Below the pieces are notes generated by a model, which was given only the letters and a program-made list of their open reading frames with translations, ran no database searches and was not told the DNA's origin. This document shows, in pieces, positions 1 to 64,000 of a DNA stretch of 64,000 bases. This DNA is from Eledone cirrhosa (Eukaryota): assembly GCA_964016885.1 (NCBI GenBank), contig OZ024743.1, positions 349,804,001-349,868,000 on the forward strand, in the 5' to 3' direction. How positions within the stretch are numbered: the stretch's first letter is position 1; each line of letters begins with the position of its first letter. A program made the position numbers and the translations under genes.

Positions 1-85
1 TTGTTGTATACACCCTACTAATGTATTGAGCGTCGCACTTGCTGTGGTTACCCATGATTGAACCCGGCACGCACATATATGTATG

Positions 86-156
<71 letters not shown>

Positions 157-395
157 ATATTTATTTATTAAAATAACATATTAAAGTTTAAGCAAAGAAT
201 CGGTGCTTTCACCATTAACGGGATCTTCTGAAACTAAACAAGTCAATCTGTCAACGCAGAAGTAAATATTTCAAAAAACGTTGCAACCGGATGAAGACAG
301 GAAGACGATACTTTGCTCTACGGTTCTTATATATTTGATATATATTTATCCTTATCGAGCCCTCTTTGGATTTTAGTCTTCCAATTTATTATTAT

Positions 396-475
<80 letters not shown>

Positions 476-477
<2 letters not shown>

Positions 478-625
478 ATTGTTATACTTGGGAAGGGTGA
501 TAGTGTTGTAATAATATTGCCAGAAATAATAACAGAACACACTGTTTGGTTGGTTTTCACTTCTGTATCTGTTATATCTCCATAGTTAATTTATTTGGCA
601 ATCAACGTTTATCAATGATTGACCA
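476..625 (-). repeat. Short dispersed repeat family ending ...CCCAAGTATAACAA-(TA)n; probable PLE 3' tail remnant
   Basis: Related copies at about 719-812, 8786-8945 and 30665-30760, plus a fragment in the opposite orientation at 28590-28630. Most abut (TA)n. The copy at 719-812 carries GAAACAGCTG followed by AATAAA on the minus strand. Confidence 0.6.
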
Positions 626-2247
626 ATGTATGTAAGTATGTAAGTATGTATTGTATGTACTACGTTTTTGAATTTTTTTTGTAAGATTTCTTATCTGAAA
701 ACGTGTGCTGAAGCAGATATTGTTATACTTTGGGAGGTTCACGCTGCCAATAAAAAGACACGCACATGTTGGTTTTCACTTAAATTTATTACAAATTTCC
801 AGCTGTTTCGGTTAATAATCGAATGCTATAAATGACTCGGCAAACCAGCCTCGCTCCTTCATATTGTTTTACAGACGTGAAACACGCGAGGCTCTCGGAC
901 AGTCCTAAACGTAACTTTCTCCTTAAACACTCTCATGTGCTGCTTGATTCCAACAGCAGACATAGAGCCTTTGTTCCAAAACTGATACAAATACCCCACA
1001 GGCCTTTCAGGGAGGAGACCAACATAATCAGCCAAGGACTGTTGATTGCTGAAATCTTTGAAATGACTAACAAGCTCAACATGGAAAAGAACAACCTTAA
1101 ATATATCACACAAACGTACATACATACACACGCGCGCACGCACACACACACACACACTCAGAGACGTACACACGCGCACTTCCACGGAACGTTAGGCCAT
1201 GGGGAATTAAAACAAGTATGTTACAAGTATAATACAAGTATATTACATAGATGTGAAAATAGCAATATATGTGTATGCTTGTGTATATATGTTTGCGTTT
1301 GTATGTGAGCGTAAATTACTGCTCTTCATGTTTTGCCACCTGTCCTTGTGACCATTGACCCTCTAAAGGAAGTTGTACAGGAGGGAGCGAGCATGTGCAC
1401 GAACACACCGATTCCACATATTCTGTTCCATATGAGACAGACAAATACATCATAGCGGTGTCAGATGATGAATGCTATCAATTTAGAGCAACGCGAACCA
1501 CTTTTCATTTGTGCATTTCGCATAGTTAGTATACTTTCAGGATTCATAAGCCATTGGCTGCGGATGAGCAACAGAGAATGGGATCTTTTACTAGATTTTC
1601 CTAATAGGATTTGTGTACATTGCCAGATTTATGCTGATTGCTGACTCACTATCGAGTTTGCGATAAAATGGCAGTATAAAGACTCCATTTACTCAGCAAT
1701 ATGGCAAGATTAAGACTATCTTCTCCGTAATGCGGCAAGCTTTAGACAGCATCTCATAGACACCGACAGGACTTCAATGGAAGACGCAGCTACATAGCCT
1801 AACGGAGAGTTCGATTATTCCTGCTTATACTATACATTCCATGTGTACCTCGAAATAAGAAAAATATGGAAGCGGTGATTTTTTTTATCGTCACAGACGA
1901 ACAATACCCCTCACCAATCCTCCGCAGTGAGAGACCTGATGTCTGTATGTAGTCGAAAGAAATAGTTTTGGATACTTTCGCTCGAAATATAATTTTTTAA
2001 ATTGTGAAACGCAAAAAGTATTAATGCATGGAATTGTCTAACGACTAACGATTCCCCGATATAATTAGCAATTTAAAAAATGTTGTATCCGTTAAATTGC
2101 TTAGGAGCAAAACCAAATATAGGATATCCAGAAACTAAAAGAAATCCTAGTTTCCAGTCAGAGTATCCTTCCTCCCTTATGCATTTATATGAATATGCAA
2201 ATACGCATATATATGGACATGTATAAACACAATTAGATGACTCTCCA

Positions 2248-2297
<50 letters not shown>

Positions 2298-2587
2298 ATT
2301 AATTTGTTTTCCATCGTGCAGGTGCCAAATATATCTCTCCTCAACAATAAACCATATTTGTGCTACCGGTTTACTTGCCGAAAACATAACGTGCAACAGA
2401 TTGTATTAGGATGCATGTTACCAGTAGCACTCAAGAAAAATGACACACTCACAGACAGAAATCCTAGTATGGCTGTATGATTAAGGGGTTCGCTCCATAA
2501 TCACATGGAAGTCCCGATCAATCATAATGCGACGCAACTTGGAAACATGTCGAAACTTTCTATCACACACACACACTAACACACAAA

Positions 2588-2709
<122 letters not shown>

Positions 2710-2839
2710 GTATATATATATACATATTTATATGTATAAATAAATACATATAACGCATATATATTGAAGGAAAACTTTCTTGCTTTCTTCTGATTTTTAA
2801 GTATACCTTCCAGGAAGAAAACACCCGCCGATCTTCTTC

Positions 2840-2887
<48 letters not shown>

Positions 2888-2901
2888 TATATATATATAA
2901 A

Positions 2902-2943
<42 letters not shown>

Positions 2944-3273
2944 TATATATGTATTTGCTAGAAAGACCACAAATCCTCTATCTCAATTCTACTTTTGAAA
3001 AGCATAAGAACGGTGAAACCGGTAAAGGAAATAAATAAAGATTCTTAAAAAGACTCCAGTTGCAGATTCGACTCCTTTTCCTTATACTTTCACCCGTTTA
3101 GGACTTCTCGTTTTTTTTATCTAAAAAAAAACTAATTATCTTATATATATATATATATCGATGGTATTAATAAATGGAAACTATATTTATAAAACTATAT
3201 CTATTCTATTATATATATTTCAAGGGTACCAAATATATATATAAGGATACTAACATATATATATATATATATT

Positions 3274-3378
3274 TGGTAGAGAATTGGATTCACAATTTTG
3301 AGGTTGTGAGTTCGATTCATGGACCGGGCGATACGTTATGTGCTTGAGCAAGACACTTTATTTCACGTTGCTCCTTCT
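3274..3378 (+). mobile_element. Old tRNA-derived SINE of a second family (CORE-like body)
   Basis: tRNA-like head with a B-box-like GAGTTCGATTC, followed by CTTGAGCAAGACACTT, which resembles the CORE-SINE domain. Confidence 0.55.
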
Positions 3379-3983
3379 ACCTAGAGTTGTGACCGATAGA
3401 TAGTAATAGCAACTGAAAAGACTGACGAAAACATTGTTTCCTCGGTCCGATTTGACGAGAGTCGATCGATCCTTTATATATATATACAGAGAGGGAGAGA
3501 GAGACACACAGACAGATAGAGAGAGTGGTTTAAAATCCTAACCGCCGTACCAGGCGGTTTCCACTTGTGTGTTCAGCAAGGCCTTCAATGGTGTAGTTAC
3601 TACATCCTCGTAAGCTTTTGCTGAACATACACGCCGAAACTGCTTGGCGCCACCGTCGTGATTTTTCATATCTCTATACCCACTTTGTATCTCCCCATGT
3701 ATTCAATTCTCAATGATTAGTGGTCTCCCCGGTCTCATAAACGCAGACTCTCCACACACAAACACACACACACACAACGTCACACACAAACAACGACACA
3801 CACACACACACACGCACAAACACACACACACGCACATATATATATATATGTATATTTATATACAGATATGAATTGGTGCAGTCTCGGTTACCCATTTCGG
3901 ATGTATAAACTTTATCTTACACTTCGACTGTTAACACACTTATGTTTATATGTGTATGTATACAATGTATACATATATGTGTA

Positions 3984-4049
<66 letters not shown>

Positions 4050-4138
4050 TTTGAATATATCTATGTTTATATCTACCTAGCTATCAATCGCCCTCTCTTC
4101 GCCCCTCTCTCTCTTATAGAGAAAGCAAGAAAGTGAGC

Positions 4139-4222
<84 letters not shown>

Positions 4223-4460
4223 AAGTGAGAGAGAAAGCGAAAGTGAATATGTGTGTTTTTGTGTTAATGAGAGAGAGAGAGATAGGGAGAGAGAGAGGGA
4301 GAGAGACAGACTGTAGAACGTAAGAGAAGGAAGAATGAAAAAATGTTTAACACCATATATCTAAAAAGAAAAACATACTTATATCTATGTGTATGTATAT
4401 ATATGCATGTGACACTATATTGTGTGTATTTGTATGTTTTTTTTACACTGAATGACTTAC

Positions 4461-4804
4461 CTGTCATTTTCGCCGACAAGCATTGCCAATATCGTCGCCG
4501 TGAATCCTTTGGTCAGAGAACCGATACAAAATAGAGTCTTGTTAGTAACGGGTTCGAATCTGTTCAGTTCCTTAAAGCCATAACCACTGGCGAAAAGGTT
4601 ATGATCACCTCTCACCAATGATAGGGTCAAACCGGGTAGTTTTCGACATACAATCAAGTCGTTGACGAATTTGTCGAGCAGGTTTCGCTTCTCGGGCGGG
4701 AAATCAGGATTTCTGGTGTCTGTCGTTACCATGATGGATGTGCTGTAGCCGAAAGTGGCTAGGATGCACCATGGAAATAGGAAATGGTCGACCCCCGGTC
4801 TCAT
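4461..4804 (-). CDS. First coding exon of a serine beta-lactamase-like (class C/AmpC-like, penicillin-binding-protein fold) hydrolase, probably secreted
   Basis: Translation ...LPGLTLSLVRGDHNLFASGYG...PVTNKTLFCIGSLTKGFTATILAML matches the family N-terminal pattern (PG-x-GYG...F-x-IGS-x-TK-x-FT) including the catalytic SxxK (SLTK). The N-terminus is hydrophobic and signal-peptide-like. The ORF runs into a consensus donor AG|GTAAGT (intron starts at 4460, phase 2). Downstream exons were not identified in the window. Confidence 0.85.
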
Positions 4805-4917
4805 GCTGCATACCTCACTATTGTGTGTGTCGCTGAATCCGGCCTACACAGTCACACGGACAAAACAACTGATGCTGTCTGATGCCGTGTGGTCGCTTCA
4901 AGTTCACTAAAAGTGTG

Positions 4918-5445
4918 GGAGGAGAAGAGAGATAGAGAGAGAGAAGAAAGGAATGTGGAAACGGAAGAGGGAGAAAGGGAAGGAGAGAGAGAATGTGGGC
5001 GAAAAAAAAAACGATACTTGGAGTAGGGAGAGAGGGAGAAAGAGATAAGGAGAAAGAAGGATGGTGAAGGAGGGAAAAATCGACGGTGAGGCAGAGTGTG
5101 AGAACGTTCCAAAAAGAGCGGTGCGAGAATGAAGTAACAAGGAGACAGGTTGAGGTGGAAGGAAAGACGAGAAAGAAAGAGCAAGGACATAGTTTGGTGC
5201 GAACAGAGGAAGACTGTAAGAAAGAAAAAGAAAAGACATATATTAAAGATGTTGAAACGAGGGGAGAGTAGGAGATATTGATGTAGAGAGCTGATAGATA
5301 TATACAAAGAGTTAAAAGGGAAAGTGGATTATAAAAGAGGAAAACGGTAAGGGGAGGGAGAGTGATGTAGTATGAGTTGTAAAAGCAGAGACTAAAAGTG
5401 TAAATGAGGTTGAAGGGAGAGTAGGGTTTTGATTGATAAAGAGTA
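4918..5445. repeat. Long purine-rich (GA-rich) low-complexity tract upstream of the beta-lactamase-like start codon
   Basis: About 500 bp strongly G/A-biased on the + strand, followed by (TA)n/(CA)n microsatellites. Confidence 0.8.
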
Positions 5446-5496
5446 GTTATATATATATATATATATATGTATATAATGTATATATATATGTATATA

Positions 5497-5565
<69 letters not shown>

Positions 5566-5578
5566 TATATATATATAT

Positions 5579-5620
<42 letters not shown>

Positions 5621-5634
5621 ACACACACACACAT

Positions 5635-5698
<64 letters not shown>

Positions 5699-5702
<4 letters not shown>

Positions 5703-5885
5703 AGTTGTTCCGGGTTGAATCGGAGGTAACCACAGTAAGTAAGGTACTCAATCCATAGCAGAGTATAACAGTTTTAATATAGATGAGATTCTACAGGACT
5801 AGAACTGTTTCATTCTTTAGAAATCATCAGGAGATTCCTGATGATTTCTAAAGAATGAAACAGTTCTAGTCCTGTAGAATCTCAT
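5699..5885. mobile_element. (TA)n-embedded fold-back mini-element (PLE pseudo-LTR derivative)
   Basis: Perfect inverted repeat of about 50 bp (5784-5832 vs 5836-5885), flanked by (TA)n. A partial third copy lies at 5963-6010, and relatives at 1-70 and 15779-15935. Confidence 0.7.
5831..5883 (+). ncRNA. Type I hammerhead ribozyme (complete)
   Basis: GAGAUUC-CUGAUGA-UUUC(UAAA)GAAU-GAA-ACAG(UUCUAGUC)CUGU-A-GAAUCUC. It has a 7-bp helix I, a canonical core, a weak helix II, a 4-bp helix III and a GUA cleavage triplet (cut after 5876). Confidence 0.75.
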
Positions 5886-5895
5886 ATATATTTTA

Positions 5896-5967
<72 letters not shown>

Positions 5968-6415
5968 GATGAGATTCTACAGGACTAGAACTGTTTCATT
6001 CTTTAGAAATTTATATATATATATATATATATATATACCTAGAGTGAGCGAGAGAGGGCGGGGAGACGTATATAATGAACAAATTAACAGGAAAACAAAA
6101 AACAACTTAACCAAATTGAGAGTTTTAGTTTAGATTGATCGATCAATAAATAGACATATAGCCATGTAGATAGATAGATTGACTGATAACATGGACAGAA
6201 ATCGAGAGAGAGGTTGAAAGGGAAATGGAATATAAATCTGATGAGAAGTTAAGTTTATAGATAAATAGATAGCATTGAAACGAGGAGAGGGGAATTATAA
6301 GGGAGATACAGGAGAAAATAACGGAGTAGAAAGAGTGTAGGTAGAAGATTTGTGATGATGTGCAAAAGAATTGGTAAGAAGGAAGGACATATTTTTAGTT
6401 ACATTATATGGAGAT

Positions 6416-6605
6416 AAGGGTGGTTGATTGGCAGTATCGGTAGAGGGTCGGACGCCATGCTTTGCAGCAAAGAGTTACATCCCTTCATGATCTGAGTTCA
6501 AATCCCGCCAAGGTTAACTTTGCCTGTCATCCTTACGGGGTTGATAAAATAAAGTACCAGTAATAGACTGGGATAATTGCTGACCTTGTGCCAAAAATAG
6601 AAACA
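6416..6605 (+). mobile_element. tRNA-derived SINE (dominant family)
   Basis: A-box-like TGGCAGTATCGG, B-box GAGTTCAAATC, conserved body GCCT(T/G)TCATCCTTACGGGGT(C/T)GATAAAATAAAGTACCAG, and 3' end CCTTGTGCCAAAAATAGAAAC followed by ATT. Confidence 0.9.
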
Positions 6606-6856
6606 ATTATATGAAGATAAGAAAGAGAAAGGGAGGGTTTCATTATTGTGAAAAGTTGAAAAAGGCAGAAACATACAAAGGAGATGAGAGGAGAGGGAAA
6701 AAATAACCTGAATGGGGTAAGAAGAAAGAGACCCAGCGCACAATTCAGAGATCGCGATGGAAAGATTGACAGCCATATATGTAGTGGAAAGCACCGAGAG
6801 GAAACATTGAAGTAGGGGTAAAAAATTAAAAAAATTGGAACTAAAACGGCTAATAT

Positions 6857-7000
6857 GTACCAGGTGTGTCAGAAAGGAAACAGAACTGGGGTCGCCAAGA
6901 AAATTTCAAATACAAACTACAAACTATAAGTTTTCGCTTCGACATAATTCCACTCGAGTCTAACGCACTTTCCCATCCTCCTCCGCGACGCCTCCATAGA
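6857..7000 (-). mobile_element. Mariner-like DNA transposon 3'-end fragment
   Basis: The reverse complement aligns by eye with 10600-10750 (transposase C-terminus and terminal region). Confidence 0.6.
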
Positions 7001-7099
7001 CTCCTTTTTATAACTTCCACCTCAGCGAAAAGAATCGTACTCGCAGGGAAAGTGCATATCTATGAGGGCTACATTGGATTTTACATTCAAGACGAAAGG

Positions 7100-7900
7100 A
7101 GAAGAAAACCAGACTTTGGATTAATGCCAAGGTTTTTTCATATTAGTTTTAATAGAAATGTCTGGGGAGTAGGTAATATTCTCTAAGAAGACATTATTTC
7201 TTAACGTTGTGTTATAGTATGAGGCTGCCCTATCAAATACAGCTTTGATAGGTGAGAGGTAAGAGATCCGTTTGCTAATATTCTTAACTAGAATTTTAAG
7301 GACTGAAGGTATTGGCATGAACTTTTGTCTATGTAACTAAAGAATTCACTAGTCTTATGGAAAGGTTTGTGTGTGGGTAAATAGGTCTAAAAAATTTAAC
7401 AATCGTTCGGTTGGGGTATTAATTTTGGATGTCGACATAAGGTTAAATGTATTCACTGGGTCAGATATTTTTCCTTTGTACGCCACTTTCCTTCATCTTA
7501 AATGCTTGACCACATCTTCGACTTTCTGAAGAAGGAGTTTCGAATAAGTCTTATTAGAAGGGATAGGAATACTTTTTTAAGGAGTAATCAATTTCCCGGA
7601 GATCCATAATCAGCCCTTAGGGGCTCATTGTATAGGTAAACTTGGATAAAAGAGCGCTCGACTGCTTAAAGAAATTTGCCTATCTTCCCCGTGGTTGATG
7701 CATGAAGAATCCTCAGTACACACTCCAGGAATTAATATTGCAGTAATAACTTGGGAAAGTCACCCAAGGCCTAGAACAACTCAATCCCGAGGGGTAATTT
7801 TTAATATATTATTATTTAGACCAGTATTACAACGAATACGTAACAGAATAAAAGGAACACGCGTTTCGGTGGGTGGACCCACTTTTCAACCTGTGTTGGG
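7100..7900 (-). mobile_element. Degenerate Penelope-like retroelement fragment
   Basis: ORF 7121-7318 (ILVKNISKRISYLSPIKAVFDRAASYYN) is homologous to the PLE thumb region at about 20950-21030. A decayed hammerhead-like motif (GAAACGCGT) lies at about 7857-7900. Confidence 0.65.
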
Positions 7901-8199
7901 AGAAAAAGACCAGGAAGTAAGTTATATAAAGGAGAGAGATAAGAAAGCGACGTAAAAGAGGGGATACAGTGTAAGAGGAAAATAATTTAAAAAATAATAA
8001 TAATTGTTTCTACTTTTAGCACAAGGCCAGCAATTATCTCAGTGTATTACTGGTACTCTATTTTAAAAATAATAATAATAAATACTCATAGGGGATAACC
8101 CTTGTAGTTGGATTGAATGTATACAGAGGTACATGCTAAGTAGGCCAAATTCAACATTTGCAGTTGGGGATACTTAGATCTAAAATTAATGTATATGAG

Positions 8200-8600
8200 G
8201 TATATATAGAGAAAAACAACAGAAGGCCGGACTCGGAATAATCTTTTAATGTTGCATAAACACAATGCGTGGTTTCAATTGCCTAGTTACACCATAAGGT
8301 CATAGCGTAAGACTTTGGTGACCTCATCAGGTGTGGATTGCAAAATTAGTTAATCAACAACAGGATTACGGCAAATACAAACAGCGAATACAGAATAGAC
8401 TCGATTCGGTGATGGCACCCCAATTTGGCGTTATTGATGTGGCGAACCAACCCCGAACTAGTTTTGAAATCCCTACCTGATGACGTCACCGAGGTCTTAC
8501 ATCATGATCAGATGATGGAACAAAGTGGTTGAAATTGGTAATGTGTTTTTGCAACATTAAAATAATGTTTAGAGTTCAACCTACTGTTATTTTAAAATAA
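8200..8600. repeat. Diverged inverted repeat with CTGATGA...GAAA cores in both arms
   Basis: Minus-strand CACAC-CTGATGA-GGTCA...TGACC...GAAA at about 8260-8335 and plus-strand CTGATGACGTCA...GAAA at about 8477-8535. The arms share tgcaacattaaaa-like sequence. Confidence 0.5.
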
Positions 8601-9300
8601 ATATTTAACTCCAATTCTCTACCAGCCACAGGATGTCACATTTACGATGGATGGTCTGCACAATGTTGAGTGCTCTAACATATTACATAGTGGTTTGCTA
8701 ACAGAAATGACAAAATTTACTCATTGGTAAATCAAACAATATAAATGGGATATATAAATATGTATATATATATAAATATATGTATATTGTTATACTTGGA
8801 GAGGGTCATATTGTTGTAATGATATTGCCAGAAATAATAACAGAACACACTCACTGTTTGGTTTGTTTTCACTTCTGTATCATTTATATATCCATAGTTA
8901 TCTTATTTGGGAATCAACGTTTATCATTGATTGACCAACGGTTAAAATTACAGATATAAATATATATATATAGTCTATCAAAGTTTTTTCGTTGCACATC
9001 TGCAACATCATCAGTGGTACTATTATGTTTCCTCCCATTGCATTGTATTGTAGTGTAATGTCTACGCCATTTTTATTTTCTTTCTTCATTTATTTATTTT
9101 TGTCTCCGTCTCTGCGCATGCGTTTGCGTGTGTGTGTTCGCGTTTGAGTGTATGTATTTATGTTTTTGTATTCTATCTTTGTTTACTAGTGTGTGTTTAT
9201 ATGTGTGTGTTGTTTATATATAATTAAGAGACGGAGCTTATCGAATAGAATAGACATAAATCGATCGTTTCCTCACTCACTCAATAACCAGTTGTAATAA

Positions 9301-9719
9301 TTGTTTCTACTTTTGGCACAAGGCCAGCAATTATCCCAGTACATTACTGGTACTTTATTTTATCGACCCCGTATGGATGAAAGGCAAAGTTAACCTCGGC
9401 GGGATTTGAACTCAGATCGTAAAGGGACGTAACTCTGCTGGAAAGCATGTCCGACCCTCTACCGATACTGCCAATTCACCGCCCTCAACCAGTTGTAATA
9501 ATGGTTTCTTATATAGGCACATGGCCAGGAATTTGGGGGTGGGGAAACGCGATTAAATCGACCCCAGTGCGTGACTGATACTTTATTTTATCGACCCCAT
9601 AAGGATGAAAGGCAAAGTTAACCTCGGCTGGTTTTGAGCTCAGATAATAAGGAGCCGTAACTCTATGCTGCAAAGCATGGCGTCCGACCCTCTACCGATA
9701 CTGCCAACCCACCGCCCTC
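9301..9719 (-). mobile_element. Two tandem SINE copies (short and long subfamily) separated and flanked by the same 16-bp TSD
   Basis: AACCAGTTGTAATAAT occurs at 9286-9301, 9487-9502 and 9720-9735. The second copy has an extra internal segment (GGGGAAACGCGATTAAATCGACCCC). Confidence 0.9.
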
Positions 9720-10059
9720 AACCAGTTGTAATAATAACCAGTAATTGGCTTTGGGTGGTAGGATCTAATTCATCCGATAAGCAAAAACGCTTATTTGTTA
9801 GGACTCTATTTAATTTGTATTGGAAAGGTGTAGAGTGTTTGCTAGAACATTAATTAGATAGGATTCGAAAGAAGCGAGTCCATTTACCTTGGGTGGATAG
9901 TGAGTAGATTGCAAGTTAAAATTATTCATTGTGCCAAATAATTTTCCATCATACGCCAATTCCCGCCATCGAAAGTGTTTAATGTTTTTCACGTGATTTT
10001 GTTAACAGCTCCTCAATGTTAGGTCGGCCAGCGATGGGCACAGAGGAACGAAGTTTCTG

Positions 10060-10750
10060 GTCCGGCTAGGGAGAACTTTGACAGAAGCATACAGAATACT
10101 GCAGATAGTGTACGAAAATGAGAGGATGTCTCACTCACGGGATTTCGAGCACCACAAAAGGTTCAAAGAGTGACGCGAGGACGTGGAAAACGACCCCTAG
10201 TAGTAGAGGCCATTCAGCCAGCAAGACTGACGCCAACGTTCAGTGAGGGAGGCACTTGTTGTGTGGTGCTTGTTAGGTGACAGTGCGACTGATCACATGT
10301 ATGATGGGCATGAACCGCGACAGCGTTTGGATGATTATTACCGAAGACCTGTGCGTACAGAAGATCTGCGCGTCGATGATTCCGAAGTTTCTGAGCGATG
10401 ATTAGAAGGAGACGCGCGTGAAGGTTTGTCAGGAAATCCTCGAGCGTCTTTAATCGGAACCAGACTTGCTGGGGAGAGTCATTACAGTTGAAGCTCATGA
10501 GGGGCATCAAGGGGAACCGTTTTCCAGACAGGTAGGCCATCCTGAGCGCCGTTACGACGGAGCTATAGAGAATCCCGGTAGAATCTTTCCAGAATTACAT
10601 GGAGGTGTGTCGGAGATCGACGGAAAAGTGCGACAGATTCGTGAGGGATTATCTAGAAGGCGAAAACTTGTAGTTTGTAGTTTGGATTTGAAACATTTTT
10701 TTTTTTTTTGCGACCTCAGTCCTGTATCCTTTCTTACACACTTCTACTGG
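10060..10750 (+). mobile_element. Internally deleted, degenerate mariner-like transposon
   Basis: Broken frames read like HKRFKExREDVENDPxSxRP and EDLxxxKICAxMIPKFLSDDxKxxRVKVCQEILER (mariner DNA-binding and linker region), joined to a C-terminal remnant. Confidence 0.7.
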
Positions 10751-11085
10751 TATATATGAGTCCACAGTTCGGTCATCGAATACCACAAACTTGCATATTG
10801 CGCAAGTAGTATTGTTGATTTGGAATTCATAGAAACCTATCGGAGATATTGCACAATACCTATTGAGACGGTCCAGGTTTGTTATCTAACCGGATTGTAT
10901 TTTCGTTGCTTTGGTGTTATAAGGCTAGGCTCGTATGTTGCAGTTTTTAATTTGTCACGCTATCTAACGTATGCTAATTACTCGAAGTGACACAGCCTTA
11001 TCGAGTGTTTTGCTGCACATTCCTAATTGTATATCGTTAGCTTGGCCACAGCCAAAACTAACTTCGATTTTACTAAACTTCCATT

Positions 11086-11147
<62 letters not shown>

Positions 11148-11167
11148 AGCAGAAATAGCGGAGGGTA

Positions 11168-11208
11168 ACTCTTAATTCATTTCTGGCTTTGGCCGTCATC
11201 AGAACAGT
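11168..11208 (-). ncRNA. Minimal type I hammerhead-like motif, slightly decayed
   Basis: ACUGUU-CUGAUGA-CGGC(CAAA)GCCA-GAA-AUGAAU-U-AAGAGU, with 5 of 6 helix I positions paired. It lies next to (TA)n. Confidence 0.5.
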
Positions 11209-11334
11209 GCTTCTTCTGCTCTCTGCTTGAATTTGTAATAGGCAAAAATGTACAAGTTTTTCGCCTATGTAAATGGTCGTATAGCTGTATGCATATAATT
11301 ATGTGAATTCGTATTTACATACATTCATTCATAC

Positions 11335-11382
<48 letters not shown>

Positions 11383-14300
11383 TGTGTGTGTGTGTGTGTG
11401 TGAGCAGCAAAATAGAGACAGATTTAATATGGGTTGTTTTTCATAGATGAAGATGTGTTAATTTCTTTGGTACGCATGTGTTGATTGATATATTTAGGTT
11501 CAATATCATGATGCATGTTTGTCATGGTTAGATAAAGCAGAATTTCTGGAAACTTTAGCACTAATATTTTTCAGATGGCAGTACAACGGATGGAAGTATC
11601 ACTAGTGTGACAACCACCTAATTCATATTTTGTAACCGCACTACAATGCATCTACGACCAATACATTTAGCTTAGCTATTACTAGTTTTCTCTTGTATAC
11701 AGTATCACACTATGCAAGAAACAACCAGGAAAATTATCCGGGAGTGATATACTGCTAATTGGTCTGTTTGATGAAGATGTTTACATAAAATCTTTATTCT
11801 CTGGGTATCAGAAAATCAGGTAAGTTCTGGTAAGAATATACTTCGCTGATTCGGTTTAATGAGACCGAAACTTCCAGGAGTTGTCATCATATTATCGGCC
11901 TCACTACTCATTATGTGTCTCTATTGAAATTTTAATTAATTTAGAATTTGTAGTTTTCCAACACCCACCCCAGCTATCTGTAAATAGTATTTTTTTTACT
12001 ATCATTGCGAAAGTTTCAGTCTTATGTCAATATTGTCTAATGAAAGATAGGTTCCTAATAAGGTTTGATGAAGATACACGATATGAATGTTCTCAAACGT
12101 GTTTTCAAATGAACCTTACGGGGTCGATAAAATAAAGTACCAGTAATGCACTGGGTAAGTGCTGGCCTTGTGTCTAAAGTAGAAACAATTATTGTTAATA
12201 TTGATCCTGTGTCTCTGTATAGATTACTTATGATGTTGCTTAAGCTTCCACGTACATTAAATGTAATGTGTAAAAGTCACTTAATTCTACTTGCCGAATG
12301 ATTTGTAACTTACTAATGAATCTCAAACAAAAGTTTTATCTTCATTTGCTTAAGGTAGCAAGTCTAATTAAGGAAGTTTCAACGGCATACTTAACTTTAC
12401 TTGCCAAAGACACTATTGTCGTAAACTGTGCAAGTATGAAACGGAAATCAAATTCATCAATCAGCAGATAATTAGTGAGTTATGTTATTTATTGGATGAC
12501 ACGCCTTGTTGAGCTGATGAGTTGTTAGTTTCGTTGCCGGTGGCTTTACATTTTCTAGAATGGGTCATTTAACTATTGCATTGCGTTTTCAAACCCATCT
12601 AGTACGTAGGTACAATTATATATTCCTCTTAACTGTAGACACAGTTCAAATCTATAAGAAACAACGTAACAGTCTATTTTATACATGTGTCTTTGATTTC
12701 TTGCAGTGCTGACTAGGTGATGGATGGGCTTCATTACATCGATTTGCTCTCGATACATTTGATTAGATGTGGAAAGACTTCCGCTTGTGTGTGATATATA
12801 GATCCACCATTAAAAATTGAAACCATACGCTGGCGAAATCTACAAATACCTATATGAAAAGCAAATGATTTAATCATTAAGATCAACACTCTAATTTAAT
12901 GTATATTGTATTTGAAAACATGATATTCTTTTAATTTGCTACATGGATGGCTCGATATGATTTTAAACTACGCTATTTATAAACATATGTTAGAAAAGAG
13001 AGTTAACTAATAGAGTAGAATGCTAATCTGGAGCTCTTCATAATATCTGATTCCCCGGCTTATATTCAAATGTTGCTGCTGTTAAAATACTCCCACGTTT
13101 AATGTTTGGGAATCTGCTGTATGCCATTATGACAAGAAGTGATCACCGAGTAAGATACCATGCTGATTCCGTTTTAATCTAGGGTTAAAACTGTTTAAAT
13201 ATATCTTTACTGTTAAAACATTTGGTAAAGAAACGATAGACAGGAACTCAGCAGATTTTGTGATTCACCGAAATACATGTGATCATCATTCAGGAGGATA
13301 TTGAATTAGCCGCTCAAAAATACATTTTGTGACTGAAACCATGATATGTTGCTTTATATGTTATGCCTGAAAACACAACGGATAGAAAGTAACATTTATA
13401 CCAAGAGAGTTAATGAAATCACATTATTATCTGTCATTAATTGGGGAGGTTCCAATTGAATATTATACTTCAACTTTTATCTGCGAGAGTACAAACTGAG
13501 TATAGAAATCAAATCAATATTTGATATTCGCTTGTTTCATATATGTGCTCACAAATTATTTATTACGAAAGATAATCGCAGAAATTATATCTTTTTGTAC
13601 TTCCTGACAAACTATCATTGAAGGAACAAGAAATAAAAATATACAAAATATAAATAGGACATAAAATCGAATGCAATAACCACAGCAAAACACGAAAATG
13701 AAATATAGCAAACAAAAAGATAGCTAAATCATTCTTGATATCTTTCACTATAATACTCTGAGAGCAAAACAATGACTGATTAAAGCAATTTATTTGTATT
13801 GGATTACCGGCTCTTGGAGTGTTTCGGAAATATTCAGTACGCTGTGACGGGTATCAGGTGTGGTAGGAAAGGTAAATGTTAGGTTATTGAGAATACCGAG
13901 AATATTCTACACTGATAAGAATGACGACGATAACATCGGAATAGTTGTTAATAATATTTTTCGTTATCCTTTGTTCCTGCATGTTATTGATGTTCATTGT
14001 CGCCTGTATTGCTATTATTATTGCCATTGTTTTTGTTGTTGATAGTGATGTTTATTATGTTGATAGTATTTGTTGATCTTTCTTGCATTGAAGTATAGAA
14101 TCGTGTATTGTTGTTAGGAGTGAGAAGATGCATTGCAATATTATTACTGGTGGTTAAATGTAGTAATAGTGGTTTATGTGTATTGTATAGATCATATATA
14201 TTTCCTTTATTGAATGAATTTCTAGACTTGTATACACACAGATGCCTTAAGGATATATATTTGATTTAGAATGTATGACGCTATATATAGAGTAGCAATG

Positions 14301-15691
14301 TGTAATATTAAGTATGCATTCATAAATTGTGAAACTAATAATTGTAAGTAGACAAACACAATCTTTTATTTCAGACGAAGAAGGTCAGGGTTCATAATAT
14401 TTAAAAAAATTCTAAAACTGGAAACAGAAAAAGAGGAAGAAAGAAAACAAGACTCGCAGGTTACAGCAGTAGGAAGCATTATGTAACAGAGTCTAATCCA
14501 ATGTCTAACTGGAGACGCTAAACTGTATCATGTCTTAGTATGAGATTAGTCATTTAAGAAGAGATATATTCGGGGAGGCTTCATCATAGTTTCTGAATAC
14601 AAAATATATCTTACAATTCTAAAGCCAAATTGGTGATGGGGCAGAGGATATTTATCTTAGCTTTCACGGAGTGAAGACAGAACGGCGTGAGTGCGAATTG
14701 AACACCAGCATTTAAGCTAAATTAAACAACACAGACATAATTCTCAATTGCAGTTGTTTATACACAGCTATCACTAATATTTTATCTGACACACATATAT
14801 CTATACTAAACCAATGTTAACATTATTCACGATAGCAAGCAAATATCACACCCACCTGCCCCACCGTAAAGTAAAATCAATCACCCAGCATAACAACTAC
14901 AGCTAAATCAATGGGGTCGAGGAACGTCATAACCCCCCAGTCGACGTATTAAGTGGTCTCTAAGTATATATCATTCATGGTAGCATTACAAAAAAATTAT
15001 GTTATTGAACTACTGGCTAGTTCCTAAATTTGACTACCATAATACTACACACCCTCACACAAACGCTCATACACGAAATCGTTCCTCCTCACTAATTAAC
15101 GTATAAGTGTTCACTATAAATTCCTGGGTTGGTGCCTTAAATAAATTATTGGGTGAGTGGAAAACAACCGAAGATGTATCGGTCCGATGGATAGCTTCGT
15201 TTCATTGTTTTTTGTAAACTCCCAGTGGATTAACACGCATCCAAATTTTAAAATGAACATTTAGTTCTGTTTTATTCTGTTTATTATAGTTCGATTTATT
15301 ATCTTTGTTTTCATTATGGAAGCCCTGGTTGACACTGAAAGTCGAGTTTACTACTACACAGACCGATGTCAATCGCGTTAGTGTGGATAGCTGGTCCAAA
15401 CTATCCATTCCAGGGAGGCTAATTACCAGCTGAAGACGCAATTCTTAGCCACATTACGTAATGTTTATTACCTACTTTCTGTGCAGGATAGTTCAATTTA
15501 GCCTGCTGCTAGCAGATGGAGTAGCATAAACCTCGGTCTGGTGCTGTAAAATCAAATTTTCTGCCCACATGAAGTCGTTTTTCTCACTATTTAATGTATA
15601 AGTTTCCACTCTAATTTTCGTTTCGGTCCTATTCGATAGTTTCGTTTCATTATATATATATAGAGAGATAGAGAGAGAGAGATAGAGGGAG

Positions 15692-15778
<87 letters not shown>

Positions 15779-15781
<3 letters not shown>

Positions 15782-15935
15782 AGTTTAATATAGAAATGGT
15801 TTCTACAGGACCTAAACTGTTTCATTCAAAAGAAATAATCCTATAGAAGCCATTTCTATATTAAACTTGATGTTTACACTCTACTAATTGAGTACCTTAT
15901 TAACTGTGATTATCCCGGGTTGAACCCGACACTCA
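15779..15935. mobile_element. Fold-back mini-element, same family as 5699-5885
   Basis: Inverted arms CAAGTTTAATATAGAAATGG / CCATTTCTATATTAAACTTG, plus the shared ACAGG...AACTGTTTCATTC and ATTGAGTACC motifs. Confidence 0.65.
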
Positions 15936-15968
15936 CACATATACGCACGCACACACACACACACACAT

Positions 15969-16531
<563 letters not shown>

Positions 16532-16766
16532 AATAGATAGATAGATAGATAGATAGATAGGGAGAGAGAAACAGAGAGAGAGAAAGAGAAAGAAAAAAAA
16601 GAGAGAGAGAGAGAGAGATTGGTTTCAGTACTATTTTAATCTGCTAGTGGATAGATCGCAGTCAAATTGTAAGTTGAACTTTTCACTATGTTTATTATAG
16701 TTCGATTTATTTATTAAAAACAAAATTAGAATGTGATTGCAAACGAATCGAATATTATTATTCACG

Positions 16767-16935
16767 GGGATTGGCAGTATCGGTAGAGGGTCGGACGTCA
16801 TGCTTTGACGCATAGAGTTACGACCCTTTCCATTCTGAGTTCAAATCCCGCCGAGGTCAACTTTGCCATCATCCCTACGGGGTCGATAAAATAATGTACT
16901 GGGTAATTGCTGGCATTGTGCCAAAAGTAGAAACA
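16767..16935 (+). mobile_element. SINE copy
   Basis: Same head, body and tail as 6416-6605; preceded by ATTATTATT. Confidence 0.9.
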
Positions 16936-17436
16936 ATTATTCGATCTAAAACTCACGAATAGATTTATTTTTTAATTGTTTGCTATTATGTCTTTGCTTT
17001 CTATATGGAAACCTTGGTTGTGTAAGTCATGTGACACTGAAGGTTTAGTTTATACTGCAATGGTTCCAAGTAAATCGGAGTAGTGTCTTGTTAGCAGACT
17101 TGTTGCTGAGATGCTAATTTCTCGGTGATATATTAGCAACTTGGTAGCTAATTGCATAATCCTTAATAGCATTACCTAATTTCTGCGCACACTTGACTGA
17201 CGCTAGTAAATGGAGTCACAGAAACTAATGCATTGGTCTGGGGCCGGACAATCAAAATAGCTACCCACATGAAATCGTTTTTCTCACTATTTAACGTATG
17301 AGTGTCTACTCTAATTTCCATGGGTTTGTTGTCTTAATGATACTGACTTAATTAAATTATTGAGTGAATGGGAAAACCACCGAAGGTGTATCGGTCCTAT
17401 TCGATAGCTTCGATTCAGTATTATATATAATCTTGA

Positions 17437-17825
17437 TGGCGGTGGATTGGCAGTATCGGTAGAGGGTCGGACACCATTCTTTGTAGTAGAGAAGTACGGC
17501 CCTTTACGGTCTGAGTTCAAATCCCACCGAGGTTAACTTTGCCTTTCATCCTTACGGGGTAGATAAAATAAAGTACCAGTAATGTACTGGGTAATTGCTG
17601 GCCTTGTGCCCAAAATAGAAACAATTATATATAATCTTGATGGCGGTGGATTGGCAGTATCGGTAGAGGGTCGGACACCATTCTTTGCAGTAGAGAATTA
17701 CGGCTCTTTACGGTCTGAGTTCAAATCCCACCGAGGTTAACTTTGCCTTTCATCCTTACGGGGTCAATAAAATAAAGCCGCAGTAATGCACTGGGATAGT
17801 TGCTGGCCTCGTGCCAAACGTACAA
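17437..17825 (+). mobile_element. Two tandem SINE copies
   Basis: Period about 204 bp. The flank TTATATATAATCTTGAT is repeated before each copy and, degenerately, after the second. Confidence 0.9.
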
Positions 17826-18602
17826 ATAATAATATATAGTCTTGTTAACAACACTATAGAAAATATATCTTTTATAATCTCGGTTGCTCACGATTACTCA
17901 CTCAATAAAAGCCTAAAAGCGAGCTAAGTACTCTCGGAGTGTTAACAAATTGTATATTTGTACTTGAGCGGTTGTGCGTTGTATCGTCTCGGACCCACGG
18001 CTTTCTTCAAGTGCAGACTGCACTGCCAGATGCAATTTACAATTTGTCAATTACAGTGGTAGCATGCCAAACTCTGCAAAGCTTCGTCGACGGATGTAAT
18101 TTAAAATAGCGAGAGTCATGTGTTAGTGTGTCTATCCTGTGCGTCGGTAAATTAATACTACTGTGACTAAGGCCGTAGGAAACACGTAGTGACGTCGCGG
18201 GTGTAGGAATCACCTATTGTTCGCCCAGGGACCGTGGTGGCGCCAAAATCGAAATGAAATATGTTTCGAATATTTTGCTGTTATAGATCTCGACCATTTG
18301 AAAAATAAAAAAGAATTATAAAGGAATACTGAGATAATAGCCTGATGAAAATTCCAGTTGTACTGTGAGGTGGGAGAAAAATAGTGTAGTTATCGAGGCT
18401 AACATTCGCACGCGCACACACATACACACATACACACACACACACGCACGAACACACACGCACACACACACATGTATATATATATGGGACCGTAAAAACT
18501 GTTATAGCACTCCGGTTACCGTACCATCTTACCCACACAAATCGTTTTCCTCAGTTTAACGAAAGAATACACTAAGGTCAGCTGGTTTCGAATTTGAAAT
18601 AA

Positions 18603-18766
18603 TTGTTTCTACTTTAGGCACAAGGCCAGCAATTACCCTGGTACTTTATTTTATCGACCCCGTAAGGATGAAAGGCAAAGTCAACCTCGGCGGGATTTGA
18701 ACTAAGATCGTAAAGGGACGTAACTATGCTGGAAAGCATTGCGTCCGACCCTCTACCGATACTGCT
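18603..18766 (-). mobile_element. SINE copy
   Basis: Reverse-complement match to the SINE family. Confidence 0.9.
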
Positions 18767-19291
18767 AAGAAATAATACGAACTGAGTTGTTCACAGGATG
18801 AGAGAGGAAAAGGCCGAAGCTTTGTCTGTTCTAATCGACTTGCTTCGTCACCTAATTAAACAGTTCATAAACATAATTGGTATTCTATAATAATCCAACT
18901 TCTACAGCTCACAACAAAAAAACAAAGGAATATATAGCCTTGATAACCACTAAACAGTGAGAAACGATCACCGGTTATTTACCGTTGTTTTTGCTTAAGT
19001 TAGGTATGTGATTATAGGTATGTGCTTAAGTTAGGTATGTGACTTTATATTCATAGGGAAAGGGCTTCAAAATATTCTTAAACATACAGTTTATTATTAC
19101 ATATACAATACGTACATTCATATATATATATTATTTTGAAATTACTTTGACAGGATTAAATCTGTTTAATTTGTATGAAGACATTCATAAAGAAGAAAAT
19201 AGATCTCGACCTGTAGAATCCTTTCTATATAATATTAATGTGCTTCTTAAAGGTATTAGGAACTGTGTTTGTCACCTTCCAAACTCCATTC

Positions 19292-19392
<101 letters not shown>

Positions 19393-19523
19393 AGAAAGAG
19401 CGATAGAGAGAAAGCGAGGGAGAAAGTTTATTGGTATGTAATTTTACGTTACAGTTGGTTCACCATATATATATAGACACACACAACCCCCCCCCCCCAC
19501 ACACACACATATATATATATATG

Positions 19524-19560
<37 letters not shown>

Positions 19561-19649
19561 CTGTCTGTCTGTCTGTGTGTGTCTGTGCGTGTATGTGTGT
19601 CTGTGTGTGTTCGAGTACCCGATGTGTTAAAGTGATTGAGATGGAGGCC

Positions 19650-22045
19650 ACTGGCTTTCGGCCGAAAACTACCAAGTTCAGCTAATATTTTTAACCTGAA
19701 TTTTAGAAAGTACTCACTTACGATAAATGAACTAGTTTTGAAGCTGATCTTCTTAATCTACTTGCTATCATATCTTTCCGGAAACACTGCAACTCCTTCA
19801 GAATAGAATAAGTGGAGACATAAAAAAAACTTCTCATCACCTGATAACATTTTAATCCTATCAGATAAAACTAACAATCTTTATGAACTAAAAAATTCTA
19901 CCTACAACCAATTTCTGGGCAAAACCATACAGGCTAAATATAAAAAAGCTGACACTGATACATATTATGTCATAAATAATGAGGCGAAGCATATAGCCGC
20001 CACCCTCAAAGTAGATATCAAGTTAGAATTCCTGGCTGGGTGAGAGGGCTATATTACACTTAAGGATCATAAGGACGACTTCATTAAATATCAAACTTGC
20101 AGACTCATAAACCCTGCCAAAACGGAATTAGAATTTCTTATTAAATACAGAAGACAACAGTCCAATCAGTGGGATAATAGTCAAGTAGTCATACATTGGT
20201 TTAACGTCCTCAAACACACTAAGAAGGCTAGGTGCAATCAATTTGATATAATTGATTTTTAGCCCTCGATATCCAGGATCTTACTTAATAAGGCCCTTGA
20301 TTTTGCTAGTAATTTCACCAATATAGACTAGTTAGACCGTTTAGTAATATCCCACTGCAGAAAAACCCTCCGCTTTAATAATGTTTCTACTTTTGGCACA
20401 AGGCCAGCAATTACCCAGTGCATTACTGGTACTTTATTTTATCGACCCCGTAAGGATGAAAGGCAACGTTAACCTCGGCGGGATTTGAACTCAGACCGTA
20501 ACTCTTTGCTGCAAATCATGGCGTCCGACCGTCTACCGATACTGCCAATCCACGACGGCACATAGATTATGAAATCTACTAACAACGATGTGCCGATGTG
20601 ATTATTTGACAGATATATGCGATGGTAGGCCGTTATATCTTAGATACACTACGTAAGAAATTCCCTGACTTCCATAGGGGCCTATACATTGATGACAGTC
20701 TGGCACTCTCGAGCCATAAAAGTGGTCATGACCTAGTCACATTTAGAAAAAAAAACTGATTACTATCTTCAGCAGCCTATGATTAGAAATGAAAATATCT
20801 ACTAACCTCCCCGGTGTTAACTTCCTAGACTTTAATTTAGACCTACATATACACACATACAGACCATTCCACAAACCCAGTGAGGAACTTACATACAATC
20901 ATAAGGGATCTAGCCACCCGCTATAGTTTTTTTTAAAATCATATTGATAAAATCAGTAAGAGCGTATCTAGCCTCTCTTCCAGGAAAGCCATCTTTGATA
21001 GAGCAGCTCTTTTATACAACTCGGCACTAAGCAACAGCAGATTATCCAAAAGAATCACTTACTCTCCAGATCGTTGCCCTACATTTAGAAAGAAAGATAA
21101 ACTAGATATAAAGATGTCGTGTCGTTCGCACCACCATTCGCATTCAATGTGAAGATCAATGTAGATAGAAAATTCCTAGCACCCCTAGATCTTCACTTCT
21201 CTGTAGGCCATAAATGCCGACAGATATTCAATCGACATACAGTGAAAATAGGTTATTCTTGTACAACTAACCTAAAAACCGACATCACCCGGAAACGCAA
21301 AGGCCATCCACCTTACGGATGCTCATGCAGAAGGCTTGAGACATACTCAGTTGAACTACTGTGCAACACTCCAGTGGTGATATATTAAACAGAAGTGACC
21401 TCCACCAACAAGAAACATCAGTCTGAAGCCTGGACTTATGTAGGAATGTCCGAGTACCGATTCAAAAACCGGTACCTGAACCATGAAACAACTTTCAGAC
21501 ACCCCGACAAAAGGCATGCCATCCAGCTCGCAAACAATGTGTGGAACCAAAAGCATAAGTGCACACCATTTTCCATTAAATGGAGTATATTAGAAAAAGT
21601 CACTGCCTATGTTAATGGGTCAAAATTTTGCCAGCTATGTTTCTCTGAAGAGTGGAATATACTCTCGCAACTGGCTTCAAAGAAACATTGCTTAAATCAC
21701 CGCTTCAGTCGCTGTCCACGTGAAGCGAAATTCATTCTGCGAAAATGGTATACACGAGACTAACTGATTTTAATTTCAAGGAATTTGATTGGTTTGAATT
21801 AATAAATTTGCACAAGTCCCCAACTCTTTGTAGTTTTTCCATAGTTACCTCCCAATAGATTACATACAATATTTGCTTTTCAGAGCTAAATTCGAAATTA
21901 CCTACCCTGAAAAATCAACCATCTTTTCTAAAAATCTCAAATCACCTGCGGAGGTAGCCATTTTTATTTTATATAACAAGCTGAATGAGGTGGAGTGTAT
22001 AAGCCAACGAAACTTAAGTACCTATATTTGTTACCGCTGTAACTA
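19650..22045 (+). mobile_element. Degenerate near-full-length Penelope-like element (RT plus C-terminal GIY-YIG), interrupted by a SINE
   Basis: Broken frames give SDKTNNLYEL, YITLKDHKDDF, CRLINPAKTEL, QFDIIDF*PSIS, GLYIDD and, in ORF 21395-21763, YVGMSEYRFKNRYLNH...CQLCFSEE. A 3' hammerhead-like motif lies at 21981-22020. Confidence 0.85.
20383..20553 (-). mobile_element. SINE copy nested in the PLE
   Basis: Reverse-complement SINE match inserted next to TAATAAT. Confidence 0.9.
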
Positions 22046-22105
22046 ATCATATTTATAGAAATAGGATTTCGCTTCAAACCGTGTTTCTTTAGAAATGTAC
22101 GAAAT

Positions 22106-22231
<126 letters not shown>

Positions 22232-22380
22232 GATTAGGAGGTTTGTAAATGTGAAGCTGTGACGGTCAGCTAGCATCCGCGAAAGAACAAAAGCGTTAAT
22301 ATAGTTCTTCATTTACTGTCATTTGTTTTCATATTTCTGTTTACTTTATGCATCTCCCCGCCTCTCTCTCTCTCTCTCTG

Positions 22381-22476
<96 letters not shown>

Positions 22477-22523
22477 TAAAGAGAGAGAAAGTGAAAGAGA
22501 GACACAGAGAGGGACAGATTCAC

Positions 22524-22576
<53 letters not shown>

Positions 22577-22582
22577 CATATT

Positions 22583-22613
<31 letters not shown>

Positions 22614-23574
22614 GTGTGTGTGTGTGCGTGTGCGTTGAGTGTGTGTGTGTGTGTGTGTATGTCTGTGTTGTGTGTGTGCATACATAAGAGAAATTTCGAA
22701 TTTCAACTACTTTATTATAACCTTCACGTCTTTCGTCATAATTCCTCTGCAGTTCGTTTGAAATAGTAATGTACCTAATTCCCAAATTCAATCAACGTTT
22801 CTAGACTTTCAGCGTCTCATTCTGTTTGTGAGGTTGGCATTGTACTGAATATTGATCTTGTTGCCATGTTGCGAATAGTTATCTTTTCTATGATTAAATG
22901 ATTATGTTTGTTCGGAATTCTGTATATAGATATATTTTCCGCTAATTTTTCGTTATCTATCTTTGCGCTGTGGTGTGTGGTAGACTGTGTTGTAATTGTT
23001 CCTTATATGTAAAGTGAGCCTTCCAGAGACTGTTGTACTTGTATGGTCGATATAGCATCGTTTCATGATGTTTAAAACCTTCATTTTGGTAGACGAATTT
23101 TAAAACACATTAATCATGTGTAGCTTGTTCTCGGGTTTACATGCATGCTGGTTTTTTAATTAAAAGTGGGGTTTAATTTTTGAGCTTTTGTAGTATATTA
23201 TTCCTTCTAATTTATGGTTCGAAGTAATGCACTTTGTGAACAGTTTATGATTATCTATTATGCATTTGCCCATGTATAAATATACATGTGTATATATGAG
23301 TGTGTGTGTACACGAGTTTCTATAAATTTCAGACTTGTTTCCTTACAAGAGTATAAATATCAACAAATATTTTCTAATAGGAAGACTCAAATCTGTTAGT
23401 AGATCCAAATTCATTATACAACTTGGATTGACTTGTAATTGAAAGGTAATTTCTTGGAGCCTGGATCAATTAATCACAAAATTTGAACCTCGGTTTTACA
23501 GTCAATTTAAGAAAAATTATATATTTATACATATAATATATACACATAAATTGTATGTATGAATGCATTTTTAT

Positions 23575-24175
23575 GGTGAACCCCATCTTGGAAAAAGCAC
23601 AAACCGAATATACAAGGACAGCAATAAGAACAACCTCCAATAGCTGGCATTTGATATAGACACTAGGATGAGATAGCTCTAAATGAAACGGACTGAAGAA
23701 AGTGCATAAAGGGCAATTGCAAAACTTTTGAAGAATGTTGCCTAGAACATAAACAACTGAAGCCTCAGCTTCAGAAGGGTTATATACTTCATGAAGTCAT
23801 TTGGTAGTTGGATATACAAATTCTGTCAGCATGTACTCCTCTCAAAAGCTGGTTATGTCAATCACCTGAAGTCACATGAAAAAATAACCACACGCATCAC
23901 TACTCAAAAATGGACTGGCGAAATAACATGCGTGATATGCAACAAAGAGTGTAGAACTAGTTGCGGACTAAACAAAAACACATGGTGATACATAAAGATT
24001 AAGTCCCACAAGTTGAGCCTAGCGGTCTTGTAGAAAGCACCAGCCCTCTTCTGTTGCCTGTGTAGTAAAACCATGCAGATCTACAGCTGGTCTACAAAGT
24101 CATCTACGAAATCATGGACGCGGTTTAGATGATAACGAAGAATCAATAAGAGGCAGCAATCGTCTCTGAAGACGT
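23575..24175 (+). mobile_element. RTE-clade LINE 3' fragment with C2H2 zinc-finger remnants
   Basis: RTE-like terminal motifs followed by xKFCQHVLLSKAGYVNHLKSH, CVICNKEC and a third C-x2-C...H-x3-H remnant. Confidence 0.55.
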
Positions 24176-24594
24176 TGCAATCCTCAAGTATGTATGCATA
24201 TATATGTCTGTCTGTATGTCTGTCTGTATGTCTGTCTGTCTGTCCGTCCGTCTGTCTGTATGTCTGTATGTATGTATGTATGTGTGTGTGTGTGTGTACG
24301 TACGTGTGTATTATCTTAATTTCAGTGTCAATTGATTGTCAGTATTGCATTTGCATCACCGCAAGCAATAAATTATAGTGAAATAAGATTTAAGCACTCC
24401 CCATCTCTTGCACTTAGCTAATGACTGGTATCATGTACTAGCCCTCATGTTATCAACTTTCTTAAATACCGTCGGATTAGATCGCACTCCCTTAAGATAT
24501 TATTACGTAAGTGTTGGCTGGCGCCTCATGGGCCTAACCTTTTATATTCAATGAAGTGAAGGATTGAAAAGTAGAACACACAGAACATGTATAT

Positions 24595-25761
24595 ATGGGC
24601 CCGAACTATGCCAACCTTTTTGTTGGCCATGTTGAGGCCCAAATCTTTGCCCAGTACACCGGCCCCACGCCCGAACTGTACGGTCGTTACATTGACGACT
24701 GTATCGGAGCCACGACCCTCACTCGAGAACAGCTCGACTCCTTTCTCTCCTTCTTCTGCTCCTTCCACCCCTCCCTCCACTTCACCTCCTCTATCTCCAC
24801 CACCCACGTCCACTTCTTAGACATCTCCGTCGCCTTCGACCCCTCCCACCACTCCCTCGTCACCTCCGCCTTCTTCAAACCCACCGACTCCCACTCTTAC
24901 CTCGACTTCACCTCTTCCCACCCCACCCACACCAAACACTCCATTCCCTACTTCCAACTTCTCAGGATCCGCCGCCTCTGTAGCCGTGATGCTGACTTCG
25001 AGTCCCAGGCCCTTTCCCTAGTCAGCCATTTCATCCGCAGAGGTTACCCCCCTCTCTCGTCTACACCGCTCTCACCCGCGCCCGTGCTGTCCCCCGCTCC
25101 ACCACCCTCACCCCACGCCACCGCACACCCACCCACCGTCTCCCCTTCCCCATCACCTACCACCCCTCCACCTTACCCCTCCACCGCACCATCCGCCGCC
25201 TCTTCCGACGCCTCCAGTCCGACCCATCCACCTCCCACATCTTCCCAACCCCACCACTCCCCTCCTTCAAACGCGCACGCAATCTCCGCACCCTCCTCGT
25301 CCACATCTCCCTACCCCCAACCCACGCTCTGTTCCCCTCCCCCCGGTTCCTTTCCCTGTTCTAGGCTCCGCTGCAACACCTGTCCCCACATCACCAACAC
25401 CACCACCTTCCAGGGTCCCAACGGCCACTCTCTCTCGGTCCGGCATGCCTTCCGCTGCACCACCTCCGACCTAGTCTACGGACTTCGCTGCACTGAGTGC
25501 AGCGCGACTTATGTCGGACAGACGGGACGTCGCCTGGCGGACCGAGTCACGGAGCACCTCCGGGATATTCGTCTCGGGGGCAGTTCCCCCATCGCCCGCC
25601 ACTTTGGTGGCCCTGGACACTCCGCACGCCATCTCACAGTCTGTGGCCTACTCCAGTGCCACGGAACACCCGCCCATCGCCTTACGGTCGAACAACGAAC
25701 TATCTTCATCTTACAGACCCACACTCCCCCCGGCCTGAACTCCCCACCCTTATTCCTTTAG
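24595..25761 (+). pseudogene. PLE RT-thumb-GIY-YIG reading frame (partial) with two compensating frameshifts
   Basis: 388-aa ORF. The conserved linker (PITYHPS...LQSDPSTSHIFPTPPLPSFKRARNLRTLLVH) is in a different frame between about 25050 and 25340. Confidence 0.8.
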
Positions 25762-27196
25762 CGTTCGACCGCCCCCCCCCCCCCACTTATCCCCCTCTAA
25801 CGCCACTAACACACCCTCCTTTTCACCGCCCACCTCACATTAACAATACTAACACCTCCACTCCACCCCTCATCTGACCACCCTTCCCCAACTAACATAC
25901 TAACATCCCTTCCCTCCCCTCTTCTCCTCCTCCCCCCTCCTTATCACACGCACACACCCACCGGCACATATATACACGCGCTCACACTAAACACACACCC
26001 TACTACCACCACTAACCCTCACCCCCACACCTCTCACCCCCACACCTCCATCCCACCACCCCGCAACTAACCTCACTAACAGCCCCTAACCCCAAGCACA
26101 CGAACACACGCACCCACTTACACCACCCACCCCACACGCAACTAACATCACTAACACCCCCCAACCCCACGCACACGTACCCACACACCCTCGTACACCA
26201 CCAACTCTACACACCCTACCACCAATAACCCCCACTCACACCTGCATTCAACCCCTCCCCACCTCCCGTATACTAACACCCACTAACACCTCTTCATCAA
26301 ACTACACACACACTAGTACACCACACTCCCTCCATAGAACCACACACACCCTTCTCTCCCCGCTCCACCCACACCTTCGCTCCACACTCACTCATCCCAC
26401 TAACACCCCTACTAATACACACACACACACACCCTCCTCACTCCAACTTTCACACCTACCCATCCTCGCCCCCTTACCATTCCACCGACTGCTGTTATGC
26501 CCTCTGACCACCTCCCAGCACTAACAGACCACAGCACTCCCACTGCTGACCAATTCCTGTTGCGCGCGCACCCCACATCTCTCCTCTTCCGACCACCGCT
26601 TCATGGATTACCCACACGCAGAAATTGACTTACAACCAATCCACTAAACATCCTTGGAACTTACCAACTTTTCAACCATCCTCTTACGTAATCACCTATA
26701 TAACTCACCACATATTTACACCACATATTTACACCCTCAGCCTCCTGATTCCTCTCCCCCCACCCTCCTATCCACACACGCACAGACACTCCGACCCACA
26801 AAAACACCCCCCACACACACCTCTTCCTGAACATGCAACCCCGTTCTTCCCCCAACCCTTACTTTCACATACACACACACACACGCACAGGCACACCTAC
26901 ACACACACACCACTTTCAGCCCTCCCCGCTGGGACACCCCGTCTCCCTCTCCCCACTCCACCCGCCACCTACTCACTCCACACCCTTCCACCACCTGTTT
27001 ACCCCCCTTTTAATTTCAGTTTATTTTGATCATGCCTTTACTTTTAAATTTTCTCATTCCTTGTATTTTGATCATGCTTTATTTTTATTTTTTATCTTTA
27101 TTTGTTATTTTTTCATTCGCACCGTTTCCTTTCGCTATATGTCTCTCCACCACTCCCCTACACACCCTTTGAACTCTGTTCCCACACACTTCTCAC

Positions 27197-27224
27197 CTGA
27201 GGAAGGGCTTATGCCCGAAACGTC
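27197..27224 (+). ncRNA. Minimal hammerhead core in the PLE 3' pseudo-LTR
   Basis: CUGAGGA-A-GGGC(UUAU)GCCC-GAA-ACGU-C, with a palindromic helix III. Helix I is only about 2 bp. Confidence 0.55.
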
Positions 27225-27314
27225 GTCCCCCACCTACCCCCCACTCTCTTGAGCGTGAAATTAATAAACATTTATTGTACTGCCTCTCTGTTTTGTCCCT
27301 GTTCAAATTTTTCC

Positions 27315-27345
<31 letters not shown>

Positions 27346-27347
<2 letters not shown>

Positions 27348-27597
27348 CGAAGGAAATGTGGTAAGGAACCAAGTGGACCATAACGCACCAAAGTACTCAA
27401 TACTTAGGGTAGTAGAGTGGGTAATAGGAACGAGTAGGACCCCGACGGCTGAGCTCAAGCCGTTTCGACGGCTAATTCTGGACTAAAAACGCATTTTTAG
27501 TCCAGAATTTAGTCCAGAAATCCAAAATACATTTTTAGTTCAGAATTAGCCGTCGAAAAGGCTTGAGCTCAGCCGTCGGGGTCCTACTCGTTTCTAT
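27346..27597. mobile_element. (TA)n-embedded fold-back element, copy 1
   Basis: Internal inverted repeat (about 27425-27485 vs 27535-27597). A closely related copy lies in the opposite orientation at 28372-28565. Confidence 0.75.
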
Positions 27598-27624
27598 ATA
27601 TATATATATATATATATTCATATA

Positions 27625-27917
27625 TATGGTATCGTATGGCCTTAGGAGCGACATACGGCGTTTCTTTGGCATTTTAAGCCTTGCGGAGCCTATTCTTCTA
27701 CAGGCCTGAGTAGAGCAGATTTCTTCCAGAGAAGCATTGAAAGTGGCAGAGAGGCAGAGAGAAAGACATATAGAGAAAGAATTGCTCACAGTTCTAGATT
27801 AGTACTTTTTTTATCGACCCCGAAAGTATGAAAGACATAGTTGACCTTGATGGGATTTGAACTCTGAGAGCAGAAGGCCGGAACGAATGCCACAAAGCAC
27901 CGTATGCGACGTTCTAA
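27625..27917 (-). mobile_element. Old SINE variant with an alternative 3' tail
   Basis: The SINE head and body (27800-27917) run into a different tail, which is also seen after the SINE at 40700-40850. Confidence 0.55.
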
Positions 27918-28112
27918 CGATTCTGCCAATTCGCCGCTGTTACACACGTATTTATATATTTATATATGAGTGTGTGTGTATGTGTGTGTGCGCGCGAGTG
28001 TGTGTGTGCGTATGTGTATGTGTGAGTCAGTGTGTCTAGTGTCTAAGAAACATTTCATATATATATATATATAGATATATAGATATATATGTGTATATAT
28101 ATATATATATAT

Positions 28113-28313
28113 CTAAGGCGGGTAAAATTCCCGAGATCCATGGACGAGTTCTCTCCAGCGGTCTCTGTCACTCATTATCGCTCCCATGTCCTGCGTCTCC
28201 AACAGACCAGTGTCTGTCCTTAGGGCATCAACATACGTTAACCTTGGTCTTCCTCTTCTAGTGTGTCCATGAAGGGGCTCCCAAAGAGGCACTAAGTGCA
28301 ATGTCAACTCTGG

Positions 28314-28317
<4 letters not shown>
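28113..28317 (-). mobile_element. RTE-like LINE 3'-terminal fragment inside (TA)n
   Basis: HPEL...LWEPLHGHTRRGRPRLTYVDALRTDTG...MSDRDRWR is a typical RTE-group ORF end. Confidence 0.75.
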
Positions 28318-28371
<54 letters not shown>

Positions 28372-28376
<5 letters not shown>

Positions 28377-28565
28377 AGTAAGTAAGACCCCGACGGCTGA
28401 GCTCAAGCCGTTTCGGCGGCTAATTCTGTACAGAATTAGCCGTCGAAACGGCTTGAGCTCAGCCGTCGGGGTCTTACTTACTCCTATTACCCACTCTACT
28501 ACCCTAAGTATTGAGTACTTTGGTGCGTTATGGTCCACCTGGTTCCTTACCACTTTTCCCTCGCT
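28372..28565. mobile_element. (TA)n-embedded fold-back element, copy 2
   Basis: Near-perfect palindrome centred on TGTACA (about 28430). Each arm carries the 3' half of a hammerhead (GAA-ACGGC...GCCGU-C). Confidence 0.75.
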
Positions 28566-28639
28566 ATATATATATATATATATATATCGTTTCTGAATTA
28601 TTGGCAACATGACCTTCCCAAAGTATAACATTATATATA

Positions 28640-29096
28640 TATATATGCAAAGTTTTATTTAAATTGTTGGGTTACAACGAGTAAATAATTATAACTGATA
28701 TAAAAGCACTCAACAAGTATTTGGAGTATATTTACGATATTAAATAAATGGAAACTATATTTATAAAACCATATTTATTTCATTATATATATTTCAGGGA
28801 TATCATATTAAAAATATGTTATGCCTTCTTCAGACAAAATACAATATAAACAATCTTATAAATAGATAGATTCGACATACCTTTCAACTTCGACTTCCAT
28901 TTGAAAAGTTGATTTGGTAGTGAAAAATATTAGGGACAGTTATAAAAAGAAAGAAAGAAAAACGAAGAAAAAGAAGAAATGCATGCAACTAAATAGAGAG
29001 AGATATATATAGAGAGATAGATAGAGAGAAGAAATTCATGTAAAGAAACAGAGAGAGATATATAGAGAGAGGAAAAAAATACAGAGAGAGATAGAT

Positions 29097-29138
<42 letters not shown>

Positions 29139-29755
29139 AAATATAGAGAGATAGATATAGATAGAGATAGAGAGAAAGAAAATAGGTAGTTGGGCACCAG
29201 TTGAATGACGTATCAATGATATATTTATTTATTTATTTATTTATTTAGCTCTAGTATTAATGTAGAGAGAGATATATGTGGTTAGGAGAGAAAACAGCCG
29301 TTACATAGAGAGAGAAGAAAAATATCCAGACATAAACGAGGCAGATTTAAAACACTATGTTTCATCAATGTAAAAATATCAATTCGTATAAATCAGGCAT
29401 TATAATGTAAATATCAGTATTCATGAATGAGATACGTATCAATAATGTGTGAAAAATAATGATCATATGTCTAGTTTAAAATTCCTAGGTTTATATCAGA
29501 GTTGAGGTAAAATATTTTTTCTTCGTTTTTCTTTCTTTCTTTTTATAACTGTCCCTAATATTTTTCACTACCAAATCAACTTTTCAAATGGAAGTCGAAG
29601 TTGAAAGGTATGTCGAATCTATCTATTTATAAGACTGTTTATATTGTATTTTGTCTGAAGAAGGCATAACATATTTTTAATATGATATCCCTGAAATATA
29701 TATAATGAAATAAATATGGTTTTATAAATATAGTTTCCATTTATTTAATATCGTA
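28640..29755. mobile_element. Element with ~240-bp near-identical inverted repeats, each containing a hammerhead
   Basis: 28734-28972 is the reverse complement of 29516-29754. It is (TA)n-flanked, with a related fragment at 3160-3230. Confidence 0.8.
29647..29712 (+). ncRNA. Minimal type I hammerhead (mirror copy on the minus strand at 28776-28841)
   Basis: UAUUUUGU-CUGAAGA-AGG...CCU-GAA-AUAUAUAU-A-AUGAAAUA: 8-bp helix I (two G.U pairs), palindromic helix III, AUA triplet. Confidence 0.65.
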
Positions 29756-30165
29756 TATATATATATATATATATACTTTTTCTAAAAGTTAGGACTGGTT
29801 TCGGTCGATAAATATTTCGAGTTCCTCATACTAGAAAAAAAAAATGTATATAACAAAAAATACATAATAAGGTATCAAAACAATGTCTCCTTTTGCTGAA
29901 AATAGTATACCATTTAAAAAAGTGAAAACATAACTAACATTGAATTGACGGGAGAGGTATCGGCTGATTACTGAAGCCAAACAACAACGAAAGGAGGAGG
30001 AAAATCATGCCACTTTTACCTCCGTACGGACAACTGACGCTGCACACCAGGTCAGAACAGAGAAGAGCCGAACTCCCAGTGTCATCGACTTCATCTCTCT
30101 TGCCCCCCCCCCATCTCTCTGTATTATGAGCAAATGGGGTCCCAAATGGGGTCCATTATTTTATA

Positions 30166-30335
30166 GGTAGTATCGGTAGAGGGTTGGACGCCATGCTTTC
30201 TGGCATAGTTACGTCCTTTACGGTCTGAGTTCAAATCCCGCCAAGGTTAACTTTGCCTTTCATCCTTACGGGGTCGATAAAATAAAGTACCAGTAATGTA
30301 CTGATAATTGCTGGCCTTGTGCCTAAAGTAGAAAC
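30166..30335 (+). mobile_element. SINE copy (3' fragment also at 30816-30877)
   Basis: Family match. Confidence 0.9.
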
Positions 30336-30338
30336 AGC

Positions 30339-30378
<40 letters not shown>

Positions 30379-30422
30379 ATTAAGTCAAATATTTAAAATT
30401 TGGCTTCGTTTATTAAAGATGT

Positions 30423-30477
30423 ACTGCTATATATATTTCGGTGACAGCCATCATTGGCTGTGACCTCTTCAGGCAGT
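30423..30477 (-). ncRNA. Minimal type I hammerhead
   Basis: ACUGC-CUGAAGA-GGUCACAGCCA(AUGA)UGGCUGUCACC-GAA-AUAUAUAU-A-GCAGU: perfect 5-bp helix I, long helix II and palindromic helix III, with AATAAA downstream. Confidence 0.75.
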
Positions 30478-30527
30478 CTAAATCTGCATACTGAGGTGTC
30501 AGTAAACAACCAACATATACTCAAAAA

Positions 30528-30637
<110 letters not shown>

Positions 30638-30880
30638 TATATATACATACATATATATATATATATTGTTATACTTGGGGAGGGTCATATTTGTGCAATA
30701 ATATTGCCAGAATTAATAACAGAACACACTCACTGTTTGGTTGGTTTTCGCTTCTGTGTCTTTTCATGTCAAAAACCTCGCAAAACTAATTCATCGCCGT
30801 TATATATATATATATCGATAAAATAAAGTACCAGTAATGCACTGGGTTTTTGCTGGCCTTGTGCCTAAAGTAGAAACAGT

Positions 30881-30914
<34 letters not shown>

Positions 30915-31055
30915 CTTAGGTTAGTAGGAGTTAGGTATTATATACCCGTGTCCCGTTAAGGTATTGGCAGCATAATAATTAGCTCTATGCTTTGGAGCAG
31001 AGCCGTATATATGAAAAAGAACACAAGAGCGTCTACAACATCAAAAGAGTTTTAT

Positions 31056-31106
31056 TGGCTAACAATGTTTCTTCCTTACGTGTAACCGTAGGATTCATCA
31101 GAGCTA
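31056..31106 (-). ncRNA. Minimal type I hammerhead
   Basis: UAGCU-CUGAUGA-AUCCUACG(GUUACA)CGUAAGGAA-GAA-ACAUUGU-U-AGCC, immediately followed by AATAAA. Confidence 0.6.
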
Positions 31107-32109
31107 TAAAAGGGGTTTGATTGGTGTTATGGACTCTACCAACCAAACACCCAAGAACAAAGGGTAGAGAGAGTAAAGAGCAAAAGTAGGGGACGATAAG
31201 TCTAATTTTGGTGCGGGAGGGTGGGGTGTTGGTCCTTGTTTACTAGCTGCGGTCATATTCATTCCCGGGGGTCGGGTGGTTAGCTGAACCATATATATAT
31301 ATATATATATATAAAGGTTCTCGGTCCTACGCAAAAGCTTTTTCCGTTTTGAGAGCAAAATATGTGTTCGAGTAGAAATACCCGTTTGTATCTACCTGTA
31401 CTGTTTATTTTCTGTTCGGTTAATTTGACATGTTGCTTTATGCTGCTCTTCCCTGCCTAAAAAAAGTAATGCACTGTACGATGAAGTAGTAATAATAAAA
31501 TCCCTCAAACCTACCGGACGGCTGAAAAGTAGAATATATTCGTGAATTTGTTTGTCGTTTATACTCGTCTTTCCATGTTCTCATTTACTAATATTTAATA
31601 TACTGGTAACTGCTACACGTCAATATCGCTCACTTGCGCCCCAACCACTACCACTATTGTTTTTTCTATGACTATCTTTGCGCCCCTACATTTACTTCTC
31701 CCTTTTTCGTTTAGTTCTCTCTCTCACTTCTCTTTTCCTATGCATGTTTTATAAAATCTTTGTTTCCAGACCTTCTTATCTCGTTTTTCTTTCGATTCGC
31801 ACAGTTCATCTCTATCTATTTTGTGAATACTTTTCGGACGAAAGTCCTTATATTTTCTTGCTTTCCAGCGTTACCTACTACACTTATAGTTAGTCGATAT
31901 GTTGCACATTTGTCGCCTCACCACGAAAAATCAGAATTGATGTTGTGGTCATTGTTTTGCTGTCCTTAACTGATTTGGCATGCTGTATTTTGCATGTGTG
32001 TTTATCTCAGAGGCCCTTCCAAAAGGTTCGTCGTGTCCATCTCTTCTTCAAACGTCCATTAGAAGCAATCTATCTATCGATCTAGTTAATTCGGACAAGT
32101 GAGCTCCAG

Positions 32110-32700
32110 TAGATCAAAATGCCGATGCAACATGAACATTTCCCCCTATTATATAGCAGTGTAATGAACTTGTTGATCGATGTACGATAAGTGAGATTTT
32201 CCTCTGGGTCTTTTTTCCATAAGTAGGTTTCCATACCGATAGGTTATGGACTATGCCGACTTTGTTTCTGCAGCAGTTACCAATGATACTTAATCTACGT
32301 TGGCGCAACGTAGTTGTTATTACTGGTAGATTGGCATAAAGCTCAGCATAAATTTCAGCATCGGTTTTACGTTCCTTACTTGTATGTATGTATGTATGTA
32401 TGTATGTATGTATGTATGTATGTATGTATGTATGTATGTATGTATGTATGTATGTATGTACGTACGTATGTATGTATGTATGTATGATGGTATCCAATGA
32501 TGTTGACTTGTTCTTCTTTTTGGTAAATATCATCTTGGTTAAGAGAGTGGGACTGGCTTTGAGCAGTGCCTTTGCTCACTATAAAAGCTTCACGGCACAG
32601 GCATTGCTTTATATCTGGAGATCTCTCTGCACTTGTCGTCACATGGTACCATGGACCCAGCACTATGTGTCAATAATTGTCACAAGTGTAGTGTTTGTAC
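32110..32700 (-). mobile_element. Degenerate RTE-like LINE fragment split by a (TATG)n microsatellite
   Basis: ELYANLPVITTTLRQRRLSIIGNCCR...VWKPTYGK; similar in type to 28113-28317. Confidence 0.6.
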
Positions 32701-33199
32701 CAGAGTTTTCAAGTCGCAGGCTGGACTAAAAAGTCACACACATTCAGCGCATCGGTAGGGGTTCTCCTACATGGATATAAAGTAGTGGCCGTACTCGAAA
32801 ACGTGTTGGCAGCCACCATGTATGTTTGTATGCATGTATATATGTATATATGTTTGTACGTGTGTACTTCCGGTTTTATTACTTTATAAATGTTGACCAA
32901 TAGAGCGAGAAGCGGTTTCTAACATAGAAACAAAATTATTTCATTGAGATTCAATAAATACGTATGTGGTTCTGTGTGTGTGGGGGGGGGGGGGGTATGG
33001 GTATTGATGCATGTGGATCTGATTGTTTTGAGGTATATGTGTACACGTTCATATGTTGTGTATCTATACATATGTATATGCGTATTTAACATGCTGAATT
33101 TCTTAAATGTTTTACATATTTTTATATTTCCATTAATAGACTATACTTGCAATGTCCTAACAGGCCGTGCCCTTTCTGGTTATGTAAAGCCGAGTTTCT

Positions 33200-36100
33200 C
33201 ATGATTTGTACTGAGGCAGTTAGTAACATAACACAAAGCCGCAATTATCAGAGATAGAAACCTAAACGCATAGTTAGAGTGGAGTATCTGCACAATTCTT
33301 ACTTATGACAGCATATGTGTTCTCTTTATGCTAAGCTTTTGCATTATAGTGACATCAGCTGGAGAGCTGATTTTTCACTACTGTGCATGCCTTCTTTTCT
33401 CTGTCCCATAAAACTATATCTGGTATGTTATATTTGCATCTTATGGGAGATTTGACTGAAACATTGCACAAATACTTTTTCATATTACGTAATCATGTGT
33501 CCTTCCCAGCATTGTAACTTTTTACGATTTATTCTCATGGCGATCATTTTATGGTTGTATTGTATAGGGCTTTGGCCATTACATCATGCCTCATAAGTAA
33601 ATAGTATTGTGATGATATCTTTGGACAGCTGCTTAAATTGTGGTCGACACCTTCGATATTTAATCCATAGAGTCTGCTTCTGCTGTAACATCTGGGCGTT
33701 TTGCCTGAATCCCTATCACTTTCATGCATTAGGTGTTAAGTTGTTATTTCCTGTTCTTGAATTGCAAAAACATATCCTACAAGGTGAGAGCCAATGTACC
33801 GGTTGTTGGTCCAAGAGAAACTGCAATGATTATCTATATTACTCTCACGTTGAAGTTAGTTTTCTGGCTACATAGCCATACATCAATTATTACTAATAAG
33901 CATGCATCTTTTCATCGATGGATTGCTGTGCAATTTACCTAGGTGCAAGGAATATTCCTTAAGGAGCTCTTTCCCAACTCCCATGATATTTTCTGCTTCA
34001 TGTGGACAGGCTTGCTCTATAGGTGTATTTGTTGTATCGTAGATATTGTCCGAGAGATATGATGCGACACACAAATGTTGTTTGTACTAATGTTAAGCAT
34101 CGGCCTCCCTATCTATGTTTCAGGTAGAGGCGGTCAATGTCACTAATGAGATGGAAATTGCCGATGCCGGTTAGAATTTGGGGATTTTAACATCAATGTG
34201 TTGGATCGTATCTAGTGTCCTGTCCAGTAGTCGAATACTGGCGCCAACACAGGCCCAGCAAACACATTGTGGGCCATGGATTTAGTGTGCCTAGAGAGTT
34301 CAGAAGACCACACTTTTCTGATTTGGATGTTACATAACCTTTATACTCGTCCCTTATCACAAATACCATCATAGGACATATTTTCATCTGTCCCTAAGTC
34401 ACTATAGCCGCATCGTCAGATATCGGTGAAATAGTCAGGTCATTCATAGAAATATTGCCCGACTGGCTTATAATTTCTTTCTCTCTTTACAATCCTATAG
34501 GAACGGATATCGCGGTTAAATTCCATTCCTATGACGAATGTCGTAACCAAGTCAAGGTTTTTCTTCATACCATTTTCTGGCATAAAGTTTCAGATCATCC
34601 ACAGATAAACTATGTGTTAGGTTTGTGTTTCTGACTTCCTGTGAACCAGTTGCGTACTCTTCATATTTCCTTAGCATAAAGGACAAGGGCTTTAGTGACA
34701 AGATAAGTTGTATCACAGAGAGACTATATCTTGACATATAACCCTGTGGTATTCTATTTGATCAGTGACAATATCATACTACCTCTCTGGATTTAACGTC
34801 AGGATAGTAGCCCAAGAAAAAGGTCAGTTCTCTATGACTCGGCAAGAGAGGGAAATAGAATAGAATGCTTTTGGGTAGTTCAGCCAGACTGTAGCTAAGT
34901 TCCTGCTGTGTCACCGTACCTCTGACATGTCGGTTTGTTAATTAGGAGTTACTCAACACAACCAAACTCCTTTCTTCTAAGCTGGTTGCTCATCTGTGAT
35001 GATTTTGTTATTGCCACCGGGATCCTGGAGGTATAGTTTCAGATACACTATATACATTTAATACATTAGGTTCTGCTATACAATAGGTTGTTAGTTTTTT
35101 GCCAAGTGGGTGTCTTTGATTGGGGGTACCAATATTGTTTGTGTTAATTTCAACCAACATGGTATATATACATCTATCTTAAGAACTTGCTGGTAGATAA
35201 GCTACATCGGATAGAAAGTCAGTTTTCTGTATCAGTAGCCGACAATCAAGTATTACTTGGTGCTTTCCTATTTTTAAGTTTTCCTATCACAGTCTCAAGG
35301 GTATCATCATTGATGCTGTATGTATTTGGTTTAATGGAGGGATATTTGTGCTTTCAGATCTTTTTCAAACACACTGCATCTTAGTTGAATTTCATTTCCT
35401 CATCCCATATTTTTTTTTCCAGAAGGAATCTATGTATTTCTGGAATGGGCCCTTATGGACATTTATTGATTTTCCCTTCTTGTCTGTATAGACTGATGTT
35501 TGGTTTCGGTTGAATCATTTATTAATTATTTTCTGTTTCGCCACCCATTTCATATATCGGAGTTTTTCGATGACATGTCTCAATTCTTGTTCGAAGTTAA
35601 TCAACTTGTATTGAAGAATTCTTCTTGTGCTGTGTCTGCAAATATCATTTCTATTTCATCCTTTTACTCTTTGTTGGTGAACAGTATTTTTCCTCTTTTA
35701 CAAGTGATAAGCATTATCACATGGCAGATAGTTTTCCGTAGGTCAGCAATCTTCTTTTATATTTTGAAATATATGTTGGCATTCTTTGTGTTGTTTTCTT
35801 TCTGTTACCATCTCTATTATCACCATGATAATGTTTCACTATTATTGCTACGGCATATTGGTAGGCATTAACAGGTTGAAATGTAGGAGCTTTAAATTGT
35901 CGTAAAATATTTGCCTCTAATTTTGTCGATAGTACGCAAACTTTCATTATTTGGTTTCTTGTTTAAAATTGTCGTTTTATGTCTTTTATTGAGAGACAGC
36001 TTCATACACAAATTAATATACGTTTGGAAAGTTTCACTATGGATATATTTTATCTGTGTATAGTCTTGCCAGCTAATTGTAGATTTATCATTGTCGGTAT

Positions 36101-36780
36101 GTTGATGTTGGTTAATGTTACTGCAGGATATAGCAACCAAAGTATAGTCTGTTGTGATACGTCGTGTCACATTTGTTGCTAGCTTGGCTATTTCAAGTGA
36201 CTATTTGTGTATTGCTATTGTTTGTTGTTGACGGTCCGGTTGGCTACGAGAGAAATCAGTAACATGGTAGTCTGTTATGATACGTGTTGATTGTATGTCC
36301 GATCTAGGGGACTAGTCACTGCTTTGAATAATTTTTGTTAGTTTTATATTCGACAGACGGAGCTTGTTGACGTAATTGTTTGGCTGCAAAATAATTTAGC
36401 TCGAGATGAATTTCGTCACAGAGTAGTTTCATTCTGTTTCATTCTGTTCATATTTCCATATTGCCATTTTACAAGAATTAAATAGGTCGTTATTAAGTAC
36501 ATAGATGAAAGAAAAATGTTAGTTATAGTTTCGGTACCTTCTGTAACTGAACTATTCTTTTTCTTACCCTCGATGTTGTTTTTCTTCGATCCAGTGTTGT
36601 TGATGTTGTGTCTATCCAGGTTATTTGCAGCAAATCATTGTAAAGTGAATTCAATATACAAACGGATATCTCTACGACTTCCAATAAAGGGTATCTACAG
36701 AATATGATCTGAAGTATATCCACATATTTAACAGAGCTGGTAGTTGTAGAATTACTGTTAGAGAGAGTAAACATCATAAT
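33200..36780 (-). mobile_element. Heavily decayed R4/Dong-type non-LTR element (RT, CCHC, restriction-like endonuclease)
   Basis: Remnants include LTHSLSVDDLKLYA (RT), RLYG...VDHNLSSCPK...YLLMRHDVMAK (CCHC plus RHD) and a PD-type endonuclease near 33350-33430. Confidence 0.75.
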
Positions 36781-37379
36781 TTTAATGAAGAGACACCCGC
36801 ACTATATGTTCGACTGATTGCGTCAAGTGTGTATGTATGTATGTATCGGGTCACTCTTGAGTGCTACTGGTAACATGTAACCTAGTACAACCTGTCACTT
36901 GGTCGTGTCGTCAGCAACTAAACCGGCAACCCCACCGAGTTTACTTGGTGAGGAGGGTGATTTTGGACATTCTGCATGAGAAAAATCAAAACCTGACAAA
37001 GGGCGGAAGAACTCATAAGAGACAACGGCCATCCAAAGTATATATGTATATACACATGTACATATGTGTATATATGTATATATATACATGTGTACATTTG
37101 TGTATATTACGCGAGGGCATAGAAATAATCGGGCTGGATACCTACTCACGCGGTTAAACCACTGGGAGTGAAGGACTCCTATTTTTTGTCGGGGCATTCT
37201 TCTAAGAGAAGGCAACTCAGGAAACTGGCATAACCTGAGGCTCAGTAGTTAACGATGATGTTGATCTCTTCTTTTTTTCGGGTTATAGCTACTGTCGCTC
37301 AGAGAGTGGGATTGGCTCAGTGAGCAGTCTTTCCTCACTTAACAAAAAATCTTCACGCACAACCATTGCACGATGACAT

Positions 37380-37560
37380 TTGGATTGGTAGTATCGGTAG
37401 AGGGTCGGACGTCATGCTTTGAAGCATAGAGTTACCTCCCTATATGATCTGAGTTCAAAACCCGCCGAGGTTAACTTTGCCTTTCATCCTTACGGGGTCG
37501 ATAAAATAAATACCAGTAATGCACTGGGGTATTGCTGGCCTTGTGCCAAAAGTAGAAACA
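37380..37560 (+). mobile_element. SINE copy
   Basis: Family match; 3' hairpin TGGC-CTTGT-GCCA at 37536-37548. Confidence 0.9.
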
Positions 37561-37928
37561 ATTAATTAACAATTATTAATAATGTTATATCGTGCAATCG
37601 TCATACTCGATAAGAAGGGGGCAGCTATCTTTGTGTATGTATGTAATGATCGTGTCTATGTTGGAATGTGTGTATGTAAGTATGTATGTAATTATTGTTT
37701 GTATGTATGTACGTAAGTATGTATGTATGTATGTGTATGTTAGTGGGGGTGTGTGTGTCCGCGTGTGCTTGTGGATATATGAATATGAAGATAATGAGAT
37801 AGATAGATAATGGTGACTGATAGATAGATGCAAAGAAGATGATTAATACATTTGGGACATGAAAGCATACTGATAGAATTCTATAATAAATTTTGTGACA
37901 AGTATTTTATTGGAATGTATGGTTTCAT

Positions 37929-38220
<292 letters not shown>

Positions 38221-38830
38221 ACGTGTATAGATACATATATACGTATAGATGAGTGACTGTGTGTACCTGTTGTAAATTACGGCCTTTGACAAAATGCAAA
38301 TGTAATTGTATTCCAATAATAGGAAAAAATATCAGACCTGATAGCTAATCACCGCATAAATAGATTTATTCTGAGTTCATAGAATAATGGGTGGCATTGC
38401 AATACGCTGCTTTCGTCAAAAACACATCACCACGCCGATGGCAACAATGATACATTAGAAACCTGTGTTGGCGTATCTTAAACTCTTCGTTATGTCTTGA
38501 AGCAACATTAGATCTATACTACGGGAGTGAAAGCAGATTCATGTTTGCAAAATAGTCAAGGAGATGCTAGTTGCATTGTGTGTGCGATTTGTGTGTGGGT
38601 GCTTTTGTGGTATTTTCTTTTTTATTATCTCAGAACAAATTGAGATGTTCGACTCTAAAGAGCAGTTTGCATGCTGTTACCATGTGCTATTAGATCAAGC
38701 CTGATTACATAACAATGCTTCAGACATTTAAATGTTTACAGATGTCACGAGGTTTTCTGCCTACACATTAGCTATCTCCACCTTGTAAGTAAGTATTCAT
38801 AGAAATATATATATATATATATATATATGG

Positions 38831-38944
<114 letters not shown>

Positions 38945-39691
38945 GTATGTATTTATGTATATATGTATATATTCTATATATATATACATATTTACATATG
39001 TCTGTATGTGCGCCTGTGTGTGAAATCTGTTTTCGAGCTATACAACACATATACAGATCATATAAAGCGTTTATTAGTTTACTGAATAACACACATACAC
39101 ACATACACAGACATATTTATACAAACAAACTGACATATACTCACTTTATCTACTAATAATGATATTTCTACTATGAACAAGGTGAATATGCTCCATAAAT
39201 CATCTCGCCTATTCTTTTGGTAACTTACTATATCCCCCCTATCATAAATCCTCAAACTAAATGCTACACCCAATTGCATATTTCCAGTTATATTGCTCAG
39301 AAACACTTTGTCGGTTCAAACTTTTCCTACTGATATCAACTGACAGAAATTCCAGCATCCTGAAATATTAGATCTGGGAAGGCCCTGTTCTTGGAATATG
39401 TTACAACAATGTTGCTGACAGTGAAAAGATAACATTTTAAGAGTAAAACTATATATTAGTGCTGTAGTGTGCCGAATTCCATCTGGTACGCTTCATATGT
39501 CCTTGCGTCTTTTAGATACTATCGTAGACCTCTCGCGATATATAAACTGACTAAACCCTGACGAAAAGGGACGATACAGATTTATACACATACACACGTG
39601 CGTGCGCACACAAACAACCGCACGCCTATTGATTGATAAATCTTTTTGTTGTAATAAATGTTACATTAAAATTATATCTGTTTATTATTAT

Positions 39692-39861
39692 TAGTATCGG
39701 TAGAGGGTCGGACGCCATGCTTTCCAGCATAGCTACGTCCCTTTACGATCTGAGTTCAAATACCACTGAGGTTGACTTTGCCTTTCATCCTTACGGGGTC
39801 GATAAAATAAAGTACCAGTAATGCACTGGGTAATTTCTGGCCTTGTGCCTAAAGTAGAAAC
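39692..39861 (+). mobile_element. SINE copy between (ATT)n runs
   Basis: Family match; TTATTATTATT on the 5' side and ATTATTATT on the 3' side. Confidence 0.9.
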
Positions 39862-40020
39862 AATTATTATTTCAGTATTTATAACCAGTTTTATGCATCG
39901 TAAAAATTGTTTCAATTTCTCTGTAAGGCGGTGTACATATATCTGTGTCCGTGTGCGTTTGTGTGTGTGTGTATGTTGTGTGTGAGTGTGCATGCGTGTA
40001 TATGTATGTGTGCTTGTGTG

Positions 40021-40056
<36 letters not shown>

Positions 40057-40277
40057 AGAGTGTGTGTGTGTGTGTTGTGTGTCCATATATCTTTTGTTCT
40101 TGTTTCCATCATTAGGCTGCAAATATGCTTGTACTCTGTCCTAACAAGATCTATTTTTATTGGAGCGCTAAGTAAAGGGACATAACCATACAGTAAATAT
40201 TTATTCGTCTATATTATATCGCCGTTAATGAAAAATAGTTTTGTGAGTTACATGTTTCCAATGGATTATTAAATATT

Positions 40278-40459
40278 TGTTTCTACTTTAGGCACAAGGC
40301 CAGCAATTACCCAGTGCATTACTGGTACTTTATTTTATCGACCCCGTAAGGATGAAAGGCAAAGTCAATCTCGGCGGGATTTGAACTCAGATCGTAAAGG
40401 GACGTAACTATGCTGGAAAGCATGGCGTCCAACTCTCTACCGATACTGCCAATCCACCG
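40278..40459 (-). mobile_element. SINE copy with an ~20-bp TSD
   Basis: CCAATGGATTATTAAATATT at 40258-40277 and 40460-40479. Confidence 0.9.
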
Positions 40460-40529
40460 CCAATGGATTATTAAATATTAATGGAGATTTAAGCATATGC
40501 AAATATTTAAGCAATTCAGGAATGGGATG

Positions 40530-40850
40530 ATTATGGCACTCCCGTAATTCCTGAGGGAGTAGGGGCATCGTATACGGCATTTCCTGAGAATTTTAAAGCC
40601 TGGTGGTGCCCATCCCTCTGCAGGTCTGAATACAGCAGATTTCTTGCGACGAAGGATTGAGAGCGAGAATATGAGACGGAGATATAGAAGAACCAGCCCA
40701 AGTACTTAAATGGTACATTTTTATCGACATCGAAAGGATGAAAGACAAAGTTAGCCTGAATGAGATTTGACCTCAGAGAGCAGTGAGCCGGAGGTAATAC
40801 TACAAAGCACTCTATTCGATGTTGTAATGACTCTGCCAATTCGCCGCCTT
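40530..40850 (-). mobile_element. Old SINE variant with the alternative 3' tail
   Basis: Head and body at 40700-40850, followed by a tail homologous to 27625-27795 (AAGAAATCTGCT...CAG(A/G)CCTG). Confidence 0.55.
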
Positions 40851-41499
40851 ATATAAGTAGTATTAATGTTTCTTTTAAGATAGGCGATAGTTGCTTTAGA
40901 ATTTCGCCTATGAAAAGTTTTTCAAATATTTTTTATACGTCTGTTATACATATGATATTATGACAGTCTTCCACACAGTTTTCATCTACCAAATAAACAT
41001 TCTTAAAACATTCATCAACATGAGTCTATGATAGAAGTGACTGATCCAACATATTGCAAATTAAGCTTCTTAACCATAGGCTTTCGCCTACGTGTGTATA
41101 ATTTATGGTATTGTTGATTGTTATCGTTAATATTGTTTAGTTATGATTGGATCACATCATATTCGTATGTAATATAGCATGTGTGAATGTATGTGAGAGT
41201 ATTCGCGTTATAGTGTATGCTTATGCTAGTGTTTGTCTGTGTAATCGTACGTAGGCGTTTTAATTGTGTTTATATTTCTGATAGTACGTTATAATCTGTG
41301 TCGATATGTTAGGTAGCCTGTTTAATAGTAGGTGTTATACTGTGACGTATTTGTAAAAGTGGGTATATGTGATATTGTATGTATGTTATTTATGATATAT
41401 TATATCACGTTACAAAAGTGAGGTGGCTAAATCATTAGAGGGTCGGAGAGAATACCTTGCTTTATTCGTTCTGATTATATGTATTATAACTTGGCATCC

Positions 41500-41716
41500 A
41501 AGGGCGGTGGATTGGCAGTATCGGTAGAGGGTCGGACGTCATGCTTTTCAGCATAGAGTTACGACCCTTTATGATCTCAGTTCAAATACCACCGAGGTTA
41601 AATATGCCTTTCATCCTTACGGGGTCGATACAATAAAGTACCAGTCATGCACTGGGGTCAATTTAATCGACTTTCCCCTCCCCAAAATTGCTGGCCTTGT
41701 GCCTATCTAAGAAACC
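41500..41716 (+). mobile_element. SINE copy (long subfamily); further fragments at ~41410-41460, 41735-41790 and 42064-42150
   Basis: Family match; imperfect TSD ATTATAACTT(G/C)GCATC on both sides. Confidence 0.85.
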
Positions 41717-42299
41717 ATTATAACTTCGCATCGAGTCAAGTTCAACACAGCCTTTGATCCTTAGAGGGTCGATCAAATATAGTACTAGTCAGGGCCGAAT
41801 TGAGGCCTTTGCGGAGTCCCGGAACTTGAGGTTTGGCGGGGCCCCTCATACATTAAAAAAAATTACAAATGACCTGTTGCCACCAGTGGTCAAAAGAGTA
41901 AGTATATGAATACATTCTGTCATTACCACCACAGAAGACCTGTGACCTTTGATTCCAGAATCGGGCCAGATCGATTCAGATCGAACCTTGAGTTGATCAA
42001 AAGCGAAACGCGCGTCGCTACTCAATAAACGTAACGAAGACATAACAATTCTTCCTTTTTATTATTTGCCTTCCATCCTTATGGCGTCGATAAAATAAAG
42101 TAACAGTAATGCACTGAGTAATTGCTGGCCTTGTGCCAAAAGTAAAAATATTATTATTATTATTACAGTTGAATTTATCTCGCTTTATGTTCATATGAGT
42201 TATCACCAAGTCATAACCAGTGACCTCAAGAGACAACAAAGTCCGCCATGTTCAAGAAAGAACATACATACACGCACATGCATCTTTAGGTATTTAGAT

Positions 42300-42695
42300 T
42301 TGTGATGTACTTATATTGACAGAATCTTCCTTAGTATATGGGCAGTTCCCATTAGTACTATCTTTTGTATTTCTCCTATACGCGGGTTTCCTGGGATTTG
42401 CGATAAGTAATCATTAGACCTCAAAGGTATCATTCCTAGAGCGCCTACAACCACTGGTATTGTTTTAGTTCTCAATTTCCACATTTTTCCAATTTCTATC
42501 TCCAAGTCTTTATACTTGCTTAATTTTTCAAATGTTTTTATAGATACATTCTTGCCTATTGTAACGGACATATCAATTAGCAGGCATACCCTCTTTTTAA
42601 AGTCCTTCAGTATTATATCAGGTGTATTTGCATCTAATTTTAGGTCTGTTTAGATGCTAAAGTTCCACAAGATTGAGATGTGATCTTTTTCAAGT
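42300..42695 (-). mobile_element. R4/Dong-type 3' fragment (restriction-like endonuclease)
   Basis: KLSKYKDLEIEI...IPVVVGALG...IQKIVLMGTAHILRK; the 5' junction lies in (TAA)n on its own strand. Confidence 0.8.
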
Positions 42696-42928
42696 ATTAT
42701 TATTATTGTTGGTGAAGCCACGCTTCTTATCGCCTCCAGTTTTTTTTAACGTTTGAAACTCGTTTTCAACCGTTCTAAATCTTTTATTCAAGTTTTAAAT
42801 TTGATGAAAGTTTAGAAGAAGTGACCCACCTAATACAGGGGTTCACTCATAAATAATACGGCACCCCTTTGCGGGGTGTCGTATTTGTATTTGTGTAAAA
42901 ATATTTTTTGAAAGAAAAAAATTTCAAC

Positions 42929-45060
42929 ATGGATAATACAAGAAACAGATAGAGCACTGTCAGACAACACAGAGAGGGGGAGACTTTATCAGCATGTCAA
43001 CAAGACAGCGTTCCAGCGGAGGTAAATATAAACGAAAATATTACAAAGGAAAGGAGGACCAATATCAATTTTAATGATATTGTTACAGATTTAAAATTAC
43101 CAAATATTTCTAACACAAACAACACCAACAATAACACAAACAACAACACCATCGATAACAACAGCAACAACAAAAATAACAGCGGTAGGGTCGAGAACGA
43201 CAATAACAAAAATAACAGCGTTAAGGTCGAGAACGACAATAACAAAAATAACAGCGGTAAGGTCGAGAACGACAATAACACTGACAATAACAACAGCCAC
43301 AACAACAATAATAGTAGGAACAGTATCAACAAAAACAACAATAATAACAACAGCCACAATAACAGTAACAACAGCAACAGTATCAACGAAAACAACAACA
43401 ACACCAACAACAGTACCAACGAAAACATCAACAATGACATCGATACATGTAACAGCGATCTCAGCACCACCAGTAAGACCAGTAGCGGCAGCAATAGTGG
43501 TGCTGCTGAAAAGGGGACCACTTCTTTTGCAGGTGTCGCCCGAAATATCGAGACAGTGTTATTCACAGAGGAGGAGATGGCAGTCGCAAGGGCCATGGTG
43601 ACAAGAAGCGCCAATAGAGTCTCCCTGAAACCTCCACCCAATTTGTTCAAGGACCAGCAGCTACGGACGGTGACTTACCGCATCGTAAGAAAAATCTCAC
43701 ATCGGGTGGAGAGAGCCACGGAGGCTCAAATCCAAAAGGCCTTGGGGTGCGTCTGGGCAAGCAAAACCCACATCACCCGAGGCAGAAAGTACGCCACAGT
43801 AGACGTAATTTTCGCCACCCCCCAAGAAGCGAAGCCTCACTCTTTGGAAACCCTAAAGAGTGAGGAGATAGTCTTGCTGCCCTCCTACTGCGGGCAGAAA
43901 ATTGTGAGGGTCAAAGTGACCCAGGTCCCACCCGACGTGCCCATACCTTGGCTGACCGCGTCTGTTCTTGCTGGAATCGAGGACAGGACGACCATGCTGC
44001 AAGTAGAGAAAATAGGGAGAGAGAACTGGTCAGGTATAGGCATGCAAATGCTTATACAAACTGACCAGGAATGTATCGACGCTATCCCCGATATCATAGA
44101 CGTCGAGGAAAGGCTCCAACTCCCTATAAGCGTAGAAGGAAGACGGCCAAAATGTTATCTCTGTATGTCGAAGGTTCACCTCAGGGCCTTTTGCCCGCAG
44201 AAGACAGCGAAGTAGAAGGCCCCTCTCCTTCCAATACCCGGTCCGCTGCTACCAAGAGCAGGCCAGGCAACAAATGCAGAAGCCCTTTCCACGGTGAGTA
44301 GGAGGGCAACGTCCGTGGAACCCGTACCAAGGCCACGGACAACTAAAGCAGCAGCATCAGTGGCGGCAACACCAAAAGCTACATTTGTAGTAGCTGCACC
44401 AGCAACAAAATTGCCGGGGACGGCTCCACTACCATCACCAACAGCCGTGGAGCACATACCCCTCCCAGACGCCACGGAATCCGACACGGAGTTTAGGCGG
44501 GAGTGAAGTGGCAAACGGTCTGCCACAAAAAACAAAAAACTCAAAACCCCTTAGCTTCGCCCTCCAAAAGCGAAGGCACACAAAGAGGGGTAAAGGCAGC
44601 AAGGAAACGTGCAGCAACACCACCACCATCACCACCACAATCACTACCGCCAATAACAACCACACCACCACCAGCATCACCAAAAACACCAACAAAATAA
44701 AACACACACACCAAACAGCAACAAGAAGAAAACAGCAACAAAATCACCCCTCCCCGCAAAAAGTACACAGCCATAAACCTGACAAAAAAAGCACTCATAC
44801 AATATATAAAGCAGCACACAGACATTACAGAAAAAAACTACTACACCCCACCAACACCAAGAACTCTCCCGACAAACATAAGCATCATTGAAATCTCAAT
44901 AGAACAGTACACACTTTTAAAACAAAAATTCCCCAACGCAGTTGGACACTTCAGAGGGTCGGTTACCAAGAGGATATACACTGACATCCTCTTGGAAACA
45001 CCCATGACCAGCCAAAGGGACTGTTCTACTCTCCCTTCACGACACGATCAAGGTAAGTGA
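42929..45060 (+). pseudogene. Tx1 copy A ORF1 (Asn-rich N-terminus, core, zinc knuckle, Pro/Thr-rich tail)
   Basis: The ATG at 42929 is in frame with ORF 43556-44215. There are premature stops (42950, 44213, 44504) and frameshifts. It aligns with ORF 49316-50794. Confidence 0.8.
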
Positions 45061-45092
45061 CCCTTTCTCACTTTCCCCGTTTCTCACCCAAC

Positions 45093-48000
45093 ATGTCCGT
45101 ACTCAGAATAGGCAGTATATGGCCTGGGGTCATCTTGGAAGCAGGGTCACCTGCTCAACGAACTCGGGTCACTAAACATAGATGTGGTGGCCATCAGCGA
45201 GACCAGAATCTCCGAACCACAAGCCTTCGCATCGATGTTCGGCGGCTACGATGTATACACATTTCCCAGCCGTCCAGGATCTGTGGGAGGGGTTGCCGTC
45301 ATTTTTCGGAGAGGCCTGGATCTCGCCATACGGGCCATCTTCCTAGACCCAGAAGGTAAGTCGGTGGTGCTGGACGTGACCGGCAGCGAAGGCAATGCTT
45401 TCAGGCTAGTAGCCGTACGCCCCAACAGGAGCAGGACGGCCAGATTTCTTTAGACGTCTAGAGACCTTTCTTGGAACGTCCCGCTCTTTAGTGTTAGTGG
45501 GCGACTGGAACGGTATCTTAGATGCACGCTGGGATTGTGTGGGGATAGTGGATAGGGGAGGAGGGTGCAAGAGCCTCACCAACCTGCTCAGACGTTTTGA
45601 ACTGTCTGACAGGTACCGACTGGGTCACTCGAATGTGCCAATGTGGACATGGACAAACCGCATCGGGTCATCCAGATCGTATCTCGATAGTGTATTCTGC
45701 AGGGAACTAGATAAGGCTAGTATAAGTTGTCCACAATTTAAAATAGTCGACTACACAGACCACAAATTTGTGATCTGTGAGATCGACATAGACAGACTTC
45801 ATAGACAAGAACCCGGTTACTGGAAGATGAACGCGTCTTTCCCGGCGCACAAAGCCTACAGAGACCGGATTAACGTTTTAGTTAAGCCGGCGTTGACGGG
45901 AGCGGTCGTCAACAACTGGTGGTGGTTCCCCCTGAAAAGAGCAATTAAAGTAGAGTCGATTAGGTTTAGCAAAGGAGTAGTGATAGAGGAAAATAGTGTA
46001 GAGGCAGAGCTACTCAGAAAGCTAGAAGAAGCGTTTAGGACAGGCATCGCAACCGACCAATTCTTCAACGGAAAAAACGAAGGCCGCGTTGTCAGAGCAA
46101 GAGCGCGTGCCCTGAAACCCGAGGGGACAAAAGCTGTCCAATGGGCCCGGGTGTCAGAGGCGCGACGTGGAAACAAAGCCACAATTCGGTCTTTATCTGA
46201 ACAAAACGGGCGCCTGTTGCTCGAACCCGAGCAGATGTGTGAAGCTTTTCAGCAGCACTTTGCTGAACTGTTCAGGAGCAGCGGCGGGCCGGATCAGGGT
46301 ATGGACTTCAGTGCATACATCGACTGACTGCCTCGGCTCTCGACGACCGCAACACAGTGTTGCAAAAAAACAATAAAAGCCGGTGAAATACGGGAAGCGA
46401 TGGCTAACTGCACGAGAGGTAAATCGCCAGGTTTGGATGGTCTGCTCTACGAGCTTTATGCATTCATGCCACCCTTGTTCGGTGACCTCTTGGTGGACGT
46501 CTACTGCAACTAGCAGCATAACGGGACCACAACCAGTTTTGTGAGCCGGGGAGCGGTGGCGCTGCTGAGGAAAGACCCGAACAATGGGGATGTTATCGAT
46601 AACTTCAGGCCCATAACCCTGCTAAACGCAGAGTTCAAGATTTTGGCCAAGGTGTTAGCAACGAGGTTAGGGCTTGTCGTCAAGGGTCTGTGGGAGAAGC
46701 GCAGATATGCGCCATTCCGGACAGATCCATACACGACAACCTCCACCTCATGCGATACATCATAGAGAGGGTGGTTAAGGAACTGGCACGAGTGAGGCCC
46801 TTATCAACTTGGATCAATCCAAAGCATTCGATAGGGTCGAAAATCGGTACCGAGGCAGCCGGTTTCAGGCCCGTTTTCAGGGGTGGGATCGCTGCGATGT
46901 ACAGCGACATCAGCTCAGTTGTAAGCGTGAAAGGTCACCTGTCGCAGCCGTTCAGCATCATACGCTCGATCCGCCAGGGTTGTTCCCTCTCGTCCCTCTT
47001 GTAGGTATTGGCTCTCGAGCCGTTACTGCACAAACTGGGGGCGATAAGGGGAGTCCCACGCGAACTTGGATGCGGGAAATCTGAATCGGCTTACGCCGAC
47101 GACGTCATCGTGGTGGTGTCGAGCACCAGACACGTCCAGATGCTCGGCACCGCTCTCAAGCAATACGAAGTGGTGACAGGAGCAAAGATAAACCAGGAAA
47201 AGTCGGTGGATTTGCAGCTCGGCACCTGGAGAGGCAAGTCCATGCCGTCCGACAGCGTCGCGGGGCGTTGGACGGACGGACCGGTTAAATTGCTCGGCAT
47301 CTGGTTCGGACCGAACCTCCAGATGGAGAAAGACTGGAGCGAGGTGACGAGCGAGTTGGCCTCCCTCACCCAGAAATGGGCCAATAGGAAGCTGTCCCTG
47401 AAAGGCCGGGCGGATGTGGCGAATGCGTACATCGCATCCATCATCTGCTACCGCCTCACCATCGTCAATTGCTCAGGCCCAACTCTCACCAAATGGAGCG
47501 CCTCCTCTTCCGCTTTTTTGTGGAAACGACGCGCTCCCATAGTCAGACGATCCATCTGCTGCCAACACCCGTTGCGTGGAGGACTGGGCATGCCATGGCT
47601 GATGTTGCGCAAACATGCGCTGAGGCTGCGACATCTCTGGTGCTTCCTTGACGGTGAACAGGTGTGGCCGCCGTTCGCCAGGCACGTTTTCCCACAGCTC
47701 GTCTCCATGACGGAGCTGCAGTCCTGGGTCAGAAAAAGACTGAGGGATAGCGCTTGGAAATTGGAGTGTCTCCAGGCGCTCACTGCCCTCTGCCAGCTGG
47801 GCACCAGTATCGGTGGAACATCCACCTCGGCGTTCTATAGAGGACTAGTGGAGGCGAAGAGCGACAACGTTCTCGGAGATATCCTGGGCGTCGAAGAAGA
47901 TCAGCTGTTTGCTCTCTTCCGGAGAACTTTCAGCCCAGGGCCTATGTATAACTTTCAAAAAATCCCTGGCCTGGCAGTGCTACCGGGAAGCGTTGCCGGT

Positions 48001-48460
48001 TCGAGATAAGCTCTACAGGCACGGAAGTGCCGTCAGCCGAGCCTGTCCGAGATGCGCGCAGAGCGATGAAAGCGTCGTGCACGCACTCGTTCAGTGCCCG
48101 ATCATTGCTGACTTGTGGATCTATGTCGAACAGTTGCTGTCGCGTGTGGGACTGATCCGGTTGTCGACTGAGTCCATTGTGCAGATGGTCTCGCCGTCTT
48201 CCTTCGAGGAGGAAGGGCAGGCGGTTTTCATCTGCCTGGTGGCCATGGCGAAAGAGATTGTGTGGTGGACAAGGTTGAAAGGGTTAAAGACAGATACTTT
48301 CCTCTTCGGCGAATCCCTAATTAACTTTTTCAAGTTTCACTTGAAGAGGAAAATAAGGGTGGATAGGCAAGTGCTGCCTTCTAGCAAGTCTGTTGAAAGG
48401 TGGGTGAATGTAGCGAGAATGGTCCGAATGAACGGGACCGCTCTGAATATACGCCTGTAG
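45093..48460 (+). pseudogene. Tx1 copy A ORF2 (APE endonuclease-RT-zinc finger)
   Basis: VAISETR, VGDWN, YTDHK, GYWKMN, NFRPITLLN, DQSKAFDRV, RQGC, AYADD and CPRC...HALVQC; several frameshifts. Confidence 0.9.
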
Positions 48461-49315
48461 TTTGTGAAATGTAAAAATTGAGAGAGGGCGCTTGCCCTGG
48501 TGGTCAGGGCGGCCGTGGTGTTTTGTGTGGTTTTCGCCACGAGTAATCCTCGGAGGTTTCCCCCCTATTGGGGAATATTTCATTGTTTCAATTTTCATTT
48601 TTATTGTTTATATATATGTTTCTGTCTTTTTCTTTTTCTTTTCTTATATAAATAATAAAAATCTTTACACGCACAAATCCCACATCGAACCGTCCTATAC
48701 CGTCCTGTGCCGTCTGTAATTTTTTTCTTGATGTCAGCCCTTGTGGCCAATAAAGAAATCATTATTATTATCATTATTATTATTATTATTGAATGCCATG
48801 GTTGACGGAGGCTCGGCTCTGTAAGGTATAGTAAATTTTAACCGCTATAACAATTGTAAATTGTTTAAAACTTTAACCAGATTGTAGACAAAAACACCCT
48901 CCTCCTCGTAAGAGGGGTCTTTCTGTCCGTTATTTGGCCCTTCGGGGTTAAATAACCGCTTATTGTGTTTTGTGCTCAATATTTATTTTAAACCAAAAAA
49001 AAACTTGGCTACAAAAAAGAATTTTCATAGGTCACTCCCACTCATTCCGTCTTCTTCTTCCTCAATCGTCACTACACCAGAGAGAAGATTGTCTCTCTCC
49101 CTCCATTCTCTAAATATGTCTCTCTCCCTCCATTCTCTAAATATGTCTCTCTCCCTCCCTTCTCTTTCGCAAGCGACGCCAGTAAAGAAAAAGAAAATTA
49201 TAGTTTGTGATAGTTTCCAAGATCACGTGCAAAACGTGGAACATTTCTCCACGACGACGACAACGACGAAAAATGTGTGCGGTAAATACGGAAACCCATT
49301 TCATTCTCTGACGTC

Positions 49316-51141
49316 ATGAATAATAGCAGTAGCAGCCGTAATAACAGCAGCAGCAGCAACAGCGACAAGAAAAACAACAGTAGCAGCCGCAACAGCATCA
49401 GCAGCAGCATAAACAACAACAGTATTAGCAGCAACAACAACAGCAACAGCAGCAACAACAACAACCACAGCAACAGCGGCGGCGGCAGTCGTAGTACCAG
49501 CAGCCATAACAAAAGTAACAGCAGCTCTGACGACAACAACAACAACAACGACAAAGAAAAACCAATCTCGTTTGCAGGTATCGCAAAGAACCTGGAAACC
49601 ATCCTTATAACAAATGAGGAATTACAGGAAGCAAAGAAGATGGTGACGAAAACCGGACACCAAGCAATCTGCAAGGCAGCCGAAAAATGTTTCGAAACCC
49701 AACAGCACTGTACAGTAAGCACAAAACCCCGTAGGGTTGAAAGAGCCACAAAGGCTCAAATACAAAAAGCCTTAGGGTCTGTGTGGCAGCGGAAAACGCA
49801 TATCACCCGAGGCAAGAAATATGCCACCGTGGACGTGCTTTTTGCCACACCCCAGGAGGCAAAGGCTCAATCCTTAGTGACCCTAAGGAGCGAGGAAATG
49901 GTGTTGGTGCCCTCCTACTGTGGACAAAAAATTGTGAGGGTGAAACTGACCCACGGCCCCCTGGCGTCTGTCCTCGTCGGAATTGAGGACAAAACAACTG
50001 TACTGCAAGTACAGAAAAAAGTACGAGAAGACTGGGTCGGCACCTCCATTGAGATGTTAATCCAAACCAACCAGGAGTGCATCGAAGCTATCCCGGATGT
50101 GATAGACTTCGATAACGGCACTCAACTGCCCATAAGTGTTGAGGGCAAGCACCCGAAATGCTTTCGCTGTGGATCGAAGACTCACCTCAGGGCCTTCTGC
50201 AATGAGAAGACCCTGAGAAAGGAGAAAACCCCCCTCCTTCCGAAACCGGCTCCACTGCTACCAGCAACAGGACAGGCAGCAACCAGGAAGGATAAGTCCG
50301 TGGCACCCATACCCACGCCACGGAATTCAAGAACAGCAGCAGCAGTGGAAGTATTAACAGCAACAACAGCAATACCAACTGCAGCTGCAACAGAGACTCC
50401 ACTGCAAACATCACCAACAACAACAAATGAAAGAGTGGAGCTGGTACCCCTCCCCGACCTCACAGAATCGGACATGGAGTGTGAGGTGGGGAGGGATGGC
50501 AAAAGGTCGCAAGAAGGCACAAACGCAGAAGCAGCGCATCGTCGCCTTCGAAAAGGGAGGAAAGAAATAAAAAAAAGGGTAAAGGCTACTGCAAAGAGAC
50601 TTACAGCAGCAACACCACCAACATTATCACCACCCACACTCGCACCACCATCACCACCGGCGGCAACCCCAACGCAAACAACAACACCTTCAACACCACC
50701 ACCACAAGCACCAACATCGCAAACACAACAACAAAACACACACACCCTGCAACAACGACAAGAAATAGCAGAACCACACCCCACCCCCAGGTAAACAAAT
50801 GCACAGCAATAAATACACACAACAAGAAACTAATGACTTACATAATTGAACACACCGACATTTCACAGCACGACTACATAATACCAGCAGAAATCAAAAC
50901 ACCAACGAACATAAGACTGGTAAGAATAGCCCAGAAGCAATACACAAACATTAAAACGAAATTCCTCAACGCAGTTGATGATTTCAGAGACCAAGGAGGG
51001 ACACTCAACCGGAGAATATATTCGGACATACTCACAGAAGAGCCGACGACCAGCCGAAGGGACGATTCAACGGTCCCTTCACCAGACGATCAAGTGAAAA
51101 GGGATGGAGAAACCATCCTTCCTCTACGAAAAGTAAGGTAA
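49316..51141 (+). pseudogene. Tx1 copy B ORF1
   Basis: 492-aa ORF with an Asn/Ser-rich N-terminus and a CFRCGSKTHLRAFC knuckle. The C-terminal part continues in another frame (50833-51141). Confidence 0.85.
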
Positions 51142-51175
51142 GTGGTCTTTCCCAACTTTTCCACTCCATTTCAAC

Positions 51176-54100
51176 ATGACCTCACTCAGAATAGGCAGCA
51201 TAAATGCGCGTGGCTTGGGGTCGTCATGGAAGCAGGGCCACCTGCTCAACGACCTCAGGTTACTAAACATAGATGTAGTGGCCATCAGCGAGACCAGAAT
51301 CTCCGAAGCACGGGCCTTCGCACCGATCTTCGGCGGCTACGATGTGTACGCATCTCCCAGCCGTCCTGGATCGGAGGGAGGAGTTGCTGTGCTTTTTCGG
51401 AGAGGTTTGGATCTCGCCATACGGGCTATCTTCCTGGACCCAAAAGGTAAGTAGTTGGTGTTGGACGTGACCAGCGGAGAAGGGCAAGCTTTCAGGCTAG
51501 TGGCCGTCTATGCCCCGAGAGGAGCAGGGCGGCCTGATTTCTACCGGCGTCTGGAGACCTTTCTAGGAACGTCGCACTCTTTAGTGTTAGTGGGCGACTG
51601 GAACGGGATCTTAGATGCACGCTGGGACTGTGTTGGATTAGCGGATAAGGGAGGAGGGTGCAAGGGCCTCACCAACCTGCTCAGGCGTTTTGAACTGTCT
51701 GACAGGTACCGATTGGATTTCCCGAATGTGCCAATGTGGGCTTGGACAAATCGCATAGGGTCATCCAGATCATATCTAGATAGAGTATTTTGTAAGGAAA
51801 TAGATAGGTCTAGCATAAGCTGTCCACAATTCAAGATAGTCAGCTACACGGACCACAAATTTGTGATCTGTGTGCTTGACTCAGATAAGCTTCATAGACG
51901 AGGACCCGGCTACTGGAAGCTAAACGCGTCCTTACCAGCGCGCAAGGCCTACAGAGACCGGATTAGCGAACTAGTTAAGCGAGCGTTGACGGGGGCCATC
52001 GTCAACAAGTGGTGGTTTGCTCTGAAAAGAGCGATTAGAATAGAGTCCATTAGGTTTAGTAAGGCTTTAGTTATAGAAAAAAATAGAGCAAAGGGAGAAC
52101 TAGTTACAAAATTAGACGAGGCGCTTAGAAAAGGCATCGCGACCGACGTACTTGCGGCGAAATTGGCCCTTGACCAATTCTTCAATGCAAAGCACGAAGG
52201 ATGCGTTGTCAGAGCTAGGGTGCGTGCTCTCAGTCACGAGGGGACGAAGGCCGTTCAATGGGCCCGAGTGGCGGAGGCGCGTCGTGGCAACAAAGCCACG
52301 ATCCGGTCTTTGGTGGACCACGACGGGCGCATGCTACTCGATCCCGGGCAAATGTGTGAAGCTTTTCAGCGACACTTCGCTCAAATGTTCGGGGGCAGCT
52401 GCGCGCCGGATCGGGGGAAGGACTTTAGTGTATACCTCGACGGACGGCCGCGGCCCTCGGCCACTGAGGTGGAGTGTTGCGAAAAGCCGATAACAGCCGC
52501 TGAAGTACGAGAGGCAATGACTGGCTGCACAAGGGGTAAATCGCCTGGTTTGGATGATCTGCCCTATGAACTTTACGTACAAATGCCAGACTTGTTCGGA
52601 GGCCTCTTGGCGGACGTCTACTGCAAACGGCAACAGAACCGGATAATTCCCAGCTCTGTGAGCCGAGGAGCGGTGGCGCTGCTAAGAAAGGATCCGAACA
52701 AGGGGGATAACATAGATAATTTCAGGCCCATAACTCTGCTAAATACAGTGTTCAAGATTTTGGCCAAGGTGCTAGCAAAGAGGTTGGCGCTTGTCGTTGG
52801 TGGTCTGGTCGGAGAGGCGCAGACATACGCCATTCCCGACAGATCCATCCACGACAACCTCCACCTCATGCGATACATCGTAGAGAGGGTAGCTAGGGAA
52901 CCTAGCATGGGTGTGTCCCTGATCAATTTAGATCAGTCGAAAGATTTCGATAGGGTCGACCATCGTTACCTAGCGGCAGTCCTGAGGGCGGCTGGCTTTG
53001 GGCTCGTCTTCAGAGGCTGGATCGCTGCCATGCACAGCGACATCTGCTCTGTGGTGAGAGTGAACGGTCACCTTTCGGAACCGTTCAACATCATGCGCTC
53101 CGTCCGCCAAGGATGTCCCCCCTCGTCCCTCTTGTACGTATTGACTCTCTAGGCATTACTACACAAACTGGAGACGTTGAGGGGCGTCCCGCGCGAACTA
53201 AGATGCGGAAGATCCGTGTCAGCATATGCGGACGATGTCACCGTAGTGGTGTCGAACGCCAAACACATCGAGGCGATCGGCACTTCACTAAGAGAATACG
53301 AAGCGGTGACAGGAGCAATGATCAACCAGGAAAAGTCAGTGGGCTTGCAGCTCGGTACCTGGAGAGGCAGGTCCATGCCGTCCAACTGCGTCGTCGGGCA
53401 CTGGACGGACGGACCGGTTTAATTGCTAGGGGTCTGGTTCGGTCCGGACCTCCAGACGGACAAAATCTGGGACAAGGTGACGAGCAGGGTGGCTTCTCTC
53501 ACCCAGAAATGGGCCGAGAGGAAGCTATCCCTGAAAGGTCGAGCGGAGGTGGCTAACGCGTACATCGCGTCCGTCATCTACTACCGCCTGACCGTCGTAC
53601 CTTGTCCTAATCCGCGCCTGACTGCGCTGGAGCGTTTGCTCTTTCGCTTTTTGTGGAAGGGACGCGCTCCGATGGTCAGCCGGTCCATCTGCTGTCAACA
53701 CCCGCTACGTGGAGGGCTGGGCATGCCGTGGCTGATGATGCGCAGACACGCGCTCAGGCTGCGACATCTCCACCTCTTCCTCGACGGTGATCAGGTGTGG
53801 TCGCCGTTTGCTAGACACGTCTTTCCCCAGCTCGTCTCCTTGACGGAGCTGCAGTCCTGGGTCAAGCGAAGACCGAGAGGGAGCGCTTGGAGACTGGAAT
53901 GTCTTCAGGTGCTCACAACCCTCGACCAATCGGGCAATGTGATCGGTGGAAACTCCACCTTGGCGTTCTATAGAGGATTAGTGGATGGGAAGAGCGACGA
54001 CGTACTTGGAGAAACTCTAGGCGTCGACGAAAATCAACTAGCCAATCTCTTCGGACGGACTTTCGGGCCGGGGCCTATGGACAATTTCCAGAAATCCCTG

Positions 54101-54547
54101 GCCTGACAGTGCTACCGGGGAGCTTTGCCAGTTCGGGATAAACTCTACAGGCATGGAGGTGCCGTCAGCCGGGCATGTCCGAGATGCGCGCAGGGCGATG
54201 AAACCGTCCTGCACGCACTCGTCCAGTGTCCGAGCATTGCTGACTTGTGGGCTTATGTCGAACACCTGCTGTCATGTGTAGGACGGATCCGGCTATCAGC
54301 TGAGTCCATAGTGAGGATTGCCCCGCCCTCTGCCTTTAGCCGGGAAGGGCAGGCAGTTTTTATCTGTCTGGTGGCCATGGCGAAAGAGATAGTATGGTGG
54401 ACACGTTTGAAAGGGCTGAAGACGAGCACTTACCTCTTCGGTGATGCCCTGATTAACTTTTTCAAATTTCATTTGAAAAGGAAAATCAGGGTAGAGAGGG
54501 AAGTGCTCTCTTCCCAGCATTTTGTTGAAAGATGGGTGTGTCTGTAA
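51176..54547 (+). pseudogene. Tx1 copy B ORF2 (APE-RT-zf); frame intact but with four nonsense codons
   Basis: ORFs at 51176, 51455, 53177, 53423 and 54125 are all in one frame, separated by stops at 51452, 53150, 53420 and 54104. Confidence 0.92.
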
Positions 54548-54814
54548 ATTAAAGGTGGAAAACTGGGAGAGGGCACTTGCCCTGGTGGTCAGGGTCACTG
54601 TGGTCTTTTAATGGGCCCTCTCCACAAATGTCCCTCGGAAGTCTCCCCCCTATTGGGGAATTTTTCTTTGTTATTTTATTACATCCTCTGTTTTTTTTAC
54701 ACGCAGAAATGCCCATTTGTACCGTCCTGTATTGTCCTGCACTGTCCTTAATGTCTACTTTATGTAGACCCTTGTGGTTAATAAAGAAATCATTATTATT
54801 TTTATTATTATTGC

Positions 54815-54930
54815 CATTCTGAGTTCAAATCCCGCTGAGGTTAACTTTGCCTTTCATCCTTACGGGGTCGATAAAATAAAGTACCAGTAATGTACTGAAT
54901 AATTGCTGGCCTTATGCCTAAAGTAGAAAC
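54815..54930 (+). mobile_element. 5'-truncated SINE (others at 55755-55950, 58384-58485, 59310-59505 and 61939-62041)
   Basis: Family matches; most are preceded or followed by (ATT)n. Confidence 0.9.
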
Positions 54931-54957
54931 AATTATTATTATTATTATTAGTAGTAT

Positions 54958-55745
54958 TTTCTTTGAGTCTCAGTCATTGATGTTATTTAACTGGAAAGTT
55001 TGTTGAAATGAATATCAAGCCGCTACCTGCAGCCTCAGATATTCAGGACGTATCGGAGGGTTCTTGCTGTTCCCAGCAAGCATGCCTTTTGAAGTGTTCC
55101 AAAAAGCGGGGCTGGACGAACTTTCTTTAACCATCCTTGGAAACTCTTTGAGATAGTACCTAGTGCGCCTATGACAATCGGGACGACTCTGATTTCATGG
55201 CAGTTCCAAATCCTTTTTACCTCCCACTTTAAGTCCTGGTATCGGTTAATTTTCTCCCTCTCCTTTGCTTGCACTCTCGTGTCAAATGGGCAGGCTACAT
55301 CTATAATCAGGCACGATATTTTTTCCTTGTCCAAAACATCCAGGTCAGGCCTATCGTGTTCCAGTTTCTTATCTATCTGTATCCTAAAATCTCATAGCAC
55401 CTTCACCTGATCGTTCTCTATCACCGACATTGGCTTATGCCCATACCACTTCTCCGAATGTGGTAAATTGTTTACTTTGCATAGGTGCCAGTGGATCATG
55501 TCTCCACATGACATCATGTCTCCAGCCTTTATAGTGAGTCTGGGCTAGGTGTTTACACTCGGATACAATGTAAGCCACAGTCTTCTCTCTCTCTCTCTCT
55601 CTCTCCACAGATCCTACACGGTGGGCTTGCCTCCTCCTTGTAAATATGGTGTTTCACCCACTTCGTCTTGAGGGCCTGCTCTTGCGCAGTCATTAGCATT
55701 CATTCTGTAGCCTTTTTAAGGTCTCCTCTTTTCAACCAGTTTCAT
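54958..55745 (-). mobile_element. R4/Dong-type 3' fragment (duplicate at 58513-59300)
   Basis: IIDVACPFD...EKINRYQDLK...VPIVIGALG...LQKACLLGTARTLR; the 3' end runs into the (TAA)n that is the SINE tail on the other strand. Confidence 0.85.
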
Positions 55746-55961
55746 GTCAGTGGAGCATCGGACACCATGCTTCGTGGCATAGAGTTACAGCCCTTTACAT
55801 TCTAAGTTCAAAACCCACCAAGGTTAGCTTTGCCTTTCATCCTTACTGAGTCAATAAAATCAAGCACCAGTAAAGCACTGGGGTCGATTTAAACGACTCC
55901 CCCTCCCCCAACAAAAATAAATTGCTGACATTGTGCCTAAATCTGAAACCATTATTATTAT

Positions 55962-58371
55962 TTGCTTATTTTTTTATTTCGTATCTCGTCACAACATGTT
56001 AAAACACGTTTTTACATATTTATGCAATGTTCTTGTTGGTCATTTGTTATTGTTATAAAGTTTAATTAACCAGAATCTTTGTGAGCTGGTTGTTCTTTTC
56101 CCCTAAGAGCAAAACTCGTGTTTATTTTACAAAACACACCCTTCATTTGTTTTCTGGAAAGATATGGCGGACAACAATAACAACAACAACAATAATAACC
56201 ACAACACCAACAACAACCAAACATGGGAAATAAGTGAAGTGTATGGCACAAATTGTCTTGCATTCATAAAACGTTGTCACCGCCGTCATACCCACCAGAA
56301 AAAGGAAGAGAAACTAAAGCTAACAAAAACAACAACACTAACACGACCACTGTTACCACGTACACTACAAGACATTATAATAGAAACAAACAATAAAATT
56401 AACAGTAATACAGACATCAAAGACAACGCAATATGAACAATAAAGACAATGACACGTTTTCAGTAACGGCTGCAAAGCCACACAATTATGTAATATGTAC
56501 ATAATCGACAAATACACGTGTTCGGCTCGTGTGGTCAAACTTTCCAAATTGGAAAAGACTTAGGCCGACGTAGTCGTCCCACTGGATGTGTCAGCAGCAA
56601 CTTCAAGATATAAAAAAAAACTGACTTACCGATAGGAGAGCGCAGACATGTGCAATCGCAACTAGGTCAATACACGTCTACTTTCACGACATGCGATACA
56701 TCGTAGAGAGGAAAGGGAGTAAATTTGGCTATGTTGGTGCTCTGGTGAATATAGATCAATCGAAAGCTTTCGATTGTGTTGACAATCGCTACATGGAGGC
56801 TGTCCTCAGGACAGCTGGTTTGGGTCCCATCTTCAGAGGCTGGATCATTTCAAAGCTTAGCGATATCTTCGTTGGTCAGAGTAAAGGCCAGCTTGGAAAC
56901 CGTTTCAGATCGCTTGCTCGATCCGACAAGTATGCCCTCTCTTCTCCATTCTGTGAGTACTGACTCTACTGCAGAAGCTGGAGCTGGTGAAGGACATCCC
57001 AGTAGAACCGAGAAGGGGAGGAGCTGCGCCAGCATATGCAGACGACGATACCGTAACATTGAGAATTGTCTCGGAAATTGAGGTAATCGACAACTTTTCA
57101 GAATAATAGGAAAAGTTAACAGGAGCAAAAATTAAACCGGAGAGGTCGTTCTGTTGGTAACTCGGCACTTGGAGAGGAAAATCCATGCCATTCAACAGCG
57201 TCGTCGGACCGGTTTGATCTGGACTTCAAAGTGAATAAGATGCGCCGAGAGGAAACTATCCCTGAACGATCAGGTTGAAGTAGCAAAGGCATCATATATT
57301 AACACCTGAACATCGTAACTTGCACCAGTTCATGCCTCGCCAGGCTGGAGCACCTGCTCTTTCATTTTTTTGTGGGAAGGAAAGGTTCCACTTGTCAGGC
57401 TGTTCATCTTCTCCAGATATCCTTTGCATGGAGGGTTCAGGATTCCACAGCTAAAGATGCATAAACATGCGCCGAGGTTAGGGTGTCTGCAACTACTCCT
57501 GAACGGTCAACAGGTGTGGTCACCCTTTTACCGGCACATCTTCCCATATTCTCTCTATTCAAGCCGGAGCCTTGGGTCAAGCGAAGACCGTAACTGGGCA
57601 CGTGGCATCTGGAATGTTGTCAAGCTCTCACATCCCTCTACTAATCAGAAAGTGTGGTCAGAGGAAATTCCTTATTAGTGTTCTATAGGGGACTACTGGT
57701 GGGCAAGTGCAATTCTCGACAAGACTCTAGGTGTCGACGATAATGACCATGCCAGTCTGTTTAGGAGGACGTTCGGTTAGGTTCCGGTACCTATGGATAA
57801 TTTTCTGAACTCCCTAGCCTTGGGGGTCAAACTCTACAGGCCCGAATAAGTTGTCAGACGGATTTGTCCGAGATATACACAGAACGATGAAACTGTCCTG
57901 CACGCACTCGTCCTGTGTCCGAGCATTACTGACTTGTGGAGTTTTGTCAAACCGTTATTAATGCGTGTAAGTTGGATTCGGTTATGGGCCGACTCCATTG
58001 TCAGGATCAAACCCGTGGCCTACATTTGCCAGGGAAGGACAGACAGGTTTCCTCTGTCTGTGTCGTGAACGTGACTAAAATGACAGAAGACACACTTTCT
58101 TTTTCAGCCAAACCTCATTGACTTTTTCAAGTCTGGAGAGTACAGGGAAGAGAGGGACACCTTCCTATAATGCTTTTGTCGATTAGATTGGCTTCAGATC
58201 TCTAGAGTTCTTAAATAACCCATGGGTGATGCTCTTTCTATTGGGTAATTCTGTTGATATAAATGTATTGTTAATTGTTACCTGTATTATTTTTTGCAGG
58301 TTTTTATATGAAACTCCAATGTACTTCTGTATTGTCCTATCTGTTTCGGATCTAGTTGCCAATAAAGAAAT
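55962..58371 (+). mobile_element. Old, internally deleted Tx1 copy C (duplicate D at 59517-61926)
   Basis: Asn-rich ORF1 remnant, MRYIVER...DQSKAFD, AYADD and HALV remnants, and the end GCCAATAAAGAAAT followed by (ATT)n. It starts right after a SINE (ATT)n tail. Confidence 0.8.
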
Positions 58372-61300
58372 ATTATTATTATGATCCTGCCAAGGTTAAC
58401 TTTGCCTTTCATCCTTACGGGGTCGATAAAATAAAGTACCAGTAATGTACTGAATAATTGCTGGCCTTATGCCTAAAGTAGAAACAATTATTATTATTAT
58501 TATTAGTAGTATTTTCTTTGAGTCTCAGTCATTGATGTTATTTAACTGGAAAGTTTGTTGAAATGAATATCAAGCCGCTACCTGCAGCCTCAGATATTCA
58601 GGACGTATCGGAGGGTTCTTGCTGTTCCCAGCAAGCATGCCTTTTGAAGTGTTCCAAAAAGCGGGGCTGGACGAACTTTCTTTAACCATCCTTGGAAACT
58701 CTTTGAGATAGTACCTAGTGCGCCTATGACAATCGGGACGACTCTGATTTCATGGCAGTTCCAAATCCTTTTTACCTCCCACTTTAAGTCCTGGTATCGG
58801 TTAATTTTCTCCCTCTCCTTTGCTTGCACTCTCGTGTCAAATGGGCAGGCTACATCTATAATCAGGCACGATATTTTTTCCTTGTCCAAAACATCCAGGT
58901 CAGGCCTATCGTGTTCCAGTTTCTTATCTATCTGTATCCTAAAATCTCATAGCACCTTCACCTGATCGTTCTCTATCACCGACATTGGCTTATGCCCATA
59001 CCACTTCTCCGAATGTGGTAAATTGTTTACTTTGCATAGGTGCCAGTGGATCATGTCTCCACATGACATCATGTCTCCAGCCTTTATAGTGAGTCTGGGC
59101 TAGGTGTTTACACTCGGATACAATGTAAGCCACAGTCTTCTCTCTCTCTCTCTCTCTCTCCACAGATCCTACACGGTGGGCTTGCCTCCTCCTTGTAAAT
59201 ATGGTGTTTCACCCACTTCGTCTTGAGGGCCTGCTCTTGCGCAGTCATTAGCATTCATTCTGTAGCCTTTTTAAGGTCTCCTCTTTTCAACCAGTTTCAT
59301 GTCAGTGGAGCATCGGACACCATGCTTCGTGGCATAGAGTTACAGCCCTTTACATTCTAAGTTCAAAACCCACCAAGGTTAGCTTTGCCTTTCATCCTTA
59401 CTGAGTCAATAAAATCAAGCACCAGTAAAGCACTGGGGTCGATTTAAACGACTCCCCCTCCCCCAACAAAAATAAATTGCTGACATTGTGCCTAAATCTG
59501 AAACCATTATTATTATTTGCTTATTTTTTTATTTCGTATCTCGTCACAACATGTTAAAACACGTTTTTACATATTTATGCAATGTTCTTGTTGGTCATTT
59601 GTTATTGTTATAAAGTTTAATTAACCAGAATCTTTGTGAGCTGGTTGTTCTTTTCCCCTAAGAGCAAAACTCGTGTTTATTTTACAAAACACACCCTTCA
59701 TTTGTTTTCTGGAAAGATATGGCGGACAACAATAACAACAACAACAATAATAACCACAACACCAACAACAACCAAACATGGGAAATAAGTGAAGTGTATG
59801 GCACAAATTGTCTTGCATTCATAAAACGTTGTCACCGCCGTCATACCCACCAGAAAAAGGAAGAGAAACTAAAGCTAACAAAAACAACAACACTAACACG
59901 ACCACTGTTACCACGTACACTACAAGACATTATAATAGAAACAAACAATAAAATTAACAGTAATACAGACATCAAAGACAACGCAATATGAACAATAAAG
60001 ACAATGACACGTTTTCAGTAACGGCTGCAAAGCCACACAATTATGTAATATGTACATAATCGACAAATACACGTGTTCGGCTCGTGTGGTCAAACTTTCC
60101 AAATTGGAAAAGACTTAGGCCGACGTAGTCGTCCCACTGGATGTGTCAGCAGCAACTTCAAGATATAAAAAAAAACTGACTTACCGATAGGAGAGCGCAG
60201 ACATGTGCAATCGCAACTAGGTCAATACACGTCTACTTTCACGACATGCGATACATCGTAGAGAGGAAAGGGAGTAAATTTGGCTATGTTGGTGCTCTGG
60301 TGAATATAGATCAATCGAAAGCTTTCGATTGTGTTGACAATCGCTACATGGAGGCTGTCCTCAGGACAGCTGGTTTGGGTCCCATCTTCAGAGGCTGGAT
60401 CATTTCAAAGCTTAGCGATATCTTCGTTGGTCAGAGTAAAGGCCAGCTTGGAAACCGTTTCAGATCGCTTGCTCGATCCGACAAGTATGCCCTCTCTTCT
60501 CCATTCTGTGAGTACTGACTCTACTGCAGAAGCTGGAGCTGGTGAAGGACATCCCAGTAGAACCGAGAAGGGGAGGAGCTGCGCCAGCATATGCAGACGA
60601 CGATACCGTAACATTGAGAATTGTCTCGGAAATTGAGGTAATCGACAACTTTTCAGAATAATAGGAAAAGTTAACAGGAGCAAAAATTAAACCGGAGAGG
60701 TCGTTCTGTTGGTAACTCGGCACTTGGAGAGGAAAATCCATGCCATTCAACAGCGTCGTCGGACCGGTTTGATCTGGACTTCAAAGTGAATAAGATGCGC
60801 CGAGAGGAAACTATCCCTGAACGATCAGGTTGAAGTAGCAAAGGCATCATATATTAACACCTGAACATCGTAACTTGCACCAGTTCATGCCTCGCCAGGC
60901 TGGAGCACCTGCTCTTTCATTTTTTTGTGGGAAGGAAAGGTTCCACTTGTCAGGCTGTTCATCTTCTCCAGATATCCTTTGCATGGAGGGTTCAGGATTC
61001 CACAGCTAAAGATGCATAAACATGCGCCGAGGTTAGGGTGTCTGCAACTACTCCTGAACGGTCAACAGGTGTGGTCACCCTTTTACCGGCACATCTTCCC
61101 ATATTCTCTCTATTCAAGCCGGAGCCTTGGGTCAAGCGAAGACCGTAACTGGGCACGTGGCATCTGGAATGTTGTCAAGCTCTCACATCCCTCTACTAAT
61201 CAGAAAGTGTGGTCAGAGGAAATTCCTTATTAGTGTTCTATAGGGGACTACTGGTGGGCAAGTGCAATTCTCGACAAGACTCTAGGTGTCGACGATAATG

Positions 61301-62780
61301 ACCATGCCAGTCTGTTTAGGAGGACGTTCGGTTAGGTTCCGGTACCTATGGATAATTTTCTGAACTCCCTAGCCTTGGGGGTCAAACTCTACAGGCCCGA
61401 ATAAGTTGTCAGACGGATTTGTCCGAGATATACACAGAACGATGAAACTGTCCTGCACGCACTCGTCCTGTGTCCGAGCATTACTGACTTGTGGAGTTTT
61501 GTCAAACCGTTATTAATGCGTGTAAGTTGGATTCGGTTATGGGCCGACTCCATTGTCAGGATCAAACCCGTGGCCTACATTTGCCAGGGAAGGACAGACA
61601 GGTTTCCTCTGTCTGTGTCGTGAACGTGACTAAAATGACAGAAGACACACTTTCTTTTTCAGCCAAACCTCATTGACTTTTTCAAGTCTGGAGAGTACAG
61701 GGAAGAGAGGGACACCTTCCTATAATGCTTTTGTCGATTAGATTGGCTTCAGATCTCTAGAGTTCTTAAATAACCCATGGGTGATGCTCTTTCTATTGGG
61801 TAATTCTGTTGATATAAATGTATTGTTAATTGTTACCTGTATTATTTTTTGCAGGTTTTTATATGAAACTCCAGTGTACTTCTGTATTGTCCTATCTGTT
61901 TCGGATCTAGTTGCCAATAAAGAAATATTATTATTATGATCCTGCCAAGGTTAACTTTGCCTTTCATCCTTACGGGGTCGATAAAATAAAGTACCAGTAA
62001 TGTACTGGATTAATTGATCGCCTTGTGCCAAAAGTAGAAACAATTATTATGTGAGTGTACCTGTGTGTGTCTGTGTGAGTGTGCCCTTCTATCAGGTTAA
62101 GTGTATTTATCTGTTCAAATTACATATCTAAACACCAAGAGAAAGAGGGATGCAGAGAATGAGAAGGAAAGGGAGAGAGACAGAGTCAGAAAGAAAGTTA
62201 AACGAATGATACAGATGAAGGAGCAGCGTTATTACTGATTTCAAACGTGTTGAGGACTTATAATAAGCGGGTAGTGATGAATTATGTATATACGATATCT
62301 GTATATATAATAGAAAATAGTAACCTAAGTAAACATGAAAGAACAGCCGAACTCCCACTGTCATCGCCTCCATTATTATTATTATTTTCTTAGTTTTTGC
62401 ATTCTGCGGTTCAATCACACCATGGGCATCTTTGCTGATCATCCTTCGGAGATCCAAACAATATGCTATCATTTAAGTACTGGTGTCTATGTAATCGACA
62501 ATATATATCTCTCTAAATATGGGCTGTTTCAGCTGCTTTTTTAAAGGTATGTAGAATTACATTAGGCAATAAGGCGTGCCCATTTTTATGTTTGATTTGG
62601 AGAAGATTTAGTTTATTTCAGATCAGGTGACAATGCAGAGACCCCCTCTGTGCATTTGTTTATATATCTTCAACGTTTCCTATTCTGTTTATTATATATG
62701 TGTAGATCGATGTTATTTTTATCTGTGAGTAGTTATATGGTATGTTTTCCTATACCTTTTCATATTTAATTTTAATTAAT

Positions 62781-62912
62781 TGTTTCTACTTTTGGCACAA
62801 AGCCAGCAAAATAACCAGTACATTACTGGTACTTTATTTTATCGTCCCCGTAAAGATGAAAAGCAAAGTTAACCTCGACGGGATTTGAACTCAGAACGTA
62901 AAGGGAGGTAAC
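62781..62912 (-). mobile_element. SINE copy
   Basis: Reverse-complement family match. Confidence 0.85.
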
Positions 62913-64000
62913 TAATTAATATGAATTTCTTGGTTCTCTCTCCTATCTTTCTTGTCCGCACTGAGGGATACAAATATTGTTTGTTTTCATTAGTAATTTT
63001 TGTAATTTTAATTAATTATAATTTCATAACATAATGCAACGTCCATTAATATTTTAAGCAGTCTCTTGTTATATGTGTACGCATGTTTGCCATTTCCATG
63101 TGGACGTCTTTACGTGTGTATTCGTGTTTGAGACTGTATAAGGATATTTTTATCTCTTTTGTTCCCTTGTGACTGTGGCATAAATCGGCTATATAAACGT
63201 TCTTTCAAGACCTATTTTGTCCTTTGTGTGATTTTGAACAACACTATGTGTATGTATGTCTATTTCTGAGTGTGTTTATGTGTCTTAAGTTTGCGCGTGT
63301 ATGTGCCGTGGGGTGCCTACATATATGTCATTTACAAGCATATTTCATTTCTCCAAGATTCCCTATAAATGAATAAAAGTATATGATTATACATATACAG
63401 GATTGTTATTAAATGAGTTTGTGTGTATTTGTGTGTATTTGTATGAGTGCCTGTCTGTGCGCGCGAGCGTGTGCTTCTGTGCGTGTAATCAAAAATTCGA
63501 TAACGGTAACAAAACATACACTAACACCAGACTCTCAGCATCACACACAACTCCTTCAGTCTCTTAAAAGAAAAAAAAAACAGCAAAGAAGACGTTTTTG
63601 TTCACTACGCCTCTCACGAACTGCAATGAGAAATGTCGGCTAGTTTCTATGGTAACCAGGTAATTAAGTAAACTGTTTATTAAATTAGGAACATGCCCGT
63701 TTGATCAGCCATTAGTTGATTGTCAGCCATAGCAAGGAATTCTGTTTATTATTTTTATATAGTTTGTTGATGTATGCAATCCAAACCGCCCCCATACAAT
63801 TCCACACACAGATACATATAGACATTGAGACTCACTCATCAACACATCAGTATCTAACACTGTTCACACATCCTCATATTTATACAGACATATATGTACA
63901 ATAAATACGACTGACACACACACACACACACGTAACTATATCAATACATAAACCTCGTTTCAATGGTAGTTCCAGCAATTTCATTTCCTGCAATAATAAC

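Follow-up and report, generated by a model that had tools for sequence, protein, structure and literature searches.

A Tx1-like LINE lineage as the probable partner of the dominant SINE of Eledone cirrhosa, with a 3' hairpin as a possible recognition signal

Introduction

Mammalian L1 recognizes poly(A), a mode of recognition that leads to loose copying of SINEs and mRNAs. A different situation is suggested by a stretch of 64,000 nucleotides (hereafter the window) from Eledone cirrhosa (assembly GCA_964016885.1, contig OZ024743.1, positions 349,804,001 to 349,868,000, forward strand), part of a 3.0-Gb assembly with chromosome-scale contigs. Two Tx1-like LINE copies and copies of a SINE carry at their 3' ends a small hairpin with a CTTGT loop, and a preliminary description proposed that the Tx1 family mobilizes the SINE by recognizing this CUUGU stem-loop. 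The locus thus raises two questions: whether a Tx1-like lineage is the partner of the SINE, and whether the hairpin is what is recognized.

Results

Copy A of the LINE (42708..48760, forward strand) is decayed, with a family A 3' end and a zf-RVT profile match; its 5' end, which is approximate, abuts an ATT run. Its 3' hairpin, AGCC-CTTGT-GGCC (48736..48748, forward), has three pairs and an outer A.C mismatch and is followed by AATAAA-GAAATC. The (ATT)n run that comes next (48761..48790, forward) is at once the end of copy A and the target of copy B. Copy B (48791..54791, forward) is chimeric, an A-type 5' part being joined to the ORF2 and 3' UTR of family B: its first ~2.3 kb (head and ORF1) matches an A-type full-length copy (L311) at 84-95%, and the sequence beyond ~2.3 kb matches a family B copy (L307) at 94-96%. 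It has an open ORF1 frame (49286..50794, forward) with a CCHC zinc knuckle near 50160, and an ORF2 (51176..54547, forward; ATG at 51176) with APE endonuclease, RT and zf-RVT, in which the four stops described earlier were located at 51452, 53150, 53420 and 54104. Its 3' hairpin, GACC-CTTGT-GGTT (54767..54779, forward; family form AACC/GGTT), precedes AATAAA-GAAATC and ATT repeats. Right behind the ATT run of copy B lies a 5'-truncated SINE (54813..54931, forward) with the loop variant CTTAT (54907-54918), and in the ATT run after this SINE an antisense 3' fragment of a Dong/R4-like LINE (54951..55800, reverse strand), whose tail is unrelated. An older, 5'-truncated Tx1-like copy of family C (56635..58385, forward; duplicated at 60190-61940) has a decayed hairpin: no hairpin is found at ~58385 or in the duplicate at ~61940, and its relatives read GGCC-CT(A/T)GT-GGCC.

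The SINE, ~185 nt long and with 5'-truncated forms among its copies, is the dominant short element of the genome. A full-length copy (17438..17623, forward), the first unit of a tandem pair, comprises a tRNA-like head, a core and the tail, and has an 18-nt target duplication starting with ATTAT. The B-box-like motif GTTCAAATCC in the head was recognized by eye, and ARAGORN and Rfam searches of the head gave no tRNA match. The core may be of the Deu/Nin type. By eye it is unlike the BivaMeta and BivaMD alignments in the available part of PMC4824008, and an identity as a MetaSINE, a superfamily marked by a 66-bp Meta domain behind the tRNA head, was rejected. A representative 3' end reads TGGC-CTTGT-GCCA-AAAGT-AGAAACA (37536..37560, forward). 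The preliminary description was accurate in placing hairpin motifs in copy A (GCC-CTTGT-GGC, 48737-48747), in copy B (54767-54779) and in this SINE (TGGC-CTTGT-GCCA, 37536-37548); in all three, an A-rich spacer, AGAAA and ATT come next.

ORF2 matched the Pfam profiles PF03372 (below cut-off), PF00078 and PF13966. Its best PDB matches were to human L1 ORF2p (E 2e-26), with R2 behind at 2e-9, and the architecture of endonuclease, RT and zinc-binding domain is common to the ORF2 homologues. By these matches, copies A and B are assigned to the L1 clade of non-LTR retrotransposons. Among the ORF2 homologues found there was no named Tx1 element, the nearest relatives standing at 39-44%. The Tx1 subclade, to which the Kibi and Koshi elements belong, is characterized by an ORF1 with a CCHC knuckle and by sequence-specific insertion. 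Both traits are present here (CCHC in ORF1; heads directly after ATT runs in 20 of 21 cases), and other Tx1-like families sit at ATCT or at a fixed CCACTC site inside another repeat. The label "Tx1-like" is suggested by these ORF1 and target traits and not by an RT tree. Elsewhere in the genome, long open ORF2 frames of 1,073-1,150 aa occur. A search of metagenome contigs for relatives found none. Separately, contigs from four runs and three organisms cover the Tx1 end and the SINE; among the matches listed, the AACC form is the only hairpin variant, and these contigs are not counted as evidence.

Genome-wide, the pattern NNCC-CNNGT-GGNN-AATAAA retrieved 30,925 Tx1-like 3' ends, compared with 8 for a reversed control. 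AACC-CTTGT-GGTT was present at 28 of 30 B-family loci and AGCC-CTTGT-GGCC at 25 of 30 A-family loci. The hairpin motifs therefore mark the 3' ends of Tx1 families, though the shared 8-mer alone, found twice in the window against 1.04 expected, shows no excess there over chance. The loop, which had been called invariant, is not: CTTGT accounts for 15 of the 23 SINE tails in the window, for 223 of 250 in-register SINE tails, and for 60 of the first 100 Tx1 ends listed, where a hand count gave 13 CCTGT, 12 CTAGT, seven CTGGT, seven CTCGT and one CCAGT besides, loop positions 1, 4 and 5 being fixed by the search pattern. Loop sequence follows the insertion target. CTTGT was found in 110 of 113 ATT-flanked ends, versus 3 of 11 ATCT-flanked ends and none of six at the CCACTC site, in a count that leaves nine ends unclassified and in which many of the ATT ends had been fetched by likeness to families A and B.

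Paired stems differ among Tx1 families (AACC/GGTT, GGCC/GGCC, GGCC/GGCT and TGCC/GGCA), and two further stems have a mismatched outer pair (AGCC/GGCC and TGCC/GGCT). In a set of 22 distinct ends, three of them SINE tails, 87.5% of the cells pair and double changes occur at three of the four pairs. The covariation score was 0.379, against at most 0.087 in shifted registers, and was reached by none of 500 shuffles, a count that is not a probability. A tree of 63 copies, with several long or chimeric rows out of place, groups the stems largely by family and so leaves few independent stem changes: roughly one clean event at pair 2, another one or two at the outer pair, and a single one that separates the LINE from the SINE. 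Compared with the TGCC/GGCA stem of Tx1, that of the SINE carries a single C-G to G-C flip that keeps the pairing. Among the 250 in-register SINE tails, no covariation was found. Compensatory changes of the kind proposed for these stems are seen from one Tx1 family to another and from Tx1 to the SINE, in few independent events, but not among SINE copies.

The exact tail TGGC-CTTGT-GCC-N6-AGAAA occurs 219,261 times in the genome (control, 0). Tail statistics were taken from the 250 tails in register among 270. The stems had been described as 3-4 bp long; the inner three pairs of the SINE hold in 94-97% of the 250 tails, but the fourth forms in only 50%, with T-T in 119. The spacer varies in sequence and is 6 nt long in 206 of 211 tails; subfamily variation is limited to it, GGCCTTGTGCC and AGAAA being fixed, and the AATAAA of the LINE is absent. 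The SINE ends at AGAAAC(A), and what usually comes directly next is a target duplication beginning with ATTAT. The supposed (ATT)n tail of the SINE is, for the most part, this target-site duplication. Non-repetitive target duplications of 12-21 nt surround 21 of 53 unbiased SINE copies, and flank matches of at least 12 nt were found at 66 of 190 copies, against ~5 in shuffled pairings. A further set of SINE heads with ATT runs (L341-L370) is biased extra material, and it enters the junction-spacing and Tx1-duplication data and the pooled tail, age, tail-match and target rows.

Predicted folding differs between the two elements. With 35 nt of sequence, the median closing-pair probability of the Tx1 hairpin is 0.8-0.95 in most families; more context lowers the prediction in B, F/G and E/H, and the median for family A at 75 nt is 0.79. 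For the SINE the medians are 0.86 at 35 nt, 0.03 at 75 nt and 0.14 at 130 nt, a fall that arises because the 5' arm of the hairpin is predicted to pair upstream. Forcing the hairpin, with both small hairpins kept, costs 1.7 kcal/mol in one copy, a penalty small enough that co-transcriptional folding or protein binding could favor it. Folding z-scores of the hairpin region were not significant.

Three SINE tails were compared, end-anchored and ungapped over 30 nt, with the ends of candidate LINEs. Against nine Tx1 ends they match at 16-21 of 30 positions (P = 0.0005-0.019, dinucleotide shuffles). The nine ends are akin to one another, so that these values do not represent independent tests, and it was a likeness already observed that led to the comparison. 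The other ends were those of three CR1, two RTE-type, two Dong, two Nimb-like and two Ingi-like families and one Penelope, their clade names being readings of the RT sequences; Hero, R2, CRE, L2 and most CR1 and RTE families lie outside this sample. Against twelve non-Tx1 end variants the tails match at 8-15 of 30 positions (P ≥ 0.05), and against the Penelope end at 10 of 30. Random genomic sites before ATTAT reach at least 16 of 30 in 25 of 2,728 cases and at least 19 in none, a null that is lowered by its exclusion of hairpin-like sites. Dong/R4, RTE, Nimb, Ingi, the three CR1 families and Penelope were set aside as partners for want of a tail match, and Dong, moreover, occupies the opposite strand of ATT runs. 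Among the ends sampled, then, no LINE offers a longer or better match to the SINE tail, and Tx1 is the best.

Over its 30 nt the Tx1/SINE likeness amounts to 55-70% identity, and upstream of that stretch it is no higher than background. An RTE/SINE pair of this genome has ~40 nt in common, matching almost exactly (by eye), and the Tx1/SINE match is therefore weak by the usual standard; the RTE-tailed SINE itself matched both RTE-type ends and no Tx1 end. Loop, AGAAA and target stand in the same register in the SINE as in Tx1 families A, B, C, D and H. The SINE tail also occurs behind non-SINE bases in 338 pattern matches, whose upstream sequence is heterogeneous among the 100 listed. Reading 26 such loci gave 13 with a SINE body and 13 stubs, several of the 26 with ATTAT duplications; in these 26 loci and 100 listed matches, no separate family carrying the exact SINE tail behind another common upstream body was found.

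At the 5' junction, same-strand ATTAT was found in 31 of the 53 unbiased SINE copies (opposite strand, 7), in 38 of 99 truncated Tx1 copies (opposite strand, 3) and in 20 of 21 full-length Tx1 heads, compared with 1 of 19 copies of an ATT-tailed CR1 and a background of 6%. Median junction spacing is 17 nt for the SINE (n = 119) and 18 nt for Tx1 (n = 47). The two elements are often stacked head-to-tail at each other's ends, an adjacency that gives no order of insertion. A clear long unique Tx1 duplication was seen in one of 104 rows (L382, 17 nt), in a search made noisy by nested insertions, uncertain 5' ends and targets of pure ATT. The comparison of targets and duplications thus agrees in the ATTAT sequence, its strand and the similar spacing, but not in long unique duplications, which are rare for Tx1.

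Median divergence is 5.1% for the short SINE type (n = 53) and 9.3% for the long type (n = 16). Tx1 families A and B have medians of 1.8-2.4%, and F/G and C of 5-9%, all biased by how the copies were picked, A and B toward young ones. The divergence ranges of SINE and Tx1 overlap, as joint activity would predict, and the older ATT-targeting Tx1 families fit the SINE age peak better than A and B.

Discussion

A Tx1-like lineage is probably the partner of the SINE, as judged from the tail match, the ATTAT target and the ages. This half of the original proposal is supported, except that the partner is better described as an ATT-targeting Tx1 lineage than as families A and B, to which the window copies belong. 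The other half, recognition of a CUUGU stem-loop, is less secure: the loop varies across Tx1 families, covariation was not seen among SINE copies, and the predicted SINE hairpin is outcompeted in its context. Dependence of recognition on the hairpin in some form is conceivable, but we stop a little short of calling it probable; if a Tx1 partner is granted, the model moderately favors the hairpin as a determinant.

The mechanism that we favor over its rivals, though with reserve, may be described as follows. ORF2p of an ATT-targeting Tx1 lineage would copy the SINE by binding a module of hairpin, spacer and AGAAA that the SINE mimics. The module would span ~30 nt at the 3' end, with a predicted hairpin of 3-4 bp, a CYNGU loop, an A-rich spacer of fixed length and AGAAA. 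The Tx1 endonuclease would nick at Y|ATTAT, the RNA would anneal to the nicked strand through its terminal AUU, which would prime reverse transcription just after AGAAANN, and the hairpin together with AGAAA would position the RNA on ORF2p. The SINE would have kept the 3' module without AATAAA. The tandem stacks would be accounted for by the fresh ATTAT that every insertion would leave behind AGAAANN.

The Tx1 lineage might instead mobilize the SINE without using the hairpin as the signal, in which case the SINE tail would be a Tx1 3' end surviving as a worn relic. What matters would then be the annealing of terminal AGAAA-NN-AUU to the target, and the LINE stem may serve 3'-end formation near AATAAA, which the LINE hairpin directly adjoins. 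The disfavored SINE hairpin in its predicted context, the SINE copies without covariation and a loop that varies freely in families D, E and H are all in keeping with such a relic, and in the available text of PMC4494074 the SINEU/Tx1-Mar pair was argued from a shared target, with no common tail. We nevertheless consider it unlikely. A worn relic sits poorly with SINE subfamilies that vary in the spacer alone and keep GGCCTTGTGCC and AGAAA unchanged, and with a SINE/Tx1 stem difference that is a pairing-preserving double change in an element from which AATAAA is absent.

It is rather improbable that the partner is an unsampled or extinct LINE (CR1, L2, Hero, R2 or CRE) and the Tx1 likeness the product of convergence or chance at ATT-rich sites. 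The comparison covered 11 non-Tx1 LINE families and one Penelope, and among recently active elements an Octopus vulgaris library holds 13 CR1, 13 RTE, 5 Dong, 2 Hero and 1 R2, according to the accessible part of PMC13282606. A second CR1 has a look-alike, TGGC-CTGG-GCCA, ~30 nt from its end (15 of 30, P = 0.054 when cut short), and long unique duplications, common around the SINE, are rarely seen with Tx1. However, de novo clustering of the sequences upstream of ATT runs yielded, for ATT-ended families of at least three loci, no clear element ends on that strand other than those of the SINE, Tx1 and one CR1, and the stubs with a SINE tail (13 of the 26 loci) have no common upstream body. Mobilization through the common repeat by a young (ATT)n-ended CR1 family, abundant and with long open frames, in a clade that with L2 supplies known SINE partners in bivalves (available part of PMC4824008), is very improbable given a nonsignificant tail match of 11-12 of 30, a different hairpin of its own, ATTAT at only 1 of 19 5' junctions and no long duplication starting with ATT in the 19 copies with a 5' boundary.

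Returning to a Tx1 partner that reads the 3' module, a broader view may be put forward tentatively: Tx1 could have kept a structure-based recognition (CYNGU hairpin plus AGAAA) while its families switched among (ATT)n, (ATCT)n and fixed-site targets, one sub-lineage amplifying the SINE to >200,000 copies. If true, the pairing of an animal Tx1 with a SINE by way of a structured 3' module would lend support to stringent recognition as the ancestral state of the L1 clade, the driver of the genome's most abundant SINE would be named, and the stem and loop variants would form a series for the shift of L1-type ORF2p from RNA structure to poly(A) recognition. The natural compensatory variants and the long open ORF2 frames make a testable system. 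Conservatively speaking, this would extend a known mechanism and not reveal a new one. Stringent L1-clade pairs (plants and an alga) and a Tx1-mobilized SINE (SINEU) are already published; their combination was not found in the literature, where a search for an animal Tx1/SINE pair with a common structured tail returned none, although repeat databases and older papers might still hold one.

The eel UnaL2/UnaSINE1 is a stringent LINE/SINE pair with a common 3' stem-loop. Bivalve CR1/SINE pairs likewise share a 3' stem-loop end (PMC4824008, in the part available). The present case resembles both in having a small 3' stem-loop, whose loop is conserved and whose stem varies, and a short repeat at the terminus, and differs from them in that the candidate partner is of the L1 clade, the likeness covers only 30 nt at 55-70% identity and the repeat is largely target.

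Within the L1 clade, stringent pairs have been proposed for maize, sorghum and Chlamydomonas, among them LINE1-1_ZM with ZmSINE2/3 and L1-1_CR with SINEX-3_CR; as far as the accessible text goes, L1-tailed SINEs are only three among 58 SINE/LINE pairs, all from plants and an alga (PMC3472496). Like the maize and Chlamydomonas pairs, ours would join an L1-clade LINE to a SINE through a compensatory 3' hairpin, and both cases rest on sequence. Those pairs share ~50-80 nt, and poly(A) is given there for the algal pair and most plant L1s (same source), whereas here the lineage is animal, target-specific and Tx1-like and ends at ATT.

Crocodilian SINEU and Tx1-Mar offer a parallel in method, as a Tx1 partner was assigned there by target preference and overlapping age. 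SINEU has snRNA heads and poly(A) tails, and the text available reports no LINE resembling the 3' half of SINEU-1 (PMC4494074 for both points); here, the head is tRNA-like and a structured 3' module is common to SINE and LINE. Among molluscs, R4-Dong elements are almost restricted to cephalopods (PMC10294476, in part), and the repeats of the window (Dong/R4, RTE, CR1 and L1/Tx1) would suit a cephalopod host. Microsatellites are targeted by Kibi (TC), Koshi (TTC) and Dong (TAA), as described in the available portion of PMC3812793. The elements of E. cirrhosa share this sequence-specific insertion into microsatellites, and are distinguished by targets of (ATT)n, (ATCT)n or a fixed repeat site and by one sub-lineage with a probable SINE partner.

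Insertion targets of the Tx1-like families

At least four element families use ATT runs as a shared landing site. In the window, two Dong/R4-like families lie antisense within ATT runs that SINE and Tx1-like ends have left behind (54951-55800, 58506-59355 and 42166-42680, all on the minus strand). Among loci fetched elsewhere in the assembly, some Tx1-like families have (ATCT)n in place of (ATT)n at their flanks (L167, L180, L072, L125, L168, L378-L384, L398-L400), which is target switching inside one lineage with the 3' hairpin retained. Another family is marked by the 3' end TGCC-CT(A/G)GT-GGCA (L371, L377, L385-L390, L397). At these loci, the same non-microsatellite sequence, starting with (C/T)CACTC, always follows its 3' end, and the copies form tandem arrays with a spacing of ~6 kb. 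The constant flank and the arrays indicate that this family likely inserts sequence-specifically into another repeat.

Structure of the window copies

Copy B (48791-54791) is chimeric, with the junction just upstream of ORF2, and the 5' end of copy A (42708-48760) differs again from that of copy B. Together, these observations suggest ORF1/5' UTR exchange among Tx1-like families. Copy C lies in a 3.55-kb tandem duplication (54829-58494 and 58384-62050; 99.7% identity), whose units hold a SINE, a Dong fragment, a second SINE and copy C; this is either an assembly artefact or a recent duplication.

Other elements and LINE/SINE pairs

A Penelope-like element (24568-27315) was recognized by eye from its RT and GIY-YIG-type frame; a candidate hammerhead-like motif lies near its 3' end. 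Elsewhere, a tandem array is built from a 32-nt segment of the SINE core (L180:8647-8968, minus strand). Copies of the young ATT-tailed CR1 family (L321, L334, L335, L340) are often found within minisatellite arrays and have no clear target duplication.

Short elements at L172:4846 (minus strand), L144 and L269 carry a tail resembling that of a third CR1 family, a probable CR1/SINE pair. A second abundant short element and an RTE LINE have in common ~40 nt of 3' end and a (GAT)n tail (L144, L127, L150, L166, L169); they form a classic RTE/SINE pair, which served as the positive control for the tail comparison.
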